DNA of 64,000 nucleotides, from contig JAKLKF010000008.1 in assembly GCA_023150805.1 (NCBI GenBank), positions 17,469-81,468 on the forward strand, given 5' to 3'. The position numbers and the translations under genes are program-made. Source of the stretch: Myxococcota bacterium (GTDB taxonomy: Bacteria > Myxococcota_A > UBA796 > UBA2385). Positions 1 to 64,000 of the stretch are shown in pieces (positions within the stretch are counted from its first letter, which is position 1; every line of letters starts with the position of its first letter). The notes beneath the pieces are model-generated. The model was given only the letters and a program-made list of their open reading frames with translations. It had not been told where the DNA came from and did no database searches.

Positions 1-2535
1 GTACTCGACCTGGTAGCCCGGGGGCAGGGCCTGCTGGACCGGCGCCAGGGCGGCCGACACGCGGGACATCGCCTCGCCCAGGTCGATGCCCTCGATGTCG
101 GCGTCGATGGTGACCACCCGCGACTGGTCCTGGCGCTCGATGCGCACGGGGCCCTCGCCCGGATCGATGCGGGCGAGCTGCCCCAGCGGCACGGCGCCGC
201 CCGTCGGCAGCGGGATGAGCACCTGCGCGAGCGCCGCCTCGGTGTCCCGCCAGGGGGCGGCGTAGCGCACGCGCACGTCGGTCTCCTCGCCGGCCTGCCG
301 CATGCGCGTGGCGATGGTGCCCAGCGTGGCGTTCTTCAGCTCGGTCGCCACCTGCCCGACCATCAGGCCGTAGCGCGCGGCCTTGTCCCGGTCGATGATC
401 ACGTGGCGCTCGGGCTTGGCCTTGCTGATGGAGGTGTCGACGGAGACCAGGCCCGGCACCGCCCGCAGGCGCTCGGCGATGCGCTCGGACCAGGGCTCCA
501 GCACCTCGAAGTCGGCACCGTACAGGCGGATCTCGACGGGCTTGGTGCCCTGGGACATGCCGCCCATGTCCATGAACTCGACGCGCACGTCCTCCCAGAC
601 CGGCAGGCTCTGGCGCACCGCGGCCTTCAGGTCCTCGTTGTGCGGGATCTGCCGCTGCGCCTTGGGCTGCAGGCGGGCGAAGAGGATCGCCTCGTGCGGG
701 CCCGAGGCGCTGCTGCTGGACAGCCCGGCGCCGGCGTCGTTCTCGTCGGCGCCGATGGCGGCGCCCACGGTGGTCACGTCCGGGAAGCGGCGCAGCACCT
801 CCTCGATCCGGCCGACCACCTCGCCGGTCTGGGCGATGTCGGTGCCGACGGGCAGCGTGACCTTGGCGGCCAGCACGGGGTCGTCGCTGGCGGGCATGAA
901 CTCGGCGCCGATGAAGGGGACCAGGCCCAGGCTGGCGACCAGCAGGCCGCCGACCATGCCCAGCGTGGCCTTGCGGTGCCGCACGCACCACCACAGGACC
1001 GTGGTGTAGCGGGCCCGGAAGCGGCCGAAGCGGCTGCCCTCGTCGAGCACCCCGCCGCTCTCGTGGGCGGAGAAGAAGACGCTGGCCAGCATTGGCACGA
1101 TGGTCAGGGCCACGAAGAGCGAGCCCAGCAGGGCCGCCGCCACCGTGATGGCCAGGCCGCGGGCGAGCTGGCCGGCCAGGCCCTGGCTGAACAGGATCGG
1201 CAGGAAGACGACCATGGTGGTGGCCGTCGAGGCGACGATCGCCATGCCCACCTCGCGGGCGCCCCGCTTGGCCGCCTCGGCGCGGCTCCTGCCCTCCTCC
1301 AGGTGGCGGAAGATGTTCTCGATGACCACGACGGCGTTGTCGACCAGCATGCCGATGCCGAGCACCAGGCCGCCCATCGTCATCATGTTCAGCGTGTCGC
1401 CGGTCGCGTAGATCGGGATGAAGGTGGCCAGCAGCGACAGCGGGATGACGGCGGCGATGATGAGCGTCGGGCGCACCGCGCGCAGGAAGAGGTACATCAC
1501 GACGATGGCGAGCAGCGCGCCGATGAGCCCGCTCTCGAAGACGGCGCGGCCCATCAGCTCGATGACCATGCCCATGTCGAAGATCATGCCGAAGTCCACG
1601 GCCGCCGGCAGGACCTGGGAGAGCCGCTCCAGCTCGTCCAGGTAGCGCTGGCGGACCTGGAGCGGGTTGGCGCCCGACTCCCGCATGAACATCAGCATCA
1701 GGCCTTCTTTGCCGTCGGTGTGCACGTAGCTGCGCAGGTCCTTGGTGCCGCGCTGCACGGTGGCGATGGCGCCCAGCTCGATGGGCGTGCCGGTGCTGCG
1801 CGACACGCCGACGGTCGCCTGGCGGATGTCGTCCAGGTCGTCGAAGGTGCCCATGGTGCGCAGCAGCAGCTCCTGCCGCCCGGCGACCTGGCGGCCCGCC
1901 GGCAGGTTCAGGTTCTGCGCCATCAGCGCCATCGAGACCTGGTCCAGCGAGACCCCGGTGCCCTGCAGGGCGCTGCGGTCCACGTCGACCTGGATCTCCT
2001 CGACCCGCCCGCCCAGGACGGGGGCCTGGGCCACGCCCTCCAGCCGCTCCAGCCGGGGCTGGACCGTCTCGGTCAGCAGCTCCCGCAGGGCGATGTTGTC
2101 CTCCAGCCCCGACACCAGGTACATCGCCTGGGGGAAGCTGCTGAGGTTGAACTTGATCACCACCGGGCTCTCGACGTCCGGCGGCATGTAGGGCTCGATC
2201 ATCGCCACCGCCTCGCGGATGTCGGCGGCGGCGGCGTCCAGGTCGGTGCCCCACACGAAGTCGACCATCAGGAAGGCCACGTCCTCCTGCGACACCGAGC
2301 GGATCTTCTCGACGCCGCTGATGCTGGCCAGCGCGCCCTCGTAGTTGCGGGCGACGATGGCCTCGACCTCCTCGCTGGGGGCGCCGGGGTAGCGGACCAT
2401 CACCGACAGGGTCGGGTAGTTGATGTCCGGCAGCATGTCCACGCCCAGCCGGGACAGGGCGATGGCGCCCACCACCATGACGATCGCGACCAGCATCGTG
2501 ATCGAGACCGGCCGCTCGACGGAGAAGTCCGTCAC
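1..2535 (-). CDS. Efflux RND transporter permease subunit (AcrB/CzcA family), partial; the C-terminus lies beyond the window start
   Basis: Reverse-strand frame is open from GTG at 2535 to the window edge. It reads VTDFSVERPVSITMLVAIVMVVGAIALSRLGVDMLPDINYP..., a typical AcrB-type N-terminus followed by alternating periplasmic and TM segments. The start lies 2 nt after the adaptor gene stop. It is absent from the ORF track because no stop falls inside the window. Confidence 0.9.
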   Translation of the reverse strand, partial: MTDFSVERPVSITMLVAIVMVVGAIALSRLGVDMLPDINYPTLSVMVRYPGAPSEEVEAIVARNYEGALASISGVEKIRSVSQEDVAFLMVDFVWGTDLDAAAADIREAVAMIEPYMPPDVESPVVIKFNLSSFPQAMYLVSGLEDNIALRELLTETVQPRLERLEGVAQAPVLGGRVEEIQVDVDRSALQGTGVSLDQVSMALMAQNLNLPAGRQVAGRQELLLRTMGTFDDLDDIRQATVGVSRSTGTPIELGAIATVQRGTKDLRSYVHTDGKEGLMLMFMRESGANPLQVRQRYLDELERLSQVLPAAVDFGMIFDMGMVIELMGRAVFESGLIGALLAIVVMYLFLRAVRPTLIIAAVIPLSLLATFIPIYATGDTLNMMTMGGLVLGIGMLVDNAVVVIENIFRHLEEGRSRAEAAKRGAREVGMAIVASTATTMVVFLPILFSQGLAGQLARGLAITVAAALLGSLFVALTIVPMLASVFFSAHESGGVLDEGSRFGRFRARYTTVLWWCVRHRKATLGMVGGLLVASLGLVPFIGAEFMPASDDPVLAAKVTLPVGTDIAQTGEVVGRIEEVLRRFPDVTTVGAAIGADENDAGAGLSSSSASGPHEAILFARLQPKAQRQIPHNEDLKAAVRQSLPVWEDVRVEFMDMGGMSQGTKPVEIRLYGADFEVLEPWSERIAERLRAVPGLVSVDTSISKAKPERHVIIDRDKAARYGLMVGQVATELKNATLGTIATRMRQAGEETDVRVRYAAPWRDTEAALAQVLIPLPTGGAVPLGQLARIDPGEGPVRIERQDQSRVVTIDADIEGIDLGEAMSRVSAALAPVQQALPPGYQVEY

Positions 2536-2537
2536 CC

Positions 2538-3656
2538 TCACGGCGCCACCTCGACCAGGGCGCCGTCGGGCAGGCCGAAGCTGCCGTCGACGATGACCTG
2601 CTCGCCGCCCTGCAGGCCGCCCTGGACCTCGACCTGGTCGCGGCCCTCCAGGCCCAGGGTCACCGGCCGCTTGTGCGCCGCGCCCTGCTCCACCACCAGC
2701 ACCCAGGCCCCCTGCGCGTCGCGCTGCACGGCGGCCCGTGGCACGGCCAGCACCCCGTCGCGCCGGTCCAGCTCCAGCCACACGCGCCCGGCCATGCCCG
2801 CCCGCACCACCGTGCCCGGGTTGTCCGCCACCACCCGGACCGGGAAGGTGCGCGTGCTGGCGTCCGCCGCCAGGCCCACCGACTCGACCCGGCCGGGCAG
2901 GCCATCGGGCGGGAGCTGGTCGGCCACCGCCTGGACCTGGATGGTCGCGGGCATCCCGGCCGAGACGCGCCCGACGTCGGCCTCGGCCAGGTCCAGGTCC
3001 ACCCGGATCGTGGACAGATCCACCACGCCCACCAGCCCGCCGGGGCCCGCCAGCGGGCTCACCGTCATCGGGTTGTACCAGTCCCCCTCCTCGCCGCCGA
3101 CCACGGAGACGGTCCCGTCGAAGGGCGCGCGCAGCACGCCGCCGTCGAGCTGCTCGCCGGCCAGCCCCAGCGCCGCCTGGGCCTGCTGGACCTGGAGCTG
3201 CGCCATCTCCAGCCCGGCCTGGGCCTGCTCGAACTGCTGGGCCGTGACCGAGCCGCGCTGGTTGAGCTCCTGCACCCGCGCGAAGTCCTTCTTCGCCGTC
3301 TCCAGCCCCAGCTCCGCCAGCCGCACCGCGGCCTGGGCCTGCTGCCGCTGGAGGCTGGCGATGCCCAGGTCCATGCGGGCCAGCACCTCGCCCTTCTTCA
3401 CCGCCTGCCCCACCTTGACCGGCAGGGCCTCGATCTTGCCGGGCGTGGTCGGCAGCAGGTGCACGCTGCGCCCCGCCTGCACGGTGCCCGTCAGCTCCAG
3501 GGCGCGCTGCACGTCGGCCGTGCCCACCTTCGCCACCTGCACGCGGGTGCGGAACTCGACCGAGGAGGGGTCTCCCGCGCCCGTGTCGCCGCAGGCCGGG
3601 GCCAGCAGGAGCGCGAGGAGCAGGGCGGGCGCGGGCGAGAGGGGGCGCGCGGTCAT
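2538..3656 (-). CDS. Efflux RND periplasmic adaptor (membrane fusion protein, HlyD-like) lipoprotein
   Basis: Internal ATG (3656) of track ORF 2538..4751. Signal/lipobox MTARPLSPAPALLLALLLAPAC. Coiled-coil hairpin (ASLQRQQAQAAVRLAELGLETAKKDF...QAQAGLEMAQLQVQQAQAAL) plus beta-barrel segments typical of MFPs. ATGA overlap with the upstream TolC-like gene. Confidence 0.9.
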   Translation of the reverse strand: MTARPLSPAPALLLALLLAPACGDTGAGDPSSVEFRTRVQVAKVGTADVQRALELTGTVQAGRSVHLLPTTPGKIEALPVKVGQAVKKGEVLARMDLGIASLQRQQAQAAVRLAELGLETAKKDFARVQELNQRGSVTAQQFEQAQAGLEMAQLQVQQAQAALGLAGEQLDGGVLRAPFDGTVSVVGGEEGDWYNPMTVSPLAGPGGLVGVVDLSTIRVDLDLAEADVGRVSAGMPATIQVQAVADQLPPDGLPGRVESVGLAADASTRTFPVRVVADNPGTVVRAGMAGRVWLELDRRDGVLAVPRAAVQRDAQGAWVLVVEQGAAHKRPVTLGLEGRDQVEVQGGLQGGEQVIVDGSFGLPDGALVEVAP

Positions 3657-5077
3657 CGCGAGACCTCGGGGTCGGTGCCCACCGCCTTGTCCAGCGCGGC
3701 GCGGGCGAGGGGGATGCGGGTGCGGGCCTGCAGCAGGCTGACCTGCGCGCCCGAGACGGCGGCCTGGGCGGCCAGCAGCTCGGCGTTCTGGACCATCCCC
3801 TGGGCGAAGCGGTCCTGCTCCAGGCGCAGGGCCTCCTCGGCCTGGGACAGGCCCAGCGTGGCGACCTCGAGCTCGGCCCAGGCCTCCTCGTAGCCGCCCA
3901 GCGCCGCCTCGATCTCGACGGCCAGGTAGTCGGCCAGCAGCGAGCGCTGCTCGACGAGCTGGGTGCGTTGGGCCCGGGCGCCGGCCGCGCCGGACAGGGC
4001 CACGCCCCGGTCCCAGAAGCTCCAGCTCCCCGCCACCGTCAGGTCCGCGCTGCGGTACCACTCGGGCTCCAGCGCGTAGTTGGGGTTCTTCCAGTTCAGG
4101 TTGCCCTGGACCACCACCGCCGGCAGCCAGCTCGACCAGGCCGCCGCGCCGTAGTGGCCCATCGCGTCGATGCTGGCGTCCAGCCGGGCCAGGTCGGGTC
4201 GGCGCTGCAGGGCCGTGGCGACCAGCTCGTCGCGGGGCGGCAGCGCCTCGCGCGTGGGCTCCGAGACCACCAGCTCGACGGGCTCGTCCGGCGGCAGGCC
4301 CAGGGTCGCGCGCAGCATCGTCTCGGCCAGCGAGGCGCCGTGCGCCGCCCGCAGCGCGTCCAGGCGGGCCTGGCTCTGCCGGGCCTGGGTCGAGAGCAGG
4401 TCGGCGCGGCTGGCCATGCCCACGTCCACCAGGTTCTGCAGGTCGGCCACGTAGGCGTCCAGCGTCTCCACCGCCTGCCGGCCGACCACCGCCCCCTGCC
4501 GCGCCATGGCCAGCGCGTAGAAGGCCTCGGTCGCGCTGTAGGCCACCTCCTGCCGGGCGCGCCGCACCTCGGCCTCGCTGGCCGTCACCATCTTGCGGGC
4601 CGCCAGCCGCGAGCGGTGCAGGGCGCCGCCGGCGAACACCACCTGCTCCAGCGTCAGCTTGGCGAAGTAGTTGTCCTGCAGGCCCATCTCGATGCGGCTG
4701 ACGCCGGCGTCCCCCATGTCGGGCGTCATCCAGCCCACGATCAGCTCGCACAGCCCCTGGGCCATCTCCAGCGTGAAGCCGTCGGGCAGCGTCTCCTCGT
4801 CGATGTCCGCGCAGGCGTCGCCGCCCGTGCTGCCGCCCAGGAAGGCGCTGGTGTCGAACTCGACGTAGGGCACCTGGTCCAGGCGCGTGTAGCCGGCGGC
4901 CCCGGTCAGCGACGGCCCCAGGGCCAGCGTCGCCTTGCGCGCGTCGGCCTGGGCAGCGTCCACCCCGGCCCGGGCGGCGGCGACGCCGTGGCTGCCGTCC
5001 AGGGCGATGGCCACGGCCTGGTCGACCGTCAGCGTCACGGCCCCGGCGGGGCCCAGCAGCAGCAGCAGGGCGATCAC
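3653..5077 (-). CDS. TolC-family outer membrane efflux protein
   Basis: C-terminal 474 aa of track ORF 3653..5173. Signal-like VIALLLLLGPAGAVTLTVDQAV. Two repeated halves with TolC-type helices (ADLLSTQARQSQARLDALRAAH / ELLAAQAAVSGAQVSLLQARTRIPLARAALDKAVG). A GTG start at 5077 overlaps the TetR stop (GTGA). The exact start is uncertain. Confidence 0.85.
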   Translation of the reverse strand: MIALLLLLGPAGAVTLTVDQAVAIALDGSHGVAAARAGVDAAQADARKATLALGPSLTGAAGYTRLDQVPYVEFDTSAFLGGSTGGDACADIDEETLPDGFTLEMAQGLCELIVGWMTPDMGDAGVSRIEMGLQDNYFAKLTLEQVVFAGGALHRSRLAARKMVTASEAEVRRARQEVAYSATEAFYALAMARQGAVVGRQAVETLDAYVADLQNLVDVGMASRADLLSTQARQSQARLDALRAAHGASLAETMLRATLGLPPDEPVELVVSEPTREALPPRDELVATALQRRPDLARLDASIDAMGHYGAAAWSSWLPAVVVQGNLNWKNPNYALEPEWYRSADLTVAGSWSFWDRGVALSGAAGARAQRTQLVEQRSLLADYLAVEIEAALGGYEEAWAELEVATLGLSQAEEALRLEQDRFAQGMVQNAELLAAQAAVSGAQVSLLQARTRIPLARAALDKAVGTDPEVSR

Positions 5078-5691
5078 GTGGGCTCCAGCAGGGCGCGCGC
5101 GCCCGCCACCCAGAACCGCAGCAGGGCGTGGGCCAGCGGGGGCAGGTCCTCGGGCGGGCCCTGGGCCAGCCACAGCAGGTTCTCGGTGCGGATGGCGCTC
5201 ACCAGGTGCAGGGCCAGCCGCGGCGCCTGCTCCGGCGGCACCCAGGGCACCGCCGCCACCAGGGTCGCCATCGCGGCCATGAACCGGTCGTGCACCGACA
5301 GGTAGGCGGCGGTCAGCGAGCCGGGATCGACCTGGCCCGAGCCCAGCGCCGGCGAGATCAGCAGCGAGGTCAGCCAGTGGTGCTCGCGCGCCTCCTCCAG
5401 CAGGCGAAGGGTCACCAGCTCCAGCCGCTGCTCGGGCTCCAGGCCCACCGGCAGCGAGGCGTCCACCGCCCGCAGCATCCGCTCCAGCGACCGGTCCACC
5501 AGGGCGCGGAAGACCGCCTCCTTGCCCGGGAAGTAGTTGTAGAGCGAGGCGGTGGAGTAGCCGGCCTCGCGCGCCAGGTCCTCCATCGTCAGGCCCTCGA
5601 AGCCCCGCAGGGCGAAGGCCCGCGCCGCGGCGTCGAGGATGGCGGCCCGCGTGCGGTTGAGCTCGGCTTCGCTGCGAGGGGAACGAGCCAT
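5074..5691 (-). CDS. TetR/AcrR family transcriptional regulator
   Basis: 205-aa ORF with an N-terminal TetR HTH (RTRAAILDAAARAFALRGFEGLTMEDLAREAGYSTASLYNYFPGKEAVF). It is the first gene of the efflux operon. Confidence 0.9.
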   Translation of the reverse strand: MARSPRSEAELNRTRAAILDAAARAFALRGFEGLTMEDLAREAGYSTASLYNYFPGKEAVFRALVDRSLERMLRAVDASLPVGLEPEQRLELVTLRLLEEAREHHWLTSLLISPALGSGQVDPGSLTAAYLSVHDRFMAAMATLVAAVPWVPPEQAPRLALHLVSAIRTENLLWLAQGPPEDLPPLAHALLRFWVAGARALLEPT

Positions 5692-5698
5692 TGTTTTT

Positions 5699-5738
5699 CC
5701 TGGAGGCCAGGTTCAGGGAATCGGCAGCTATCCTCCAG
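5699..5738. promoter_or_regulatory. Inverted repeat (CTGGAGG ... CCTCCAG) in the TetR / hypothetical divergent intergenic region; possible operator
   Basis: 7-bp arms at 5700-5706 and 5732-5738, separated by 25 nt, lying just upstream of the TetR start at 5691. It is only one weak repeat. Confidence 0.2.
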
Positions 5739-5808
5739 CCCCCTGGGCGCGGGCTGTGCCCCGTTGTCGCAGCGGGGCCCCCCTCCCGCCGGGCGCTACC
5801 ATGGCCCG

Positions 5809-7128
5809 ATGTCCCGCTCGCCGTCTCGACCGCCGACTCGACCGCCGAAGCCCCCGCAGCTCCTCCTCCGCGGCACCGTGCGCCTGGACCTGGCCCCCGA
5901 GGTCCTGGCCGTCGGCCCCGACGGGGTGGGCCCCTCCGCCGCCACCGCCGACGTGCTCTACGCCGTCGAGGCCCTGCTCCGCGCCCGCTTCCCGCGCCTG
6001 CTCTTCGCCCTGCGCCACGTGGACCTGCCGGCGGGCGCGCGGCGCCTGGTCTTCGCCCTGCACCCCGCCGGCGGCCCCATCTCGCTGACCGTCGACGAGG
6101 GCGGCCGCGCCACGCTGCAGGCGCCCACCCACCTGGCCGGCCCCGGCTATCACCGCTTCCTCCTCCTCCTGGCCCGCGAGCTGGTCCCGGTCATCGGCGC
6201 CTCGTGGCGGCCGCGGGCGCCGCGCGACCTGGAGGCCCGCTTCCTCGCCTGGCTGCAGCACCTGGCCCGGGAGGCGCTCACCCAGCACCTGGAGGCCCAG
6301 CACCTGGAGGCCCTGGTCGACGGGCCCGCCCCGCCCGCCATCCGCTGGCTGCCCCCGCTGTCCCCCGAGGTCGGCCGCTTCCAGGGTCGCGGCGCCGTCG
6401 CCACCCTGGTCGGCCCGCGCCCCGAGGCCTGGCTGCAGGCCGTGGTCGCCGATCCCCGCGCCGGCCGCGACGCCTTCCCCTGGTGGGAGCGGGGCCAGGG
6501 CGCCGCCTGGCGGGTCGGCCGGGCGCGCTGCCTGCTGTGGCGGGAGCTGCGCTGGCGGCCCCCGACCACCGAGGAGGAGGTCGCCGCCCTGTCCGAGGTC
6601 GCCAACCTGCTGGCCGAGGCCTGGGAGGAGGAGCCCGACCGCCAGGACCTGCCCTGGGCCGCCTGGGCCGAGGTGCTGGACCTGCTGGGCGAGGCCCCCG
6701 AGCGTCGCGCCCGCGTCGCCGCCCGGGTCCCCCCCGGCCCGCCCGAGGGCTACCGCCGTCACCTGGTCGTCGAGGACCTGCCCGGCGGCTGGTCGATCAC
6801 CCTGCCCGGCCGGATGGGCGTCTCCTGGGACCCGGCCGAGGGCTGGGTCGCCTGGGACCAGGGGCGGACGGCCTGGGTCACGCCCCTCGTGGGCGAGGCG
6901 CCGGAGCCCGATGCGCAGGAGGGCGCCCTGCTGGGCACCGTGGAGGGGCCCGACCGGCGGGCGCGGCTGCTGCGCCTGCCCCCGGACGAGGAGGGGACCG
7001 TCGTGTGCGTCCTCTCCGGCCACGTGCGCGCCGGCGAGGCCGTCGCCGCCGTCACCCTGGCCTGGCAGGAGGATCCCGCCGGCCGCGCCTGGGCCGAGGC
7101 GGCCTTCCGGTCGCTGCGGCGGGGCTGA
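5809..7128 (+). CDS. Hypothetical protein (439 aa), no family recognised
   Basis: Internal ATG of track ORF 5128..7128; the upstream part of that ORF is antisense to the TetR gene. From MSRSPSRPPT the translation is protein-like (RFLAWLQHLAREALTQHLEAQHLEALVDG, WWERGQGAAWRVGRARCLLWRELRW). TACCAT lies 6 nt upstream of the ATG and there is no SD. Confidence 0.6.
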   Translation: MSRSPSRPPTRPPKPPQLLLRGTVRLDLAPEVLAVGPDGVGPSAATADVLYAVEALLRARFPRLLFALRHVDLPAGARRLVFALHPAGGPISLTVDEGGRATLQAPTHLAGPGYHRFLLLLARELVPVIGASWRPRAPRDLEARFLAWLQHLAREALTQHLEAQHLEALVDGPAPPAIRWLPPLSPEVGRFQGRGAVATLVGPRPEAWLQAVVADPRAGRDAFPWWERGQGAAWRVGRARCLLWRELRWRPPTTEEEVAALSEVANLLAEAWEEEPDRQDLPWAAWAEVLDLLGEAPERRARVAARVPPGPPEGYRRHLVVEDLPGGWSITLPGRMGVSWDPAEGWVAWDQGRTAWVTPLVGEAPEPDAQEGALLGTVEGPDRRARLLRLPPDEEGTVVCVLSGHVRAGEAVAAVTLAWQEDPAGRAWAEAAFRSLRRG

Positions 7129-7149
7129 GGGGCCCCCGGGCCGGTCGGG

Positions 7150-7200
7150 CCCCTCAGCCGAACAGGCCCCTCAGCCGAACAGGCCCCTCAGCCGAACAGG
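7150..7200. repeat. Perfect 3 x 17-bp tandem repeat (CCCCTCAGCCGAACAGG) spanning the stop codon of the DUF72 gene
   Basis: Copies at 7150-7166, 7167-7183 and 7184-7200. Each copy carries the reverse-strand ...GLFG-stop coding end (TCA at 7154, 7171, 7188). Only the copy at 7184-7200 is in frame with the gene. Confidence 0.95.
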
Positions 7201-8075
7201 CCCGGCTCCGGCGCCCGCAGCAGCCGGGTCGGCAGCGGCAGGTCCAGCGCCGCCGCCAGCGCCGCGTGCAGCCGCTCGATCCGGGAGACCAGGCCGACAG
7301 GGTCGTGCTGGTGCACGAAGATCCAGGCCTCGGCCAGGCCGCGCTCGCGCCAGGCGGCGACCCGGCGGGCCCAGGCGGCGAGACGCTCCTCGTCGACCTG
7401 GTGGCCCTCGGTCACCCGCAGCCGCAGGTACAGGGCCGGGCTCGGCAGCGAGGCGTGGGCGACGTGGCGCACGCCCGGCGTGTCGGTCACCACCGCCATC
7501 CGGCCCGTGCGGTCCAGCCAGGTCAACAGCGCCGCGCGCAGCCGCCCCTGGTGGAAGAAGCCCGGGTGCCGGACCTCGACCGCCACCCGCAGCCCCGGGC
7601 CCAGGGCGGCCACGCGGGCCGCCAGCTCGTCCTGGTGCTCGGGCCCCACCTCCGGCGGCGCCTGGAACAGCACGGGGCCCAGGCGGTCGCCGAAGGCGCG
7701 CACGGCCTCGCCGAAGCGGGGCGCGTCCGCCCGCCAGTCGCCGGCGTGGGAGATCGACCGCGGCACCTTCGGGCAGAAGCGGAAGCCCGGCGGGGTCGCG
7801 GCGGCCCAGGCCGCCACCTGCGCGGGCGTGGGCACGGCGTAGAAGCTGCCGTTGTGCTCGACCGCGCCGAGCAGCCGGGCGTAGGTGGCCAGCCAGGCCC
7901 GCTGCGGCGTGCCCGGCGGGTACAGCGGGCCCACCCAGCGGCGCTCCCCCCACATCGGCGCGCCGGTGTGCAGCGCGAAGCCCGCGCGCGGCGGCCAGCG
8001 CGCCACGCAGCGCTCGTCCAGCGGGGGCACCGAGAAGTCGATGCCCGTGGGGTCGGCGACGGCGCCGAAGTCCAT
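7188..8075 (-). CDS. DUF72 (UPF0759, YecE-like) family protein
   Basis: Internal ATG (8075) of track ORF 7188..8225. Motifs match YecE-type proteins: GFRFCPKVPRSISH, VAVEVRHPGFF, WIFVHQHD. It starts 13 nt after the SDR stop. Confidence 0.8.
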   Translation of the reverse strand: MDFGAVADPTGIDFSVPPLDERCVARWPPRAGFALHTGAPMWGERRWVGPLYPPGTPQRAWLATYARLLGAVEHNGSFYAVPTPAQVAAWAAATPPGFRFCPKVPRSISHAGDWRADAPRFGEAVRAFGDRLGPVLFQAPPEVGPEHQDELAARVAALGPGLRVAVEVRHPGFFHQGRLRAALLTWLDRTGRMAVVTDTPGVRHVAHASLPSPALYLRLRVTEGHQVDEERLAAWARRVAAWRERGLAEAWIFVHQHDPVGLVSRIERLHAALAAALDLPLPTRLLRAPEPGLFG

Positions 8076-8088
8076 CGCCCCGGGCCCC

Positions 8089-9003
8089 CTACAGCCGCGC
8101 GACCAGCGCCTCGGTCTGCCGCCAGACCTTGTCCGCCAGGGCGGCGTCCCTGCCCAGCGCCGAGGAGCGGGCCACGTTGCAGTCCGCCAGGTACTCGCCG
8201 TTGAGCCCGGCCGCGCCCGGCGCAACCGCCGCCCAGGTCTGGGTCGCCGCCCCCTGGGGGATGGTCTTCATGAACAGGGGCGCCACGACGCCCGACATCG
8301 TCTGCAGCGGGCTGCCCATGTGGCGGCCCAGGTTCGTCCAGATGACGCCCGGGTGGACCGCGTTGGCCACCTGGCCCCTGGGCAGGCGCCGGGACAGCTC
8401 CCGCGCGAAGAGCAGGTTGGCCAGCTTGGACTGGCCGTAGGCCTTCCAGGCGCTGTAGCCGCGCTCCATCGCCGGGTCGTCCAGGTCCACGCCGAAGGAG
8501 GGCGCGCCCTGGTGCGCGGCGCTGGACAGCACCACCACCCGGCTCTCCGGCGCCAGCCGGTCCAGCAGGCCCGTCACCAGCAGGAAGTGCCCGACGTGGT
8601 TGGTCAACAGCTGCAGCTCGACGCCGTGGGCCACCTGGCGCTTGGGCAGGGCCATGATGCCCGCGTTGCAGATGAGCGCGTCCAGGGCGCCGGCGCGGTC
8701 CCGGGCCTGCTGCACTGCCGCGCGCACGCTGGCGGGCTCGGCCAGGTCGCAGGCCACCGGCACCGCGTCCACGCCCACCGCCCGGGCCGCCTCGCGGACC
8801 TTGTCCTCGCTGCGGGCCAGCCCCACCACGGTCGCGCCGCGGCGGGCCAGCACCCGCATCGTCTCCTGGCCCAGGCCGCTGGCCACGCCCGTGACCAGCA
8901 CGGTGCGGCCGGCGAGATCGACCCCCTCGCTGACCTGCTCGGCGGTGGAGGAGTAGCCGAAGCCGGAGGGGCCGGTGCCCTTGAAGAGGCCGACGAGGGA
9001 CAT
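8089..9003 (-). CDS. SDR family oxidoreductase (retinol-dehydrogenase-like)
   Basis: 304-aa ORF. Rossmann motif VLVTGVASGLG, NAG (CNAGIMA) and catalytic YGQSK. Confidence 0.9.
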   Translation of the reverse strand: MSLVGLFKGTGPSGFGYSSTAEQVSEGVDLAGRTVLVTGVASGLGQETMRVLARRGATVVGLARSEDKVREAARAVGVDAVPVACDLAEPASVRAAVQQARDRAGALDALICNAGIMALPKRQVAHGVELQLLTNHVGHFLLVTGLLDRLAPESRVVVLSSAAHQGAPSFGVDLDDPAMERGYSAWKAYGQSKLANLLFARELSRRLPRGQVANAVHPGVIWTNLGRHMGSPLQTMSGVVAPLFMKTIPQGAATQTWAAVAPGAAGLNGEYLADCNVARSSALGRDAALADKVWRQTEALVARL

Positions 9004-9025
9004 GGCAGCGCCTGTGCGGGGGGGA

Positions 9026-9448
9026 TCAGCGCCTCGGCTCGAAGTTCAGCATCCACTGGATGCCGAACTTGTCGACGAGGCCGCCGTAGTAGGCACCCCA
9101 GAACTGGTCGGCCAGGGGCATCGTGACGGTGCCACCCTCGGCCAGGGCGGCGAAGAGGCGGTCGGCCTCCTCCCGGCTGTCGGGGTGCACGGAGATCGAG
9201 AAGTTGTTGCCCACCACCGGCGGGGGGCCCCAGCCCTCCAGCCGGTCGCTGGCCATCAGCATCTGCCCGTCGGGGAGCTGCAGGCCCACGTGCATCACGC
9301 GGTTCTTCTGCTCCTCGGTCAGCCTCTCGCCGCCGGGCATGGCGCCGAAGCGGTGGATGTCGGTCAGGCTGCCGCCCAGGGCCTCTGCGTAGAAGCGGAA
9401 GGCGGCCTCGGTCGTGCCGTCGAAGTTCAGGTAGGCGTGGAGCTTCAT
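9026..9448 (-). CDS. VOC family protein (PhnB-like / 3-demethylubiquinone-9 3-methyltransferase domain)
   Basis: Internal ATG (9448) of track ORF 9026..9973, with GAGGTG upstream. The sequence MKLHAYLNFDGTTEAAFRFYAEALGG...FWGAYYGGLVDKFGIQWMLNF is characteristic of PhnB-like VOC proteins. Confidence 0.8.
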   Translation of the reverse strand: MKLHAYLNFDGTTEAAFRFYAEALGGSLTDIHRFGAMPGGERLTEEQKNRVMHVGLQLPDGQMLMASDRLEGWGPPPVVGNNFSISVHPDSREEADRLFAALAEGGTVTMPLADQFWGAYYGGLVDKFGIQWMLNFEPRR

Positions 9449-9549
9449 GGGGACACCTCGTTGTGGGGGGACAAAGCCGGCTAACCTCGGGGTCGGCCGG
9501 TCGGGCGGTCCGCCCGTGGGACGCTGCGGCTCCCCGGTTAAGCCCCCCC

Positions 9550-11174
<1,625 letters not shown>

Positions 11175-11178
<4 letters not shown>

Positions 11179-12680
11179 GCCCCGCCCATCCCCAGGTCCT
11201 CGGCCGCCGCCTGACCTGCGCCGACCTGCACGCCATCGCCCACGGCGCCTCCGTCCACCTGGACCCCGCCGCCCGGGCCGCCATGGCGCGCAACGTCGCC
11301 GCCACCCCGCCCGGCCCCTCGCCGCTGCAGCGCAAGGCCCGCTGGCTGGTGGGCGAGCACGCCCGGGACCTCTCGCCCGAGGACCTGCCCCGCGCCTTCC
11401 TGCTGGGCCACTGCGCCGGCGTGGGCGACCCCCTGCCCGTGCCCGTCGTGCGGGCCACCATGGCGGCGCGCGTCCAGGTCCTCGCCCGGGCCGAGAGCGG
11501 CTGCCGGCCCGAGGCCGCCGAGGTCCTGGTGACGATGCTGGAGCGGGGCATCCACCCCCGCGTGCCCTCCCAGGGCAGCGTCGGCGCGGCCGGGGACCTG
11601 GCCCCCATGGCCCACATCGCCGCCGTGGCCTGCGGCTACCTGGACCCGGTGCCGGGGCTTCCTCCGTTCACGCCCACCGGAAAAGAGGCCCTGGCCCTCA
11701 TCAACGGCATCTCCCTGTCCGCCGCCATCGCCGCCCTGGCCGTCGTCCAGGCCCGCCGCCTGCTGGACGCCGCCATCGCCGCCTGCGCGATGACCCTGGA
11801 GGCCGTGGGCGCCGACGCCGGCTGCATCGACGCCCGCCCCCTGGTCAGCCGCGGCCAGCGCGGGGGGATCGAGGTGGGCGCCCGCCTGCGGGCGCTCTTG
11901 CAGGGCTCTGTCCAGGTGACCGAGGGCCGCGCCGCCGACGCCTTCTCCATCCGCGCCGCGCCCGCCGTGCTGGGCACCGCCGCCGACGTCATCGACCAGG
12001 TCGAGGCCCTGGTGGAGGCCGAGCTGAACGGCGGCAGCGACAACCCGCTCCTGTACGGACAGGGCGAGGGGGATGGACAGTGGATCGAGGCCGGCAACTT
12101 CCACGGCGCGCCCCTGGCCGTCGCCATGGACCAGCTCAAGCTGGCCGTCGCCCAGCTCGCCTCCATCTCCGAGCGGCGCACCTACCGCCTGTCCTACGGC
12201 CAGCTCATGCCCGGCCTGCCCTCCTTCCTGGTGCCGGGCACCGGCCTGAACAGTGGCTTCATGCTGGCCCAGTACACGGCCGCGTCCCTGTGCAGCGAGG
12301 TCAAGGGCCTGTGCCACCCGGCCAGCGTCGACAGCATCCCCACCGTGCAGCACCAGGAGGACCACAACTCGATGGCCCCCATCGCCGCGCGCACGGCGCT
12401 GGAAGCGCTGGACTGCGCCGCCGACGTGATCGCCATCGAGGCCCTGCTGGCCGCCCAGGCGCTGGACCTGCGGGCCCGGGGCTGGCGCTGGAGCCCGGCC
12501 GGCGAGCGGCTGCCCGACGCGCCTGTGGCCCTGGCCCCCGGGGTCGAGGCCCTGCGCGCCACCGTGCGGGCCCAGGTGCCATTCTGGGAGGACGACGGGC
12601 TGCTGCACCCGGCCCTGGTCGCGGCCGGGCGGCTGGTGCGCTCGGGCGCGCTGGGGGGAGGGGAGCCGGGGGCGTGGTGA
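11175..12680 (+). CDS. HAL/PAL-like protein with a degenerate active site (Ala-Ala-Gly in place of the MIO Ala-Ser-Gly; no YGxNTGFG loop)
   Basis: The ATG at 11175 overlaps the upstream stop (ATGA). Motifs GSVGAAGDLAPMAH (AAG at 11586-11594), DAFSIRAAPAVLGT, NGGSDNP, NFHGAPLAVAMD and QEDHNSMA. Confidence 0.85.
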
Positions 12681-12712
12681 GGGGCGGGCGGCGAACGGCC
12701 AGCAGATCGCGA

Positions 12713-12718
12713 TAGGAT
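12713..12718 (+). promoter_or_regulatory. Candidate -10 hexamer TAGGAT 6 nt upstream of the ATG at 12725 (candidate leaderless start)
   Basis: No SD lies between the hexamer and the ATG. The same geometry recurs at several other first-in-operon genes (see findings). Confidence 0.35.
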
Positions 12719-12724
12719 GGCGGC

Positions 12725-14140
12725 ATGACCCGCGCCCGCACCGTGGGAGAGGCCGCCTTCGGGCCCTTCCTGACCTTCGACCGGAACATCTGGGAACGCG
12801 ACGACCGCTTCCCCTTCGACCAGGTCTACGTGGACCGGGGGGAGCTGGGCGCTCCGGGAGGCGCAGGTGCGCGCCCCTATCGCAGCCTGCTTCGCCGCCT
12901 GACCCGCGTGCAGGGCTACAGCCGCGCCCTGCTCACCGGCCAGATCGGCTCGGGCAAGTCGATGGAGCTTCGCAAGCTCACCGAGGAGCCGGACATCGCC
13001 AGGGGCTTCGAGGTGGTGGCCTTCTCGGTGACCGATCGGCTGAACGTCGGGGCGCGGGTGGACATCCGCTACCTGATGCTGGCCATCGCCTCGGTGCTGG
13101 CCGAGCACATGGTCCGCAACCAGGTCGGCCCCAAGGCGCGCCGGTGGGGCTTCGCGTCGTCAGAGGAGGGCGTGCTGGCCGAGTGGCTGGGGGTGCTGCC
13201 GGTCCCTCCCGTGCAGGCGCCGGTGCGGGAGGTGTCCGATGCGTCGAGCTGGAAGCTCAGCGCGGGCCTGTTCGAGAAGAACCTCCAGCTTCGCACGGAC
13301 GAGGAGGTGCGGGCCGCGGTCCTGCGCGACGACGCCTTCTCGGTCTCCAAGCTGCGGCGCCTGGTCGAGTTCCTGCTCCACCACACCGAGAAGGCGGCGG
13401 AGCGACCGGTCCTGCTGATCGTGGACGACGGGGACAAGCTCACCTCGCCGGAGTCCGCGATCCCCATCTTCGTGGAGCAGCTCGGCAGCCTGCTGGAGCT
13501 GCCGGCCAGCCTGGTGTTGACCTGCCCCTACTGGCTGCACTTCGACCCCCGCTTCGCGCCGATGACCCGGCGGATCGAGCCCGTGCTCACCCAGAACGTG
13601 AAGGTGGTCACCCGGGAGCAGCCCGACGTGGTGCTCCAAGGCGCCCACGCCTTCTTCCGCCAGGTCTACGACCGGCTGGTCGCGCCGGACGCCGACCTGG
13701 TGACGCCGGACGCGTTGACCCTGGCCATCCGCACCTGCGCGGGCGTGCCGCGCGAGTTCCTGCGCATCCTCCAGAAGGGATTCGACCTGGCGGATGAGCT
13801 GGGGCAGGCGCGGCTGGATGCCGTCACCTTGAAGCTGGCCCTGGCCGAGCTGGCGCGCGGCCTGTCGGGCTTCACCCAGCGGCTGGACACGCGCCGGGCC
13901 CTGATCCGCATCCGCCTGACCAAGAAGCTCGACCTGGACCCGGACTGGTCCCTGCTCAACGGCCTGCTGGTCGTCGAGCTGTCCAACGATCGCCCCTGGT
14001 ACGACGTGAACCCGCTGCTGCAAGGGGATGTCGACCGTTGGATCGAGGACGCGCTGCGCCCGATGCGCGGGGACGACCCCCAGGCCGGCGAGGCCGAGCT
14101 GCGCCGCCGGCTGGTGGAGGGGCTGCAGGCCGATGGCTGA
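12725..14140 (+). CDS. P-loop AAA+ ATPase (ORC/Cdc6- or STAND-like) with a C-terminal winged-helix-like region
   Basis: 471-aa ORF. Walker A GQIGSGKS (12938-12961), Walker B VLLIVDDGD, lid-like CAGVPREFLRILQKGFDLADELG. Codon usage looks lower in GC than the flanks. Confidence 0.8.
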   Translation: MTRARTVGEAAFGPFLTFDRNIWERDDRFPFDQVYVDRGELGAPGGAGARPYRSLLRRLTRVQGYSRALLTGQIGSGKSMELRKLTEEPDIARGFEVVAFSVTDRLNVGARVDIRYLMLAIASVLAEHMVRNQVGPKARRWGFASSEEGVLAEWLGVLPVPPVQAPVREVSDASSWKLSAGLFEKNLQLRTDEEVRAAVLRDDAFSVSKLRRLVEFLLHHTEKAAERPVLLIVDDGDKLTSPESAIPIFVEQLGSLLELPASLVLTCPYWLHFDPRFAPMTRRIEPVLTQNVKVVTREQPDVVLQGAHAFFRQVYDRLVAPDADLVTPDALTLAIRTCAGVPREFLRILQKGFDLADELGQARLDAVTLKLALAELARGLSGFTQRLDTRRALIRIRLTKKLDLDPDWSLLNGLLVVELSNDRPWYDVNPLLQGDVDRWIEDALRPMRGDDPQAGEAELRRRLVEGLQADG

Positions 14141-16223
14141 GCCCGTGGTGCCGCGCTTCGAGGCGGTCCACGAAGACGGTGTCCGGCGCCTGGCGCGTGC
14201 CCTGCGGTCCAGCCCCCGCGGCTCCCTGTTGATGGTGGTGGGCAGGAGCGCGGCGCTGCGGGAGGACGCGCGAATGCGATTGGAGGCCAGCCTGGGCGAG
14301 CCCGTCGTCGAGCTGCTGCTCGATCCGGCCGAGCCCGCGCCCTGGGAGCGCATTCTCGCCCCCGAAGGGATCGTCCAGGCCGTGATGCCCCCTGTGCCCG
14401 CGCCGGAGCTCCTGCGCAAGCTCAACGTCGGGCGGGAGGCGCGTGTGCAGGCACGCCGGAGCGTCCTGCTGTGGGTGCCCGCCCTGGACCTGGTCGATGG
14501 TCTCCGGGAGCATGCGCCGGACCTGTGGGCCCACCGCCGGGACGTGATCTGGATGCTCTCCGCCGAGGACTTCGCCGTGCGGGTGCCACCGTTTTCCGGG
14601 GAGACGGAGGCCGCCGAGGTGAAGCGCCTGTGGACGCGGCTGGCGGAGGTGGATGGGCAGCGGGATCCACAGACGAGGGCGGCGATTGTGCGGAACCTCC
14701 TTCTTCACGCGGGAAGAGCCGTGTCGCCGGACCAGGCGCAGCGGCTGGTCGATGTGGCCTTTCGTTCGGAGCCGGGCTGGCTCGGTGTCTCCTGGTTCGT
14801 GATCGGTGCTCTCGGCGGCATCGCCCAGGTGGAGCAGGCGCACGTGTTGCTTTCGGCATCGGGTCCCGAGCTGGAGTGGCACACGCGGGGGTATGTACAA
14901 GTCGTACTCGACCAACACCGTCGCGCGCTTCGTGATGTCGTCGACCTGGTGCCCGCGCTCGAAAGCGGCCTGCCTGCCCGGCCCGTACCTTCCAACTTGG
15001 CGGCGCTGTTGCAGGCCAGGCGTACACGCGCCTTCACCGGCCTGTCGCTCCCGGGCCCCGCTCGCAAGACCCTCGCGGAATTCCAGGACGCCCTGTCGTC
15101 TCTGCCCCCTGGCTCCACGAAGGCTGGGGGCCTCTTCCGCGCGTTCGAACAGTCCGCCGCCATCGCCTCCCTGGAGGGCCGGCCCCTGGACGCGCTGCGC
15201 GACCTGGGTGAGGCCCGGGCGAATGCGGCTGCGGGAGGGATCGCCCAAGGTCGGGCGGTGACATCGGTCCCCTTCGCCCGCCTCCTCGCGCGCCTGGGCC
15301 AGCCACAGCTCGGGCTGGACACCCTGCTCGCCGATCTGACAGACCCGGAGCACCCGACCTGGCTGGTCACCCCCGAGCTGCTGCACACCGCTCACGATCT
15401 CGCCGTTCGCGTCGATCGCCTCGCCGACCTCCGCGCCGCCACCCAGGCGTGGTTGGATCGTACACCGTCGAGGAGGGGACTGCCCGGCCTCGCCGTCGCA
15501 TCTGCGCTCCGGCTCATGGAGCAGGCGGCCGAGGCGGACGCCCTGCTGCTCGACCTGGTCGAGCAGGGGCCCGGCCTGCCGGCGACGCGGGCGCTGGAGC
15601 TGCTCTGTGATGCCGCGGTCGACGTGGGCGACCTGGAGCGGGCCGCGCAGCTCGCCCTGGGCACGCTGCCATGGATCCTGGGTTGGGCGGGCACCATCTG
15701 GAAGGTGGAGGCCCACCTGCGCCTGGCCAGGGTGCGGCGCCTCGCCGGTCACCCCGCGTCGGCCGCCGCGAGCCTGGAGCGGGCGCGGCAGGTCCTCGCC
15801 CTCGACCCGGTGGACCTGCAGCCGGCGGACTCGTGGCTCGCGCTCGCTCGCGAGCAGCGGGATCAGTCGGAGGATCCGACGCCCGCTGGGCGCGCCCTCC
15901 GAGAAGCGCTGGCGCAGGTGCGGGCGCGGGGGCTGCGGACGCACGAGCTGGAGTTGCTGCTGGACCTGGCCGAGCTGCCCACCAGCGACGAGAGTCGGCA
16001 GGCCGAGGCGACCGAGGCGCTGACGTTGGCGACCGAGCTGGGTCTTCCCCTGGACCAGGCCCGCGTCCGCCTCGCCCTGGCGGACCTGGCCCTGCGTCAG
16101 GGCAGAGTGTCCAGTGTGCAGAGTCCGCTGGAGCAGGCCAACTGGTGGATCCAGCGGATCGGCGATGCTGCCAGCCGGCTTCGATGCCACGATCTTCGGA
16201 CCCGCCTTGCCGGCGTCACGTGA
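14133..16223 (+). CDS. Large helical-repeat (TPR-like) protein with a degenerate P-loop-like N-terminal domain
   Basis: Internal ATG of track ORF 14028..16223, overlapping the ATPase stop by 8 nt (ATGGCTGA). N-terminus SPRGSLLMVVGRSAALRED...RSVLLWVP. The C-terminal two thirds are helical repeats (ERAAQLALGTL..., HLRLARVRRLAGHPASAAASLERARQVLALDP, LALADLALRQG). It contains codons that are rare for this window (TAT GTA CAA GTC GTA at 14892-14906). Confidence 0.7.
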   Translation: MAEPVVPRFEAVHEDGVRRLARALRSSPRGSLLMVVGRSAALREDARMRLEASLGEPVVELLLDPAEPAPWERILAPEGIVQAVMPPVPAPELLRKLNVGREARVQARRSVLLWVPALDLVDGLREHAPDLWAHRRDVIWMLSAEDFAVRVPPFSGETEAAEVKRLWTRLAEVDGQRDPQTRAAIVRNLLLHAGRAVSPDQAQRLVDVAFRSEPGWLGVSWFVIGALGGIAQVEQAHVLLSASGPELEWHTRGYVQVVLDQHRRALRDVVDLVPALESGLPARPVPSNLAALLQARRTRAFTGLSLPGPARKTLAEFQDALSSLPPGSTKAGGLFRAFEQSAAIASLEGRPLDALRDLGEARANAAAGGIAQGRAVTSVPFARLLARLGQPQLGLDTLLADLTDPEHPTWLVTPELLHTAHDLAVRVDRLADLRAATQAWLDRTPSRRGLPGLAVASALRLMEQAAEADALLLDLVEQGPGLPATRALELLCDAAVDVGDLERAAQLALGTLPWILGWAGTIWKVEAHLRLARVRRLAGHPASAAASLERARQVLALDPVDLQPADSWLALAREQRDQSEDPTPAGRALREALAQVRARGLRTHELELLLDLAELPTSDESRQAEATEALTLATELGLPLDQARVRLALADLALRQGRVSSVQSPLEQANWWIQRIGDAASRLRCHDLRTRLAGVT

Positions 16224-16247
16224 ACAGTGGCCATGGGGGCGTGGTGA

Positions 16248-16778
16248 CTACCCGCTCCGCTCCTTGCGGTGCGCGCGCAGGCCCAGTCCCACGTCCAGCC
16301 CCACCGACCAGCGGGCCGCGCTGACCTCGCCGCGCAGGGCGACGGGCACGTGCAGCAGGCCGTGCTCGAAGCTGCGGACGGCCTGCAGGGCGGCGATCGG
16401 GTAGTGGCGCGCCCAGAGCCCCTCCTCGCAGGGGGCCTCGGCGCAGAAGTAGTCGTAGAACACCACGGGGGTGCCCACCCCCAGGCCGGCCTCCCAGCCC
16501 TCGGCCAGGCGCACCTGGGCCTCGGCGAAGGCGAAGGTGTTGCCGGCGTCACTGTCCACGATGCCGTAGCTGCCCGTGTCCACGCGCAGGCCCAGGCCGA
16601 CCTGCCGCGCGGGCCAGGCCACCAGCGCCACCCCGCCCCGGCCGGCCAGGTCGGGCCCCATCTCCAGCTTCACCCCGCCCGCGGGGCCGGCGTAGCCGCG
16701 CAGGCCCAGGTCGAGGAGGGGGTCGGCGGCGAAGGCGGCGGGGGTGGAGAGGGCGGCGAGGAACAGCGGGACCAGCAT
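16248..16778 (-). CDS. Secreted beta-rich protein (possible small outer-membrane beta-barrel)
   Basis: Internal ATG (16778) of track ORF 16248..16814, with GGAGG 7 nt upstream. Signal peptide MLVPLFLAALSTPAAFA. Alternating G/aromatic beta-strand-like pattern. Confidence 0.55.
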   Translation of the reverse strand: MLVPLFLAALSTPAAFAADPLLDLGLRGYAGPAGGVKLEMGPDLAGRGGVALVAWPARQVGLGLRVDTGSYGIVDSDAGNTFAFAEAQVRLAEGWEAGLGVGTPVVFYDYFCAEAPCEEGLWARHYPIAALQAVRSFEHGLLHVPVALRGEVSAARWSVGLDVGLGLRAHRKERSG

Positions 16779-16907
16779 CGGGGACCTCCGGGGGGATGCC
16801 CGGGTACGAAGCAAGCGGCGTGCCAGGGCGAAGATCCCGTGCGAGCGGGGCCCGCGCCCCGTCGCGGGCGCGGGATCGCGATCCGCCTGTCGCGGCCGGC
16901 GCGCCCC

Positions 16908-18800
16908 TCAGCCGTCGAACCAGGCCGGCGTGTTGCCCGTGAAGCTCCAGGTCTCGACCCGGTCCGTGTCGGTGGGGCGCTGGGGCCCGGCCTCGGGCAG
17001 GAAGGTGTTGTCCCGGACCTCCAGGTGGTCGATGAACGGTGGGGGGGCGCCGCTCAGCGTGCCGTAGTCGATGAGCGACACCCAGCCCCCCGCGCAGTCC
17101 ACGTCGTTGCCCTCGACGCGGATCGTGCCGAAGCCGGCGGCGACGTAGCGGAAGATCCAGACCGCGGTGGCGCCGCCGGACCAGGTGTCCCGTCGCACCG
17201 TGTCTGCGCAGGTGATGGCGTTGTCGACGATCGACAGGTCGCCGCCGTCGGGGCTGTCGCCGGAGTGCGTGACGCCGGCGTCCACGCCGGACAGCGTGTT
17301 CCCCTGGATGTGCACGTCCGCGCTGCTGCCCTGCAGGCTCAGGCCGAAGACGAAGGCGTCTCCCTCGCCCACGACCTCGAGCTGGTTGTCCTCGATCCGT
17401 ACGTCCTCGCAGGCGTCGATCCGGATCATCATGTCGGACTGCTCGGCGGCCGCGCCCCGGTGCAGGAGCACCCGGTTGTCCCGGATCTGCACGCCGGTCG
17501 CCCGGTCGCCCTCGGCGTAGGGCGAGAAGTACACCGACATCCCGACGGTCTCGATGTCGTTGTCCTCGATCAGGATGTCGCGCACCCCGAAGGCCTCCTC
17601 GCCGGTCTCGTCGCCGAAGTCCAGGCCCCAGCCGCCGACGAAGCGACTGCCCTGGACGGAGGCGCCGCGGGCGGTCACGTTCAGCGTGCTGCCGGTCCAC
17701 TCCACCCCCTCGTCCTCGATGATCTCCGAGTCGGACAGGGTGATGTCCTCGACGTACAGGGCGGACAGCGGCGTCCACACGTCGGTGTTGCGCGTGTACA
17801 GGCGCTCGACGACGATCCGCTGGGAGTCCAGGATCAGGATGCCCTCGGTGCGCGAGTCCGTCAGCTCGACGTCGAGGAAGGCGATGTCCTGTGACCCCAC
17901 GACGGCCAGGGCCTGCGCCAGCGTCCAGTCCTCGGCCCCCCAGTTGGCCTCGTAGCCGACCAGGTGCACGGACTGCAGGACCAGGCCGCTGACCCCCTCG
18001 AAGCGCGCGAGGTTGTCGGTCTCGGGGTAGCTCCAGCAGTCGGTCTCCCGGGAGTGGCGATCTCCGTCCAGGGTCAGGTCGCGCAGCTCGACGTCGGACA
18101 CGTCGACGGCGGCGACCAGGCGGGTGGGATGGAAGCCGCCGGAGGAGGGGTAGACCAGGGCGCCACGCAGGATCGCGGCGTCGGCGGGCGCCGCCGGGCC
18201 GTGCAGGCGGGCGCTGCGCTGGATGGGGAGCGTGTCGTCCAGCGCGTCGTCGGGCGCGGCGCCGAACCACTCGGGCCAGACCTCCTCGACCGCCGGCGGA
18301 CCCAGGACCGCGCCGCCGTCGCCGAAGATCCGCGAGCGGCCGGCCTCGATGCCGCCCGGGATCCACAGCTCGGCCGCGTCGGACAGGTCGAGGACGGCGC
18401 CGTCCACGAAGGCCAGGTCGACGCGGGCGGGCAGGGTGAGCGAGGTGGCGAGGGGGTAGGCGGCGGCCTGGTCCAGGCGCAGGGTGCTGTCGCAGGCGTC
18501 GGGGAGGGCCGCGGCCAGGGCGGCCAGGCTGCCCGGCTGCGAGGGGTCGCCGTGATCGTCGACGGCGGTGGACACGACCTGCTCGGCGAAGGGCGCACAG
18601 TCGTCGGTGGTGCCCCCACCGTCCGGGCTGCCACCGTCCGCACTGCCACCGTCCGGGCTGCCTCCGTCCGTACTGCCACCGTCCGTACTCCCACCGTCCG
18701 TACTCCCACCGTCCGGGCTGCCACCGTCCGGGCTGCCCCCGGCGGGGTCCGGACGGTCGGCCACGCAGGCCCACAGCAGCAGCGACGGCAGCGTGGTCAT
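16908..18800 (-). CDS. Right-handed parallel beta-helix (pectate-lyase fold) repeat protein, probable lipoprotein
   Basis: Internal ATG (18800) of track ORF 16908..19034; ATGA overlap with the M23 gene stop. N-terminus MTTLPSLLLWAC. GGSxD linker. Repeated beta-helix turns (VELRDLTLDG, IAFLDVELTDS, ITLSDSEIIED, ILIEDNDIE, VQIRDNRVL, VRIEDNQLE, VHIQGNTLS, LSIVDNAI, IRVEGNDVD, LEVRDNTF). Confidence 0.8.
   Translation of the reverse strand: MTTLPSLLLWACVADRPDPAGGSPDGGSPDGGSTDGGSTDGGSTDGGSPDGGSADGGSPDGGGTTDDCAPFAEQVVSTAVDDHGDPSQPGSLAALAAALPDACDSTLRLDQAAAYPLATSLTLPARVDLAFVDGAVLDLSDAAELWIPGGIEAGRSRIFGDGGAVLGPPAVEEVWPEWFGAAPDDALDDTLPIQRSARLHGPAAPADAAILRGALVYPSSGGFHPTRLVAAVDVSDVELRDLTLDGDRHSRETDCWSYPETDNLARFEGVSGLVLQSVHLVGYEANWGAEDWTLAQALAVVGSQDIAFLDVELTDSRTEGILILDSQRIVVERLYTRNTDVWTPLSALYVEDITLSDSEIIEDEGVEWTGSTLNVTARGASVQGSRFVGGWGLDFGDETGEEAFGVRDILIEDNDIETVGMSVYFSPYAEGDRATGVQIRDNRVLLHRGAAAEQSDMMIRIDACEDVRIEDNQLEVVGEGDAFVFGLSLQGSSADVHIQGNTLSGVDAGVTHSGDSPDGGDLSIVDNAITCADTVRRDTWSGGATAVWIFRYVAAGFGTIRVEGNDVDCAGGWVSLIDYGTLSGAPPPFIDHLEVRDNTFLPEAGPQRPTDTDRVETWSFTGNTPAWFDG
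18621..18740 (-). repeat. In-frame 8 x 15-bp tandem repeat encoding (GGS[PTA]D)8 linker
   Basis: GGSPDGGSPDGGSTDGGSTDGGSTDGGSPDGGSADGGSPD, residues 21-60 of the beta-helix protein. The DNA unit is ccaccgtccg(g/t)(g/a)ct(g/c)c on the plus strand. Confidence 0.9.
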
Positions 18801-20071
18801 GGCCGGCGGCGCCGCGGAGCGAGGGCCACGAACAGGGCCAGGGTCCACAGCGGCCCCAGCGGCCCGCTGGAACAGCCCACGCCCACCTCCTCCAGCGGCG
18901 TCCGACCGCCGGGGTCGGACCCCGGGGGGGGCTCCTCCTCGCCCTGCCCGGGGGTGGTCCCGCTCCCGTCGCCGCCGTCTGCCCCCCCGCCCTGCCCGCT
19001 GTCGCCGCCCTCCTCCACCCAGGGGCTGCCGCACTCCACGCTGAGCGTGAAGTCGCTCACGGCGCCCTCGTAGCCGTCGACCACGATCACGGCGGCCTGC
19101 CCGGCGGTGGCGGTGAAGCTCAGCGCTTCGTCGCTGGCGTCGGGCTGGACGCTGGCGGCAAGGCAGCCGGTGGCGTCGCAGGCCGCGTCGGACAGCGCGT
19201 ACAGATCCAGGTCGGCGGACAGGCCGGTCAGGCGGACGGTGACGGTCTCGGCGGCGGCGCTGCGCACCTCCAGGGCCAGCTCGGGGCCGGTGTAGGTGTA
19301 GGTGGAGCAGCCGTAGAAGGCGTGGGTGGTGGTGCTGCCGGCGGCGTCGTTGCGGGTGGACACCACGTCCCCGCAGGTGAGCGCCAGGGCGGGCTGGCAG
19401 GCGGGCAGGTCGGCGCAGGTGGGCGCGGGCAGGCCGCCGTGGCTGCCCTGGTCGACCCAGCGGCTGGCGCCGCCGCTGCAGTCGCCCTGGAAGGGATCGA
19501 CCCGGTTGCCGTGCGGGTCGCGCACCTCGAAGTGCAGGTGCGGGCCGGTCGAGTAGCCGGAGCTGCCGACCTCTCCCAGGTGCTGGCCGCAGGCGACGGA
19601 CTGGCCCGGTGAGACGGCCACGGTCCAGGTCCGCATGTGGCCGTAGATGGTCTGGCTGCCGTCGGCGTGCTGGAGCCAGACGTAGTTGCCGTAGCCGCCC
19701 CCGCCGTCGCAGTCGCCCGTGGAGCAGTCGTCGGCGACGCCGTCGTTGGTGGTCAGGACCACGCCGGCCGCGGCGGCGACGATCTCGCGGCCGGCCTCCA
19801 TGCCCTCCCAGCTCCCGACCCCGAAGTCGCTGCCCTGGTGGCCGCCGTAGGTCAGGTCCGCGCAGGCCCAGTCGGTGCTGCCGCCGTGGTCGTAGTAGGC
19901 CGTCGGGTAGTAGTAGCCGTAGTCGGCGTCACTGGCGGGGAAGCGCAGGTCGCCCGCCCGCGCGGGGCGCGCCGCGAGCAGCAGCGGGAGAGAGGGGTGC
20001 ACGCGGTGATGGTAGCGGCTGCGGCGGCCCGGCGGCGGGGCCTCGGCGGCGGCGCCTCGTGCACCGGGCAC
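18797..20071 (-). CDS. M23 family metallopeptidase with PPC (pre-peptidase C-terminal) domain and MYXO-CTERM-like sorting tail
   Basis: M23 motifs HQGSDFG, GNYVWLQHADGSQTIYGH and GYSTGPHLHFEV. PPC-like TVRLTGLSADLDLYAL...VDGYEGAVSDFTLSV. C-terminus GCSSGPLGPLWTLALFVALAPRRRRP. Start uncertain: the track GTG at 20071, or GTG at 20002, which is preceded by TACCAT-N6. Confidence 0.85.
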   Translation of the reverse strand: MPGARGAAAEAPPPGRRSRYHHRVHPSLPLLLAARPARAGDLRFPASDADYGYYYPTAYYDHGGSTDWACADLTYGGHQGSDFGVGSWEGMEAGREIVAAAAGVVLTTNDGVADDCSTGDCDGGGGYGNYVWLQHADGSQTIYGHMRTWTVAVSPGQSVACGQHLGEVGSSGYSTGPHLHFEVRDPHGNRVDPFQGDCSGGASRWVDQGSHGGLPAPTCADLPACQPALALTCGDVVSTRNDAAGSTTTHAFYGCSTYTYTGPELALEVRSAAAETVTVRLTGLSADLDLYALSDAACDATGCLAASVQPDASDEALSFTATAGQAAVIVVDGYEGAVSDFTLSVECGSPWVEEGGDSGQGGGADGGDGSGTTPGQGEEEPPPGSDPGGRTPLEEVGVGCSSGPLGPLWTLALFVALAPRRRRP

Positions 20072-20107
20072 GATTCGGGCCCGCCGCGTGATCTACCATC
20101 CGTGCCG

Positions 20108-21981
20108 ATGCCCATCCTCTTGATCATCCAGGTGCTCCTCGAACCCGACGGGGGCTGGCGTGTCGGCGCCGGCCTTGCTGGCTCGCGGCCGAGCTGGGGC
20201 CGCCTCGACCCCGACCAGGTGCGCGACCTGCTGGAGCAGGTCGAGGCCAGCCTGCGCGCCGACGACATGTCGCCCCTGCTGCTGGCGGGCGACGACGCGG
20301 CGGTGGCGGCGGGGGAGGAGCGCGCCGGCCGCCTGCTGGCCGCGGTGCTGGCCTCGTCTCCGGGCGTGGCGCGGGCGGTGTCCGAGCAGCGCGGCGCCGC
20401 GCGGGCGACGGGTCGCCCCCTGGTGATCGTGCTCGACGCCCACGACGAGACGATCCGTGCGCTGCCCTGGGAGTGCCTGGCCATCGACGTGGACGAAGGC
20501 CCCCTGGAGAGCGGGGGGGCGGCCTGGTGGTCCGGCTGGGCGCGGGCCTGGGGCCGCCGCCGTCGGGGGCGCTGCAGCCGGTCCTGTGGACCACCGACGC
20601 CGAGGACCCGGTGGTGCGGGAGCTGGCCGCAGACGTGGAGATGGCCTGTCGCAGCGCGGGCCTGCCGGCGCCGGTGCGTCCGGGGCCGGACGCCGCGGAG
20701 CGCCGGGGGCCGGGCCTGGTGTTCCTGGTGGGCCACGGCGAGTCGGTGGACCAGCACCTGCGCCTGTTGGGGCAGGACGGCGCGCTGGCGCCCGGGACGG
20801 TCGCGCACGCCCTGCAGCCCTGGCTGGCCGGGGCGGCGCTGGTGGTGCTGCTGGTCTGCGAGGGGGGGCTGCGCTCCATGCGCGCGCGCAGCGGCCTGGT
20901 CGACAGCATCCTGGCGGCGGGGGCGCCGGCGGTGCTGGCCAGCGACGCGCGCCTGGCGGCCCAGGCCGGGACCATGCTGGTGCGGGAGCTGGTGCCCGCG
21001 CTGGCGCGAGGGGACTCGCTGGCGCTGGCCGTGACGGCGGGGCGGCGGGCGGTCCGCGGCCTGGCCTGGCCCTTCCCCGACAGCCGCTGGTGGCGGCTGG
21101 GCTTGACCATCGGGCACGCCGAGGCGGTCGGCTGGGCGGGGCCCCGGCATCGCCTCCCCCACGGCTGGTCCCCGGGGCCCGAGGCGGGGCGGCTGCTCAC
21201 GGCGGCCATGGAGCACGCCGCCCGGCGGCGCCAGCGCTGGCTGGGGGTCGAGCACCTGGTCCTGGCCCTGCGCGACGGCCCCTCGCCCGTGCGGCGCGAG
21301 CTGCGCCTCGCCGCGCGCCACTGGAGCGCGATGCTGGCCGACTACCTCGACCAGTTCGAGCTGGTGGGCAACGTCCCGATGCGGCTGAGCCCGCGGCTGG
21401 TGCGGGTGCGGGACGCGCTGCCCGCGGGCTTCCAGGTCGACGACCTGGTCGAGGCGGTCCTGCAGGCGCTGCCGCCCGCCCTGCTGCGCCGGCTGGGGCT
21501 GCCGCTGGGGCGCGACGACGGCAGCACCTACCGCTTCGACTTCGACCCCTCGGACACCAGGCTGCCGTCGGTACCCCTGGGCGACGACCTCCTGGCGACC
21601 GAGGACGAGCGGGACCGCACCGACGACGGGACCGGGGAGCCCGGCGGGGAGGGGGATCCGTGCTGCGGCCTGGAGGTCCTGGGGGGGCCCGAGGACGGTC
21701 GCCGGATCGTCCCTGCGCCCGGGGAGGAGCTGGGGCGCTCGACCAGCTCGGCCCAGGCGGACCACGCGCTCTACCTGGACGCCGGGGGCATCGACCCCTT
21801 CCTGTCGCGGCGCCACCTGCGCTTCCTGGGCCCGTCGCGCGTGGAGCTGCTGCGCCCGGGTTACCGCCTGGTGTCCCAGCCCGGCCTGCGGCCGCGCGGC
21901 GAGATCGAGCTCCGCGTCGGCGAGATCCTGGGCTTGACCCCGCTGACCTGGCTGGTGGCGCTCGGCCCGTCGGAGCCGTAG
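20108..21981 (+). CDS. CHAT (caspase-like) protease with Clp_N-like repeat and C-terminal FHA-like domain; reading frame broken at a G7 run (20513-20519)
   Basis: N-terminal 135 aa are in the frame of track ORF 19637..21034 (MPILLIIQVLLEPDGG...ALPWECLAIDVDEGPLESGG). The rest is in the frame of ORF 20473..21981 (GLVVRLGAGLG...). CHAT dyad motifs LVFLVGHGES and LVVLLVCEGG. Clp_N-like RWLGVEHLVLALRDG. FHA-like GRS...LSRRHLRF. One extra G would restore a single 625-codon frame. Confidence 0.75.
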
Positions 21982-22053
21982 GGCGGCGATCGCCGCGCCC
22001 CCGGGCGCGCCGCGCGGGGAGCGTCGGGCCGAGGAACGGTGTAGCTTGGCGCC

Positions 22054-23682
22054 GTGCAGACGGCGGCGTACGTACAACGGCGAGGCGCCTGGCAGGTGAG
22101 CTCCCTGCGGGCGGCGGCGGCGTTGCGCGCGGGGGACCCGGCCGCGGCCCGCGACCTGGTCCAGACCGGCTGGCGGTTCTCGCCGGCGCAGGCCGAGGTC
22201 GTCTGCCAGCAGCTCCTCCAGACGCCGCCGGCCCCCGACGCCAAGGCGTGGGCGCTGGCGATGGAGGAGGGGCCGGGCCCGGACCTGCCCACCGCCCTGG
22301 ACTGGCGCGAGGAGGCCTGGCGCCGCGCCTGGCCCGACGGCGCGGTCGGCGATCCGCTGGCCTGGGGCCTGTGCGAGCTGGCCGCCCACGGGTGGCTGTT
22401 GGACCAGGTGGAGCGGCAGCCCTGGGAGGCCGTGAGCGCGCCGCCCGATCCGGTGGAGGATCGGGAGGTGGGTCGGCTCTGGTCGGCGTGGGCGGGCAGT
22501 CGCGCCTGGGAGATCCGGGACGAGTGGGAGCGGCGCTTCCTCAAGCCGGCCCTGCGGGCCTTCTCCGCCGTGCTGCGGGGCCGTCGGCTGCCCGAGGACG
22601 TGCGGCGACGCGCGATCCAGGACGCCCGCGAGGGCTTCTTCTACGTCCTGATCGGCGGCGCCGACCCGGGCGCGGGCTGGCGCGAGCTGGCGGTGCGGCT
22701 GCTGGAGGCCTCCGGCGGAGACCCGGTGGACGCGCTGGCCGGGGCGCTGCCGGCGGCGTCCTGGGAGCGGGTGGCGCGGTGCGCGGTCACGCGCGGCCAC
22801 GGGCGTGACACGGCCGCGATCGTCTGGGGCGGGGGCGTGGCCTGGCAGGTGCAGGCGCGAGACCTGGAGCGGCGGGGACAGGCGCGGCCCCAGGCCCTGG
22901 GCGACCTGCTGGACCTGCACCTGGCCCTGCGCCTGGTCGACTGCTGGACCTCGCCGGCGTTCACGGCGCCCGAGCGGGGGCTGTCGGTGATGGCCCACAA
23001 CCGGGGCCGCGCCCGCAGCCGCCTGCGCGCGGTGCTGCGGGAGGCGCCTGCCGAGCACCTGCTGGCGCAGATCCTCGCCCGCCCCGGGCTGGCGGCGCGG
23101 ACCCGCTCGACCGTGGCCCGCTTCGCGCGCGACTGGGCCTGGCAGCAGGTGCAGCACGGCTTCGCCTTCTACGACGCGCGCACGGTCGACCCCGCCTGCG
23201 TGCTTCCCGAGGGCTCCCCCCCGCGCCTGACCGAGGACGAGGCCGCCGCCCTGCGCGCCTGGCTGGTCCGGGTGGTGGTCAAGGCGCGCCTCCCCCACCT
23301 GCTGCAGTGGGTGCACGGCGGAGACGACCTGGACAAGCGCGACTCGACCTGGGGACGGCTGCTGGCCGACGACTGCCCGGCGTCGCTGCGCAGCTACCCC
23401 GGGGCCGCGCGGGGCGAGGGGCTCGCGCGCATGCGGGCCGAGCTGTCCGAGCACCTGCCGGCCCAGCTCCGCATGCTGCTGCCGACCCTGCAGGCCGTGG
23501 CGGCGCTGGACACGCGCGCCCGCGACCTGGAGGCGTCCTTCATCGCGGCCGTCACGCCGATCTGGCACGCGGATGTGGAGCTTCCTCGGGTACGATACCG
23601 GTCCTACGTGGAGTCCACGCGCGAGGCCATGGCGGCGGTGGAGCGCGCGGCGAACGCCCCGTCGGACCCGGAGGACGGATGA
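22054..23682 (+). CDS. Hypothetical protein, family X copy 1 (542 aa); paralog of 40538..42235
   Basis: GTG start preceded by TAGCTT-N6. Protein-like W/A/R/L-rich helical sequence. Clear similarity to the minus-strand gene at 40538 (ARFARDWAWQQVQHGFAFYD vs ARYAWDWAWREARVGFGFDP; ALAGALPAASWERVARC vs ALAGALGPAGWEQVAAC). Confidence 0.65.
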   Translation: MQTAAYVQRRGAWQVSSLRAAAALRAGDPAAARDLVQTGWRFSPAQAEVVCQQLLQTPPAPDAKAWALAMEEGPGPDLPTALDWREEAWRRAWPDGAVGDPLAWGLCELAAHGWLLDQVERQPWEAVSAPPDPVEDREVGRLWSAWAGSRAWEIRDEWERRFLKPALRAFSAVLRGRRLPEDVRRRAIQDAREGFFYVLIGGADPGAGWRELAVRLLEASGGDPVDALAGALPAASWERVARCAVTRGHGRDTAAIVWGGGVAWQVQARDLERRGQARPQALGDLLDLHLALRLVDCWTSPAFTAPERGLSVMAHNRGRARSRLRAVLREAPAEHLLAQILARPGLAARTRSTVARFARDWAWQQVQHGFAFYDARTVDPACVLPEGSPPRLTEDEAAALRAWLVRVVVKARLPHLLQWVHGGDDLDKRDSTWGRLLADDCPASLRSYPGAARGEGLARMRAELSEHLPAQLRMLLPTLQAVAALDTRARDLEASFIAAVTPIWHADVELPRVRYRSYVESTREAMAAVERAANAPSDPEDG

Positions 23683-23737
23683 GCCCGCACCTCGCCGCAC
23701 CCACCGCGAGCGGCCTTCGGACCCAGGGGAGGCGCCC

Positions 23738-24316
23738 GTGCGTCCTTCCCTGACGGACCTGCTGCTGCTGGAGGCGGGGGCCCTGGACCCCGCGCAGGCC
23801 GCCCGGACCCGCGCCTGGCTGGTCGCCCACCCCGAAGACGCCGTGGAGCTGGTGGACGACGAGCCCATCGCGTCCGCCTGGCGGCTGCCCCCGCCGGGGA
23901 TGGGCCTGGGGCTGCGCGCCGGGATGCCGGGGGTGCTCGCCGGAGAGGGGCTGCGCCCGGGGGACCGCGTGGACCTGCGGCTGGAGGCGCGCCCCGACGC
24001 CGATCGCCTGGGCGTGGTGCTGCTGCGCCAGGCGCAGGGCCCCGGCGCCGGGCCGTGGGCGGTGGAGGCGCCGCGGTCGCAGGCCGAGCTGGTGCCGCTG
24101 TCCCGCTACCCCCGCGAGGCGGATGGCCGGCACAGCCTGTCCGTGCGCGTGCAGCCGCCGGCGGGACGCCAGCGGCTGGGCCTGGCCCTGGTCCCCCTCG
24201 ACCTGCCGATCGACTGGACCGCGCCGGGCGAGGCGCGCTGGAGCGCCCTGCTGGAGGCGGTGCGGCGGGGCGAGGTCGCGGTCGGCACCACCGACCTGAC
24301 CGTCGGCGGAGGCTGA
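23738..24316 (+). CDS. Soluble RskA-like N-terminus / DUF4384-like protein, tandem copy 1 (192 aa)
   Basis: GTG at 23738 with GGGGAGG 6 nt upstream (internal to track ORF 23573..24316). N-terminus SLTDLLLLEAGALDPAQAARTRAWLVAHPEDA resembles anti-sigma-K (RskA) N-termini. Core LRPGDRVDLRLEARPDADRLGVVLL resembles DUF4384. No TM segment. Confidence 0.6.
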   Translation: MRPSLTDLLLLEAGALDPAQAARTRAWLVAHPEDAVELVDDEPIASAWRLPPPGMGLGLRAGMPGVLAGEGLRPGDRVDLRLEARPDADRLGVVLLRQAQGPGAGPWAVEAPRSQAELVPLSRYPREADGRHSLSVRVQPPAGRQRLGLALVPLDLPIDWTAPGEARWSALLEAVRRGEVAVGTTDLTVGGG

Positions 24317-24346
24317 CCGTCGGCGGAGGCTGACCGCCGGCGGAAG
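24296..24346. repeat. 3 x 17-bp tandem repeat (CTGACCGTCGGCGGAGG; third copy has 2 mismatches) spanning the stop codon of gene 23738..24316
   Basis: Copies at 24296-24312, 24313-24329 and 24330-24346. The gene stop TGA lies at 24314-24316 inside copy 2. Confidence 0.9.
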
Positions 24347-24442
24347 CGGGACCGCCGCGTGCCTCCCTCGCGGGCGGGTTCGGGGACGGCGAGGTGCAAG
24401 CCCCCAGGGCCGAGGGGCTGCCCCGCGCCCCCCGGAGGTCCC

Positions 24443-25030
24443 ATGCCCGCCTTCGCCGACGCCACCCTGCTGCTCTTCGCCGCCGACGCCCTCGATCCGG
24501 GGCCGGCCGCGCTCCTGCGCGCCGAGCTGGCGCGGGACCCCGCGCTCCAGGCGCACCTGGACGCCCTGGCCCGCGACCTGGACGAGCTGCCCCCCTCGCC
24601 GGGCTTCCGGGTGCCGCCTCCGGGGCTCGGCCTGCAGGTCGGCCTGCAACAGTCGGCGGTCCTCGGGCCCGCGCTCCTGCGCGTGGGCGACCGCTTCGAG
24701 GTCTGCCTGCCTCCGCGCCCCTCCCCCGAGCGCGAGGGCGCGGTGGTGCTGCGCGACGTCGGCGCGGGCTGGCAGGTCGTGGCGCCGGTCCAGCCCGACC
24801 ACGCGGTGGCGCTCTCGCGCCTGCCCCGGGGATCGGACGGGTGCCACCAGGTGAACCTGCTCGCCCGTCCGCCGCAGGGGCGCCAGCGCTGGGCGGTCGC
24901 GCTGGTCCCGATGGACCAGCTCCCCGGGGCGCCGCCGCCGGTGCCCTCGGTCGAGCCGTGGCACAGCCTGCGGCAGGGCCTGGCCGCGGGCACGGTGCCG
25001 GTCGGCGTGGTCGAGATCGAGCTCTGTTGA
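24443..25030 (+). CDS. Soluble RskA-like N-terminus / DUF4384-like protein, tandem copy 2 (195 aa)
   Basis: Internal ATG of track ORF 24359..25030, with CGGAGG upstream. MPAFADATLLLFAADALDPGPAALLRAELARDPALQAHLDAL. Core LLRVGDRFEVCLPPRPSPEREGAVVL. Collinear similarity to the preceding gene (GRQRLGLALVPLD vs GRQRWAVALVPMD). Confidence 0.65.
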   Translation: MPAFADATLLLFAADALDPGPAALLRAELARDPALQAHLDALARDLDELPPSPGFRVPPPGLGLQVGLQQSAVLGPALLRVGDRFEVCLPPRPSPEREGAVVLRDVGAGWQVVAPVQPDHAVALSRLPRGSDGCHQVNLLARPPQGRQRWAVALVPMDQLPGAPPPVPSVEPWHSLRQGLAAGTVPVGVVEIELC

Positions 25031-25046
25031 GGCGCGCCGGCGCAGG

Positions 25047-27862
<2,816 letters not shown>

Positions 27863-27866
<4 letters not shown>

Positions 27867-28672
27867 GCTGCGCCGACTACCTCGCCGCCCTGGCCACCTT
27901 CGCCGCCCCCCTCGCCGTCTCCGACCACAAGAAGGTCAAGGCGCCCACCGCCACCAAGACGGCCGGCGCCGCGATCCGGGTGCAGACGGACGGCGGCACC
28001 TTCAACCTGCTGCCCGTGCCCGGCCTGACCTTCCCCGGCCCCGGCGGCCTGCTGGGCGACTTCCTGGCCGGCCAGGCGGCCAGCACCTACACGACCTGGC
28101 TGCCCGGGGTCTCCGGCGGGCTGGCTTCCTGGCAGGAGGACTGGATCGTGCGCGACCCGGCCGCCTTCGCCGACCCGCCGACCCTGCAGCTGTGGAGCAA
28201 GGTCAGCGGCGACCTGCTGGACGACGCCGAGCTGGCCGTGCTGAAGGCCGAGGCGCTGGCCCAGGGGCTGGGCTACCAGCGGGCGACGATGACCTTCCGC
28301 TACCAGAAGGTGCCTTCGACCCAGCAGATCAACGCCGCCCCCGCGCCGGTGGGCTGCGCGCCGACCCGCGCCGCCTTCGCGCTGTGGCCCGTCGTCGACC
28401 ACAAGGTCGGCCTGGTCCCCACGGCCGCGCTGCTGCGCGAGGACGTGCCGGGCACGGGCAAGCGGGTCGACCACTGGCTGCTGGGCTCGGGCTGGCAGCC
28501 GCCCCTGGGCACGACCGAGGCGCTGTGGGTCAAGGCCGCCGCGGCGCCCCTCGACCTGAAGGCGTGGCTGCTGTCGTACTTCCCGGCAGTCGGCGCCGGC
28601 GCCTTCGGCGCGGCCAACGTGCGCGGCGACAGTCGCTACGTGCAGATCCAGTACGGCCTCGCGCCCCTCTGA
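27863..28672 (+). CDS. Hypothetical protein (269 aa, Cys at position 3), between the kinase and S8 genes
   Basis: The ATG overlaps the kinase stop (ATGA). MSCADYLAALATFAAPLAVSD...; mixed beta-rich composition (TMTFRYQKVPSTQQI, DSRYVQIQYGLAPL). No signal peptide or TM segment, and no family recognised. Confidence 0.65.
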
Positions 28673-28735
28673 CCGGCCGCGCCCCCCTCCCGCCCCTGCT
28701 CCCCGCTCCCTCCCGCCGCCCCCGCGGAGCCCCCG

Positions 28736-31700
28736 ATGCCCTCCTCCACCGACGTCCTCGTCGACAAGCTCGATCCCCGGCTCGCCAGCCTGCTGCGCGT
28801 GACCCCCCAGGCCCTGCTGGACCTGGTGGACCGCGACCTGCGGGTCGGGCGCGACCTGGACCTGCGGCGCCAGGTCCTGCGGCCCGACCTGGCGCAGACC
28901 TTCGACGACCTTCACGACGAGCCGGACGACGGGCCGCGCTCGCCCGACGGCGACCCCGACGAGGCAGTCGGCGCGCGGCTGGCCGCCTTCGCGGCGCGGG
29001 CGCGCGCGGCGATCGACGCCCGGCACGGCGCGGTGCTGGGGCGTACGCGGGCCTCGGCGGCCGTCGCGACGCCGGTGGCGCTCTCGCCCCTGACCACCGG
29101 GGTCCGCAAGGGCCTGGACGGCGTGGCGCGGATGCGCGTGCTGGTGCGCGGGGACGTGACCGACGAGGCGCTGGGCGGCGATGCGGTCGTGCGGGCGCGG
29201 GCCGGCCGGGTGGCCCTCTGCGAGCTGACCCCGGCCCAGGTGCGGGCCGTCGCCGCCCTCGACGGCGTCGAGCAGGTCGAGCTGGCGCGGCCGGTGCACG
29301 CCGCGCTGGACCAGGTGCGGGAGGAGCTGGGCATGCCCGGCGACGGGGCCGCCGCCGCCGCCGCCGACCTGCCGACCGGCAAGGGCGTGGTCATCGGCGT
29401 CGTCGACTTCGGCCTGGACCTGCACCACAGCGAGCTGCGGCGCGCCGACGGCAGCAGCCGGGTGCTCGGGCTGTGGGACCAGGCGGCGCCCGAGGGCCCC
29501 CACGGGCGTCGGCCGGCCGCCGGCTACGGCTGGGAGTGGGACGCCGCCGACATCGCCGCCGAGCTGTCCGGCGGCGCGCCGCCCTACGCGGTCGTCCCCC
29601 ACCGCTGGGACCGCCAGGGCGGCCACGACCCCGAGGTCGACGGCCCCGCCGGCGGGCTGTGGATGCGCCACGGCACCCACGTGGCCTGCGTGGCCGCGGG
29701 CAACGGCCACAGCGGCCTGCCCGGCGTGCGCGGCATCGCACCCGACGCCGAGCTGCTCTTCGTCAGCCTGGACCCGGCCGTGCGCCTGGCCGGCGCCGAG
29801 GACCTGTGGGGCGTGGCCGGGGTCGACCGGGTCGTCGAGGGCGTCAAGTGGATCCTGGCCCGCGCCGACGCGCTGCAGGCCGAGCGCGGGCAGGACCTGC
29901 CCGTCGTCATCAACCTCAGCCTGGCCGACTACACCGGCCCGCACGACGGCCACAGCAACCACCAGGCCTTCCTGGACGCCCTGCAGGACCTGCCCGGCCG
30001 GATCGTCGTGGTCGCCGCCGGCAACGCCAACGACCAGGGCGGGCACGTCTCCAGGGGGCTGCACCCGCGCGGCAGCGTGGACCCCCGCGGCGCCCACGGC
30101 GCCACGCTGGCGCTGGAGGTCGACGAGGGCGCGGTGGCCGACGACGCCTGCGAGCTGTGGCTGGAGGGGCTGGAGGACGTGGCGCTGCGGCTGACCATCC
30201 CCGGCGGAGACACGACGCTCTCGCTGCCGATGGGCCAGGCTGGCGCCGACGTGGTCGTCACCGCGGGCGATCGGCGCGTGCGCCTGCTGGCCGCCCGCGT
30301 CAAGCGGCGCGAGGCCGAGCTGCAGGGCATCCGGGTCGACATCCTGGTCGAGCAGGGCGGCCTGCCGACCGGCACCTGGGCCCTGGACCTGTCGGGCCCC
30401 GGTCACCAGGCCCGCGAGCTGCACGCCTGGCTGGAGTGGAGCAACGCCGGCCACCGCCGCTGGGTGGACGCCGTCGACGGCGAGCTGACCATCAGCGACC
30501 TGGGCACGCACGACGCGCTGCTGGTGGTCGGATCGACCGGCAAGCGCCTGGGCGGCGCCCTGTCCACGCCGGCGCGCCACTCGGGGCGGGGGCCGACCCG
30601 CGACGGCCGCCAGAAGCCGGACATCGCCGCCCCGGGCAACAACCTGCGCCTGTCGGAGCCGCACGGGCGCGTCCACCGCGGCAGCGGCACGGGCAAGGAG
30701 TACCTGCGCGGCTCGGGCTCGGGCACCAGCCTGGCCACCGCGGTCGTCAGCGGCGCCTGCGCCGTCATCCTGGAGTGCCGCGGGGTCCCCGGCCAGCCGG
30801 CCATGCTGACCACCTCCGAGCTGCGCCAGATCCTGCGCAGCACCGCCCGCCGCGAGGTGGGAGCACCCACCGGGCTGCGCGTGGACTTCGAGGACGGGGT
30901 CCACCCCGCGGTCGGCGCGGGGGTGCTGGACCTCGCCGCCGCCTGCCGCGCCCGCCGGTCGGCGGCGGACCTGTGGAGCGCCAGCAGCCCCAAGGACGAG
31001 GGCGTGCAGCCCCGCGCCGCGCCCTTCTTCTGGGTCTCCCCGGACATCGAGGTGGAGCCCAGCGGCGCGCCGCGCGGCGCCACCCCCGCCGGCGCCCGGG
31101 TGCGGGTGACCGTGCGCAACCGGGGCGAGGCCGACGCCCACGGCGTCCGCGTCGCGCTGGGGTGGGGGCCCCCGATCACCTGGCTGCCGGTCGATCCCGA
31201 CTGGCTGCGCCGGGGCGAGGGGCCGGGCTGGAGCCGCCTCCGCCGCGGGCGGGACCCGGGCGACGGTGCCCTGGCCTGGTCCGGCGAGGGGGTACAGGCC
31301 GACCGCACCCGCAGCGCGGTGGCCCTGGTGGGCCGGGTGCCCGCGGGCGGGCGCGCGGTCGCCGAGTTCGAGTGGGCCGCCCCCGACGACGCCCCCTCCG
31401 CCGAGCAGGTCGCCTGGTTCGCGATGGTCAGCGGCGGCGAGGACCCCGACGCCGGCCCCTTCGGGCGGGTGGTGTCCGCCTCCTCCCACCTGCTGCTGCG
31501 CAGCCGGAACGAGGTGGCCACCCGGTCGGTGGTCTCGCTGACCCCGGACGCCGACGGGCAGGCCGAGCTGCGGCTGGAGGTGCACGGCACCCCGGAGCGC
31601 GACGGCCTGCTGCTGCGCGGCGAAGGCGGCGCCCGGATCCTCTCGGTCCACCTGCCCTCCCAGGCCCTGCCCTTCTACGCCGGCGTGCCGACGGCGCTGC

Positions 31701-32074
31701 TGGCGGCACGCAGCCGCTCCGGCGCCCTGCGCGACGGCTCCCTGGACGATGCCCGGGCCGCCGAGCGCGCGCTGCTGGAGGCCCTGGGCGACGGTCGCGC
31801 GGCCGACCCGGTCGCGACCCTGGGCGCCCGCGGCTTCTCCCGCCTCTCGCTCCACGAGGACAAGCTCCTCGGCGTGCGGGCCGACCTGGTCGCCTCCGGC
31901 GGCGCCCCGGTCCTCCCGGAGCTGCGCCTGGAGGCCGGCGCCCTGCTGCCGGTCGCCGTCCGCTTCGCCGGCCCGCCGGGCGCCACCGTGCACGTCGTCC
32001 ACCTGGCCGACGCCCGGCCCATCGGCGGGGTCACGGGGCTGCTGGCGGGGAGCGCGGGATGGACGCACCGCTGA
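28736..32074 (+). CDS. Subtilisin-like S8 serine peptidase, cytoplasmic (no signal peptide), with a large C-terminal extension
   Basis: 1112-aa ORF with GCGGAG upstream. Catalytic motifs GVVIGVVDFGLD (Asp), HGTHVACVAAGNG (His), VINLSL (Asn) and GSGTSLATAVVSGA (Ser). The C-terminal ~400 aa include a CARDB-like beta-sandwich segment (RVRVTVRNRGEADAHGVRVALGW). Confidence 0.9.
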   Translation: MPSSTDVLVDKLDPRLASLLRVTPQALLDLVDRDLRVGRDLDLRRQVLRPDLAQTFDDLHDEPDDGPRSPDGDPDEAVGARLAAFAARARAAIDARHGAVLGRTRASAAVATPVALSPLTTGVRKGLDGVARMRVLVRGDVTDEALGGDAVVRARAGRVALCELTPAQVRAVAALDGVEQVELARPVHAALDQVREELGMPGDGAAAAAADLPTGKGVVIGVVDFGLDLHHSELRRADGSSRVLGLWDQAAPEGPHGRRPAAGYGWEWDAADIAAELSGGAPPYAVVPHRWDRQGGHDPEVDGPAGGLWMRHGTHVACVAAGNGHSGLPGVRGIAPDAELLFVSLDPAVRLAGAEDLWGVAGVDRVVEGVKWILARADALQAERGQDLPVVINLSLADYTGPHDGHSNHQAFLDALQDLPGRIVVVAAGNANDQGGHVSRGLHPRGSVDPRGAHGATLALEVDEGAVADDACELWLEGLEDVALRLTIPGGDTTLSLPMGQAGADVVVTAGDRRVRLLAARVKRREAELQGIRVDILVEQGGLPTGTWALDLSGPGHQARELHAWLEWSNAGHRRWVDAVDGELTISDLGTHDALLVVGSTGKRLGGALSTPARHSGRGPTRDGRQKPDIAAPGNNLRLSEPHGRVHRGSGTGKEYLRGSGSGTSLATAVVSGACAVILECRGVPGQPAMLTTSELRQILRSTARREVGAPTGLRVDFEDGVHPAVGAGVLDLAAACRARRSAADLWSASSPKDEGVQPRAAPFFWVSPDIEVEPSGAPRGATPAGARVRVTVRNRGEADAHGVRVALGWGPPITWLPVDPDWLRRGEGPGWSRLRRGRDPGDGALAWSGEGVQADRTRSAVALVGRVPAGGRAVAEFEWAAPDDAPSAEQVAWFAMVSGGEDPDAGPFGRVVSASSHLLLRSRNEVATRSVVSLTPDADGQAELRLEVHGTPERDGLLLRGEGGARILSVHLPSQALPFYAGVPTALLAARSRSGALRDGSLDDARAAERALLEALGDGRAADPVATLGARGFSRLSLHEDKLLGVRADLVASGGAPVLPELRLEAGALLPVAVRFAGPPGATVHVVHLADARPIGGVTGLLAGSAGWTHR

Positions 32075-33705
32075 GCGGCGGGGGCGCGCGTCCGGCCGCC
32101 GGGCGGGCGGCCACGGGGCGCCAGGACCTCGCGCGCCGCGCGGAGCAGGCCCTCACCGGCGTCGCCGTCGTGGTGGTCGGCGTCGCGGCGGCCTGGGACC
32201 GGGTGGGGGACCTGTCCCGGGTGGCGGTGGACCGCGACTGGAGCTGGTTCCTGCGGGCCGGCGAGCAGCTCGCGCACGGCTACGACTGGGGCGGGCCGGT
32301 CATGTTCATGTACCCGCGGGCCTCCTCGGGCTTGATCGGCCTGCTGGGCAGGCTGCTGGACGGGCCCTGGGCCGCGGTGGCCGCCTTCACGGTGCTGTGC
32401 AGCCTGGCGATGCCGCTGTCCCTGCTGGCGGTCCGACAGGTGGCGGGCCTGCCCGCGGGCCTGGTCGCCGCCGGTGTGCTCTGGGTGTCGGCCAGCCAGC
32501 GGGCCATCGGCGTCGGCCTGAAGTCGCCCTACATGCTGCCGGCGGTCACGGCGCTGCTCGCCCTGGGGCTCGTCGCCTCCGCGCACCGGCGGCCCTGGGC
32601 CCTCCCGCTGGTCGCCTTCGCGGGCTCCGCGTCGGTGTGCCTGCACGTGGGGACCGGGCCGGCCGCGGTCTTCGCGGGCCTGCTGGCCCTGGGGGGCCTG
32701 CCGCTGCTGGCCGGCTGGCGGCAGCGCCTGGGCAGCGTGCTGGGCGCGGTCGCCGCCGGTGGACCGCTCTCGGCGTGGGTGCTCCTGGGGGATCTGCCCC
32801 GGCTGCTGGGCAGCCTGCGCAGCCACCAGGGCCGCAGCGTGGAGGGGGCCCAGCCGGTCCAGGAGCTGCTCCTGCGCCTCCAGCAGGGGCTGTCCCTGAC
32901 CCTGGAGACCGCCCGGCCCCTGGCCCTGGTCGCGGTCGCCGGCCTGGTCCTGGGCCTGGTCTGGGCCCTGCTGCCGGCCCCGGCGGAGCGCCTCGACGCC
33001 CGGCGGGCGCACCGCGCGCGGTGGTCGGGCAGCGTCCAGGTCCTCCTGCTTGCGGGGGTCCTGCTGGCGCCCTACCTCGAGAACCTGTACGCGCTGCGCT
33101 ACGCCGAGGTGCACCACTTCGTGGGGGCGGTCCCGCCGCTGGTGGTCGCGTTGGCCGGGCTGTCCGCCGCGATCCTGCCGCCCCGGGTGCGGGTCCTGGG
33201 CTGGCTGCTGGCGGCGGCCTCGTTGCTGCCCTGGCTGCGGGACGCGCGCGACATCGCGCCCTCGAGGCCGAGCACGCCGGTCGCGATGCACCTGGCCGCC
33301 CCCCTGCTGGACCTGGGCCAGGCCATGCGCGACCAGAGCGAGGGTCGGCAGCCCGTCGTCATCGCGCTCACGGACCAGCCCAGGGCCTCCGACCTGGAGC
33401 TGGTGTCCGTGGTCGCCACCGAGCTGCCCCAGCTCCGGCGCGCGGCGGTGCAGGGGCAGCCGCCCACCTGCTTCCTCCTGTTCCAGGGCGCGGTCCCTCC
33501 CTTCGCGCTGGCGCTGCCCGCGCTGTCCCTGCCCACCCTGCCCGGGCTGGACGTGCGCCACGACGAGGACTGCCAGGCCACCCGCGCGCAGGCGGCGACC
33601 TTCTGCCAGCCGGCGCCCGGCCAGACGCCCTTCTTCCGGCAGCCCTTCGGCCACCCGCTGGCGGAGGACGAGCTGCTGGGGGCATGTCCCCCGCGGCCGC
33701 GGTAG
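32059..33705 (+). CDS. Polytopic membrane protein (about 10-12 TM segments; GT-C glycosyltransferase-like topology is only a guess) with a C-terminal soluble domain
   Basis: Internal ATG of track ORF 28192..33705, overlapping the S8 gene by 16 nt. Many hydrophobic segments (GVAVVVVGVAAAW, AAVAAFTVLCSLAMPLSLLAV, LPAVTALLALGLVASA, LALVAVAGLVLGLVWALL, VLGWLLAAASLLPWL). Confidence 0.7.
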   Translation: MDAPLSGGGARPAAGRAATGRQDLARRAEQALTGVAVVVVGVAAAWDRVGDLSRVAVDRDWSWFLRAGEQLAHGYDWGGPVMFMYPRASSGLIGLLGRLLDGPWAAVAAFTVLCSLAMPLSLLAVRQVAGLPAGLVAAGVLWVSASQRAIGVGLKSPYMLPAVTALLALGLVASAHRRPWALPLVAFAGSASVCLHVGTGPAAVFAGLLALGGLPLLAGWRQRLGSVLGAVAAGGPLSAWVLLGDLPRLLGSLRSHQGRSVEGAQPVQELLLRLQQGLSLTLETARPLALVAVAGLVLGLVWALLPAPAERLDARRAHRARWSGSVQVLLLAGVLLAPYLENLYALRYAEVHHFVGAVPPLVVALAGLSAAILPPRVRVLGWLLAAASLLPWLRDARDIAPSRPSTPVAMHLAAPLLDLGQAMRDQSEGRQPVVIALTDQPRASDLELVSVVATELPQLRRAAVQGQPPTCFLLFQGAVPPFALALPALSLPTLPGLDVRHDEDCQATRAQAATFCQPAPGQTPFFRQPFGHPLAEDELLGACPPRPR

Positions 33706-33728
33706 GGGTTCCACCTCCGGGAGGCCCC

Positions 33729-34592
33729 ATGGCCGATGTCCTGCACGAGCTGGTCGAGCTGCTGGCGCTCGAGCGTATCGAGGAGAACCTGTTCCGCGGG
33801 CAGAGCCAGGACCTGGGCTGGGGCGCGGTCTTCGGCGGGCAGGTGCTGGGCCAGGCCCTCTCCGCCGCCGAGCAGACCGTGCCCTCCGACCGGCCCTGCC
33901 ACAGCCTGCACGCCTACTTCCTGCGCAGCGGGGACGTGCGCCGCCCCATCGTCTACGAGGTGGATCGCATCCGGGACGGGCACAGCTTCACCACCCGGCG
34001 GGTGCGCGCGGTGCAGGGCGGCGAGGCGATCTTCAGCCTGTCCGCCAGCTTCCACCTGCAGGAGGAGGGCTTCTCCCACCAGGACCCGATCCCGGCCACC
34101 GTGGACCCCGAGTCGCTCAAGAGCGAGGTCGAGCTGGCCCGCATGGTGGCCGACCTGCTGCCGCCCGGCCTGCGCGAGCGGGCCACGGCCACCCGTCCCA
34201 TCGACATCCGGCCGGTCCACCCCAGCAACCCGATGGCGCCCCGGGTCCTGCCGCCGACCAAGCAGGTCTGGTTCAAGGCCATCGACGCCCTGCCCGACGA
34301 CCCCAAGCTGCACCGCTACCTGCTGGCCTATGCCAGCGACTTCCACTTCCTGGTCACCGCGCTGCACCCGCACGGCGTCTCCTGGCTGACCCGCGGCATG
34401 CAGGTCGCCAGCCTGGACCACGCCATGTGGTTCCACCGGCCCTTCCGCATGGACGACTGGCTGCTGCACGACATGGACAGTCCCAGCGCCGGCGGCGCCC
34501 TGGGGCTGGTCCGCGGTCGCGTCTACGATCGCGCCGGCAACCTGGTGGCGACCACGATGCAGGAGGGGCTGATCCGCGACCGGCGCGCCTGA
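33729..34592 (+). CDS. tesB: Acyl-CoA thioesterase II
   Basis: Internal ATG of track ORF 31749..34592, with GGGAGG upstream. Collinear with E. coli TesB: LALERIEENLFRGQSQDLGWGAVFGGQVLGQAL, HSLHAYFLRSGD, RDGHSFTTRRV, LLAYASDF, SLDHAMWFHRPF, TTMQEGLIR. Confidence 0.95.
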   Translation: MADVLHELVELLALERIEENLFRGQSQDLGWGAVFGGQVLGQALSAAEQTVPSDRPCHSLHAYFLRSGDVRRPIVYEVDRIRDGHSFTTRRVRAVQGGEAIFSLSASFHLQEEGFSHQDPIPATVDPESLKSEVELARMVADLLPPGLRERATATRPIDIRPVHPSNPMAPRVLPPTKQVWFKAIDALPDDPKLHRYLLAYASDFHFLVTALHPHGVSWLTRGMQVASLDHAMWFHRPFRMDDWLLHDMDSPSAGGALGLVRGRVYDRAGNLVATTMQEGLIRDRRA

Positions 34593-34601
34593 CCGGGCCG
34601 G

Positions 34602-35489
34602 CTACAGGCCGCAGGCCCCGCTGTCTCCCAGCTCCTCCGTCCAGCCCTCGCTGTCCCAGGACCAGGTCGCCTCGCCCGAGGACGACCAGCACTGGCGGAG
34701 CTGCACGGTCGCCGCGTACAGGTCCCCGCCCGACAGCCAGGCGTCGCCCCGGCCGGTGCCGTCGCTCAGCCAGCGGCTCTCGACCGTCAGCGCCTCGTCG
34801 CCGGCCCCGTGCAGCGCCGGTACCGCGTCCGCCGGCTGGCTGTGCGAAAGGCGCCCGCCCCCGTCGGCCTCCTCCGTCCAGGTCCACTGCTGGTCGATGG
34901 CGCCCCCGCCCAGGTCCAGCGCCGTCACCACGGCGCCGATGGTGGGCGTGTCCCGCAGGTCGTAGGTGATCGCGACCTCCCCCTGCCCGGTCGGATCGCG
35001 CCACCACACGGCGCCCTCGCCGAGCGCGACCTGCTCCTCGCCCACCTCGTGGCGCCCCTCCAGCAGCTCGGCCCAGGGTCCGGCCGAGGTCTCCGCCACC
35101 TGGAAGGCGTAGGTGTAGAGGGCCCCGGTCGAGGAGCGGCTCAGCTCCACCCGCAGGAACCAGTCGGGATTGTCCTCGTAGGGGAAGGGCCCCCACACCC
35201 GGTAGTCCTCGCCGCGCTCGGAGGGGGGCAACGCCAGCACCTGGGCGGTGGCGTCGGTGGCCAGGGCCAGCACCGCGCCGCCGACGCTCAGCGTCTGCAC
35301 GGTGATCGCGTACAGATCGGCGGGGTCCTCGACCACGCCCTCGGCCGGCGCCGGGTAGGACAGGGCGAGGTGCTGGTCGCTGGGCAGGGCGGCGGCGAAG
35401 TCGGCGTCGTCCAGGAACAGGTCGTTGGAGAAGGTGCTGCCGCAGGCCGACAGCAGCAGGACCAGGCCGGCGGCGGGCAGGGTGGTCAT
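34602..35489 (-). CDS. Lipoprotein, family L copy 1 (paralog of 45043..45993)
   Basis: Internal ATG (35489) of track ORF 34602..35852. Lipobox LLLSAC. Shares SRWL..G.GRGDA.L..G...CW and a C-terminal GACG/A with the 45043 gene. Its start overlaps the caspase gene stop by 1 nt. Confidence 0.75.
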   Translation of the reverse strand: MTTLPAAGLVLLLSACGSTFSNDLFLDDADFAAALPSDQHLALSYPAPAEGVVEDPADLYAITVQTLSVGGAVLALATDATAQVLALPPSERGEDYRVWGPFPYEDNPDWFLRVELSRSSTGALYTYAFQVAETSAGPWAELLEGRHEVGEEQVALGEGAVWWRDPTGQGEVAITYDLRDTPTIGAVVTALDLGGGAIDQQWTWTEEADGGGRLSHSQPADAVPALHGAGDEALTVESRWLSDGTGRGDAWLSGGDLYAATVQLRQCWSSSGEATWSWDSEGWTEELGDSGACGL

Positions 35490-37069
35490 CAGAAGCGGTA
35501 CCCCGCGGCCAGCAGGAGCTGGTGCATCGTGAACAGGGGCAGGTCCTCCTCCAGGGCGACCGGCACCAGGTGCTCGCGCCAGGACAGCTCGGCCTCCAGG
35601 CGGCGGTGGCGGACGCCGACCCAGGCGTCCATGCCCGGTGACAGCGTGGACAGTCGCTGGGCTGGCACCTGCTGGGTCGGGTCGAAGCTTCGGCCCAGCC
35701 ACAGCGCGTCGGCGCGCAGGCCGATGCCCGCCTGCACCGTGCGGGGCCGCGTCGCGTAGCCGGCGGCCGCGCCCAGGCCCGCCCCGGCCAGCCCGGCCGC
35801 CACCGTGCTGGTGTCGGTGATCGCCAGCGACCCGGCGCCGACCCCGCCCCACAGCTCGGCCGAGGCCCAGCGCCCGTCGCGCCAGTACAGTCGCCAGGTG
35901 GCGCTGGCCACCGGGATGTCGGGCAGCCAGGCGGCGCGCACCCGGGCCCCGTCGGCGCCCAGCACGCCCAGGCCCAGCCGCAGCGCCGTGTCCGGCAGCT
36001 CCGCCTGGCGGATCCGGGCCTCGATGGCGCCCTTGGCCTCGTCGTCCTCGTACTCCATCGCCGAGAAGGCCAGGCCCGCCGCGTCGATGGACTGTCCATC
36101 GCGCACGGTGACCTCGGCCACCTTCAGGTGGGTCGGCAGGCGCCGTCGCACCTGGTAGCGGCCCGGCGGCAGGTGCACGCGGCGGTCGGTCGGGGACTCG
36201 GCCACTTCGGCGACGTAGGCCCGGCGGTCCAGGTCGAAGATGGCGAAGGCGCCGTCCAGGTCGGGGCCGAAGGCCAGGCTGCCGCGGGACGGGTCCAGCT
36301 CGGCCAGGACCAGGTCGCCCTCGCCGGACAGGGCCCAGTCGAAGGTGGGGTGCTGGGTGCCGATGCGGGTGGCCGAGGTCCGCAGCACGGTCTCGTGGTA
36401 GACGAAGGCGTAGGCCTCCGACAGGGTGACGGCCCGGTCGCCGTCGGCGTCGGCGGCGCCGTACAGGCCGCTGGCCAGGTAGTGCGTGAAGTACGATCCG
36501 CCGATCTCGTCGGACTCCTGGCTGGCCTCGTCGCCCGTCGAGCTGGTGATGAAGACGGTGCCGCTGGTGCCCAGGCGCTCGGACAGCTTCACCTCGAAGG
36601 CCGGCACCCGGCTGCCCCCCTTGCTGCGGGTCGCCGCGCCGCTGTGACAGGCGTCGAGCAGGGCCAGCCGCACGTCGGCGCCGGTCTCGGCCAGCAGGCG
36701 CTCCAGCTCGTCGTAGTCCAGGCGGCTCTCGCCCATGAGCAGGGACTGTTCATCGCCGTGGCCCGACCAGTAGAACAGGAAGACCACCTCGTCGCCCTCG
36801 GCGTGGGCCCGGGCCACGGCGCGCCGGGCCTGGGCGAAGGCGTCCTGCACGCGGTCGGCCGTCGCCTCCCGCACCAGGTCGACGTCGGCCTCGTCGTAGC
36901 CGCCGACGTCGACCAGCACGTCGCGCAGCTTCCCGGCGTCGTCCTCGGCGAAGTACAGCGAGCGGTAGACCATCCCGGCGTCGTTGTTGGCGGCCACCAG
37001 GGCGAAGCGGCGCACCTCGGCCGCCGCCGGGCCGGCGAGGGAGAGCGCGAGCAGGGCCGGGCCGATCAC
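35489..37069 (-). CDS. Caspase-family (peptidase C14) protein with signal peptide and C-terminal beta-barrel-like domain
   Basis: GTG start overlapping the anti-sigma stop (GTGA). Signal IGPALLALSLAGPAAA. C14 dyad motifs VVFLFYWSGHGD and RLALLDACHSGA. The C-terminal ~170 aa are Gly/aromatic strand-rich and end AAGYRF, an OMP-like terminal Phe. Confidence 0.85.
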   Translation of the reverse strand: MIGPALLALSLAGPAAAEVRRFALVAANNDAGMVYRSLYFAEDDAGKLRDVLVDVGGYDEADVDLVREATADRVQDAFAQARRAVARAHAEGDEVVFLFYWSGHGDEQSLLMGESRLDYDELERLLAETGADVRLALLDACHSGAATRSKGGSRVPAFEVKLSERLGTSGTVFITSSTGDEASQESDEIGGSYFTHYLASGLYGAADADGDRAVTLSEAYAFVYHETVLRTSATRIGTQHPTFDWALSGEGDLVLAELDPSRGSLAFGPDLDGAFAIFDLDRRAYVAEVAESPTDRRVHLPPGRYQVRRRLPTHLKVAEVTVRDGQSIDAAGLAFSAMEYEDDEAKGAIEARIRQAELPDTALRLGLGVLGADGARVRAAWLPDIPVASATWRLYWRDGRWASAELWGGVGAGSLAITDTSTVAAGLAGAGLGAAAGYATRPRTVQAGIGLRADALWLGRSFDPTQQVPAQRLSTLSPGMDAWVGVRHRRLEAELSWREHLVPVALEEDLPLFTMHQLLLAAGYRF

Positions 37070-37782
37070 GGCGCCTTGCCGACGGAGAGGACGGCGACGC
37101 CGGGGTCGGTCTGCGCGAGGGAGGCCACGGCAGCCTGCCCGCCCCGGGCCTGGGCGGCCCGCACCATTGCGACGGCCTCGGCGGTGCTGGCCGGCCCGAA
37201 GACCGCGACGAACAGCTCGGGCCCCGGCGCGTCGTCCAGGGCCACGGCGTCCACCAGCAGGCCGCGCTGGTCGGGGTCGACCGGCACCGGGGGCTGCTCG
37301 ACCCGCTCGGGGTACAGCAGGCTGACCCGGCCCCGGCCGTCGACCGAGAGCACGACCACCTCCTCGTGGCCGTCGGCCTGGACGGCGAAGCGCACCCGGT
37401 CGCCCTGCGCCAGCACCTCGCCCTCCTCCACCTGCACCGCCTGGCCCCCGCGCTGCACGTACAGGTCCAGGTCGACCCGGCCCTTGGCCCGGTTGGCGCC
37501 GGGCTCGGGCAGCACGGCGACCAGGGCCAGTGCGGCGGCCAGCAGGGGGATCAGCAGCAGGGCCGGTCGCCAGGAGCGCCGGGGCGGGCGCGCGGCGGAC
37601 GGGGGCGGCCGGATCCGGTCCAGGTCCAGCGGGGGGAGGTCGGCGCGGGCCGCCTCCAGCTCGCGGGCGTGGCGGTGCAGGGCCAGGTGGTCGGCCAGGC
37701 CCAGGTCGGCCTCGCCCAGGAGCTGCCGCTCCAGGTCCAGCCGGGACGGGCGGTCGCCCTGGTTCAGGTCGAGGCGGATCAT
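37066..37782 (-). CDS. Anti-sigma factor, single-pass membrane protein with periplasmic DUF4384-like domain
   Basis: Internal ATG (37782) of track ORF 37066..38253; ATGA overlap with the sigma gene stop. N-terminus LDLERQLLGEADLGLADHLALHRHARELEA. TM WRPALLLIPLLAAALALVAVL. DUF4384-like GEVLAQGDRVRFAVQADGHEEVVVLSVDGRGRVSLLYP. Confidence 0.75.
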   Translation of the reverse strand: MIRLDLNQGDRPSRLDLERQLLGEADLGLADHLALHRHARELEAARADLPPLDLDRIRPPPSAARPPRRSWRPALLLIPLLAAALALVAVLPEPGANRAKGRVDLDLYVQRGGQAVQVEEGEVLAQGDRVRFAVQADGHEEVVVLSVDGRGRVSLLYPERVEQPPVPVDPDQRGLLVDAVALDDAPGPELFVAVFGPASTAEAVAMVRAAQARGGQAAVASLAQTDPGVAVLSVGKAP

Positions 37783-38330
37783 GGCAGCACCAGGAGCAAC
37801 AGCGCCGCGCCCGCCGCCACCAGGGGGCCGGCCTTCTGCTGCGCGCGGGCCAGGAAGTCGTTCAGCCGCTTGCGCACGGTGGGCACCGAGAGGCCCACCA
37901 GCCGCGCCGTCTCCTCCTTGCTCAGGTCGTCGAAGAACAGGTGCACGACGATGGCCTGGGTCTGCTCCTCCTCGTCCTGGAGCAGGGCGCGCACCGTGTC
38001 GCGGTCCTCCCACCGCTCGGCGCTGAGCACCCTGCCGGACAGCCCCTCCAGCAGCGCGTGGTGGCGGTCCTGCTTGTCGGCGCGGCCCCGGCGGTTGCGG
38101 AGCTGGTTGAGGCACCAGTTCGTCGAGATGCGGTACATCCAGGTCAGGGGCGAGGCGTCCTGGCGGAAGCCGTCCCAGTGCTGCACCACGCGGGCGAAGG
38201 TCTCCTGCACGGCGTCCATGGCCTCCTCCTCGTCGCCGAGGATCCGCCGGCACCGGTGGAGGATGACGGGCCCGTAGCGCTCGTAGAGGTGGCGCAGCTC
38301 GGGGTCGGTCGGGGGCATCGGCGGCTCCAT
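37779..38330 (-). CDS. ECF-type RNA polymerase sigma-70 family factor
   Basis: 183-aa ORF. Region 2 (EEAMDAVQETFARVVQHWDGFRQDASPLTWMYRISTNWCLNQLR) and region 4 HTH (LSKEETARLVGLSVPTVRKRL). Confidence 0.9.
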   Translation of the reverse strand: MEPPMPPTDPELRHLYERYGPVILHRCRRILGDEEEAMDAVQETFARVVQHWDGFRQDASPLTWMYRISTNWCLNQLRNRRGRADKQDRHHALLEGLSGRVLSAERWEDRDTVRALLQDEEEQTQAIVVHLFFDDLSKEETARLVGLSVPTVRKRLNDFLARAQQKAGPLVAAGAALLLLVLP

Positions 38331-38385
38331 CAGGTTGGACCCACGGGCGCGCAGGATCGGAAAGGGCCGGTGCAGGCGGGCGCGA

Positions 38386-38964
38386 TCAGCCGCCGGATCG
38401 GTCGGGTCCCAGCGCCATGCCGACGCCGAGGTCGAGCTGGCCGTAGACCGCGGGGCCGCGGTCGTCGGGGAAGCCGACGGCGGCGGCCTCGGCCCAGGCG
38501 GAGAAGCGGCCCTCGGTCTCGTGCGGCAGCAGGGTGGCGCGCAGGCCCAGGGCGACCTCGCCGCCGCTGCGGTGGCGGATGCCGGGGGCCGAGCCGACGG
38601 TGGACTCCAGCGGGCGCTCGGTCAGCACCTCCCACGGCGTCTCGTGGCTGTGGACGAAGCCCACGCGGGCGTAGGGCACGCCGGGCTCCCAGCGCGCTCC
38701 CAGGCTGATCTGCGTCACCTCGCGCAGGTCGTTGGCCAGCAGCCCGGTGCGGCCGCCCAGGTCGACGGCGAAGTCGCCGACGTGGAACAGCGCCCGCACG
38801 CCGCCGAAGCCGCCGCCGGTGGTGCCGTGCAGGGCGACGTCGGAGGAGGAGGCCGGGCCGACCGCGCCACCCAGGCTCAGGCCCAGGGTGACGGGGTGGT
38901 CGGGCGCGGATCCACCGTCGGCGGCGCGGGCCGGGGTCATCAGGGCGAGCAGCAGCAGGGGCAT
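38386..38964 (-). CDS. Secreted Gly-rich beta-strand protein (possible small outer-membrane beta-barrel)
   Basis: 192-aa ORF with an ATG start and GGAG upstream. Signal MPLLLLALMTPARA. Alternating-pattern strands. Confidence 0.55.
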   Translation of the reverse strand: MPLLLLALMTPARAADGGSAPDHPVTLGLSLGGAVGPASSSDVALHGTTGGGFGGVRALFHVGDFAVDLGGRTGLLANDLREVTQISLGARWEPGVPYARVGFVHSHETPWEVLTERPLESTVGSAPGIRHRSGGEVALGLRATLLPHETEGRFSAWAEAAAVGFPDDRGPAVYGQLDLGVGMALGPDRSGG

Positions 38965-39024
38965 GGCGTCTCCAGCGGCCCCGCTGGCAGATCCTCCGCG
39001 TCCTCGCTTCCCGCAGGGCGGGGC

Positions 39025-39930
39025 TCAGCGCGGGTCGTCGGGCAACAGCCAGGGCGGGTTCTCGGCGAAGGCCTGGACGGCGTGGTCCACGAAGGCGCGC
39101 ACGGCGGCCGAGAGGTGCTTGCGCGTCGGGTAGACCGCGTAGATCCCCGTGTTGTCGTGGGCGATCTGGGGCAGCACGCGCACCAGCCGTCCGTCCGCCA
39201 GCTCGTCGCCGACCAGGAAGCTGGGCACGCGGGCGATGCCCAGGCCGGCCAGCGCCGCGTCGCGGGCGATCTCCAGGTCGTTGACCGCCAGGCGGCCCTT
39301 CACGGCGACCCGGTCGCCGCCCAGCGGCCAGGCCAGCGAGCGGGTCTCGTTGCTGACGACGATGCACTCGTGGCGGGCCAGGTCGGCGGGCGAGGCCGGC
39401 GCGCGGCGGCTGGCCAGGTAGGCGGGGCTGGCCACGAGCACCATGTAGACCGGCCCCAGGCAGCGGGCGACCAGGTCCGCCTCGGTCAGGGTACCGGCGC
39501 GGATCGCCAGGTCGTAGCCCTCGTCGACCAGGTCCACGAAGCGGTTGACCAGGAGCAGCTCGACGTTGACGTCGGGGTGGGCCTGCATGAAGCTGATCAC
39601 CACCGGCGAGAGGTGGCGCTGCCCGAACAGCACGGAGACCGTGATCTTCAGTGTCCCGCTGGGCTTCTCCTGGCGGCTGGTGACCAGGCGCTCGGCGTCC
39701 GCCGCCTCGGCGACCAGGGCCGCGCAGCGGTCGTAGTAGGCCTGCCCGACCGCGGTGGTGCGCACCACGCGGGTCGTGCGGTGCAGCAGCCGCACACCCA
39801 GCCGGTCCTCGAGGCGCGCGACCTTGCGGCTGATCGTGGACTTGGGCAAGCCGAGCGTGCGGGCGGCGCCGACAAAGGAGCCCTCCTCGACCACCTTGAC
39901 GTAGACGACCATCTCGTTCCAGTCGAGCAT
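39025..39930 (-). CDS. LysR family transcriptional regulator
   Basis: 301-aa ORF. N-terminal HTH MVVYVKVVEEGSFVGAARTLGLPKSTISRKVARLEDRLGVRLLHRTTR plus a LysR substrate-binding domain. Confidence 0.92.
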   Translation of the reverse strand: MLDWNEMVVYVKVVEEGSFVGAARTLGLPKSTISRKVARLEDRLGVRLLHRTTRVVRTTAVGQAYYDRCAALVAEAADAERLVTSRQEKPSGTLKITVSVLFGQRHLSPVVISFMQAHPDVNVELLLVNRFVDLVDEGYDLAIRAGTLTEADLVARCLGPVYMVLVASPAYLASRRAPASPADLARHECIVVSNETRSLAWPLGGDRVAVKGRLAVNDLEIARDAALAGLGIARVPSFLVGDELADGRLVRVLPQIAHDNTGIYAVYPTRKHLSAAVRAFVDHAVQAFAENPPWLLPDDPR

Positions 39931-39986
39931 CGGGACCTCGGGCAGGGACCTGTCCCGCCATCATTAGTCCAGGACCGCGTCCACCG

Positions 39987-40484
39987 TCACCCGATCTCGA
40001 CGCGGACCCCCGCCTCGGCGCTCGCCAGCAGCGTGTCGTCGCCCTCGCCCAGGACCTCGACCACGACGCGGTGCAGCCCCTCGACGGCGTCCAGGACCAG
40101 GTCGAGGGCGTAGCGGCCCTCATTGTCGCACCGGAGCTGGCCCAGGCGCAGGTGGCCCTCCGCGGCCGGGGAGAGGACGGTGCAGCCGGCCCGGGTGTGG
40201 ACCTCGACCCGCAGGCGGGCGGCCGGGGGCAGGTCGGCGGGCAGGAGCACCGGCAGCCGGTCGCCGGGGCGCCAGGGGCCGGCGTCCAGGTGCAGGGCGC
40301 CCAGCGAGATCGCGCCGCGGTGGGCGGCCAGCCAGGGGCCGGTGGAGGCGGGCGCGGCCAGCGCGCGGCGGGCCTGGGCCTGGCGCGCGGCCAGGCCGGG
40401 GCGGGCGGCGGCGCGGCGCAGCGCGAGGGCGTCGCCGGGCTCCAGGGCGAGGGCGGCGTCGGCGTAGGGCAGGCGGGTCCGCAT
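39987..40484 (-). CDS. Small RskA/DUF4384-like protein, third family member (165 aa)
   Basis: Internal ATG (40484) of track ORF 39987..42272, with GAGGAG upstream. ALALEPGDALALRRAAARPGLAARQAQA and WRPGDRLPVLLPADLPPAARLRVEV resemble the genes at 23738 and 24443. It lies directly downstream of family X copy 2. Confidence 0.55.
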   Translation of the reverse strand: MRTRLPYADAALALEPGDALALRRAAARPGLAARQAQARRALAAPASTGPWLAAHRGAISLGALHLDAGPWRPGDRLPVLLPADLPPAARLRVEVHTRAGCTVLSPAAEGHLRLGQLRCDNEGRYALDLVLDAVEGLHRVVVEVLGEGDDTLLASAEAGVRVEIG

Positions 40485-40537
40485 GAGGGGCTCCTCGGTG
40501 GCGGGGGAGCCCCTGGCAGGGGCGGGCGGTCCTCGCT

Positions 40538-42235
40538 TCACGCGTCGGCCTCCTCGTCCCGGGCACCGCTGGCCGGCGGCGAGGGGGCCCCGGCGGCGAA
40601 GTCGGCCAGGCGCTCGACGAAGGCGTCGACGTGCTTGCGCGGCAGGGGGATCGCGCTGTGGTCCCAGTCGGGCAGCAGGGCGGCGTGCAGCAGGGCCTTG
40701 CGCTGGCGGCCCGGGGGCACCAGGGAGACCCGCGCGCAGACCGCCCGCAGGGCCTCGGTGTGGTCGTCCAGGCCCCCGTCCGCCAGGTGCTCGCGCAGGC
40801 GGGTGTAGCCCCGGCTGCGCAGGGCCAGGGTGCCCGGATCGGCCAGGTGGTCGGGGGCCTCGGCCAGGTAGCGGTAGAAGCGCGCCGACAGGCCGCGGCC
40901 GCCGCCGGTGAGCCAGGCCTCCAGGTCGGGCCAGCAGCCGCGCCCCAGCAGGTTGAGCAGCAGGGTCGTCACGGCCGGCGCCGCGGTGTCGGGCAAGGGC
41001 GGCAGGGGCGGCGCGGCGGGCTCGGGCAGCTCGCAGGCCGGCGGCCGCATGCGGTCGGGGTCGAAGCCGAAGCCGACGCGGGCCTCGCGCCAGGCCCAGT
41101 CCCAGGCGTAGCGGGCCAGGGCGGCGGCGGTGCGGGCGCGCAGGCCGGGCAGGGCCAGGACGGCGTCGCGCAGGCGCTCGGGCTCGGCGCGGGCGACCAC
41201 GCGCAGGCGGCCGCGGATGCGGGACCGGTTGGCACGCACGACGGCCCAGCCGGGCAGCCCCAGCTCGTGCTCGACCGCGCGGCCCTCGCAGAGCGAGGCC
41301 GACACCCGCAGGGCGACGACCAGCTCGACGCCCTCGGCCAGCAGGTCGGGGGACAGCCGCGCCGGGTCGGGATCGCCGTCGCCCAGCAGCAGGCGCCAGG
41401 CCTCGGTCCAGGCGCTGCGCCCGCGGACGCAGGCCGCGACCTGCTCCCAGCCCGCCGGCCCCAGCGCCCCGGCCAGCGCGGCGACCGGCTCGCCCCGCGT
41501 CTCCACCAGGCGGGCCGCCAGGTCGACGTGGGCGCCCCAGGACAGCGTCTCCAGCGCCTCCAGCGCCTGCTCGGCCCGCAGGTCGGCCACCGAGGGGGGC
41601 AGGCCCAGCGACAGGGCCACGCCGCGGAAGGACCGCCGCACCTCGGGGCCGAAGGCCTTGCGCACGCGGTCGGCCACGCCGGGATCGAAGCCGCGGTCGA
41701 ACATCGCCGCCCACAGTCGGCCCGTCGCCTCGTCCCGCGGGTCCGCCGGGAAGGAGGCGGCCGACCAGGCCCGCCGCTCGCGCAGGGCCACCTCCTCGCC
41801 GAGCCGGGCCAGCAGGTACAGCCCCGCGGCGTCCAGGGCCGGCCCCGGCACCGGCTCGGCGGCCGGGTCGGCGGCGGCGCGGCGGGCGGCCTCCAGCGCC
41901 AGTCGGTCCCACTCCGCCTCGGGCAGGGGGGCCGGGGGCGGGTCCGGCGGGTCGCCGAAGGCCCACAGGGCCAGCGCCCGGGTCTGCGAGCTGTCGGCCA
42001 CCCGCAGGCCCTCGACCACCGCGGTCACCACCCCGGGGCGGCGGGCCCAGGTCCAGCTCTCCAGCAGGCTGTCGGCCGCCTTGGGGCGGCGGATCGCCCG
42101 GCGCGCCAGGCCGGCCCGCAGGTCGCGCAGGGTCAGCCAGCGGGCCAGGTCCAGGTCGGGGACCGAGGGGCCCGGAGAGGACGGGTCGCCGTCCGGCGGG
42201 TCGGCAGGAGGGGGCGGGCGAGGGGTCGCGGTCAC
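40538..42235 (-). CDS. Hypothetical protein, family X copy 2 (about 565 aa); paralog of 22054..23682
   Basis: C-terminal part of track ORF 40538..43450; further upstream that ORF is antisense to real plus-strand genes. The proposed GTG start at 42235 is uncertain. Collinear similarity to 22054..23682. Confidence 0.6.
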   Translation of the reverse strand: MTATPRPPPPADPPDGDPSSPGPSVPDLDLARWLTLRDLRAGLARRAIRRPKAADSLLESWTWARRPGVVTAVVEGLRVADSSQTRALALWAFGDPPDPPPAPLPEAEWDRLALEAARRAAADPAAEPVPGPALDAAGLYLLARLGEEVALRERRAWSAASFPADPRDEATGRLWAAMFDRGFDPGVADRVRKAFGPEVRRSFRGVALSLGLPPSVADLRAEQALEALETLSWGAHVDLAARLVETRGEPVAALAGALGPAGWEQVAACVRGRSAWTEAWRLLLGDGDPDPARLSPDLLAEGVELVVALRVSASLCEGRAVEHELGLPGWAVVRANRSRIRGRLRVVARAEPERLRDAVLALPGLRARTAAALARYAWDWAWREARVGFGFDPDRMRPPACELPEPAAPPLPPLPDTAAPAVTTLLLNLLGRGCWPDLEAWLTGGGRGLSARFYRYLAEAPDHLADPGTLALRSRGYTRLREHLADGGLDDHTEALRAVCARVSLVPPGRQRKALLHAALLPDWDHSAIPLPRKHVDAFVERLADFAAGAPSPPASGARDEEADA

Positions 42236-42292
42236 GCCGCGAGCGTAGCAACGGCCCGCCGCGATAGGCCACCCGCTCGCACCGGAGGTCCC

Positions 42293-43033
42293 GTGCCCGA
42301 GATCCCCTCGCACTTCGACCACTACATGACCCAGATGGCCGACTGGCCGGCCTCCTTCTTCCTCGACCTGGGCCTGGCCGCGCACGCGCCGCTGCCGCGC
42401 CTGACCCGGCGCCTGCACGTCACCGCCTCGCTCAAGCGGCCGCGCGCCGACGGCCTGCGCGACCGGCTGGAGGCCAACGAGCTGCACGCGATGGAGGACG
42501 AGGTCACGCGCCAGGTCGAGCGCCTGGGGGGCCGCTACGTCGGCCGCATCACCTGGCAGGGGCGCAGCGACGCGATCTTCTACCTGCCCGGCGACGTCGA
42601 CGACCTCTCGGCGGTGGAGGAGGCGACGGGCGACTACGACGCCACGCTGCGGCTGGAGGAGGACCCCGAGTGGCGCTTCTTCCGCGAGTTCCTCATGCCC
42701 TCGCCCTACCAGCACCAGACCATGCTGAACCGGCGGGTGCTGGCGGTGCTCTCGCAGCAGGGCGACGACCTGGACTGTCCGCGGCGGGTCGATCACACCT
42801 TCCTGTGTCACACCCCGACCCCGCTGCACCAGCTCAGCGGCGCCCTGGCCGAGCGGGGCTTCTCCTGCGAGACGCTGGGGCGCTCGGAGAACGGGGAGCA
42901 CGTGCTGCACTGCTGGCGGGAGGAGGCGCCCGCCTTCCCGCGCATGGACGAGGTCGTGGCCGAGATCTTCCAGATCATGCCGTCGGTGGTGTCCTATGAC
43001 GGCTGGGGCTGCGGCCTGGTCCCGCGGGCCTGA
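42293..43033 (+). CDS. DUF695 + RraB (ribonuclease E inhibitor-like) two-domain protein
   Basis: GTG with CGGAGG upstream (internal to track ORF 40631..43033). DUF695-like GRYVGRITWQGRSDAIFYLPGD. RraB-like C-terminus ending SYDGWGCGLV (compare E. coli RraB EYDGWGT). Confidence 0.7.
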   Translation: MPEIPSHFDHYMTQMADWPASFFLDLGLAAHAPLPRLTRRLHVTASLKRPRADGLRDRLEANELHAMEDEVTRQVERLGGRYVGRITWQGRSDAIFYLPGDVDDLSAVEEATGDYDATLRLEEDPEWRFFREFLMPSPYQHQTMLNRRVLAVLSQQGDDLDCPRRVDHTFLCHTPTPLHQLSGALAERGFSCETLGRSENGEHVLHCWREEAPAFPRMDEVVAEIFQIMPSVVSYDGWGCGLVPRA

Positions 43034-43061
43034 CGCCGCGGTGCCGACGCTATCCTGTGTC

Positions 43062-43934
43062 GTGACCGAGGCGGTCGCGCCCGAGCGGCTGGACCGCGTC
43101 GCCCTGGCGCTGTTCGGGGTGCTGGCCAGCCCCTCGCAGGTGCGCAAGCTGGCCCGCAAGGGGAGCGTCCGCCTCGACGGCGAGGTGGTGGGCCCCATGA
43201 CGACGGCCCGGCCGGGCCAGGTGCTGGCGATCACGCTGCCCGAGCCTCGCCCGGTGGCCCCGGTCGCGGTCGAGGTGCCGATCGTCCACCTCGACGACTG
43301 GCTGGCGGTGGTGGACAAGCCCGCCGGCCTGGTCACCAGCGGCTGGCAACGACGGACCCTGGCGCACGCCCTGGTGTCGCTGCTGCCGCCCTCGCCCCTG
43401 CCCGACGCCCTGGTGCAGCCCCACCCGGTCCACCGCCTGGACGCGCGCACCCGCGGCCTGGTCCTGGTCGCCCGCAGCTTCGGCGCCGACGCCGCGCTCT
43501 CGGTGGCCTTCGCCGAGCGCCGGGTGCGGAAGCGCTACCTGGCCCTGCTGCGCGGGGCGCTGCCGGGCGAGGGGGTGGTCGAGCGGGAGGTGGAGGGCCA
43601 GCCCGCCCGCAGCCGGTGGCGCTCGCTGCGCGTGGATCCGGCGCCCTTGACCGGCCACGTGACGACGGTCGAGCTGTGGCCCGAGACCGGGCGCAAGCAC
43701 CAGCTCCGGCGGCACATGGCCGCGCTGGGACACCCGGTCCTGGGGGACGGTCGCTACACCGAGGAGGGGCCGGTCCTGCGCAGCCAGGGCCTGATGCTGG
43801 CGGCGGTGGGCCTGGCCTTCCCGCACCCTGGCACCGGCCAGGTCGTGACCGTGGAGCTCGAGGAGCCCGAGAAGTTCCGGACCTTCCGCGAGCGGGCGAT
43901 CCGGCGGGCGAGCCGGGGGGGCGCGGGAAGCTGA
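43062..43934 (+). CDS. RluA-family pseudouridine synthase
   Basis: S4-like N-terminus (ERLDRVALALFG...VRKLARKGSVRLDGEVV). Catalytic motif HRLDARTRGLVLVA. KHQLRRHMAALGHPVLGD. Start uncertain: GTG 43062 (TATCCT-N5 upstream) or ATG 42996. Confidence 0.85.
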   Translation: MTEAVAPERLDRVALALFGVLASPSQVRKLARKGSVRLDGEVVGPMTTARPGQVLAITLPEPRPVAPVAVEVPIVHLDDWLAVVDKPAGLVTSGWQRRTLAHALVSLLPPSPLPDALVQPHPVHRLDARTRGLVLVARSFGADAALSVAFAERRVRKRYLALLRGALPGEGVVEREVEGQPARSRWRSLRVDPAPLTGHVTTVELWPETGRKHQLRRHMAALGHPVLGDGRYTEEGPVLRSQGLMLAAVGLAFPHPGTGQVVTVELEEPEKFRTFRERAIRRASRGGAGS

Positions 43935-44011
43935 GACGCCGGCCGGCCGAGGAGCACCCGGCCCGCGGCGCGCGGCGGGCTGGGTGCTCCACGGCCGGCT
44001 ACGTGGGGACC

Positions 44012-44974
44012 ATGCCCTCGCTCTTCGGCCTCACGGCCGCCTTCGGGGCCCCCCTCCCCGAGCTGATCTCCGAGCTGCTGCGCTTCCAGGCCGCCGATCC
44101 CGAGCCCTACCACGAGGGCTTCGAGCTGGCCGAGGTGGACGCGCGGAGCCTGCTGCCCGACCCCCTGCCCCGGGACGGCCGCCGCCTGCTGCCGTTTGGC
44201 GTCAACGGCCTGGGCGGCACCTTCGCGCTGTGGGCCGGGCCCGACCAGCCCCTCGAGCAGGCGCCGGTGGTCTACCTCGACCCCGAGGGCCACGAGGACA
44301 TGGTCGTCACCCGCAACCTGCGCGACTTCCTGGCCTGGCTGGCGCTGGACCAGGAGGATCCCGTCCGCCTGCTGGACCCCGACGACCACGAGGCGCTCCT
44401 GCTCGAGAACGGCTGGTCGCACTCTCCGCGCTGGCCGGACCTGGTCAAGTGGCTGCGCGAGCGCTTCGACCTGCGGCCGCCCAAGGACCCGATCCGGGCC
44501 CAGGAGCGAGCCGAGGATGCCTGCCCCGGGTTCCGCGCCTGGATGGGGCACGACGACGAAGACCCGGTCCCGGTGCCCTCGACCGCCCCGCCGGCGCTGC
44601 GCGAGGCGGTGGCCGTGGGAGACGTGGGCGCCGTGGCGCGGCACCTGGACAAGGGCGTGGACCCTCGCCAGCCGGAGGTGCGGGACGCCATCGAGCGGGC
44701 GATCCGCCTGGGCCGGGACGACGTGCTGGCCGTGCTGCTGTCCAAGGGCCTCGATCCCGAGCTGCGCCTGTCGTACGACAACACCTTGCTGTTGTACGCC
44801 GCGCTGTACGGACGGAGGGGTTGCGTGCGGCGGCTGCTGGAGGCCGGCGCCGACCCGGACGCGACCAACGAGCTGGGCGAGACCGCCGACCTGCTCGCCC
44901 AGGACAACCCGCCGGACGTGGCGGCGGCGGTCCAGGCCCTGCTGGACCAGGCGCGGGCGGGGCGGACGGGCTGA
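44012..44974 (+). CDS. SMI1/KNR4 (SUKH)-like domain protein fused to ankyrin repeats
   Basis: Internal ATG of track ORF 43616..44974. SUKH-like LLPFGVNGLGGTFALW...PVVYLDPEGHEDMVVTRNLRDFLAWL. ANK repeats (GAVARHLDKGVDP, LLLYAALYGRRGCVRRLLEAGADPDATNELGETA). Confidence 0.65.
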   Translation: MPSLFGLTAAFGAPLPELISELLRFQAADPEPYHEGFELAEVDARSLLPDPLPRDGRRLLPFGVNGLGGTFALWAGPDQPLEQAPVVYLDPEGHEDMVVTRNLRDFLAWLALDQEDPVRLLDPDDHEALLLENGWSHSPRWPDLVKWLRERFDLRPPKDPIRAQERAEDACPGFRAWMGHDDEDPVPVPSTAPPALREAVAVGDVGAVARHLDKGVDPRQPEVRDAIERAIRLGRDDVLAVLLSKGLDPELRLSYDNTLLLYAALYGRRGCVRRLLEAGADPDATNELGETADLLAQDNPPDVAAAVQALLDQARAGRTG

Positions 44975-45042
44975 GCCTCCTCTTTCCGTTCCGCCGGCGT
45001 CGCGGGTCTGACTGTGCGGACCTGGAACGCAAGGAGCACCCC

Positions 45043-45993
45043 ATGGACCATCGCCCCGCCTCCTCTCCCCACCTCTCTGCCCTCCTGCCCCTCGCCATCG
45101 CGCTCTCCGCCTGCTCGGCCTCGACCGATGACCTGACCGGGGTGCTGCCCGACGACCGGGTGCTCGTGAACCTGGACACCTCGGGCGCCCAGGCCTTCGC
45201 CGCGCGGGCCGAGCTGGGCGAGTGGTCGGAGTTCTACCTGCAGACCGCGGAGACGACCGACAACGTCAACGGGCTCATCGGCAACGTGCTGACGCTGGTC
45301 GACACGCTGGTGCACCTGGAGCCCACCTCCGTCAACCGCCGGCAGCACACGGCGACCTGGGGCCCCTACAGCGACACGCTGGACCCGGTCGAGACCCGGC
45401 TGACGGTGGCCTACGACGCCGAGACCGACGTGCACACCTGGTGGTTCGACCAGTGGCCCAAGGGCGGGGACGGGAGCGACCCCACGGTGGTCGTCGCGGG
45501 CGAGGTGGACGCGGGCGCGACGCGCGAGGACAACACCGGGCGCTTCGTGGTCGACTTCACCGCCATCGCCGCGCTGGACCCGACCGCCGACGCGTCGGGC
45601 ACCTTCGTGAGCGAGTACGACATCGACCCTGACGGCGTGGCCGCCGCGGCCGTCTTCCAGGACTGGGTGGACCTGGACCACCCCGCCGACCCCGTCGACG
45701 CCGCCTACGTCTACGAGCAGACCGACGCGGGCGACGGGTCGATGGACCTGGCCTGGCAGGCCGACTACCTGGAGGACGGCACGCTGGACGTCTACGTGCT
45801 GCGCAGCCGGTGGCTGGCCACGGGCGCCGGCCGCGGGGACGCCGTGCTGGCCGAGGGCGGCGAGGAGCTGCTGGGCGCCGCCAGCGAGTGCTGGGACGAG
45901 GGCTTCGACCTGGTCTATCGGGCCAGCTCCTGGGAGGGTGAGCAGGGCGAGGTCGGCGCCTGCGCCTTCTCCGAGGCGGCCTGGCCGGAGTAG
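45043..45993 (+). CDS. Lipoprotein, family L copy 2 (paralog of 34602..35489)
   Basis: Internal ATG with AAGGAG 6 nt upstream. Lipobox AIALSAC. Shared motifs with 34602..35489 (TWGPY/VWGPF, SRWLATGAGRGDAVLAEGG, GACAF). Confidence 0.75.
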   Translation: MDHRPASSPHLSALLPLAIALSACSASTDDLTGVLPDDRVLVNLDTSGAQAFAARAELGEWSEFYLQTAETTDNVNGLIGNVLTLVDTLVHLEPTSVNRRQHTATWGPYSDTLDPVETRLTVAYDAETDVHTWWFDQWPKGGDGSDPTVVVAGEVDAGATREDNTGRFVVDFTAIAALDPTADASGTFVSEYDIDPDGVAAAAVFQDWVDLDHPADPVDAAYVYEQTDAGDGSMDLAWQADYLEDGTLDVYVLRSRWLATGAGRGDAVLAEGGEELLGAASECWDEGFDLVYRASSWEGEQGEVGACAFSEAAWPE

Positions 45994-46019
45994 CCCCCGC
46001 TCCGCCGCGGGCGGGTAGG

Positions 46020-47858
46020 ATGCCGGCCATGCACCTGCTCCTGCCCGCCCTGCTGCTGTCCTGCTCGGACTATGGCTTCAACCCCGGCAAGCCCGACAAC
46101 CTGGACGACACGGGCGCGCCCGACGGACCGGTGGACGACTGCGCGGACATGGTCGATCCGGGCACCTACCGGGTGACGGTGGACGAGCGCTGCCTGAACG
46201 AGCCGGGGGTCGGCAGCTTCTCGCCCGTGGTCGAGTGGCAGTGGCAGGAGAACCCGGTGCACCCGGGCTACGACGACATCATGGCGACCCCCGTCATCGC
46301 CAACCTGTCCGACGACGACGGCGACGGGGACGTGGACCAGGACGACGTCCCGGACATCTGCTTCACCTCCTTCGCCAGCGGGGCCTACACCTCGCCGGGC
46401 GCGCTCACCTGCATCTCCGGTGACGGCAGCGGGACCCTCTGGTCGATCACCTCCGCCGGAGGACACGGGGTCTACGGCTCGGGCGGGGTGGCCATCGGCG
46501 ACCTGGAGGGCGACGGCTCGCCCGACGTCTGCGTCGCCAGCACCAGCAACGCCGTGCTGTGCCTGGAGCGGGACGGCAGCTTCAAGTGGGCCGGCGGGGT
46601 CGAGGTCAGCTACGTCGGCTGCCCGGCCATCGCCGACCTGGACGGCGACGGCCGGGCCGAGGTGCTCTACGGCCGGGAGATCCTCTCCTCGCGGGGGGAG
46701 CTGCGGGCGACCGGGGCCGCCGGCAGCGGCTACAAGATGTCCTTTGCCGCCGACATGGACGGCGACGGCGACCAGGAGGTCGTCGCGGGGAACACGGTCT
46801 ACCACCACGACGGCAGCGTGCTGTGGCAGGCGGCGACCAGCGACACGATGGGCGCGGTGGGCGACTTCGACCTGGACGGGCGGCCCGAGGTCGTGCTGGG
46901 GGGTGGCGGGCTGGTGACCCTGGTGGGCAACGACGGGGTCGTGCGCTGGTCGGTCTCGGTCCATGGCGGCGGCAACGGGGGCCCGCCGACCATCGCCGAC
47001 TTCGACGGCGACGGCCTGCCCGAGGTGGGGGTGGCCGGCGCCAGCTACTACACGGTCTACGACACCGACGGCGCCGTGCTGTGGGCCCAGCCGGTCAGCG
47101 ACTACAGCAGCAACGTGACCGGCTCGTCGGTCTTCGACTTCGAGGGCGACGGCGCGGCCGAGGTGGTCTACGCCGACGAGCACACGCTGTGGGTCTACGA
47201 CGGGGCGACGGGCGCCATCGAGCTGTCCGAGGCCGGGCACGCCTCGGGCACGCTCTACGAGTACCCGCTGGTGGCCGACGTGGATCACGACGGCAGCACC
47301 GAGATCATCCTGGCCAGCAACGACTACGGCATCGACGGCTGGAACGGCATCACGGTCATCGGGGACGCCTCCTCGACCTGGGCGCCGGCCCGGCCCGTGT
47401 GGAACCAGTTCGCCTACCAGATCACCAACGTGGACAACGACGGCGGCATCCCGGCGGCGCCGGAGGAGAACTGGTTGACGTGGAACAGCTTCCGGGCGGG
47501 CGGCACCGAGCTGGGCCCCTCGCACTGGCTGGCGGACCTGCGGCCGGCCGAGCCCAGCCGCTGCCTGGACCTGTGCGCGGCGGACCTGGTGGTGCTGTAC
47601 GTGCCCGTCGAGAACGGCGGCCTGCTGGGGACCCGCGACTTCCAGGTCTCGCTGGTGACCGCCGAGGGCGAGGTGGCCTGGTCGGAGTCGGTGGAGGGCC
47701 TGGAGGCGGGCGCGGGCACCTGGCTGGGGCCGATCGAGATCGGGGAGCGCGCCTGGGGCCGGGGCGAGCTGTCCCTGGTGGTCGACGACCTCGACGGGGT
47801 CGACGAGTGCGACGAGCGGGACAACGCGCGGGAGCTGGGGACCTGGCCCTGCGAGTGA
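46020..47858 (+). CDS. FG-GAP/VCBS repeat (integrin-alpha-like beta-propeller) lipoprotein
   Basis: Lipobox LLLSCSD. Repeated DxDGDGxxE motifs (IGDLEGDGSPDV, IADLDGDGRAEV, AADMDGDGDQEV, VGDFDLDGRPEV, IADFDGDGLPEV, VFDFEGDGAAEV, VADVDHDGSTEI). Start is either ATG 46020 or ATG 46029; the latter lies 7 nt downstream of TAGGAT. Confidence 0.85.
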   Translation: MPAMHLLLPALLLSCSDYGFNPGKPDNLDDTGAPDGPVDDCADMVDPGTYRVTVDERCLNEPGVGSFSPVVEWQWQENPVHPGYDDIMATPVIANLSDDDGDGDVDQDDVPDICFTSFASGAYTSPGALTCISGDGSGTLWSITSAGGHGVYGSGGVAIGDLEGDGSPDVCVASTSNAVLCLERDGSFKWAGGVEVSYVGCPAIADLDGDGRAEVLYGREILSSRGELRATGAAGSGYKMSFAADMDGDGDQEVVAGNTVYHHDGSVLWQAATSDTMGAVGDFDLDGRPEVVLGGGGLVTLVGNDGVVRWSVSVHGGGNGGPPTIADFDGDGLPEVGVAGASYYTVYDTDGAVLWAQPVSDYSSNVTGSSVFDFEGDGAAEVVYADEHTLWVYDGATGAIELSEAGHASGTLYEYPLVADVDHDGSTEIILASNDYGIDGWNGITVIGDASSTWAPARPVWNQFAYQITNVDNDGGIPAAPEENWLTWNSFRAGGTELGPSHWLADLRPAEPSRCLDLCAADLVVLYVPVENGGLLGTRDFQVSLVTAEGEVAWSESVEGLEAGAGTWLGPIEIGERAWGRGELSLVVDDLDGVDECDERDNARELGTWPCE

Positions 47859-47974
47859 GGGCCGGGCCGCGCGGGCGAGGGTGTGGAACGCGGCGGGCCG
47901 GTGCGGCGGAGACGCGTGGGGCTGTTTGGACGATTGTCGGCCGGGAACCGCTGCTGTTTGCGGTTCGATCCGTG

Positions 47975-47992
47975 GCGTTCCACGTGGAACGC
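47975..47992. promoter_or_regulatory. Perfect 18-bp palindrome GCGTTCCACGTGGAACGC (candidate operator)
   Basis: Located in the 237-bp intergenic region upstream of gene 48096. Additional half-sites GTGGAAC at 47883-47889 and GTTCCAC at 48006-48012. Confidence 0.4.
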
Positions 47993-48095
47993 GCGCCGCG
48001 GGGTGGTTCCACGGCCCCGGCGCCGCGGTTCCCCGCCGTCACCACCTCGCTCGCCCGTCGCCCTGCGATAGGCCGCGCCCACCTCCGGAGGAACC

Positions 48096-48755
48096 GTGGA
48101 AGCCCAGCACCCCGAGCTCGAGCCCGTCTTCGACGCCATCCGCGACGGCCGCCTGGACGTGGCCCTCACCGTCGCCCAGGAGCTCGCGCGGACCGCGCAG
48201 GGCCCGCTGCAGGTCGAGGCGCGCCGCCACGTCGGCCTGTGCTTCTTCCACCTGGGCGACTACGCCTCGGCGGTGCCGAGCTTCCTGCAGGTGGCGCAGG
48301 CGACCGGCGAGCGCCAGGCCTGGTTCGTGCTCTCCCTGGCGCGCACCCTGGCGGGCGACGCGCCCGGCGGCGCGCGCGACTTCGAGCGGGCCCTGGCCGC
48401 GCCGGAGCCCCCCTCGGCCGACGGCAGCCGGCAGCTCACCGAGCACTTCATGCGCTTCGACTACATGCACGTGCTGGTGGACGCCTGGCAGTGGCAGCGC
48501 GCGCGCGACCAGCTCGACATCCTCGCCGGCGCCATCCGCGGGCTGCCTGCGCACGACAACGAGTTCCTGTTCGACCGCGGCTACCCCCTGCTGGGGGACC
48601 TGCTGGACGGCGGGCTGCGCGTGCTGGAGATCGTGCCGGACAGCGATCCCTTCGCCTGGCTCAAGGAGCTGCGGCGCGACCTGAGCGCGCCGGGGCGGCA
48701 GAAGGTGGACCAGGCGCTGCAGGCCCTGGGCCGGAAGGTCGGCGGCCCCCGGTGA
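48096..48755 (+). CDS. Hypothetical protein with TPR-like N-terminal helices (219 aa)
   Basis: GTG start with CGGAGGA upstream. HVGLCFFHLGDYASAVPSFLQVAQATGERQAWFVLSLARTL resembles a TPR pair. No family recognised. Confidence 0.6.
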   Translation: MEAQHPELEPVFDAIRDGRLDVALTVAQELARTAQGPLQVEARRHVGLCFFHLGDYASAVPSFLQVAQATGERQAWFVLSLARTLAGDAPGGARDFERALAAPEPPSADGSRQLTEHFMRFDYMHVLVDAWQWQRARDQLDILAGAIRGLPAHDNEFLFDRGYPLLGDLLDGGLRVLEIVPDSDPFAWLKELRRDLSAPGRQKVDQALQALGRKVGGPR

Positions 48756-48767
48756 CCGCTCCGGCGT

Positions 48768-48781
48768 GTTCCCCGTGGAAC
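48768..48781. promoter_or_regulatory. Second copy of the palindromic motif (GTTCCCCGTGGAAC; 1 mismatch to GTTCCACGTGGAAC)
   Basis: Starts 13 nt after the stop of gene 48096..48755. It is followed by the inverted repeat GTTGAC-GG-GTCAAC at 48807-48820. Confidence 0.35.
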
Positions 48782-48834
48782 CGCTGAGGTAGGTTGAAAC
48801 GGCGCTGTTGACGGGTCAACTGCGCGGGCGTTCC

Positions 48835-49101
48835 TCAGGCGCGCGACAGCGCCGCGCGGGCCGAGAGGCGGTCCAGCTCGCGCTGCGCCAGCTTCAGCTC
48901 GGCCAGGGCGTCGGGGTCGCGGCGGTCGATCCACGCCGGCAGCGCGTCGGCCGAGGCCAGCGCGGCCTGGGCCTCCAGCCGCCGGACCTCCAGCTCCCGG
49001 CGGCGGAGGTTCCACGTCAGCAGCAGGCCGAGCGCGGCCAGGCAGGCCGTGACCGGCATGCCGAAGAGGATGAAGACGATGGCGATGGCGGTCAGGTCCA
49101 C
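48835..49101 (-). CDS. Small single-pass membrane protein with C-terminal coiled-coil-like tail (88 aa)
   Basis: C-terminal end of track ORF 48835..50997, whose remainder is antisense to uvrB. GTG start with GAGGTG upstream. [28 protein letters not shown] followed by [17 protein letters not shown]. Confidence 0.5.
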
Positions 49102-49254
49102 GGGCGCACCTCGCGCGCCCGTACGCGCCGGGCGCCGGCTTGTTGCAGGCCCGCCGCGGTCCGCGCGCCGCGCGCCGCCGGACATCGCCTGTCCGCTTGC
49201 CCCGGTCCCCTCCGGGCGCGCCAGGGTTACCTCCTCCTCGCCCCGGGGAACGTC

Positions 49255-51278
<2,024 letters not shown>

Positions 51279-51282
<4 letters not shown>

Positions 51283-52952
51283 GCGAGGCGCGGGCGCGGG
51301 TGCGGCGGCCGTACGCCTTCCGCGGCCGCCACCTGACGACCATCGACCTGGCCGAGCAGGTCGAGCGCCACGCGGCGCTGCGAGAGCTGCGGCAGGCGCT
51401 CGCGCCCCGCCTGGGCGCCCAGGCGGCCCAGGAGGAGGTCGAGGCGACCCTGGCCCGGTCCCTCGACGACCTCGGCGACGACCTGCTGGCCGAGGCCGCG
51501 CGGGACATCGACGCGATCCTGCGCACCTGGAGCCGCCTGGCGGACGCCTACCGCTCGGCCGGCGACCGGGCCGAGATGGGGCGCATCGCGCTGGAGCTGG
51601 GCGACCTGCCCGGGCGCCTGGAGGAGCGGGTGCACCTCGTGCCCAACGCCGGGGGCCTCATCGACGCGGCGATCCCGACCAGCCTGGTGGCGCGGCTGCG
51701 CTACCCGGTGGCGGCGGGGCGCGTGACGCCCGAGCAGCTCACCCAGCTCGGGCAGCGGCTGAAGGAGGCGATGCCGCGGGCGATCTCCCAGGACCTGCTG
51801 CGGGCCGAGGCCCTGGAGCGCCTGGTGCAGGAGGCGGTCGCGCCGCTGTTGATGGGGCTGCGCGCCCAGGCGGCCTTTGCGGCGGACCCGGCGGCCCCGG
51901 ACGCGGCCGTGGCGGCGCCGGCCGACCTGGGGGGCGGGGGGTGGCTCACCCGGCCGCCGCCCGACCTGGCGCGGACCTTGTCCAGCGGCGCCCTGCAGCT
52001 GGAGCGCACCTGGGCGCCGCGCCCGCCGCCGACCCCCGACCACCTGCCCCAGGCCATCGAGTCCATCGCGCTCGCGGCGGACGGGACCTGCGCGATCTGG
52101 GGCCCCTGGGAGCCATGGCTGCACGAGCTGGGGGGAGCGGAGGCGGCGCGGCGGCTGGGCCCGGTCGACGGGCGGGCGTGGTGGCGCCACTGCCTGGCGG
52201 CGGCCATGTGTCCGGACGGCCGGCGGGCGGCGACCGGGGGTGCGGGCATCACGATCTGGGACCTGGCGACCGGGCGCGCGCAGGTGGACCTGGGCGAAGC
52301 GGAGCTCGAGGAGCTGTACGCCCTGGCCTTCAGCCCCTGCGGCCGCTGGCTGGCCGCGGTCGGCGCCACCAGGCTGGTGCAGGTCTTCGACAGCCTGACG
52401 GGCATCCCGGCCTGGATCGCGGACCTGGACGAGCCGGCGCTGTGCGTGGCCTGGAGCCCCGACGGGCGGCGGGTGCTCAGCGGCGGGTGGAGCGGCGCCC
52501 TGACCCTGCACGACGCGCAGAGCGGCGCGCTGGTGGCCCGCTTCGACGACGTGGGGGGCAGCATCAACGCCGTCGCGGTCGATCCCTCGGGGCAGCTCGT
52601 CGCGACGGGGGCCGGGTCCGGGTGCAGCCCCGGAGGGCGCCTGCACAAGGGTGAGGTCGGGCTGCGGCTGTGGGACGCCCACAGTGGCGCGGTCGTGCGG
52701 GACGTGCGGGGGCCCCGCCACGCGGTGGCCCAGGTCGCGATCAGCGGCGATCAACTGCTGGCGATCGTGGAGGACGGCACCCTGCGCGCCTGGCGGCTGC
52801 GGGACGGCAGGCCCTGCGGCAGGGTGGACCTCACCCTGGTCGACGACCGCCCGACCGCCCTCGCCGCGGCGGGCCACCGCGTGCTCGTGGGCACGCAGGC
52901 GGGCTGGGTGGCGGCCTTCGCGCTGGAGGAGGGGGAGTGCCGGTCGTCCTGA
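51279..52952 (+). CDS. WD40 repeat protein with an uncharacterised N-terminal domain of about 200 aa
   Basis: The ATG overlaps the uvrB stop (ATGA). WD40 blades ([68 protein letters not shown]). The N-terminal domain is paralogous to gene 53752. Confidence 0.8.
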
Positions 52953-53755
52953 TCACCGGCTGCAGCCGTGGCATCGGGCGTGCCGCGGCCCTGGCGCTGG
53001 CTGCCCGCGGGTGGACCGTGGTGGCCACCGTGCGGGGGGCGGACGGGCGCGCGGGGCTGGAGGCGGCGGGGGTGGAGGTCGAGGAGCTGGACGTCACCGA
53101 CGCGCAGGCGACCGCCGCGGTGGTCGGGCGCGTGGTGGGGCGGCACGGTGGCCTGGACGCCGTGGTCGCCAACGCCGGCCGCGGCCTGTCGGGCTGCTTC
53201 GAGGACCTGGATCCGGACCAGGTCCGCGCCCTGGTCGAGGTGAACCTGCTGGGCGCGATGCACACCGTCCGGGCCAGCCTGCCGGCGATCCGGGCGCGCC
53301 GCGGCCGCGTGGTGCTGCTGTCCTCGGTGGCGGGGGCGCGTGGTGCTCCGGGCAGCGGCGCCTACAACGCCACCAAGTTCGCGCTCGAGGGCTGGGGCGA
53401 GGCCCTGCGCTTCGAGCTGCTCCCCTTCGGGGTGCAGGTGGTGCTCGTCCAGCCCGGGGCGACGGCGACCGGCTTTGCGGCGGCGCGGCAGCAGGGCGCC
53501 CGGGTGGGGCAGGGACCCTACCGCGAGATCTCGGCGCGCCTCTCGACGCTGCTCGCCGAGAACGTCGCCTCGCAAGAGCCGGTGGAGGTCGTCGTGCGCG
53601 CGGTGGAGCGCGCCCTGACCGATCGCGCGCCGCCCTTCCGCATCCCGACCGGGCGGGGCACCCGGGCCCAGATCCTCGCCCACCGGCTGCTGCCCTGGCG
53701 CCTGTACGAGGGGCTGGTGCGCCGCAAGCTGGCGCTGCCCCCGGCGTCGACGTGA
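52937..53755 (+). CDS. SDR family oxidoreductase
   Basis: GTG start with GGAGGAGGGGGA upstream; 16-nt overlap with the WD40 gene. [22 protein letters not shown]...YNATKFA. Confidence 0.88.
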   Translation: MPVVLITGCSRGIGRAAALALAARGWTVVATVRGADGRAGLEAAGVEVEELDVTDAQATAAVVGRVVGRHGGLDAVVANAGRGLSGCFEDLDPDQVRALVEVNLLGAMHTVRASLPAIRARRGRVVLLSSVAGARGAPGSGAYNATKFALEGWGEALRFELLPFGVQVVLVQPGATATGFAAARQQGARVGQGPYREISARLSTLLAENVASQEPVEVVVRAVERALTDRAPPFRIPTGRGTRAQILAHRLLPWRLYEGLVRRKLALPPAST

Positions 53756-54255
53756 GGCACTGGTCCTTCCGCGGCCACCGCAGCCCGGTGGACCTGGCGG
53801 CGACCGTGGCGGCCAGCCCCTCGCTGGCGGGCCGCGCGCGGGCCGAGGACGCGCTGGAGCAGGCGCTGACCGCCTGGGCCGAGGAGCGCCGGACCCAGGT
53901 GCTCGCCGAGCTGGCGCGGCTCGTGACCACCTGGCGCGAGGAGGCCCGCGCCGTGCGGCTGACCAAGGTGCGCCGGGCGCGGAGCCCCCGGCTGGACGGC
54001 CTGCCCGAGCGGCTGGCCGAGCTGGTCGCCTTCGTGCCCGACGGCGGCGAGATCGTGCGCAAGGTCCTGCCCCGGGGGCTGTGGACCCGCCTGGCCTGGC
54101 CCCAGCCCGCGGCGGGGGTCGAGGACCAGGCCCTGGTGGACCTGCAGCGGAGCCTGGAGCGGCGCGTCGATCCGGCGCTGGCCCGCGAGGCGCGCCAGGA
54201 CCGGGTGCTGGCCGAGGCGGTGGCGCGGGCGGCGCGCAGCCTGGACGGCCGGTGA
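53752..54255 (+). CDS. Hypothetical protein (167 aa), paralog of the N-terminal domain of the WD40 protein
   Basis: The GTG overlaps the SDR stop (GTGA). RHWSFRGHRSPVDLAATV vs [20 protein letters not shown]; AFVPDGGEIVRKVLPRGLWTRLAWP vs [25 protein letters not shown]. Confidence 0.6.
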   Translation: MRHWSFRGHRSPVDLAATVAASPSLAGRARAEDALEQALTAWAEERRTQVLAELARLVTTWREEARAVRLTKVRRARSPRLDGLPERLAELVAFVPDGGEIVRKVLPRGLWTRLAWPQPAAGVEDQALVDLQRSLERRVDPALAREARQDRVLAEAVARAARSLDGR

Positions 54256-54370
54256 GAGGGGGCGGGACCCGCACCGGGCAGGGCCGCGATCCGATCCCGA
54301 AGGCGCGTCCACCTCGGGTTCGGGGTAGCCTTCCCCCACTCGGACCCGTGCAACCTCACCGGGAGGCGTC

Positions 54371-55015
54371 GTGCCGCTCACCCTCGCCCTGATGCTGGCC
54401 ACCGCCGCCGCGAACGCGGGTCCGGCGGCCCCGCTCAGCCGACCGCCCCCCACGGACACGTGGGTGCGGGTGCCCGACGACGCGCTGCTCTGCTCCCACC
54501 TCGGGGGCCAGGGCCAGTGCGCGCGCTTCCTGCAGCCCGGCGCCTCCCCGCCGACGGGCGCGGGGCCTCGGCTGGCTCGCGTCGTCGCGGAGCACGGCGA
54601 CCAGGTCGAGCTGCAGCTCCAGTACGCGCCCGAGCTGGCGGGCTGCGGAGTGCTCGCCGCCCGGGTGAGCGCCCTGCGCCTGCGGGTGTTCGTGGACGCC
54701 GACCTGCTGGTCCCGGTCGACCCCGACGCCGCCTGCGTGGACCCCGACGCCGCCACGGACCCGGGGCCGGGCCGCGACCCGGACCTGCGCGCGGCGCGCG
54801 TCGCCACGGTGCCGCGCGAGACCTGGGTCTTCTGGCCGGACGGCGCCCTGGCCGGCCGCACCCAGCGCGAGCTGTGGCTGCAGGAAGACCACGGGCTGTA
54901 CCAGGAGGGGGGGCGCTGGTGCGCGACCTTCGACCTGGGGCCCGACGACGGGGGTGCGGTGACCGGCCGTGCCCTGGACGTCTGCTTCCGGAGTCGTGAC
55001 ATCTCGTTGCGCTGA
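54371..55015 (+). CDS. Secreted hypothetical protein (214 aa)
   Basis: GTG start with GGGAGG upstream. Signal-like MPLTLALMLATAAANA. Four Cys residues. No family recognised. Confidence 0.55.
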   Translation: MPLTLALMLATAAANAGPAAPLSRPPPTDTWVRVPDDALLCSHLGGQGQCARFLQPGASPPTGAGPRLARVVAEHGDQVELQLQYAPELAGCGVLAARVSALRLRVFVDADLLVPVDPDAACVDPDAATDPGPGRDPDLRAARVATVPRETWVFWPDGALAGRTQRELWLQEDHGLYQEGGRWCATFDLGPDDGGAVTGRALDVCFRSRDISLR

Positions 55016-55036
55016 ACGCGCCTGCCCCTTCCCGAT

Positions 55037-55054
55037 GTCGGGTCAGGGCCCGAC
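55037..55054 (+). terminator. Possible stem-loop (GTCGGG-tcaggg-CCCGAC) downstream of gene 54371..55015
   Basis: 6-bp GC-rich stem starting 22 nt after the stop. There is no clear U-tract, so this is weak. Confidence 0.25.
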
Positions 55055-55136
55055 CCGACTTGCCCCTGCTTTCCGGCCCACGGTACCTTCATCGCTCGCC
55101 CGCCGGCCCCGGCTGCCGGTCTCCCTCGAGGAACCC

Positions 55137-58100
55137 ATGAACCCGACCCGCATCACCTGGTTGTTCGGCCTGCTCGGCCTCTCCCTCACCGCTTGCGCGC
55201 CCGAGCAGGAGCCGGCGGAGCGTGAAGCCTGGCCCGGCATGGACGAGGGCATGGATCCCGCCGACTTCACCGGCCGCATCGACGTCGAGCTGTGCGACGG
55301 CGCCGACAACGACGGCGACGGGTCGACGGACGAGGGCTGCACCGGCGACTGCGACGCCTTCACCACGCGCTCGCCGGACTTCTGGCAGGACGCCACCTGC
55401 GTGCTGGACGGCGACGCCACGGGCTTCCGCGGGTACCCGGTCACGGTGGGCAGCCTGGAGTCCTACGACACGGCGGCCGAGATCGCGACGGTGCTGGCGG
55501 TGGACCCCGGCGGCAGCGCCAAGCTCAAGCTGCGGCGCCACCTGGTCGTGATGAAGCTGAACGCCACGTACTTCAACCTGTGGGACAAGGACGTCGTCGA
55601 CTGGAACGGCGACGGGACGATGGACGACGTGCGGTGGCTGGTGGACAAGGCCGACGCCTACTACGACGGCACCTCGACGACCTACCAGACCTTGATGGCC
55701 GAGCAGCTCCGCGAGATGAACGGCCTGGGCACCGACCTGCCCCTGTGGTTCGATGAGACCTGCGCGGCTGCCGCCGAGTACTGCGACGGCATCGACAACG
55801 ACGGCGACGGGTCGACGGACGAGGACTGCGGCTGCGTCGAGACCTGCGGCGACGACTTCGACAACGACGGCGACGGCTCGGTGGACGAGGGCTGCGAGGC
55901 CTGCGGCGAGTACCAGAGCCGCACCGAGAGCTTCTGGGAGACGGCGACCTGCGTGGTCGACGGGGACCTGGGCTACGAGGTGCTGCCCATCACGCTGGGC
56001 GCGTCCGAGACCTACTCGACCGCCGCATCCGTCGAGTCGATGCTGGTGGCCGCGACCGGCGGCGCCTCGCAGAACCGCCTGCGGCACCAGCTCATGGTGG
56101 CCAAGCTCAACCGCGCGGCCTTCAACACCGGCAGCTCGCCGGCCTACGACTGGGGCTCCAACGGCACCGTCGAGACCGTCGACGAGCTGATCGCCATCGC
56201 CGACACGCTCTTCGACGGCGGCCTGTTCTGGAAGCAGAACAGCATGACCCTGGCGCTGAAGACGATGAACGAGGCCGGCTCGACCACGCCGATCTACTTC
56301 ACCTCCACCTGCAGCGGCGAGGCCGAGTTCTGCGACGGCGTGGACAACGACGGCGACGGCACCGTGGACGAGTACTGCGGCTGCGTCGAGGCCTGTGACG
56401 GCTACGACAACGACGGCGACGGCTCGGTGGACGAGACCTTCCCGGACGGCTGCCCGACCGAGGAGCTCTGCGACGGCGTCGACAACGACGGCGACGGCGA
56501 GATCGACGAGGCCGACGCGGTGGACGCGACCGAGTGGTTCGCCGACGACGACTCCGACGGGCACGGCAACCCCGGCATCTCCCAGACCGCCTGCGACCAG
56601 CCGACCGGCTACGTCGACGACGACACCGACTGCGACGACACGGACGGCGCCGTCTACGGCGGTGCGCCCGAGATCTGCGACAGCCAGGACAACGACTGCG
56701 ACGGCTCGACGGACGAGGATCCGCAGACCACCCGCTACGCGGACGCGGACGCCGACGGCTACGGCGACCCATCGAGCGCCTCGACGGACTGCGACACGCC
56801 GGCTGAGTACATCGAGACCGCGGGTGACTGCGACGACACCGACGACACCGTCAACCCCGACGCGGTCGACTGGTGCGACGACGGCATCGACAGCGACTGC
56901 TCGGGCGACGAGGTCGGCTGCTACGAGCCGGGCTCGCCCGATGACGCGACCTTCATCGGAGAGGCCTCCGGCGACGACGCGGGCGTGGCGACCGCCCGCG
57001 TGGGCGACGTCAACAACGACGGGATCGACGACGTGGTCATCGGCGCCCGCAACAACGACTTCTCGGGGACCGACGCCGGCGCCGCCTACCTGTTCTACGG
57101 CCCGGTCACCTACAGCGGCGAGGTCTCGCTCTCCAACGCCGACCTGAAGCTGTACGGCGGCGCCGCCGGTGACAAGGCCGGCCGCACGGTCATCGGTGGC
57201 GAGGACCTGGACGGCGACGGCATCGACGACGTGACCATCGGCGCCCCGAACGAGGACACCTCGGGATCCTCGGCGGGCGCGGCCTACGTCTTCTTCGGCA
57301 GCACGCTCTCGGCCATCACCGACCCGGCCGCCAGCGTGACCGAGGCCGACGTCATCTACACGGGCCGGGACGACTTCGACTACCTGGCCTCGCGCACCAG
57401 CTACTCGGAGCTGACGGGCGACAGCACCGTGGACCTGCTGCTGTCCAACACGGGCGACAGCGTGGGCGGTGCCAGCGCCGGCGGCATCTACATCTACGCC
57501 GGTCCGCTCACCGCCAGCGAGACGGCCATCAGCATCGCCAGCGGCACCTGGGCCGCTCGCATCACGGGCGAGACGGCCAACGACCAGATCGGCCTGTTCG
57601 TCGGTACCGGCGGCGACGCCAACGGCGACGGCAACGGCGACCTCATCGTCGGCGTGCCCCGCCAGGACGGCGCCGGCACCGACGCGGGCGCCACCTACCT
57701 GGTGGCGGGACCGCTGACGGGCACGGTCGGGCTCGGCTCGGCCGACGCCAAGATCGCGGGCTCGGCGGCGGGAGACAAGCTGGGCTCGGCCGTCACCTTC
57801 GCCGGGGACCAGAACCTGGACGGCTACGACGACTTCTTCACGACGGCGCCCTTCGAGGACACCGCCGACAGCGACGCGGGCGCGGTGTACCTGGTCTACG
57901 GCACGGCCACCCTCTCCTCGCTGGACGGCCTGGACATCGGGTCCGTCGCGTCGGCGACCATCGAGGGCAAGGAGCGCAGCGGCCAGATCGGCTCCTCGGC
58001 CGAGGCGGACGGCGACCACGACGGCGACGGGGTCAACGACCTGATCACGGGCGCCAACAACGACGGCCCGGACGCCGAGGGCGCGACCTACCTGTTCTAC

Positions 58101-58307
58101 GGGCCGGTCGCGGGCGCGCTGAGCTGGGCGGACGCCGACTGGAGCAAGCTGGGCGACGCCGCCTACGACCACGCCGGCTCCTTCGTGTCCTACGGCGGTG
58201 ACCTGCGCGGCCTGGGTGGCGACACCATCATCATCGGCGCCCGCGAGGCCGACGTGGGCGCCTCCACCGACGCTGGCAAGGTCTACCTGATCTTCCAGGC
58301 CCTGTAG
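55137..58307 (+). CDS. Large lipoprotein with Cys-rich CDGxDNDGDGxxDE (MopE-type putative metal-binding) repeats and FG-GAP repeats
   Basis: Internal ATG of track ORF 54969..58307. Lipobox LSLTAC. At least six CDG[AIVY]DNDGDG[ST]xDE motifs and two ~180-aa internal duplications. C-terminal FG-GAP series (VGDVNNDGIDDVVIGA, GEDLDGDGIDDVTIGAP, GGDANGDGNGDLIVGVP, AGDQNLDGYDDFF, DGDHDGDGVNDLITGA). Confidence 0.85.
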   Translation: MNPTRITWLFGLLGLSLTACAPEQEPAEREAWPGMDEGMDPADFTGRIDVELCDGADNDGDGSTDEGCTGDCDAFTTRSPDFWQDATCVLDGDATGFRGYPVTVGSLESYDTAAEIATVLAVDPGGSAKLKLRRHLVVMKLNATYFNLWDKDVVDWNGDGTMDDVRWLVDKADAYYDGTSTTYQTLMAEQLREMNGLGTDLPLWFDETCAAAAEYCDGIDNDGDGSTDEDCGCVETCGDDFDNDGDGSVDEGCEACGEYQSRTESFWETATCVVDGDLGYEVLPITLGASETYSTAASVESMLVAATGGASQNRLRHQLMVAKLNRAAFNTGSSPAYDWGSNGTVETVDELIAIADTLFDGGLFWKQNSMTLALKTMNEAGSTTPIYFTSTCSGEAEFCDGVDNDGDGTVDEYCGCVEACDGYDNDGDGSVDETFPDGCPTEELCDGVDNDGDGEIDEADAVDATEWFADDDSDGHGNPGISQTACDQPTGYVDDDTDCDDTDGAVYGGAPEICDSQDNDCDGSTDEDPQTTRYADADADGYGDPSSASTDCDTPAEYIETAGDCDDTDDTVNPDAVDWCDDGIDSDCSGDEVGCYEPGSPDDATFIGEASGDDAGVATARVGDVNNDGIDDVVIGARNNDFSGTDAGAAYLFYGPVTYSGEVSLSNADLKLYGGAAGDKAGRTVIGGEDLDGDGIDDVTIGAPNEDTSGSSAGAAYVFFGSTLSAITDPAASVTEADVIYTGRDDFDYLASRTSYSELTGDSTVDLLLSNTGDSVGGASAGGIYIYAGPLTASETAISIASGTWAARITGETANDQIGLFVGTGGDANGDGNGDLIVGVPRQDGAGTDAGATYLVAGPLTGTVGLGSADAKIAGSAAGDKLGSAVTFAGDQNLDGYDDFFTTAPFEDTADSDAGAVYLVYGTATLSSLDGLDIGSVASATIEGKERSGQIGSSAEADGDHDGDGVNDLITGANNDGPDAEGATYLFYGPVAGALSWADADWSKLGDAAYDHAGSFVSYGGDLRGLGGDTIIIGAREADVGASTDAGKVYLIFQAL

Positions 58308-58313
58308 GCCCCG

Positions 58314-59591
58314 TCAGACCGGTGGGCGCCAGCCACCCAGGCAGGCGCCCACCAGGTCGAAGCGGTCCTGGCCCCAGATGAGGATGTCGGGGATCGGTCG
58401 GCCGCCCGGGTTGTTGGTCCGCACCAGGAAGCTCGGCGCGCCGCAGGCCCCCAGGAGCTCGGCGCGCTCGGTGTTCTGGCGCAGGCGCTCCTTGACCTCG
58501 GGCGCGGCGGAGGCCTCGACCAGGGCCGGGTCCAGGCCGTGGGCGGCCAGCACCCCCCGCACGACCTCGTCCTGGCCGATGTCCCGCCCCTCGACCCACA
58601 GGGCCCGGTACAGGGCGTGGATCGCGCGTGGCTCCAGCAGGGAGACGCGGAGGGCGGTGACGGTCCGGACCGGGAAGCAGTCGGGGAAGCGCAGGGGCAC
58701 CCCCCACCAGCGCGCCCAGTCCTGCAGGTCCTGCAGGAAGTAGCGGGCGCGCGCGGCGTTCATCTCGGCGATGGGCACGTTGGGGCTGCCCACCGCGCGG
58801 AAGAGCGCGCCCAGCAGCATGGGGCGCCAGGTGAGGGTCGCCTCGTGGCGGGCGGCGATCCGGGCGGCCTGCGTGACGCCCAGGTAGCTGAAGGGACTGG
58901 AGAAGTCGTGGAAGACCTCCAGCTCGGAGCGCCCGGCGGGTCCGGGCGGTCGGTCGGCGGCCCCCTCCCGCTGCAGGTCGGGGGGAGCCTCCTCCCGGCA
59001 GGACGCGCCCCGCAGGGCCGCTTCGACCAGGTGCAGGCGGTCGGCGCCCCACCACAGCCGGCCCTGGGGCGCCTCCGCGGTCGCGGCCCAGAAGGAGGGG
59101 ACCCCGAAGGCGCCACGCTCCAGCGCGACCTGGGTGTGGTGGCGCAGCTCCTCCTCCGCTGCGGCCTGGCGCGCGCGGGCCGGGTCGAGCCCGAAGCCGG
59201 CGCCGATCCGCTCCAGGGCGACCGGGTCGGCCGGGTCGATCCCCTGGACGTGGATGGCCTCCAGCAGGGCGTGGCCGAGCGCGGGACGGAGCGGCTCGGG
59301 CGCGGCCACCAGCAGGCGCATGGCGGGCGCGGCCGAGCCCGGCGGCCGAGGCGTGACGGGCAGGCCGCGCAGCGCGGCCTGGCGCAGCAGGTCCCGCTCG
59401 TCCATCGCGGCGCGGGCGGGGGACCAGGCGCTGGCCGGGCGCTGGTCGCCTCCGACGGCGCGCAGCACCTCGTCCAGCAGGGTGGGGCGCCACACCAGGC
59501 GGGCGCCGACCCGCAGCGCGACCTCCTCGACCGCGGTGGCGGCCAGCCAGGCCTGCGGGCAGGCCAGGTCGAAGTGGAACTCCAGGTCCAT
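58314..59591 (-). CDS. Tandem-duplicated DsbA-like / 2-hydroxychromene-2-carboxylate isomerase family protein
   Basis: 425-aa ORF with an ATG start. Two homologous halves: FHFDLACPQAWLA...GAFGVPSFW...WGADRL and VFHDFSSPFSYLG...GACGAPSFL...WGQDRF. Confidence 0.75.
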   Translation of the reverse strand: MDLEFHFDLACPQAWLAATAVEEVALRVGARLVWRPTLLDEVLRAVGGDQRPASAWSPARAAMDERDLLRQAALRGLPVTPRPPGSAAPAMRLLVAAPEPLRPALGHALLEAIHVQGIDPADPVALERIGAGFGLDPARARQAAAEEELRHHTQVALERGAFGVPSFWAATAEAPQGRLWWGADRLHLVEAALRGASCREEAPPDLQREGAADRPPGPAGRSELEVFHDFSSPFSYLGVTQAARIAARHEATLTWRPMLLGALFRAVGSPNVPIAEMNAARARYFLQDLQDWARWWGVPLRFPDCFPVRTVTALRVSLLEPRAIHALYRALWVEGRDIGQDEVVRGVLAAHGLDPALVEASAAPEVKERLRQNTERAELLGACGAPSFLVRTNNPGGRPIPDILIWGQDRFDLVGACLGGWRPPV

Positions 59592-59655
59592 CTCGGGCTC
59601 CTCGGGGTGTTCCCGCCGTAGCCTGCGACCTGTGCGGGCGCGTTAGCAGCCAGCC

Positions 59656-60078
59656 ATGGCCCCCGCGGATCGCTCCGACCACTCCTCCGCTCCCTCGGCC
59701 GAGGTCCGCCTGGACAAGTGGCTGTGGGCCGCGCGCTGCTTCAAGACCCGGGGGGCGGCGACCGAGGCCTGCGACGGGGGCCACTGCACGGTGGACGGCC
59801 GCCCGGGCAAGCCGGGCCAGCGGGTCCGCGTCGGCCAGCGGATCGAGGTGCAGACCCCCGGGGGCCAGCGGGTGCTGGTCGTGGTGGCGCTGGCCGACAA
59901 GCGGGGGTCGGCGACCGAGGCGCGCGCCCTCTTCGAGGACCACAGCCCGCCGCCGCCGGTGGTCGACCCGGTGGAGCGCCTGATGCGCAGCCAGCCGGTG
60001 TTCGCCCGCACGCGCGGCGCTGGGCGCCCCACCAAGCGCGACCGGCGCCTGCTCGACCGGGAGCGGGGCACGCCATGA
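59656..60078 (+). CDS. hslR: Heat shock protein 15-like S4-domain RNA-binding protein
   Basis: VRLDKWLWAARCFKTRGAATEACDGGHCTVDGRPGKPGQRV is collinear with E. coli HslR (VRLDKWLWAARFYKTR...). The basic C-terminus RPTKRDRRLLDR also matches. Confidence 0.85.
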   Translation: MAPADRSDHSSAPSAEVRLDKWLWAARCFKTRGAATEACDGGHCTVDGRPGKPGQRVRVGQRIEVQTPGGQRVLVVVALADKRGSATEARALFEDHSPPPPVVDPVERLMRSQPVFARTRGAGRPTKRDRRLLDRERGTP

Positions 60079-60611
60079 CCCTGCTGCTGCTGGCCCTGGG
60101 TGGGGCGCCCGCGATGGCCGACGACCCGCTGTTCGCGGATCGCGACCCGCCCGAGCAGTCCTCGGTCCGCGTCGCGGGCTCCTTCGGGCTCGGACTGGGC
60201 GGCGGCACCAGCACCGCGGGGCTGTCGGCCAAGTATTTCCTGCGAGAGACCCTGGCCGTCCAGGGCGTGGTGGGGGCCGGCTACGGCGCCCGCGACGACG
60301 CCGACGGCTGGTCGACCGGCCTGGGCCTGGGCGCCGACCTGCTCTTCGAGGGCCTGTCCTTCGCCGAGCTTGACGACGTCGAGCTGGGGTGGAACGTCGG
60401 GCCCGGGCTGGGCCTGTGGGCCTACGACGACCGCGTGGCCCTGGCCGCGGCCGGCGTGGTCGGCCTCGAGGCTTGCGTGCTGACCTTCCCCCTGGACGTC
60501 GTGGTGGAGTACCGGCCGCGCATGCTGCTGGCACCCGACGTCGGCTTCGACTGGTTCAGCCTCTCCGGCCACATCCGCTACTACTTCGGCCCGCGCCGGC
60601 GGGGCCCCTGA
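60075..60611 (+). CDS. Small secreted beta-barrel-like protein, tandem paralog 1 (178 aa)
   Basis: The ATG overlaps the hslR stop (ATGA). Signal MTLLLLALGGAPAMA. GLGLGGGTSTAGLSAKYFLRETLAVQGVVGAGYG...VVEYRPRMLLAPDVGFDWFSLSGHIRYYF. Confidence 0.7.
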   Translation: MTLLLLALGGAPAMADDPLFADRDPPEQSSVRVAGSFGLGLGGGTSTAGLSAKYFLRETLAVQGVVGAGYGARDDADGWSTGLGLGADLLFEGLSFAELDDVELGWNVGPGLGLWAYDDRVALAAAGVVGLEACVLTFPLDVVVEYRPRMLLAPDVGFDWFSLSGHIRYYFGPRRRGP

Positions 60612-60651
60612 CCGGCCCTCGCCGCCCGTGCCACTGACCCCAGGAGGCCCC

Positions 60652-61167
60652 ATGTCGCGCACCCGTGCCCTCATCCTCCCCCTGGCGCTCCTCGCCCTCT
60701 CGGGCCCCGCGCTGGCCGATCCCGAGCCGGTCCGTCGGCAGGGGAACTTCGCGCTCGGCCTGGGCGGGGGCACCAGCACGGCCGGCCTGTCGGCCAAGTA
60801 CTTCCTCCGCGACTCGCTGGCCCTGCAGGGCGTCCTGGGCGCCGGCTACGGCACGGGGCGCTGGGCGGACGGCCCCGGGGGCGGCTGGGACAGCGGCCTG
60901 GGGGTGGGCGCCGACCTGCTCTTCGAGATGCCCGCCTTCCACGAGGCGCCCGAGGTCGAGCTGGCCTGGTCGGTCGGTCCGGGCGTGGGCCTGTGGCTGA
61001 CCGACGACTGGGCGGCGGTGGCGGCCAGCGGGGTCGCCGGCTTCGAGGTCAACGTCAGCGCCGTCCCCATCGACCTGGTCATCGAGTACCGGCCGCGCCT
61101 GCTGCTGGTGCCGGACGTGGCCTTCGACTTCGTCAACTTCTCGGGCCACATCCGCTACGTGTTCTGA
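60652..61167 (+). CDS. Small secreted beta-barrel-like protein, tandem paralog 2 (171 aa)
   Basis: Internal ATG of track ORF 60628..61167, with CAGGAGG upstream. ALGLGGGTSTAGLSAKYFLRDSLALQGVLGAGYG...VIEYRPRLLLVPDVAFDFVNFSGHIRYVF (terminal Phe). Confidence 0.75.
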   Translation: MSRTRALILPLALLALSGPALADPEPVRRQGNFALGLGGGTSTAGLSAKYFLRDSLALQGVLGAGYGTGRWADGPGGGWDSGLGVGADLLFEMPAFHEAPEVELAWSVGPGVGLWLTDDWAAVAASGVAGFEVNVSAVPIDLVIEYRPRLLLVPDVAFDFVNFSGHIRYVF

Positions 61168-61248
61168 CCGGGCCCCGGGCCGTCGCCCGTGCCGCGGCCC
61201 GCACCCCCCCGCGTGTGCGACAATGACACCTCTCCATCGAGGTGCAGC

Positions 61249-64000
61249 ATGTCCGTCCCCCGCGTCGCCCTCCTGCTCTCGCTCGTCCTCCTCCCGGTCA
61301 CGCTGGCCTGTGGGGACAAGGACGACGGCGACGACACGGGCGCGGGGGACGGGGGTGCCACCGGGGACGGGGGCGGCACGGCGGACGGTGGTGGCACCGG
61401 CGACGGGGGGACCTCCCGCACGGACGCCGACGAGGACGGCTACGCGGCCGAGGCCGGGGACTGCGACGACGGCAACCCCGACATCCACCCTGGCGCGTCG
61501 GAGGCCTGCAACGGCGAGGACGACGACTGCGACGGCAAGACGGACGAGGGCTTCGACGACACCGACGGCGACGGCACCGCCGACTGCCTGGACGTCGAGG
61601 AGTGCGACGGGCTGGACAACGACGGCGACGGCTGGACCGACGAGGACTTCGGCGACGTCGACGGCGACGGGCGGGCCGACTGCGTCGACGCCGAGGAGTG
61701 CGACGGCGTCGACAACGACGGCGACGGCCGGGTGGACGAGGGCTTCGACGTGGACGGCGACGGCGTGACGCCCTGCGACGAGGAGCCGGACTGCGACGAC
61801 GAGGACGCCGCCCGCAGCCCCCTGCTGACCGAGGTGTCGGCCGACGGCATCGACAACGACTGCGACCTGCTCATCGACGAAGGCGCGTGGGGCTACGGCG
61901 ACCTCGTGATCTCCGAGGTCCTGGTCAACCCCTACGTCACGGGCGACGCCGAAGGCGAGTGGTTCGAGGTGGTCAACCTCTCCGGCCGCGCCGTCTACCT
62001 CAACGGCCTGACCATCTCCTCGGACTCCGGCGAGGAGCACGTGGTCGACGCCGACGAGGCGCTGCCGCTCGGCCCCGGCGAGCTGTTCGTGCTGGCCGTC
62101 GACGGCGACCCGGACGTCAACGGCCAGGTCGTGGCCGGCTACGACTACGACGAGATCTACCTGCTGAACACCACCGACAGCCTGGCGGTCTCGGCGGGCG
62201 ACGTGCTGCTGGACGACGTGTCCTGGGGCGGCTCGGGGCCCACCGTGCCCAGCGGCGCCGCCCTGCTGGTCGACGACGTGTACCTCACGGCCGACGGCAA
62301 CGACGACCCGGACGGGTGGTGCCCCTCGCGGGCCCAGTGGGCGCCGGGAAGCGACCTGGGCACGCCCGGCGACCTCAACGACCTGTGCTCCGTCATCGAT
62401 CACGACGGCGACGGCTGGTTCATCGACGACGGCGACTGCGACGACCGCGACCCCGACGCCTGGCCCGGCGCGCCGGACGCCTGGTACGACGGCATCGACA
62501 GCGACTGCGCGGGGAACTCCGACTACGACCGCGACGGGGACGGCTACGACAGCGACGACCACGGCGGCGACGACTGCAACGACGTCGACGGCTCGGTCAA
62601 CCCCGGCCAGGACGAGGTCTGCGACGACCGGGACACCGACGAGGACTGCGACGGCCTGGCCGAGGGAGACGACCCGGGGGTGGTCGACGCCGAGACCATG
62701 TACGCCGACGCCGACGCCGACGGCTACGGCTCGATGGAGCCCAGCCTGGTCTGCGAGAACTTCGAGGACTACGGCTACGACAGCAGCGACTGCGACGACG
62801 AGGACGACCGCGTCTACCCGGGGGCCCTGGACACCTGGTACGACGGGGTCGACAGCGACTGCGCCGGCGACAGCGACTACGACGCCGACGGCGACGGGCA
62901 CGACAGCGACGCCTTCGGCGGCGGGGACTGCGACGACGGCGACGCGGCGATCAACCCCGACGCCGACGAGGTCTGCGACCCGGGCGACGTGGACGAGGAC
63001 TGCAACGGCGTCGCCGACGACGACGACCTCGGCACCGTCGACGCGACGACCTACTACCCCGACGAGGACGAGGACGGCTGGGGCAGCGACGCCGACGCCT
63101 TCGTGTCCTGCGAGCCGCTGTCCGGCTGGAGCGAGGAGGGCGGCGACTGCGACGACGCCGACCCGGCCATCAGCCCCGACGCGACCGAGACCTGGTACGA
63201 CGGCGTGGACGAGGACTGCGACGGGTGGGACGACTACGACGCCGACCGGGACGGCTTCGCCTCGGACGCTCATGGCGGCCCGGACTGCGACGACGAGGAG
63301 CGCCTCGTCCACCCCTACGCCTACGAGGACGACTACGACCGGATCGACAACGACTGCGACGGCGCGACGGACGGTGACGACGCCGGCACCTACGAGGCGA
63401 TCACCCTGTCGGACGACTCGGCCAGCAGCATCAGCCTGTCGACCATCTACTTCCCCTTCTGCGGGGACGAGTACACCGAGCTCTACGTCATCAGCAACGG
63501 CCGGCTGACCTTTGGCACCAGCAGCACCTCGTACAGCGTCTCGACCTCGGGCATGTACGCGGCGGGCTTCCCCTCCATCGCGGGCTGGTGGGACGACCTC
63601 AACCCCAGCTCGGGTGGATCGGTCTACTGGACCGAGCACGACGACGCGGTCAGCGTCTACTTCATCGACGTGCTGGAGTACGGCTCCACCACCTCCTACC
63701 AGACCTTCAGCTACCACCTGTTCGGCGACGGCACCTTCGTGCTGGAGTACGACGACATGGGCTCGACCACCGGCCTCGCCGGCTGGGCCTGTGGGGACAG
63801 CTCCACCGACCCCGGGGAGACCGACCTGACCGCCGCCATCGCCGACCTGGCCGAGGGGCAGGCGGGCATCGGCACCGGCACCGAGGTCGGCGTCTACGAG
63901 TACTTCGCCTCCGCCGACTCGGACGTGGCGGGCCACACGCTGTGGTTCTGCGGCCGCGGCGGCGAGGACGCCGACGGCGACGGCTGGACCGAGGCCTGCG
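61249..64000 (+). CDS. Large Cys-rich repeat lipoprotein with lamin-tail (LTD) domain, partial; continues beyond the window end
   Basis: ATG 61249 with GAGGTG upstream. MSVPRVALLLSLVLLPVTLAC lipobox. GDGG[AG]T repeats, many CDxxDxDCDGxxDE / DADGDGY motifs, and LTD-like LVISEVLVNPYVTGDAEGEWFEVVNLSGRAVYLNGLTI (about 61905-62020). The frame stays open to nt 64000, so it is absent from the ORF track. Confidence 0.8.
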   Translation, partial: MSVPRVALLLSLVLLPVTLACGDKDDGDDTGAGDGGATGDGGGTADGGGTGDGGTSRTDADEDGYAAEAGDCDDGNPDIHPGASEACNGEDDDCDGKTDEGFDDTDGDGTADCLDVEECDGLDNDGDGWTDEDFGDVDGDGRADCVDAEECDGVDNDGDGRVDEGFDVDGDGVTPCDEEPDCDDEDAARSPLLTEVSADGIDNDCDLLIDEGAWGYGDLVISEVLVNPYVTGDAEGEWFEVVNLSGRAVYLNGLTISSDSGEEHVVDADEALPLGPGELFVLAVDGDPDVNGQVVAGYDYDEIYLLNTTDSLAVSAGDVLLDDVSWGGSGPTVPSGAALLVDDVYLTADGNDDPDGWCPSRAQWAPGSDLGTPGDLNDLCSVIDHDGDGWFIDDGDCDDRDPDAWPGAPDAWYDGIDSDCAGNSDYDRDGDGYDSDDHGGDDCNDVDGSVNPGQDEVCDDRDTDEDCDGLAEGDDPGVVDAETMYADADADGYGSMEPSLVCENFEDYGYDSSDCDDEDDRVYPGALDTWYDGVDSDCAGDSDYDADGDGHDSDAFGGGDCDDGDAAINPDADEVCDPGDVDEDCNGVADDDDLGTVDATTYYPDEDEDGWGSDADAFVSCEPLSGWSEEGGDCDDADPAISPDATETWYDGVDEDCDGWDDYDADRDGFASDAHGGPDCDDEERLVHPYAYEDDYDRIDNDCDGATDGDDAGTYEAITLSDDSASSISLSTIYFPFCGDEYTELYVISNGRLTFGTSSTSYSVSTSGMYAAGFPSIAGWWDDLNPSSGGSVYWTEHDDAVSVYFIDVLEYGSTTSYQTFSYHLFGDGTFVLEYDDMGSTTGLAGWACGDSSTDPGETDLTAAIADLAEGQAGIGTGTEVGVYEYFASADSDVAGHTLWFCGRGGEDADGDGWTEAC

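What the first reader, a model, noticed from the sequence alone, without database searches (positions are those of the whole stretch)
22054..25030. Recurrent module, copy 1: family-X protein (about 550 aa) followed by soluble RskA-N-terminus / DUF4384-like small proteins
Seen in sequence: 22054-23682 (X1) is followed by two tandem paralogs, 23738-24316 and 24443-25030. The same arrangement recurs inverted at 42235-40538 (X2) plus 40484-39987.

X1 and X2 align collinearly. Examples: LARPGLAARTRSTVARFARDWAWQQVQHGFAFYDARTVDPACVLPE vs LALPGLRARTAAALARYAWDWAWREARVGFGFDPDRMRPPACELPE, and ALAGALPAASWERVARC vs ALAGALGPAGWEQVAAC.

The small proteins share an N-terminal A-L-[DE]-P-G...R...A[RH][PD] helix (AGALDPAQAARTRAWLVAHPEDA / ADALDPGPAALLRAELARDPALQA / ALALEPGDALALRRAAARPGLAA). 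They also share a PGDR-type beta core like that of the membrane anti-sigma factor at 37066-37782.

Inference: this is a conserved two-component module of unknown function. The anti-sigma-like proteins lack both a TM segment and an adjacent sigma factor, so X may be their binding partner.
Basis: partly seen in the sequence, partly recalled or inferred. Interest (0 to 1): 0.6.

Follow-up and report, generated by a model that had tools for sequence, protein, structure and literature searches.

The report
Orphan protein paired with sigma-less anti-sigma-like protein
Two copies of a conserved gene pair from uncultured Myxococcota encode a 540-residue protein of unknown fold followed by a small soluble protein with an anti-sigma-type head but no sigma factor nearby; the pair usually sits beside a caspase-like protease and a Ser/Thr kinase, so it looks like an undescribed protease-controlled switch.

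Summary
X1 (22054-23682) and X2 (42235-40538) are homologs (32% identity, E 5e-21). S1 and S2 are tandem paralogs (39%, E 2e-29). S3 (40484-39987) is a divergent member, detectable only with a family profile (37 bits). In all 26 modules examined (window plus about 24 non-redundant public loci), X is immediately followed by S. Stop and start codons overlap in 14 of 18 cases.

X has no Pfam, NCBIfam, PADLOC, PHROG or PDB match. Its confident all-helical model (pLDDT 89.6) has no Foldseek neighbour. S has an N-terminal three-helix domain; 10 of 28 members hit ChrR-like anti-sigma models, all below cut-off. A flexible linker with a conserved W-R-x-P-P-P-G motif and an Ig-like sandwich follow. The proposed DUF4384/RskA link and the similarity to the anti-sigma at 37066-37782 are not supported.

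The module is larger than reported. A CHAT protease with an intact His/Cys dyad, fused to ClpC-N-like and FHA-like domains, lies next to X in 15 of 20 informative X1-type loci. In the window that gene is frameshifted. A Ser/Thr kinase follows S in 8 of 19. No sigma factor is linked to the X1-type modules.

Best reading, inferred: S holds X in the position a sigma factor normally occupies, and phosphorylation-gated CHAT cleavage releases it.

The parts
20108..21981 (+). CHAT caspase-like protease fused to a ClpC-N-like domain and a C-terminal FHA-like domain. In this window the gene is frameshifted in a G7 run at 20513-20519. The N-terminal part is read in frame 2 (20108 to about 20518) and the rest in frame 1 (about 20524 to 21981).
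   Evidence: Pfam CHAT 30.5 bits against a cut-off of 24. tblastn and HMM hits are split over two frames, and the G7 run is visible. His217 and Cys260 are invariant in 10 homologs. The family profile hits ClpC N-domains in the PDB at E 3.5e-5 and FHA domains (3po8, 2lc1, 1uht, 3oun) at about E 1e-3. A homolog lies next to X in 15 of 20 informative X1-type loci.
22054..23682 (+). X1, a 542-aa all-helical orphan protein (NCBI L6R53_03865, 'hypothetical protein').
   Evidence: One search found 20 clusters, all unnamed. One search found 192 cluster representatives at 50% identity. The AF2 model has pLDDT 89.6 and pTM 0.82. No Foldseek, PDB, Pfam, NCBIfam, PADLOC or PHROG match. The GTG start at 22054 is supported by the conserved N-termini of homologs.
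23738..24316 (+). S1, 192 aa: the extra, more diverged tandem copy of the small anti-sigma-domain protein.
   Evidence: 39% identical to S2. Only about 32-40% identical to S proteins of other loci, whereas S2 is 50-61% identical to those of its nearer relatives. It has 75-84% orthologs only in close relatives.
24443..25030 (+). S2, 195 aa: the ancestral-type small protein. It has three N-terminal helices (anti-sigma-domain-like), a flexible linker with F/W-R-x-P-P-P-G, an Ig-like beta sandwich, then a helix and a strand.
   Evidence: AF2 model pLDDT 86.2. Anti-sigma NCBIfam hits map to residues 9-70. Foldseek returns only generic Ig/ML-domain sandwiches such as NPC2 and Der p 2.
25047..27866 (+). 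Hanks-type Ser/Thr kinase, 939 aa, with a long helical C-terminal region that has no family match.
   Evidence: Pfam Pkinase 1.4e-32. HRDLKPANV and GTPRYVAPE motifs are readable. A kinase gene follows S in 8 of 19 informative loci; full-length orthologs are present in L006, L014 and L020.
40538..42235 (-). X2, about 565 aa, a paralog of X1. The start is uncertain by about 80 nt.
   Evidence: The X HMM scores 446 bits. Orthologs of 74-82% identity are each followed by an S3-type gene in L026 and L028, and L029 has the same arrangement with a 538-aa X-HMM hit.
39987..40484 (-). S3, 165 aa (NCBI L6R53_03935), a divergent S subfamily. It lacks the W-R-x-P-P-P-G motif and the C-terminal helix.
   Evidence: 36.9 bits to an S HMM built without it. 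The subfamily P0026-P0035 is 163-172 aa. Alignment.

Best explanation
X and S form a cognate cytoplasmic pair built like a sigma/anti-sigma pair, but without a sigma factor. S uses a zinc-less three-helix anti-sigma-type domain, followed by an Ig-like domain, to hold the orphan all-helical protein X. X occupies the gene position and coupling pattern that an ECF sigma factor normally has.

The pair is controlled by regulated proteolysis. The co-encoded CHAT caspase-like protease carries two putative phospho-residue reader domains, one ClpC-N-like and one FHA-like. After phosphorylation by the co-encoded Ser/Thr kinase, the protease is recruited to the complex and cuts it. The most plausible cut site is the conserved, flexible W-R|x-P-P-P-G linker of S; Arg at P1 is typical of several clan-CD proteases. 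Cleavage frees X.

Shown: homology, strict adjacency, domain content, conserved catalytic and phospho-binding residues, and the absence of a linked sigma factor.

Inferred: the X-S contact, the direction of control, the substrate, the cleavage site, the role of phosphorylation, and the output activity of X, which remains unknown.
For: - X is followed by S in 26 of 26 modules. Stop and start codons overlap in 14 of 18 measured cases.
- Cognate pairing is kept after duplication: X1-type with S-type and X2-type with S3-type. This holds in the window, in MAG GCA_013152105 (L005 and L029) and in metagenome Ga0100377 (L013 and L026).
- The S N-terminus hits anti-sigma models in 10 of 28 members, in N-to-N register. 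AF2 gives a three-helix head, a low-confidence linker carrying the conserved motif, and a beta sandwich.
- A CHAT homolog is adjacent in 15 of 20 informative X1-type loci and also lies near the X2-type module in L026. Its His/Cys dyad is invariant.
- The FHA-like GR and SR residues are invariant, and the profile hits PDB FHA domains at about E 1e-3. The ClpC-N-like domain hits at E 3.5e-5.
- A kinase follows S in 8 of 19 informative loci.
- No ECF sigma gene was found in the X1-type loci.
- There is precedent for CHAT proteases acting on anti-sigma-type proteins. Csx29 cleaves Csx30, which inhibits CASP-sigma (PMC10028731). DdvA is an anti-sigma fused to TPR-CHAT (PMC11506125).
Against: - No direct evidence of X-S binding or of cleavage; AF-Multimer could not be run.
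- All anti-sigma hits are far below the curated cut-offs, and the PDB profile search found no anti-sigma factor.
- One X1 sub-clade (L002, L011, L012, L018, L024) has no CHAT gene in the available flanks yet mostly keeps the W-R-x-P-P-P-G motif.
- The kinase is absent from more than half of the loci.
- In this window the CHAT gene is frameshifted.
- The X2-S3 module lacks the linker motif and has no adjacent CHAT gene here.
- The apparent CHAT-X fusion P0078 is probably a frameshift artefact.
- X gives no clue to any activity.
Confidence: 0.4

Rival explanations
1. S is a genuine soluble anti-sigma factor of the ChrR type for an ECF sigma factor encoded elsewhere. X is an accessory protein: a sensor, or an anti-anti-sigma that titrates S, in the way PhyR titrates NepR.
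For: Anti-sigma and ChrR profile hits at the S N-terminus. The two-domain soluble layout resembles ChrR (ChrR architecture from my own knowledge). An ECF sigma/anti-sigma operon lies 1.7 kb from S3 in the window, and the same arrangement is found in L028.
Against: No sigma gene lies within up to 8 kb of the X1-type modules. The nearby sigma at 38330-37779 already has its own overlapping TM anti-sigma. S lacks the zinc ligands. Strict, translationally coupled pairing is with X, not with a sigma factor.
Confidence: 0.22
2. X is the trans-acting helical scaffold or regulatory subunit of the CHAT protease, replacing the TPR or helical domain that is fused to CHAT in separase, craspase and DdvA. 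S is a securin-like pseudosubstrate inhibitor or the substrate.
For: The CHAT protein here has no TPR region. X is a large all-helical protein encoded immediately downstream. Known CHAT proteases carry large helical domains (PMC11506125).
Against: X shows no Foldseek similarity to separase or craspase chains in the PDB. X-S occurs without an adjacent CHAT gene in 5 X1-type loci and in the window's X2 module. The P0078 fusion is probably an artefact.
Confidence: 0.15
3. The cluster is a conflict or abortive-infection system. X is a toxic effector neutralised by the acidic small protein S and is unleashed when the CHAT protease is triggered.
For: Clan-CD proteases and STKs are common in defence systems, and the window's kinase hits the PADLOC kinase models PD-T4-6 and mad6. 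S is acidic on average (mean pI 5.9) and X more basic (mean pI 7.9).
Against: X, S and the CHAT protein have no PADLOC or PHROG hit. The neighbours are housekeeping genes in conserved synteny (LysR, RluA-type synthase, DUF695/RraB, TauE, thioesterase) rather than a defence island or mobile element. The kinase hits cover only the generic kinase domain.
Confidence: 0.12
4. The ORFs are chance open frames in very GC-rich DNA and the similarities are compositional.
For: Many long spurious ORFs overlap the region on other frames.
Against: There are 192 diverged homolog clusters with invariant residues. Both AF2 models are confident. Synteny is conserved.
Confidence: 0.01

Closest known systems
ChrR-type soluble anti-sigma factors (ChrR/RpoE of Rhodobacter; NCBIfam PRK13920, NF052375, TIGR02451)
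   Same: A small soluble two-domain protein with an N-terminal helical anti-sigma domain and a C-terminal all-beta domain. It is encoded directly after its partner gene, with overlapping stop/start codons. Sub-threshold profile hits occur in 10 of 28 S proteins.
   Different: No zinc ligands. The C-terminal domain is an Ig-like sandwich, not a cupin. The upstream partner is a 540-aa protein that is not sigma-like, and no sigma factor is linked.
Type III-E Craspase: Csx29 (TPR-CHAT) cleaving Csx30, which inhibits the ECF-like CASP-sigma (PMC10028731)
   Same: A CHAT caspase-like protease is encoded beside an anti-sigma-acting protein. The proposed logic, in which protease cleavage relieves sequestration, is the same.
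   Different: No Cas7-11 or CRISPR, no TPR on the CHAT protein, and no sigma factor. The trigger would be phosphorylation (FHA-like domain plus STK) rather than RNA. The S profile hits Csx30 only at E 0.035, with no structural support.
DdvA/DdvS of Myxococcus xanthus: an anti-sigma factor fused to a periplasmic TPR-CHAT (PMC11506125)
   Same: Same phylum. A three-helix anti-sigma domain is functionally coupled to a CHAT protease, with cleavage proposed in a flexible linker.
   Different: DdvA is a single transmembrane polypeptide with a zinc CHCC anti-sigma domain and a cognate ECF sigma. Here the parts are separate soluble proteins and an orphan protein X replaces the sigma.
CalpL-CalpT-CalpS (SAVED-Lon protease, anti-sigma, ECF-like sigma; bioRxiv 10.1101/2024.05.08.593097)
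   Same: A soluble tripartite arrangement of protease, anti-sigma-like protein and sequestered partner.
   Different: A Lon protease rather than CHAT, a cyclic-oligoadenylate trigger, and a true sigma-like partner.
The ECF sigma / TM anti-sigma / exported caspase operon in the same window (38330-35489, minus strand)
   Same: An anti-sigma protein co-transcribed with a clan-CD protease. The trio is conserved in L028.
   Different: It is a classical arrangement with a sigma factor, a TM helix and an exported Peptidase_C14. Its anti-sigma is not detectably related to S.

Membership tests
Class I anti-sigma factor (ASD; ChrR/RskA/ZAS type), tested on S | N-terminal helical anti-sigma domain recognisable by family profiles | tested here: inconclusive
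   10 of 28 S proteins hit PRK13920 (best E 1.4e-5), 8 hit NF052375 (best 3.3e-6) and 2 hit ChrR models. For S2, the one member whose coordinates were shown, the hits cover N-terminal residues 9-70. All are far below the curated cut-offs. AF2 gives three N-terminal helices. There were no Pfam zf-HC2 or RskA hits and no anti-sigma hit in the PDB profile search.
Class I anti-sigma factor (ASD; ChrR/RskA/ZAS type), tested on S | H-x3-C-x2-C zinc-binding motif (ZAS subgroup only) | tested here: not met
   No conserved His or Cys in the N-terminal 50 columns of the 19- and 28-member alignments. S1 has no Cys at all.
Class I anti-sigma factor (ASD; ChrR/RskA/ZAS type), tested on S | Cognate ECF sigma gene adjacent or co-transcribed | tested here: not met
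   The gene upstream is always X. X is not sigma-like: hhalign probability 0.1% and no PDB profile hit. No sigma domain appears in the annotated neighbours of L001, L002, L004 and L030. jackhmmer with two ECF sigma seeds found only the seeds themselves in the 30 loci and the window.
Class I anti-sigma factor (ASD; ChrR/RskA/ZAS type), tested on S | Binds the sigma2/sigma4 domains and inhibits transcription | not testable with these tools
   Needs binding or transcription assays.
RskA (mycothiol-system anti-sigma-K type) | TM helix and extracytoplasmic RskA C-terminal domain | tested here: not met
   The maximum 19-residue Kyte-Doolittle mean is at most 1.3 in S1-S3, against 2.7 for the true TM anti-sigma. 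No RskA Pfam hit.
DUF4384 (PF14326) | Match to the Pfam model | tested here: not met
   0 of 19 S proteins hit at E<=5. The anti-sigma at 37066-37782 itself reaches only E 0.004, below the cut-off. hhalign of the S profile against it gives probability 1.8%.
CHAT protease (PF12770, clan CD), tested on the gene upstream of X | Pfam match above the gathering score and a conserved His/Cys dyad | tested here: met
   30.5 bits (window) and 38.2 bits (L001) against a cut-off of 24. His217 and Cys260 are invariant in 10 homologs. The window copy is frameshifted.
FHA domain, tested on the C-terminus of the CHAT protein | FHA profile match and conserved phospho-Thr-binding Arg and Ser | tested here: inconclusive
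   The family profile hits the PDB FHA domains 3po8, 2lc1, 1uht and 3oun at E 0.001-0.006. G-R and S-R are invariant. The Pfam FHA model is not hit by any of 11 members.
Type III-E Craspase accessory module (Csx29/Csx30/Csx31/CASP-sigma) | Csx30 homology, a TPR-CHAT protease and an associated sigma factor or Cas7-11 | tested here: not met
   Csx30 is hit only at E 0.035 and is absent from the top 50 Foldseek matches listed. The CHAT protein has no TPR. No sigma factor is linked. No Cas genes appear among the annotated neighbours.
Known anti-phage defence systems (PADLOC-DB 2.0) | Match of the core proteins to a defence-system model | tested here: not met
   X1, X2, S1-S3 and the L001 CHAT protein have no hits. 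Only the generic kinase domain hits.

The most novel reading that the evidence does not exclude
The anti-sigma domain has been exapted to control something that is not a sigma factor. X would be a new class of effector with a previously unseen all-helical fold. It would be sequestered by an ASD protein and released by a caspase-like CHAT protease that reads Ser/Thr (and possibly Arg) phosphorylation through FHA-like and ClpC-N-like domains. That would be a bacterial kinase-to-phospho-reader-to-caspase-to-effector cascade, comparable in logic to separase/securin or Craspase/Csx30 but assembled from different parts.
Probability: 0.25. Interest if true: 0.8.

Novelty: new variant of a known kind. 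Interest (0 to 1): 0.6.

Why it matters
Anti-sigma domains are regarded as dedicated sigma-factor binders. Bacterial CHAT and caspase-like proteases have few known substrates (Csx30, PCaspase cascades). This module offers three things:

- a defined candidate substrate and partner set for a cytoplasmic CHAT protease whose trigger would be protein phosphorylation;
- an ASD protein whose conserved partner is not a sigma factor;
- a 190-cluster protein family with a confidently predicted fold that has no solved relative.

Each point can be tested directly with four recombinant proteins.

The limits are real. The family is confined to uncultured Myxococcota-like lineages, and the output function of X is unknown.

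Tried and rejected
- **X as a hidden sigma factor.** hhalign against the window's ECF sigma gives probability 0.1%. The PDB profile search gives no hit at E<=10. The two T. thermophilus sigma-A chains among the Foldseek hits are noise (E 6.5-7.9, TM about 0.1). Rejected.
- **S as a Csx30 relative.** The single profile hit has E 0.035 and Csx30 is absent from the top 50 Foldseek matches listed. Kept only as an analogy.
- **S beta domain as DUF4384, or as a relative of the neighbouring anti-sigma.** No support.
- **CHAT-X gene fusion P0078 as Rosetta-stone evidence.** The 120-residue linker is P/G/R low complexity, typical of out-of-frame high-GC translation, and the FHA domain is undetectable. 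P0087's N-terminus is unrelated to CHAT. Rejected as evidence.
- **Defence-system assignment.** No PADLOC or PHROG hits.
- **Conserved promoter upstream of the CHAT gene.** The alignment of five upstream regions is uninformative, and the sigma-70/terminator scan found nothing.


Full report
**Observation.** The window is very GC-rich DNA from a Myxococcota MAG; X1 is NCBI 'hypothetical protein L6R53_03865'.
- X1 (22054-23682, +) and X2 (42235-40538, -) align collinearly over 449 residues at 32% identity, E 5e-21.
- S1 (23738-24316) and S2 (24443-25030) are 39% identical over their whole length, E 2e-29.
- S3 (40484-39987) is not significantly similar to S1 or S2 by BLASTP. It scores 36.9 bits (E 3e-13) against an HMM built from 18 other family members without it.
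- An HMM scan of the six-frame translation finds exactly two X, three S and one CHAT locus in the 64 kb.
- The membrane anti-sigma at 37066-37782 does not match the S profile: 1.7 bits and hhalign probability 1.8%.

**Conservation.**
- A word-indexed search of 5.8 billion proteins found 20 X clusters, all unnamed and without Pfam domains.
- An exhaustive HMMER search of 1.84 billion representatives found 192 clusters at E<=1e-3, of which 171 are at E<=1e-30.
- Only five of 185,579 species-representative genomes were recovered by the pattern scan. They are labelled Myxococcota, Oligoflexia or Deltaproteobacteria MAGs, apart from one labelled uncultured Enterobacterales, which I take to be a mislabel. 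Sixteen metagenome loci were added.
- Across the window and about 24 non-redundant loci, X is followed directly by an S gene in 26 of 26 modules for which downstream DNA exists.
- The X stop and S start overlap, mostly by 4 nt, in 14 of 18 measured cases.
- The two subtypes keep cognate pairing, X1-type with S-type (190-208 aa) and X2-type with S3-type (163-172 aa). This holds in the window, in MAG GCA_013152105 (L005 and L029) and in metagenome Ga0100377 (L013 and L026).
- The tandem S1/S2 duplication appears only in close relatives. S2 is the ancestral-type copy: it is 50-61% identical to the S proteins of its nearer relatives, against about 32-40% for S1.

**What X is.** With 21 aligned sequences, AlphaFold2 gives an all-helical model of 25 helices with mean pLDDT 89.6 and pTM 0.82.
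- Foldseek finds nothing in the PDB (best E 2.2, TM about 0.1) or in BFVD.
- The family profile hits no PDB sequence at E<=10.
- No Pfam family is hit by more than one of the 21 members at E<=5.
- NCBIfam, PADLOC and PHROGs give nothing.
- hhalign against the window's ECF sigma gives probability 0.1%.
- X has no TM segment.
- It has many invariant residues. These include an Arg-rich helix (N316, R319, R323, R325), R349-T350, and Cys382 in a long low-confidence loop.

**What S is.** The AF2 model (28 sequences, pLDDT 86.2) has three parts:
- three N-terminal helices (6-13, 19-31, 33-47);
- a lower-confidence linker carrying the conserved W/F-R-[LIV]-P-P-P-G motif;
- a beta sandwich (77-156), a helix and a final strand.

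Foldseek returns only generic Ig/ML-type sandwiches such as NPC2 and Der p 2 (E about 1e-3, TM 0.4-0.56).

The N-terminal region gives repeated sub-threshold hits to anti-sigma models. 10 of 28 members hit PRK13920 'putative anti-sigmaE protein' (best 1.4e-5). 8 hit NF052375 'anti-sigma factor' (best 3.3e-6). 2 hit ChrR models. For S2 these map residues 9-70 onto profile positions 4-65. S1 also touches the FecR-type DUF4880 at E 0.02.

The zinc ligands of ZAS domains are absent. No DUF4384 or RskA hit occurs. The best label is 'zinc-less anti-sigma-type head plus Ig-like domain'. ChrR-type soluble anti-sigma factors are the closest architecture; the ChrR comparison rests on my own knowledge.

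**The module is larger than reported.** Immediately upstream of X1 lies a homolog of a 560-620 aa protein family with these features:
- a Pfam CHAT domain (window 30.5 bits, L001 38.2 bits, cut-off 24);
- invariant His217 and Cys260;
- a middle domain matching ClpC N-terminal domains in the PDB (E 3.5e-5 and dozens of further hits);
- a C-terminal domain whose profile hits four FHA structures (3po8, 2lc1, 1uht, 3oun; E 0.001-0.006). It keeps invariant G-R and S-R, although Pfam FHA is not hit.

In the window this gene is split by a frameshift in a G7 run at 20513-20519.

A homolog lies directly upstream on the same strand in 13 loci and divergently upstream in L025 and L030. That makes 15 of 20 informative X1-type loci. 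In L026 a homolog lies one gene away from an X2-S3 module. One X1 sub-clade (L002, L011, L012, L018, L024) has none in the available flanks.

A Hanks-type kinase follows S in 8 of 19 informative loci. These include the window (25047-27866; Pkinase 1.4e-32, catalytic motifs intact).

No ECF sigma gene is linked to the X1-type modules. The sigma at 38330-37779 near X2-S3 has its own overlapping TM anti-sigma and an exported caspase, and the same trio is conserved in L028.

**Mechanism (inference).** Three facts point to a stoichiometric X-S complex in which S restrains X:
- the gene order, with a large partner followed by an ASD protein and overlapping stop/start codons, is the arrangement typical of ECF sigma/anti-sigma pairs (my own knowledge);
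- the pairing is invariant;
- cognate pairs co-diversify.

The neighbouring CHAT protease has an intact dyad and two putative phospho-residue readers, and a kinase often sits in the same cluster. This suggests phosphorylation-dependent recruitment followed by cleavage. The conserved motif in the flexible S linker is the most attractive cut site; Arg at P1 suits several clan-CD proteases (my own knowledge).

Published systems show the same logic with true sigma factors. Csx29 (TPR-CHAT) cleaves Csx30, which inhibits CASP-sigma (PMC10028731). DdvA is a myxobacterial anti-sigma fused to TPR-CHAT and is proposed to cut its own linker (PMC11506125). What X does once freed is unknown.

**Rivals.**
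- S is a real anti-sigma for an unlinked sigma factor, and X is a sensor or anti-anti-sigma.
- X is the missing helical scaffold of the CHAT protease, and S is a securin-like inhibitor.
- The cluster is a toxin/immunity-type conflict system. This is weakened by the lack of PADLOC or PHROG hits and by housekeeping synteny with DUF695/RraB, LysR, TauE, thioesterase and pseudouridine synthase genes.
- The chance-ORF reading is excluded.

**Novelty.** The library search returned no paper describing this family or cluster. All members are annotated hypothetical. I rate it a new variant of a known kind, namely protease-controlled anti-sigma-type switches. A minority reading would make it categorically new: an ASD controlling a non-sigma effector of novel fold through a kinase-to-phospho-reader-to-caspase cascade. 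Interest is moderate to high for specialists in sigma/anti-sigma and bacterial caspases. It is limited by the narrow, uncultured host range and by the lack of any functional handle on X.

Noticed in passing
window 20108-21981 (frameshift at 20513-20519): The CHAT/ClpC-N-like/FHA-like protease gene upstream of X1 is split over two reading frames at a run of seven G. Homologs elsewhere are intact (560-620 aa). This could be an assembly error or a real, possibly phase-variable, inactivation.
   Followed up: partly
window 38330-35489 (minus strand); L028 2104-4963: An operon of an ECF sigma (38330-37779), a TM anti-sigma (37782-37066; weak DUF4384 hit, E 0.004) and an exported Peptidase_C14 caspase (37069-35489; NCBIfam caspase_w_EACC1, 3.9e-19), joined by 4-nt overlaps. 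It is conserved in L028. This is a second pairing of an anti-sigma with a clan-CD protease in the same window, and it suggests the caspase acts as the site-1 protease.
   Followed up: partly
window 42326-43033 (+); L029 1-644 (-): A DUF695 + RraB-domain gene is divergently transcribed from X2. The same divergent arrangement occurs next to the X2-type gene in L029, so the X2-S3 module sits in conserved chromosomal synteny.
   Followed up: partly
window 20071-18797 (minus strand): A secreted-type M23 peptidase with a PPC (pre-peptidase C-terminal) domain. It has a Gly/Ser/Pro-rich spacer and a C-terminal hydrophobic segment ending in RRRRP, which resembles a Myxococcota C-terminal sorting signal.
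   Followed up: no
protein P0078 (1100 aa, metagenome): An apparent CHAT-X fusion. CHAT covers residues 10-445 and X covers 572-1099. The joining 120 residues are P/G/R low complexity and the FHA domain is undetectable, so this is most likely a frameshifted or mis-called gene pair rather than a true fusion.
   Followed up: yes
window 22054 vs 22096: The NCBI protein for X1 is 528 aa, 14 codons shorter than the ORF from the GTG at 22054. Homolog N-termini (M-x-T-A-A-Y-L...) align to the longer form, so the deposited start is probably too far downstream.
   Followed up: partly
S-family linker, e.g. S2 residues 55-62 (around window 24605-24628): A conserved W/F-R-[LIV]-P-P-P-G motif lies in a low-pLDDT linker between the helical head and the beta sandwich. 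It is absent from the whole S3 subfamily, which instead has conserved G-P-W-L and L-H-L-D-A-G-P-W motifs.
   Followed up: partly
X family loop, X1 residues 368-393 (around window 23155-23232): The longest low-confidence loop of the X model contains a nearly invariant D-P-x-C-x-L-P-E motif; Cys382 is invariant. It could be a docking, cleavage or metal/redox site.
   Followed up: no
L030 8797-12132; window 25047-27866: The kinases that follow S are not all the same type. L030 has a 1111-aa Pkinase with a P-loop (GAGGMGKS), faint AAA_22 and TPR hits, so it is STAND-like. The window's 939-aa kinase has no P-loop and a C-terminal 590 aa with no family match.
   Followed up: partly
S profile vs PDB 8eey_E: The S family profile gives a weak hit (E 0.035, 16.9 bits) to Csx30, the substrate of the CRISPR-associated CHAT protease. 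Foldseek does not support it. It is probably chance, but it fits the theme of a CHAT protease paired with an anti-sigma-like protein.
   Followed up: yes

Follow-up and report, generated by a model that had tools for sequence, protein, structure and literature searches.

What is the role of a small protein whose gene is wedged between those of a Ser/Thr kinase and a subtilase? We addressed this question for a 269-residue protein, hereafter X, in a 64,000-nt stretch of DNA (the window) from an NCBI Myxococcota metagenome-assembled genome, where X is annotated as "hypothetical". A first-pass annotation, made from the sequence alone, had proposed that X is a protease-activated, possibly gasdermin-like, effector.

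Gene X and its neighbors

The start codon of gene X (ATG, 27863) overlaps the stop codon of the kinase gene (TGA, 27864–27866) as ATGA, and the open reading frame ends with TGA at 28670–28672. The product begins MSCADYLAAL and carries a second Cys at position 165 besides Cys3. The gene coordinates, the ATGA overlap, and the 63-nt distance to the S8 gene are those given in the first-pass annotation. The GC content by codon position is 0.71/0.54/0.98 for gene X, 0.83/0.55/0.96 for the kinase gene, and 0.83/0.55/0.98 for the S8 gene; 5' of position 27863, the gene X frame gives a non-coding-like 0.99/0.84/0.57. With the codon signature of its neighbors and a non-coding-like frame upstream, X is a genuine gene and not a chance open reading frame in this 78% GC window. 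Fusion of X to S8 by stop-codon readthrough was considered and rejected, although the spacer is in frame with both genes.

Table 1. Features of the cassette, in window coordinates; L numbers denote other loci.
Feature	Position	Strand	Description
CHAT (caspase-like) protease, first cassette gene	20108–21981	+	CHAT 3.3e-07; Clp_N-like repeat, FHA-like C-terminus (putative)
542-aa protein, second cassette gene	22054–23682	+	Orthologs in same position: L001, L016 (37% identity), L018 (61% identity)
~190-aa protein, paralog a	23738–24316	+	Anti-sigma-like N-terminal helix; start inferred from L001 ortholog
~190-aa protein, paralog b	24443–25030	+	Start inferred from L001 ortholog
Hanks-type Ser/Thr kinase	25047–27866	+	939 aa; Pfam Pkinase 1.4e-32
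Gene X	27863–28672	+	Soluble protein, 269 aa, unannotated family; NCBI MCK6502527.1, "hypothetical protein"
X–S8 spacer	28673–28735	+	63 nt; GGAG ~8 nt before S8 ATG (28736)
S8 (subtilisin-family) peptidase	28736–32074	+	1112 aa, signal-less; Peptidase_S8 5.3e-27; MCK6502528.1

The kinase domain (residues 87–329) displays HRDLKPAN, DLG, and APE motifs and is followed by an α-helical C-terminal region of ~600 residues. It scores 1e-47 to 1e-49 against the PADLOC models PD-T4-6 and mad6 of MADS, matches attributable solely to the generic Hanks kinase domain. The S8 peptidase, which matches the PADLOC "subtilase" model at 1.3e-21, comprises an N-terminal KLDPRLA motif, a pro-region-like segment, a catalytic domain (~215–700), and a β-rich C-terminal region of ~400 residues; Pfam recognizes no sensor domain in it. 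Asp224, His312, Asn430, and Ser665 are invariant among full-length relatives, and the four residues are retained in all complete S8 partners of X.

By sequence, X, the kinase, and the S8 peptidase are all predicted to be cytoplasmic, with neither a transmembrane (TM) segment nor a signal peptide. No 19-residue window of X or the kinase exceeds a Kyte-Doolittle value of 1.6, and the sole such window in the peptidase is the catalytic-Ser helix. The peptidase N-terminus is charged and free of hydrophobic stretches, in line with its initial description as signal-less. The first 17 residues of X are hydrophobic and are modeled as an amphipathic helix lying on the core (pLDDT 95). An equivalent helix is internal in distant family members and is thus not a signal peptide, so the absence of TM and signal sequences noted at first for X stands.

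The kinase, X, and S8 genes occupy the 3' half of an extended cassette, found in four loci, that encodes a CHAT/Clp_N/FHA protease, a 542-residue protein, a 190-residue protein, the kinase, X, and S8. In the window, two 190-residue paralogs (39% identical, with orthologs in L001, L016, and L018) precede the trio. The CHAT protease gene occurs in the window and also in L016 and L018; L001 begins with a partial ortholog of it. In the window copy, a frameshift within a G7 tract (~20513–20519) breaks the reading frame; the L018 ortholog is a single frame, and the L016 ortholog has CHAT and Clp_N matches. No Pfam or PADLOC match was obtained for the 542-residue protein. FHA modules, which are phospho-Thr readers, recur with the kinase: one appears, on our reading of the sequence, to be fused to the CHAT protease of the cassette, and in L013 a separate FHA protein gene precedes and overlaps the kinase start. 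We found no defense-island context in the window: the neighbors have housekeeping or surface functions (among them uvrB, an ammonia-lyase, and FG-GAP proteins), and PADLOC matched only generic models for kinase, subtilase, and caspase.

Conservation of the kinase–X–S8 arrangement

An exhaustive profile search returned a very rare family, with 20 clusters among 1.84 billion representatives. None of 21 members matched Pfam, NCBIfam, or PADLOC at E ≤ 10, or PHROGs at E ≤ 1, in agreement with the earlier observation that X has no direct sequence match to gasdermins; as judged by these searches, X belongs to a new, unnamed, and unannotated family. NCBI copies were found for one of the 10 clusters looked up (P0016), and the contigs are metagenomic. 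Neither the 20 clusters nor the look-ups of 10 yielded a protein from a cultured Myxococcus. The kinase–X–S8 module is found in Myxococcota-type or Myxococcota-like bacteria.

Across ~11 distinct contexts, mostly short metagenomic contigs, the gene directly upstream of X encodes, in every case (11/11), a Hanks kinase whose tail is long and helical. The gap is −4 nt in four of them (window, L002, L016, L006) and ranges from 4 to 48 nt in the others. S8 is encoded next to X in 10 of the 11, even for homologs as distant as 20–30% identity, and X is upstream of S8 in every co-directional context. The expectation that homologs would neighbor proteases was therefore borne out. The X family falls into three clades that correspond to three S8 types, themselves very divergent from one another, and X and S8 similarities correlate (Spearman 0.56, p = 3.5e-4; 36 pairs, a small sample of non-independent pairs). 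In L017, the S8 slot is occupied by a mad8-like HerA/DUF87 ATPase, with kinase and X retained, and in L013, X is retained next to a 232-residue S8 remnant that lacks the Asp/His half; both cases argue against a strict dependence of X on S8 cleavage. The kinase, 30–46% identical across all X clades, is the most conserved component, and variation is greatest in the downstream partner. Linkage of X to the kinase is both tighter and more universal than its linkage to the protease. Both the kinase as the tightest partner and the larger CHAT/FHA-led cassette around the trio had been missed by the first-pass annotation.

Predicted structure of X

AlphaFold 2 (AF2) modeled X with a pLDDT of 87.3 and a pTM of 0.87, giving ~10 strands and 2–3 helices, as anticipated from the β-rich segments seen in the sequence. 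An N-terminal helix (residues 3–14) is followed by a disordered Ser/Thr/Gly/Ala-rich linker (~31–45) and then by a ~10-strand β core. The pLDDT falls to 38–57 at residues 31–50, between the packed helix and the core, and this flexible, compositionally biased linker could expose X to cleavage or phosphorylation. Residues 240–269 reach a pLDDT of 95–97 and include the C-terminal RYVQxQY strand, which is among the best-kept segments. Other kept motifs are W90-x-E92-x-W94, F145-x-Y147-x3-P151, L190-x-R192-E, and D203-H-W205-x-L207. Neither amphipathic or TM features nor a known toxin or enzyme domain was found. Foldseek retrieved no PDB match at E < 1e-3 and none in BFVD; the model of X is thus a confidently predicted fold that has, by Foldseek, no PDB counterpart.

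Candidate roles for X

As a divergent bacterial gasdermin, X would be a palmitoylated pore-former activated when a neighboring protease removes an inhibitory peptide. X shares with the bacterial gasdermins, which pair with caspase-like, CHAT, or subtilase proteases (Johnson et al., 10.1101/2021.06.07.447441), its length of 269 residues, β-rich character, S8 and CHAT genes in the same operon, and an M-S-C start resembling their C3/C4. However, Cys3 is invariant only in the closest clade (8/8 in A3, plus the L018 copy). In P0010 and every distant member, another residue takes its place or it is missing, and the distant members have different N-termini. Profile searches that included Pfam Gasdermin were blank for all 21 members, and hhalign of the X family against human GSDMD-NT gave a probability of 0.2%. 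The proposed structural check likewise went against the idea: the PDB copy searched includes gasdermin chains, yet none ranked among the top 50 Foldseek matches, and the model does not match the gasdermin-N fold, which is defined by a twisted central antiparallel sheet. In X, the last 12 residues form a conserved core strand (pLDDT 95–97), not a divergent tail behind a flexible loop, the only low-confidence loop (31–45) lies near the N-terminus, and a kinase is obligatory. A gasdermin identity is not supported, and we consider it very improbable; of the original proposal, the positional argument for a protease partner stood, given the S8 adjacency and clade tracking, whereas the gasdermin likeness found no support in profiles or fold, and Cys3 is confined to one clade. 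A precedent from the same phylum suggests a different relationship to the protease. In Myxococcus xanthus, the protease PopC, also an S8 enzyme without a signal peptide, is held by PopD, a small, soluble protein without a known domain that is encoded in its operon and degraded on starvation (PMC6434023). X could similarly retain or inhibit the signal-less subtilase until a kinase- or starvation-linked signal triggers its degradation, freeing the protease for action or export. Yet popD lies downstream of popC (PMC4320627), the reverse of the X–S8 order, and the popC–popD operon is not reported to include a kinase gene. The lack of a cultured Myxococcus protein among the 20 clusters (10 of them looked up) and the persistence of X where an active S8 is missing (L013, L017) also weigh against such a role, which we regard as unlikely.

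The main rival explanation is that X is an uncleaved regulatory or adaptor subunit, or a phospho-substrate, of the kinase, the two forming a constant sensing and transducing core to which the downstream gene supplies an exchangeable output. The invariant adjacency to the kinase, with the 4-nt overlap in four contexts, is consistent with this possibility, as are the retention of X alongside the HerA/DUF87 ATPase or a decayed S8 and the contrast between the most conserved kinase and the most variable downstream partner. In the model, W90/E92/W94, F145/Y147, L190/R192, and D203/W205/L207 would share one face of a sheet, like a binding surface. Nevertheless, the near-constant S8 neighbor and the tracking of S8 types by X clades are difficult to account for if X has nothing to do with the protease. 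Moreover, no Ser or Thr is invariant across the family to mark a phospho-acceptor, and X resembles no known kinase-regulatory domain. We view this explanation as possible but not favored.

The most likely reading, which we hold tentatively, is that X is a dedicated substrate or partner through which the kinase and the protease act. The physical interaction, the phosphorylation, the cleavage and its site, and any downstream activity of X are all inferred. X would be latent and soluble, its β-rich core capped by the N-terminal helix. The kinase, whose helical tail is sensor-like, would read a signal, upon which X would be cleaved by the S8 protease or the FHA-guided CHAT protease; Thr phosphorylation in the Ser/Thr/Gly-rich linker (~residues 15–45) may precede cleavage. 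The freed core could then act as an effector or switch. Such logic would be that of the gasdermin, Pepco, and EACC1 modules, with X itself no gasdermin.

The closest parallels are the linked protease–effector modules of prokaryotic defense described by Evans et al. 2025 (PMC12642450: bacterial gasdermin, Pepco/Trypco, EACC1, MBL-fold and α/β-hydrolase zymogens, CATASP, Csx30, and CalpT), in which a small or medium-sized uncharacterized protein adjoins a cytoplasmic protease, S8 subtilases among them. The linked protease cleaves its partner in four characterized modules, as the introduction of that paper also describes for gasdermin, Csx30, and CalpT, and conserved adjacency with clade tracking is presented as the pattern of protease–substrate or protease–effector pairs. 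X shows the same conserved adjacency across very divergent homologs, and its clades and protease types diverge together, although the sample for this congruence is small and non-independent. X differs from these modules in that it matches none of their families by sequence, its locus is not in a defense island, and its distribution is extremely narrow. In place of a sensor fused to S8, a separate Hanks kinase with a 600-residue helical tail, a putative sensor, is the constant third component. Compared with Ser/Thr-kinase systems (PADLOC PD-T4-6, mad6 of MADS, and FHA–kinase pairs), the locus has similar kinase domain scores, FHA modules, and, in L017, the mad8-like HerA ATPase, but none of the listed systems contains X or the kinase–X–S8 order.

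A bolder proposal, possible though doubtful, is that X founds a structurally novel family of protease-licensed effectors or switches, gated by a Hanks kinase and an FHA-guided CHAT protease instead of STAND, CRISPR, or other known sensors. It would make the locus a kinase–protease–effector cell-fate module of the Myxococcota that may act in programmed cell death, abortive infection, or development. Should cleavage or phosphorylation of X trigger an output, the cassette would add a new effector fold to the protease-licensed modules and would link their logic to eukaryote-like Ser/Thr-kinase and FHA signaling in a phylum noted for its multicellular development and programmed lysis. Even if X is merely an adaptor, the lead stands: a confidently predicted fold that Foldseek pairs with no solved structure, synteny-locked with a kinase and a subtilase. 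As a compact module of three soluble proteins, it should be amenable to reconstitution for biochemistry and structure determination.

Gene X and its neighbors

DNA of 72–81% GC, the range found in the window, yields long ORFs by chance, so we used GC content by codon position as a coding test. The ORF of the 269-aa protein X gave values of 0.71/0.54/0.98, a signature it shares with the kinase and S8 peptidase genes on either side, and its frame upstream of the proposed start was non-coding-like. The first-pass annotation had described a 269-aa protein beginning MSC that starts on the kinase stop, precedes a signal-less S8 peptidase by 63 nt, and carries no transmembrane segment or signal peptide. 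This description of the locus is correct in every detail. The ATG of X overlaps the kinase TGA as ATGA, exactly 63 nt separate the end of X from the S8 ATG, and transmembrane segments and signal-peptide-like N-termini are absent from X, the kinase, and S8 alike. A GGAG motif precedes the S8 ATG. Upstream lies the gene of a Hanks kinase (Pkinase, 1.4e-32), in which ~600 additional residues have no Pfam match, while the downstream product is a Peptidase_S8 protein of 1112 aa (5.3e-27). By exact-sequence look-up in NCBI records, X is MCK6502527.1, annotated "hypothetical protein", and the peptidase is MCK6502528.1.

A signal peptide or lipobox was considered for the N-terminal segment MSCADYLAALATFAAPLAV and rejected, as its n-region is acidic, no lipobox is present, the segment is modeled as a packed helix, and this helix is internal in distant family members. 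In the clade with long S8 proteins, X and S8 share a reading frame, with a single stop and a multiple-of-three spacer between them (63 nt in the window and 36, 36, and 48 nt in L002, L018, and L009, respectively; L numbers denote other contigs with relatives of X or its neighbors). The L009 spacer contains a second in-frame stop, and a readthrough fusion is therefore unlikely; in other clades, the genes overlap or are out of frame. The reading frame of a multi-pass membrane protein (548 aa) opens 16 nt ahead of the S8 stop, suggestive of translational coupling; the protein returned no match in Pfam or PADLOC. We rejected it as part of the module, given its absence after S8 in L016 and L018.

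The module belongs to a larger cassette, which in the window runs in the order CHAT protease (with a Clp_N-like repeat and FHA-like C-terminus), 542-aa protein, two paralogous 190-aa proteins, kinase, X, and S8. This arrangement recurs in L016, where X is only 27% identical, in MAG UBA2385 (L018), and in part in L001; in L013, the gene of a stand-alone FHA protein runs into the start of the kinase gene. Because the genes past S8 vary between loci, we place the end of the cassette at S8. The CHAT gene in the window is frameshifted within a G7 run (~20513–20519), whereas its ortholog in L018 (2254–4032) is intact in a single frame. The frameshift reflects a homopolymer error in the assembly or else pseudogenization of the protease. 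The 190-aa proteins weakly match DUF4880 (E = 0.029) and are encoded once in L016, once in L018, and twice in L001.

Features of the window discussed in the text
Feature	Position (nt)	Strand	Remarks
AAA_16/AAA_22-type ATPase (474 aa), then overlapping 737-aa protein	12716–16223	+	737-aa protein: no Pfam or PADLOC match
CHAT protease gene	20108–21981	+	frameshifted
~190-aa protein, first copy	23738–24316	+	anti-sigma-like N-terminal helix; copies 39% identical
~190-aa protein, second copy	24443–25030	+	anti-sigma-like N-terminal helix
Hanks kinase	25047–27866	+
X	27863–28672	+	269 aa
Peptidase_S8	28736–32074	+	1112 aa
Multi-pass membrane protein	32059–33705	+	548 aa
Lipoprotein-like gene	34602–35852	-
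Peptidase_C14 caspase-like protein	35489–37069	-	Pfam 1.1e-11; PADLOC "caspase" 9e-07
Putative anti-sigma	~37066–37780	-
ECF sigma factor	37779–38330	-

Conservation and genomic context of the X family

No match to X was found in Pfam, PADLOC, NCBIfam, or PHROGs. A word-indexed search of 5.8 billion clusters returned only four relatives (55–99% identity), and an exhaustive HMM search, in which a profile of these four was run against 1.84 billion cluster representatives, returned 20 proteins at E ≤ 1e-3, 18 of them 190–300 aa long. Two long representatives, P0009 and P0011 (11 and 13 matched stretches), were set aside as artefacts; on inspection, P0009 is a tandem-repeat surface protein. Further word-indexed searches with wider profiles gained little, and a contig look-up for P0036 found none. 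A pattern-based locus search with the X alignment against genome-contig and metagenome-contig collections returned no loci, and with the S8 alignment it returned only the UBA2385 MAG locus (L018, identical to L024). The X family is real but extremely rare, and all recovered loci have a GC content of 65–76%. Residues conserved across the family are W90-x-E92-x-W94, F145-x-Y147-x3-P151, L190-x-R192, D203-(H)-W205-x-L207, and a C-terminal RYVQxQY, while Cys3, His22, and Cys165 are invariant only within the closest clade (eight sequences and the MAG UBA2385 copy).

The genomic context of these relatives, drawn from the contigs of eleven distinct family members, is the most informative evidence on X. 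A kinase ortholog lies directly upstream in 11/11 (represented on short contigs by the helical C-terminal part), and these kinases share 30–59% identity over hundreds of residues. Kinase and X are spaced by −4 nt in L002, L006, L016, and the window and by 4–48 nt elsewhere (L017 was read separately). Protease adjacency among homologs, which the first-pass annotation had named as a point on which its proposal could fail, is borne out: an S8 gene adjoins X in ten of the eleven contexts, co-directional and immediately downstream in eight of the ten (gaps of −4 to 63 nt) and convergent in one (L022). At L013, all that remains of S8 is a 232-aa fragment, in which the Asn/Ser half is retained and Asp/His are lacking. 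This locus (6863–12610; also L014 and L015) is arranged as FHA protein, kinase, X, S8 remnant, and 368-aa protein, a variant seen in many samples (27 blocks of the collection). The eleventh context, L017 (5528–11519), encodes the kinase, X, and, in the place of S8, a HerA/DUF87 ATPase (794 aa; PADLOC mad8-like, 7e-14) with no protease; X is thus able to function alongside another downstream partner.

As read from sequences and alignments, all complete S8 partners keep their catalytic residues. They fall into three barely alignable types, namely ~1000-aa "KLDPRLA" forms, 832–1234-aa forms, and 420–850-aa forms, with which the three X clades coincide. Similarities of X pairs and S8 pairs are correlated (Spearman 0.56, p = 3.5e-4). 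In L020 (4370–8071), the S8 partner of a 65%-GC family member carries a putative C-terminal vWA-like DxSxS (MIDAS) motif.

Predicted fold and the gasdermin question

With five close sequences as input, AlphaFold2 gave an unusable model of X (pLDDT 38). The model built instead from a 21-member alignment reached a pLDDT of 87.3 and a pTM of 0.87. It places an N-terminal helix at residues 3–14 (pLDDT 95), a low-confidence linker rich in Ser/Thr/Gly/Ala at residues 31–45, and a core built from some ten strands plus helices at 121–133 and 232–239, with a well-packed strand at its C-terminal end. Foldseek returned no match at E < 1e-3 among 350,542 PDB chains and none in BFVD. The predicted fold is thus confidently modeled, unmatched by Foldseek, and apparently novel.

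The first-pass annotation had raised the possibility of a protease-activated, gasdermin-like effector. Judged against the defining features of gasdermins (10.1101/2021.06.07.447441), only the protease neighborhood fits this idea, together perhaps with the clade-restricted Cys3, but the sequence, profile, Foldseek fold, and nature of the C-terminus do not. Gasdermin chains were present in the PDB copy searched, and none appeared among the top 50 Foldseek matches; hhalign of the X family profile against human GSDMD-NT gave a probability of 0.2%. That X is a true gasdermin is highly improbable.

Role of X in the module

The functional logic of the first-pass annotation, in which X is a client of the adjacent protease, remains the best available frame. 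A survey with experiments has described ten protease–effector modules, in which conserved adjacency and partner–protease congruence serve as indicators and cleavage made the partner toxic in the four partners tested (PMC12642450). X shows both indicators, and its system adds an obligatory kinase, an FHA/CHAT layer, and an apparently novel fold. Phosphorylation, FHA docking, and cleavage would most obviously fall in the flexible Ser/Thr-rich linker that joins the docked N-terminal helix to the core, as a candidate site for all three. We tentatively favor X as a substrate or effector of the kinase–protease module, a reading that is quite possible if short of probable. In the main rival, X is an adaptor that belongs to the kinase and not to the protease. 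The kinase–X link is universal and mostly translationally coupled, X outlives the loss or replacement of S8 (L013 and L017), and variation falls on the downstream gene, as is typical of outputs. We consider an adaptor role somewhat less likely than the substrate or effector reading. A further analogy comes from the same phylum, where a signal-less subtilase of Myxococcus xanthus is retained by PopD (PMC6434023). The analogy is attractive, but the gene order is reversed, with popD downstream of popC (PMC4320627) and X upstream of S8, and no homology was detectable among the 20 proteins of the profile search. PopD serves as an analogy only; a similar retainer function for X seems improbable.

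Elsewhere in the window, a second protease-containing cluster on the opposite strand (34602–38330) recalls protease/anti-sigma defense modules, and the ATPase and 737-aa protein could form a STAND-like pair. The module's neighbors include an aromatic ammonia-lyase, uvrB, FG-GAP proteins, and a DsbA-like protein. Because the window context contains no defense island, a role in myxobacterial signaling, development, or programmed death is as plausible as one in phage defense. The X family is tiny, its synteny is very clean, and with its small size and solubility the system lends itself to direct testing. By analogy with known modules, it may represent a protease-linked partner system built on a new protein family, with kinase gating.

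What the first reader, a model, noticed from the sequence alone, without database searches (positions are those of the whole stretch)
34602..38330. Four-gene fully overlapping operon: ECF sigma, DUF4384 anti-sigma, caspase fused to an outer-membrane-type beta-barrel, and a lipoprotein
Seen in sequence: the minus-strand genes 38330-37779 (ECF sigma), 37782-37066 (anti-sigma with a TM segment and GDRVRFAVQADGHEEVVVLSVDGRGRVSLLYP), 37069-35489 and 35489-34602 (LSAC lipoprotein) are chained by ATGA, GTGA and 1-nt overlaps.

The third gene (37069-35489) has a signal peptide, C14 dyad motifs YWSGHGD and LLDACHSGA, and a Gly/aromatic-rich C-terminal domain ending AAGYRF.

Established knowledge: a C-terminal aromatic residue and alternating strands are typical of outer-membrane beta-barrels. 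DUF4384 frequently accompanies caspase-like and kinase proteins.

Inference: this is an envelope-located caspase-like protease whose expression is wired to its own ECF / anti-sigma switch. It is a possible extracytoplasmic proteolytic signalling or lysis module. Together with the CHAT cluster, it puts two caspase-clan systems with DUF4384-like partners within 18 kb. The lipoprotein has a paralog at 45043-45993, next to an FG-GAP lipoprotein.
Basis: partly seen in the sequence, partly recalled or inferred. Interest (0 to 1): 0.6.

Follow-up and report, generated by a model that had tools for sequence, protein, structure and literature searches.

The report
Outer-membrane caspase with its own sigma switch
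An uncultured myxobacterium carries a tightly packed, widely conserved gene set in which a caspase-like protease anchored in the outer membrane is encoded with its own sigma/anti-sigma switch and two related lipoproteins, which suggests, but does not prove, that a caspase-type enzyme carries a signal across the cell envelope.

Summary
Four minus-strand genes (ECF sigma, single-pass anti-sigma-like protein, Peptidase_C14 protein, lipoprotein) are joined by ATGA, GTGA and TGATG overlaps, and GC3 is 0.97-0.99 in the called frames.

- **Caspase protein:** AlphaFold2 (pLDDT 87) gives signal peptide, caspase fold, beta-sandwich, then an 8-stranded barrel. The barrel matches OmpA/OmpX/Ail (TM 0.61-0.71) and ends in a conserved Y-R-F beta-signal. 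The His/Cys dyad is invariant in 77/77 relatives and aligns with metacaspase YSGHG/DSCHSG.
- **Conservation:** The four-gene order recurs in about 80 Myxococcota MAG loci, down to 32% caspase identity.

New findings:
1. A conserved ECF-type promoter, TTTC-N17-GGGTC, lies upstream of sigma in 52/72 loci.
2. The same motif occurs only once more in the 64 kb window, in front of the paralogous lipoprotein gene at 45043. That gene is physically linked to the cassette in other genomes.
3. An R-x-K-G motif is conserved both just outside the anti-sigma membrane helix and next to the caspase catalytic Cys.
4. The sigma has a hydrophobic C-terminal tail.

Most likely this is an autoregulated envelope signalling module. 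The Arg/Lys-specific caspase may cleave the anti-sigma, but that step is untested. Sigma-metacaspase operons in myxobacteria were noted in 2012, so I rate this a new variant of a known kind.

The parts
38338..38363 (-). ECF-type promoter of the operon: -35 cCTTTCC, 17-nt gap from TTTC, -10 GGGTCCAA
   Evidence: The motif [CTG]TTT[CG]-N17-G[GT]GT[CT] lies upstream of sigma in 52 of 72 related loci. The gap is exactly 17 nt in 47 of them, and shuffled sequences give about 1 of 72. Flanking columns that the search pattern did not enforce are also conserved: T four nt before GGGTC, and AA after it. The pattern occurs only twice in the window, against 0.07 expected.
37779..38330 (-). ECF sigma factor (183 aa as called; the start is probably ATG 38318, giving 179 aa), with a hydrophobic C-terminal tail at residues ~168-183
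   Evidence: Sigma70_r2 6e-18, Sigma70_r4_2 1.8e-5, TIGR02937 9e-23. The nearest solved relatives are SigW, SigH, SigL and RpoE. Orthologue N-termini begin MP(P/A)T(D/E)xE. The hydrophobic tail is present in 54 of 75 orthologues.
37066..37782 (-). Single-pass membrane protein, putative anti-sigma factor. It has an N-terminal cytoplasmic segment (NxGxRPSRLxLxRxxxGE), a TM helix at ~73-91, the juxtamembrane motif R98-A-K100-G101, and a periplasmic DUF4384-like domain.
   Evidence: ATGA overlap with sigma. DUF4384 is weak: 17.6 bits here, and 10 of 16 homologues give weak hits. NCBI names the identical protein 'DUF4384 domain-containing protein [Myxococcota bacterium]'. Divergent orthologues at the same position carry HVDGCARC and match zf-HC2 at 7.7e-4. 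K/R100 is conserved in 72 of 73.
35489..37069 (-). Exported metacaspase/orthocaspase-like protease fused to an outer-membrane barrel. The layout is signal peptide 1-17, caspase fold ~19-235 (H104, C141), beta-sandwich 242-338, helix 344-357, and an 8-stranded barrel 360-526 ending GYRF.
   Evidence: Peptidase_C14 1e-11. AlphaFold2 gives pLDDT 87.3 and pTM 0.78. Foldseek matches OmpA, Ail, OmpX and NspA for the barrel and legumain and metacaspases for the protease domain. H104, C141, D139 and D44 are invariant. The profile aligns with metacaspase YSGHG and DSCHSG. The C-terminal beta-signal is conserved.
36617..36628 (-). R148-S-K150-G151 motif in the low-confidence loop seven residues after the catalytic Cys. 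It is a candidate autoprocessing or regulatory site.
   Evidence: R in 70/77, K in 75/77, G in 75/77. The loop has pLDDT 51-63. The motif is retained in all clades.
34602..35489 (-). Lipoprotein (lipobox LSAC, Cys16) with no fold match in the PDB by Foldseek: two long helices followed by ~13 beta strands, and two invariant C-terminal Cys residues
   Evidence: No hit in Pfam, NCBIfam or PADLOC. Cys16, C267 and C293 are conserved in 69-70 of 70. AlphaFold2 gives pLDDT 88.4. Foldseek finds no PDB neighbour: best E = 5.5e-3, TM 0.27 or lower.
44983..45008 (+). Second copy of the same promoter motif (cTCTTTCC-N-GGGTCtga), 35 nt upstream of the paralogous lipoprotein gene
   Evidence: This is the only other match in the 64 kb window, against 0.07 expected. 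The sequence, with AAGGAG before the ATG, is shown. The same motif precedes the paralog's orthologues in L002 and L003.
45043..45993 (+). Paralogous lipoprotein (lipobox LSAC), a probable regulon member
   Evidence: 24% identity to the operon lipoprotein, E = 9e-7, with shared invariant W-G-P, G-R-G-D-A, C-W and C motifs. Orthologues lie directly after the cassette (L002), nearby (L003), or as the first gene ahead of sigma (L055, L058, L064, L075, L078, L067).
46020..47858 (+). FG-GAP repeat lipoprotein, 26 nt downstream of the paralog. It is possibly co-transcribed, but its link to the system is not conserved elsewhere.
   Evidence: FG-GAP_3 2.9e-29. No homologue was found in the related loci at E = 1e-4.

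Best explanation
This is an autoregulated envelope signalling module with five parts.

**The parts**
- An ECF sigma factor.
- A single-pass membrane anti-sigma factor whose DUF4384-like domain faces the periplasm.
- A metacaspase/orthocaspase-type cysteine protease. It is exported by a signal peptide and held on the periplasmic face of the outer membrane by its own C-terminal 8-stranded OmpA-like barrel.
- Two paralogous lipoproteins with no fold match in the PDB.

**What is shown**
- The gene order and the translational coupling.
- The domain identities.
- The intact catalytic dyad and an acidic S1 pocket of the Arg/Lys-specific metacaspase type.
- The barrel and its beta-signal.
- A conserved promoter, TTTC-N17-GGGTC, in front of the sigma operon and in front of the paralogous lipoprotein gene.

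**What is inferred**
1. At rest, the anti-sigma holds the sigma at the inner membrane.
2. An envelope signal, probably read or gated by the lipoproteins, lets the caspase cut the anti-sigma in the periplasm. The favoured site is after K100 of the conserved juxtamembrane R-x-K-G. The same tetrapeptide sits next to the caspase's own catalytic Cys, which suggests autoprocessing.
3. This cut plays the part of the site-1 cleavage in regulated intramembrane proteolysis.
4. The freed sigma then transcribes its own operon and the paralogous lipoprotein, giving positive feedback.

The confidence given below is for this specific cleavage mechanism. The general statement, an ECF-autoregulated module built around an outer-membrane-anchored periplasmic caspase, I hold at about 0.85.
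For: - **Linkage:** Sigma, anti-sigma, caspase and lipoprotein stay in that order in nearly all of ~80 loci, down to 32% caspase identity. Junctions are mostly -4 or -1 nt.
- **Same compartment:** The caspase has a signal peptide and an OmpA-like barrel, whose N-terminus by the topology of such barrels faces the periplasm. The anti-sigma has four Arg before its TM helix and its DUF4384-like domain after it.
- **Active enzyme:** H104, C141, D139, S102 and D44 are invariant or nearly so. They align with YSGHG, DSCHSG and the 'ND' Asp of solved metacaspases. These are the positions that form the proposed S1 pocket of TbMCA2 (PMC4357240).
- **Shared motif:** R-x-K-G is conserved just outside the anti-sigma TM helix (K/R in 72/73) and seven residues after the catalytic Cys (K in 75/77). 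It holds in all clades and is absent from the sigma and lipoprotein families.
- **Anti-sigma identity:** Divergent orthologues at the same position carry HxxxCxxC and match zf-HC2 at 7.7e-4.
- **Autoregulation and regulon:**
- **Precedent:** In type III-E CRISPR systems the caspase-clan protease Csx29 cleaves Csx30, which binds an ECF sigma. [quoted passage not shown] DUF4384 is also an accessory domain of cyanobacterial orthocaspases (PMC7475262).
Against: - No cleavage, binding, localisation or transcription has been measured. Every organism that carries the module is an uncultured MAG.
- Geometry is a problem. The caspase is joined to its barrel by only a short helix (344-357), and the R-x-K-G site is about 10 residues from the inner-membrane helix. 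Direct contact therefore needs a narrow periplasm, local membrane apposition, or release of the caspase from its anchor.
- The R-x-K-G next to the catalytic Cys could be an active-site loop feature rather than a cleavage site.
- DUF4384 is below threshold here. The window's anti-sigma lacks the zinc motif, and no solved relative was found.
- Being co-encoded fits equally well with the caspase being an output of the sigma rather than its activator.
Confidence: 0.4

Rival explanations
1. The caspase is an output, not a regulator. The sigma/anti-sigma pair senses an envelope signal by other means, for example a conventional site-1 protease encoded elsewhere. It then induces the outer-membrane-anchored caspase and the lipoproteins. 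These act as effectors that process outer-membrane or periplasmic proteins for remodelling, quality control, developmental lysis or programmed cell death.
For: The caspase and both lipoproteins are transcribed from the sigma's own promoter motif, as regulon effectors usually are. The geometry argument favours substrates at the outer membrane. A cell-death role for the myxobacterial sigma-metacaspase operons was suggested in PMC3501461.
Against: This does not explain the R-x-K-G motif shared by the anti-sigma and the caspase. It does not explain why the caspase gene always sits directly after the anti-sigma gene with overlapping codons. It also ignores the DUF4384-protease association seen in other systems. 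A lethal effector under positive feedback would need tight control, and none is evident.
Confidence: 0.3
2. The lipoprotein is the direct substrate or gatekeeper. The caspase cleaves one of the two paralogous outer-membrane lipoproteins, or is inhibited or adapted by it as in Prc-NlpI or CtpA-LbcA. The released fragment, or the freed partner, is what the DUF4384-like domain of the anti-sigma senses.
For: Both lipoproteins are invariably linked to the cassette and share its promoter. They would sit at the same membrane as the caspase, which solves the distance problem. They have invariant Arg residues (R92, R113, R247) and a disulfide pair typical of exported proteins.
Against: There is no R-x-K-G in the lipoprotein family. 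The fold gives no functional clue. No evidence of interaction exists. The comparison with Prc-NlpI and CtpA-LbcA rests on my own knowledge, not on any tool result.
Confidence: 0.15
3. The protease is surface-displayed. The C-terminal barrel exports the caspase and sandwich to the cell surface, as an autotransporter does, where the protease acts on prey, kin or matrix proteins.
For: The order passenger, helix, C-terminal barrel looks superficially like a type Va autotransporter. Many Myxococcota are predators.
Against: The barrel has 8 strands and matches OmpA, OmpX, Ail and NspA, not 12-stranded autotransporter barrels. From general knowledge of barrel structures, an 8-stranded barrel has no lumen for a passenger. 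A surface protease could not reach the periplasmic domain of the co-encoded anti-sigma.
Confidence: 0.07
4. It is an anti-phage or conflict system of the caspase-effector type, such as the EACC-associated caspases or a gasdermin-activating protease.
For: There are weak hits to NCBIfam caspase_w_EACC1 (69 bits) and the PADLOC caspase model (8.9e-7). ECF sigmas accompany some EACC2-caspase systems (PMC8195603).
Against: The NCBIfam score is far below its cutoff of 140. No NTPase, EACC, gasdermin, CRISPR or other defence gene lies in the conserved cassette. The flanks differ between genomes. The protease is exported, unlike those cytoplasmic systems.
Confidence: 0.04

Closest known systems
Sigma-70-family/metacaspase operons of myxobacteria (Asplund-Samuelsson et al. 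2012, PMC3501461)
   Same: That survey found that four of the five M. xanthus DK1622 metacaspases lie in predicted operons with sigma-70-family factors. It saw the same configuration in Anaeromyxobacter, Haliangium, Sorangium, Ralstonia and Fibrobacter. The present cassette is very probably a branch of this association.
   Different: The survey reported only the co-occurrence. It did not describe an outer-membrane barrel, the anti-sigma/DUF4384 partner, the lipoproteins, a promoter or a mechanism. I could not retrieve the M. xanthus genes, so orthology is untested.
Regulated intramembrane proteolysis of anti-sigma factors (RseA-DegS-RseP with sigma-E; RsiW-PrsW with sigma-W)
   Same: An ECF sigma is held by a single-pass anti-sigma, and activation is proposed to start with a periplasmic site-1 cut close to the membrane. 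The sigma gene is autoregulated. The description of these systems rests on my own knowledge.
   Different: The proposed site-1 enzyme is a clan CD cysteine protease anchored in the outer membrane and encoded in the operon. The known site-1 enzymes are inner-membrane serine or metalloproteases encoded elsewhere. No site-2 protease was identified here.
Cell-surface signalling (FecA-FecR-FecI and TonB-dependent transducers)
   Same: Three tiers span the envelope: an outer-membrane barrel protein with an N-terminal periplasmic domain, an inner-membrane anti-sigma with a periplasmic domain, and an ECF sigma. The genes are clustered. The description of this system rests on my own knowledge.
   Different: The barrel here has 8 strands with no plug or TonB box. 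Its periplasmic domain is a protease rather than a signalling domain. The anti-sigma has no FecR domain.
Type III-E CRISPR 'Craspase' (Cas7-11-Csx29 cleaving Csx30 bound to the ECF sigma RpoE)
   Same: A caspase-clan protease cuts a sigma-binding protein to change the activity of an ECF sigma. Some Csx30 proteins carry a C-terminal DUF4384 domain.
   Different: That system is cytoplasmic, RNA-triggered and CRISPR-linked, and its protease is a TPR-CHAT protein. The present module is extracytoplasmic, has no CRISPR genes, and its protease is a Peptidase_C14 protein fused to an outer-membrane barrel.
Orthocaspases and type I metacaspases (MaOC1, TbMCA2, Yca1)
   Same: The His-Cys dyad sits in SGH and D-x-C-x-S-G contexts, acidic S1 residues are conserved, and the caspase/hemoglobinase fold is recovered. 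There is no recognisable separate p10 domain, as in orthocaspases.
   Different: This protein is exported and carries a beta-sandwich and a membrane barrel. The cyanobacterial survey I read (PMC7475262) describes orthocaspases as cytoplasmic or anchored by transmembrane helices.
Lipoprotein-adapted periplasmic proteases (Prc-NlpI, CtpA-LbcA)
   Same: A periplasmic protease is paired with a dedicated outer-membrane lipoprotein partner. This comparison rests on my own knowledge.
   Different: Those lipoproteins are TPR proteins and the proteases are serine C-terminal processing proteases. Here the lipoproteins are helix-plus-beta proteins with no fold match in the PDB.

Membership tests
ECF (group IV) sigma-70 factors | Only the sigma-2 and sigma-4 domains, ~180-200 aa | tested here: met
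   Sigma70_r2 6e-18. TIGR02937 scores 80.7 bits against a cutoff of 42.9. Sigma70_r4_2 scores 24.7 bits, just under 25.7. Length is 183 aa. The nearest solved relatives are SigW, SigH, SigL and RpoE.
ECF (group IV) sigma-70 factors | Autoregulated bipartite promoter upstream of its own operon | tested here: met
   TTTC-N17-GGGTC is present in 52 of 72 orthologous upstream regions, against about 1 in shuffles. Transcription itself was not tested.
Class I / zinc-binding anti-sigma factors | N-terminal anti-sigma domain with HxxxCxxC, encoded directly downstream of the sigma, usually with one TM helix | tested here: inconclusive
   Position +1, the ATGA overlap and a single TM helix are all met. 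The window protein has no HxxxCxxC and no Pfam anti-sigma hit. Divergent orthologues at the same position have HVDGCARC and match zf-HC2 at 20.0 bits against a cutoff of 22.2.
Class I / zinc-binding anti-sigma factors | Binds and inhibits the cognate sigma | not testable with these tools
   This needs co-purification, a two-hybrid assay or a complex prediction.
DUF4384 (PF14326) | Score at or above the Pfam gathering cutoff of 27 bits | tested here: not met
   The window protein scores 17.6 bits (E = 4e-3). Ten of 16 homologues give weak hits, the best at 4e-4, and none reaches the cutoff. NCBI nevertheless names the identical protein 'DUF4384 domain-containing'. I therefore call it DUF4384-like.
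Peptidase C14 (caspase/metacaspase/orthocaspase, clan CD) | Pfam match above the cutoff, and the caspase/hemoglobinase fold | tested here: met
   PF00656 scores 45.3 bits against a cutoff of 21.4. Foldseek matches legumain, metacaspases and caspase-6 at E = 1e-5 to 4e-7.
Peptidase C14 (caspase/metacaspase/orthocaspase, clan CD) | Catalytic His-Cys dyad correctly aligned | tested here: met
   H104 and C141 are invariant in 77/77. The profile aligns fyYSGHa with FHYSGHG, and aflDaCqsG with ALFDSCHSG, of Candida glabrata metacaspase 7QP0.
Peptidase C14 (caspase/metacaspase/orthocaspase, clan CD) | Arg/Lys specificity (metacaspase type) and proteolytic activity | not testable with these tools
   The acidic and Ser positions equivalent to the proposed TbMCA2 S1 pocket (D44, S102, D139) are conserved. 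Activity and specificity need biochemistry.
NCBIfam NF047832, caspase of the EACC1-associated type | Score at or above the curated cutoff of 140 bits | tested here: not met
   69 bits. No EACC1 or NTPase partner is present in the cassette.
OmpA/OmpX-like 8-stranded outer-membrane beta-barrels | Eight long antiparallel strands forming a closed barrel similar to solved members | tested here: met
   The AlphaFold2 model has eight strands between residues 360 and 525, with pLDDT mostly above 90. Foldseek gives OmpA 9fzc at E = 9.5e-8 and TMt 0.71, and Ail, OmpX and NspA at TMt 0.61-0.68. No Pfam barrel family matches.
OmpA/OmpX-like 8-stranded outer-membrane beta-barrels | N-terminal signal peptide and C-terminal beta-signal (alternating hydrophobic residues, terminal aromatic) | tested here: met
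   A hydrophobic N-terminus ending in AxA precedes the conserved VRRFA strand across the family. At the C-terminus, position -1 is F/W/L in 74/77 and position -3 is Y/F/W in 61/77, with hydrophobic residues at -5, -7 and -9.
OmpA/OmpX-like 8-stranded outer-membrane beta-barrels | Actual insertion in the outer membrane | not testable with these tools
   This needs cell fractionation or a heat-modifiability assay.
Bacterial lipoproteins | Signal peptide with a lipobox [LVI][ASTG][GA]C | tested here: met
   The window protein has LLSAC-G. The Cys is invariant in 70/70, and a strict lipobox pattern is found in 53/70, with near-matches in most of the rest. The paralog has ALSAC-S.
Type III-E CRISPR Craspase module | Cas7-11 and a CRISPR array next to a TPR-CHAT protease, Csx30, Csx31 and RpoE | tested here: not met
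   No such genes occur in the cassette or its flanks. It may work like that system, but it is not a member.
FecIRA-type cell-surface signalling | TonB-dependent 22-stranded transducer and a FecR-domain anti-sigma | tested here: not met
   The barrel has 8 strands, and there is no FecR, DUF4880 or DUF4974 match above noise.

The most novel reading that the evidence does not exclude
This may be a periplasmic 'caspase relay'. An outer-membrane-tethered, Arg/Lys-specific caspase would be the dedicated site-1 protease of an inner-membrane anti-sigma factor, cutting at a conserved juxtamembrane R-x-K-G that copies its own autoprocessing loop.

Neither partner has a long linker. Cleavage could therefore happen only when the two membranes come close together or when the lipoprotein gate opens. 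The module would then read the geometry or integrity of the envelope.

In the window's clade the sigma also carries a hydrophobic C-terminal tail, so it may itself be tethered to the membrane. If all this holds, it would be the first assigned substrate and physiological role for an exported bacterial caspase homologue.
Probability: 0.25. Interest if true: 0.8.

Novelty: new variant of a known kind. Interest (0 to 1): 0.6.

Why it matters
Bacterial caspase homologues (metacaspases and orthocaspases) are abundant, but as far as I know almost none has a known substrate or role. This module offers a concrete, testable pairing.

- **Defined candidates:** an exported caspase, a co-encoded candidate substrate (the anti-sigma factor) with a predicted cleavage site, a defined promoter read-out, and two candidate regulators (the lipoproteins).
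- **If the caspase activates the sigma:** this would add a cysteine protease of the caspase clan to the enzymes that start regulated proteolysis of anti-sigma factors. It would also be an extracytoplasmic counterpart of the CRISPR 'Craspase' logic.
- **Protein architecture:** the protease-sandwich-8-stranded-barrel layout is, to my knowledge, an undescribed way to hold an enzyme on the inner face of the outer membrane. The C-terminal profile alone finds 2382 protein clusters, so the layout is not rare.

Tried and rejected
- **Defence-system reading.** PADLOC gave only a weak caspase hit, the NCBIfam EACC1-type caspase scored far below its cutoff, and no defence partners were found. Rejected.
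- **Caspase beta-sandwich as a second DUF4384.** hhalign of the anti-sigma profile against the C-terminal profile found nothing (E = 0.65). Rejected.
- **DUF4384-like partners in the CHAT cluster** (23738-24316 and 24443-25030). hhalign gave E = 0.015 and 0.087 with probability 3% or less. Not confirmed.
- **Solved relatives of the anti-sigma.** None found.
- **Finding the M. xanthus or Ralstonia counterparts.** The plasmid tblastn returned only cyanobacterial caspases. Two cluster look-ups of distant representatives returned no organism names. Whether the cultured-myxobacterium operons share the barrel therefore remains open.
- **Literature on an ECF group with a caspase or DUF4384 neighbourhood.** Only ECF54-CHAT and EACC2-caspase contexts turned up. 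No paper on M. xanthus, metacaspase and ECF together was found.
- **Upstream gene 38386-38964.** It is not conserved next to the cassette, so it is excluded from the system.
- **Sigma-70-type promoters and intrinsic terminators.** The scan found none, as expected at 75% GC.

Full report
**1. The observation**

The window has about 75% GC.
- sigma, 38330-37779
- a 238-aa membrane protein, 37782-37066
- a 526-aa Peptidase_C14 protein, 37069-35489
- a 295-aa lipoprotein, 35489-34602

The reverse-strand sequence shows the three junctions as ccATGAtc, ccGTGAtc and ttcTGATGacc. Third-codon-position GC is 0.97-0.99 in the called frames, and second-position GC is 0.42-0.54. That is the pattern expected of real genes in such a genome.

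Domain searches give the following:
- Sigma: Sigma70_r2 at 6e-18 and TIGR02937 ECF at 9e-23.
- Caspase: Peptidase_C14 at 1e-11, above its cutoff.
- Membrane protein: only a sub-threshold DUF4384 match, 17.6 bits against a cutoff of 27.
- Lipoprotein: nothing.

A gene map based on GC3 shows a convergent acyl-CoA thioesterase gene ending 9 nt beyond the lipoprotein gene. It also shows an unrelated small gene ending 55 nt upstream of sigma.

**2. Source and conservation**

Identical anti-sigma and lipoprotein sequences are on record in NCBI. They come from a 'Myxococcota bacterium' MAG on a 104-kb contig.

The caspase protein has more than 300 homologues in the protein collection. Nearly all are full length, at 515-545 aa. 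A scan of one genome per species found relatives in 158 stretches. All of these are metagenome-assembled Myxococcota or 'Deltaproteobacteria', apart from some MAGs with obviously placeholder names.

I ran tblastn with the four window proteins against the 80 fetched loci. The order sigma, anti-sigma, caspase, lipoprotein is kept wherever the flanks are present, down to 32-38% caspase identity. The junctions are tight across the family:

| Junction | Gap of -8 to +10 nt | Commonest gap |
|---|---|---|
| sigma / anti-sigma | 63 of 69 | -4 (52 loci) |
| anti-sigma / caspase | 68 of 72 | -4 (43 loci) |
| caspase / lipoprotein | 59 of 70 | -4, +2 and -1 |

The flanking genes differ between genomes. 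The cassette is therefore the conserved unit. Two MAGs carry two copies each.

**3. The caspase protein**

A 39-sequence alignment has H104 and C141 invariant. In the 77 sequences taken from the loci, both are conserved in 77/77. So are D139 and G144, along with the motif S-Q-E-S-D-E.

A profile of the family aligns to solved metacaspases as follows:
- 'LyfaedDa' aligns with LRGCINDA.
- 'fyYSGHa' aligns with FHYSGHG.
- 'aflDaCqsG' aligns with ALFDSCHSG.

The aligned D44, S102 and D139 correspond to Asp95, Ser156 and Asp211. Those residues form the proposed S1 pocket of TbMCA2 (PMC4357240). That points to cleavage after Arg or Lys, which is an inference.

AlphaFold2 on the alignment gives pLDDT 87.3 and pTM 0.78. 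The model has these parts:
- an N-terminal hydrophobic helix, the signal peptide
- a caspase fold, residues 19-235
- a beta-sandwich, residues 242-338
- a helix, residues 344-357
- eight long strands between residues 360 and 525

Foldseek against the PDB returns two groups of hits. For the C-terminal part the best is the OmpA transmembrane domain (E = 9.5e-8, TMt 0.71), followed by Ail, OmpX and NspA (TMt 0.61-0.68). For the N-terminal part it returns legumain, metacaspases and caspase-6.

The C-terminus is a textbook beta-signal. Position -1 is F/W/L in 74/77, position -3 is Y/F/W in 61/77, and positions -5, -7 and -9 are hydrophobic.

In barrels of this type both termini face the periplasm, as is established for OmpA-type barrels. 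The protease domain should therefore hang from the inner face of the outer membrane.

A profile of the C-terminal 287 residues finds 2382 clusters at 50% identity with E of 1e-3 or better. Most are proteins of ~510-560 aa that match over residues ~245-530, and those I sampled begin with Peptidase_C14. The architecture is common but, as far as I could find, undescribed.

**4. The anti-sigma-like protein**

Its family shares these features:
- an N-terminal motif, NxGxRPSRLxLxRxxxGE
- an Arg-rich stretch before a single hydrophobic helix
- a ~140-residue C-terminal domain with weak DUF4384 similarity (10 of 16 members)

No solved relative was found.

In a divergent clade (L067, L068, L070, L072, L076) tblastn had missed this gene. 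There, the ORF between sigma and caspase encodes a 229-aa protein with HVDGCARC, which is the HxxxCxxC signature. It matches zf-HC2 at 7.7e-4, has a TM helix, and then again has R-S-K-G. This supports the anti-sigma assignment for the operon position as a whole.

**5. A shared R-x-K-G motif**

In 73 anti-sigma orthologues, the residue aligned to K100 is K in 66 and R in 6. It lies about 10 residues beyond the TM helix. G101 is conserved in 64 and R98 in 57.

In 77 caspases, R148 is conserved in 70, K150 in 75 and G151 in 75. These lie seven residues after the catalytic Cys, in the only low-confidence loop of the model (pLDDT 51-63).

The motif survives in every clade in both proteins. It never occurs in the sigma or lipoprotein families. 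I read it as a candidate recognition or cleavage site for an Arg/Lys-specific enzyme. That is an inference. It could instead be an active-site loop feature whose resemblance to the anti-sigma motif is coincidental.

**6. Promoter and regulon**

Upstream of sigma, 52 of 72 loci carry [CTG]TTT[CG]-N17-G[GT]GT[CT]. The spacing is exactly 17 nt in 47 of them, and shuffled sequences give about 1 of 72.

Columns outside the search pattern are also conserved. There is a T-rich stretch before the -35 element, a T four nt before GGGTC in 41 of 47, and AA after GGGTC(C).

In the window the motif is at 38363-38338. Its -10 element ends 7 nt before the first ATG. Orthologue N-termini and a GGAG six nt upstream indicate that the real start is the second ATG, at 38318.

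The pattern TTTC-N17-GKGTC occurs only twice in the 64 kb window, against 0.07 expected. The second copy, at 44983-45008 (+), lies 35 nt upstream of the paralogous lipoprotein gene and is followed by AAGGAG and the ATG.

The same pairing recurs in other genomes:
- In L002 the paralog's orthologue (61% identity) lies directly after the cassette, behind its own copy of the motif.
- In L003 the orthologue is also preceded by the motif.
- In L055, L058, L064, L075, L078 and L067 the orthologue is the first gene ahead of sigma. A variant motif (TTTC-N17-GTGTT or GTGTC) lies upstream of it, and there is no motif directly before sigma.

The system therefore has five conserved genes. The FG-GAP lipoprotein that follows the paralog in the window is not conserved elsewhere.

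**7. The lipoproteins**

The lipobox Cys and two C-terminal Cys residues are invariant. The AlphaFold2 model is confident (pLDDT 88.4). It shows two long helices and about 13 strands. It has no significant PDB neighbour by Foldseek (best E = 5.5e-3, TM 0.27 or lower). Their role is unknown. Sensor, gate, adaptor and substrate are all possible.

**8. Mechanism**

The best-supported reading is an autoregulated ECF module in which the outer-membrane-anchored periplasmic caspase passes on an envelope signal by proteolysis. The anti-sigma is the favoured substrate, for five reasons:
- the two genes are strictly linked
- the two proteins share a compartment
- the S1 pocket is acidic
- both carry the R-x-K-G motif
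- there is a precedent in other systems, described next

In the Craspase system the caspase-clan protease Csx29 cleaves Csx30, which binds an ECF sigma. [quoted passage not shown] DUF4384 is also an accessory domain of cyanobacterial orthocaspases.

The main counter-argument is geometric. Neither protein has a long linker, so an outer-membrane enzyme would struggle to reach a site ~10 residues from the inner membrane. It would need the periplasm to narrow or the protease to be released. For this reason the 'effector output' and 'lipoprotein substrate' rivals keep substantial weight.

**9. Comparison with what is known**

Sigma-70-family/metacaspase operons were reported in 2012 in M. xanthus (four of its five metacaspases), Anaeromyxobacter, Haliangium, Sorangium, Ralstonia and Fibrobacter (PMC3501461). 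No mechanism was proposed, and no barrel, anti-sigma, lipoproteins or promoter were described. I could not fetch those genes to test orthology.

The ECF reclassification paper does not mention caspase or DUF4384 contexts in its main text. A review notes CHAT proteins near ECF54.

The module works like a hybrid of two known schemes: regulated proteolysis of anti-sigma factors, and Fec-type trans-envelope signalling. It fails the membership tests for Fec-type systems, for Craspase and for EACC-type caspase systems. I rate it a new variant of a known kind.

**10. Also seen**

In the window's clade, 54 of 75 sigma orthologues end in a 15-25-residue hydrophobic tail after region 4. The tail is absent from the divergent clade, whose anti-sigma has the zinc motif. 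It may tether the sigma to the membrane. This remains unexplained.

Noticed in passing
window 37782-37829 (-), the C-terminus of the sigma factor: The sigma ends in a hydrophobic tail (…QQKAGPLVAAGAALLLLVLP) after region 4. In 54 of 75 orthologues, the last 32 residues contain a 15-residue stretch with mean Kyte-Doolittle hydropathy of 1.6 or more. The tail is missing in the divergent clade whose anti-sigma carries HxxxCxxC. It may be a tail anchor or a membrane tether for the sigma itself.
   Followed up: partly
window 38316-38330 (-): The sigma probably starts at the second ATG (38318), not at 38330. Orthologues begin MP(P/A)T(D/E)xE, and a GGAG lies six nt upstream. The -10 element ends only 7 nt before the first ATG.
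   Followed up: partly
window 20527-33705 (+): A separate cluster holds a CHAT-domain protein (20527-21981; 30.6 bits), two ~190-aa proteins with anti-sigma-like N-termini (23738-24316 and 24443-25030), a Ser/Thr kinase (25167-27866) and a large S8 subtilase (28736-32074). The claimed DUF4384-like partners were not confirmed (hhalign E = 0.015 and 0.087).
   Followed up: partly
window 38386-38964 (-), 16248-16778 (-), 60075-60611 (+), 60652-61167 (+): Four small (~170-190 aa) Gly-rich proteins have signal peptides. The two I scanned have no Pfam hit. Two end in aromatic C-termini (…IRYYF…, …HIRYVF), so they may be small outer-membrane barrels. The one directly upstream of sigma is not conserved next to the cassette in other genomes.
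   Followed up: partly
window 44003-44974 (+): An ankyrin-repeat protein is encoded immediately upstream of the second promoter motif and the paralogous lipoprotein gene.
   Followed up: no
window 40538-43234 (-): A long ORF (898 aa) has no Pfam match and a lower GC3 (0.90) than its neighbours. Whether it is a real gene is uncertain.
   Followed up: no
L005 + L015 (one MAG, CAZFLE01); L023 + L051 (one MAG, CAYFPX01): Some genomes carry two diverged copies of the whole sigma, anti-sigma, caspase, lipoprotein cassette. This echoes the four sigma-metacaspase operons reported for M. xanthus.
   Followed up: no
L002 5761-8697 (-): In the closest relative with long flanks, the paralogous lipoprotein is followed by a convergent ~980-aa ORF. 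By eye it looks like a kinase/AAA/TPR-type regulator. The window has a different neighbour at this position.
   Followed up: no
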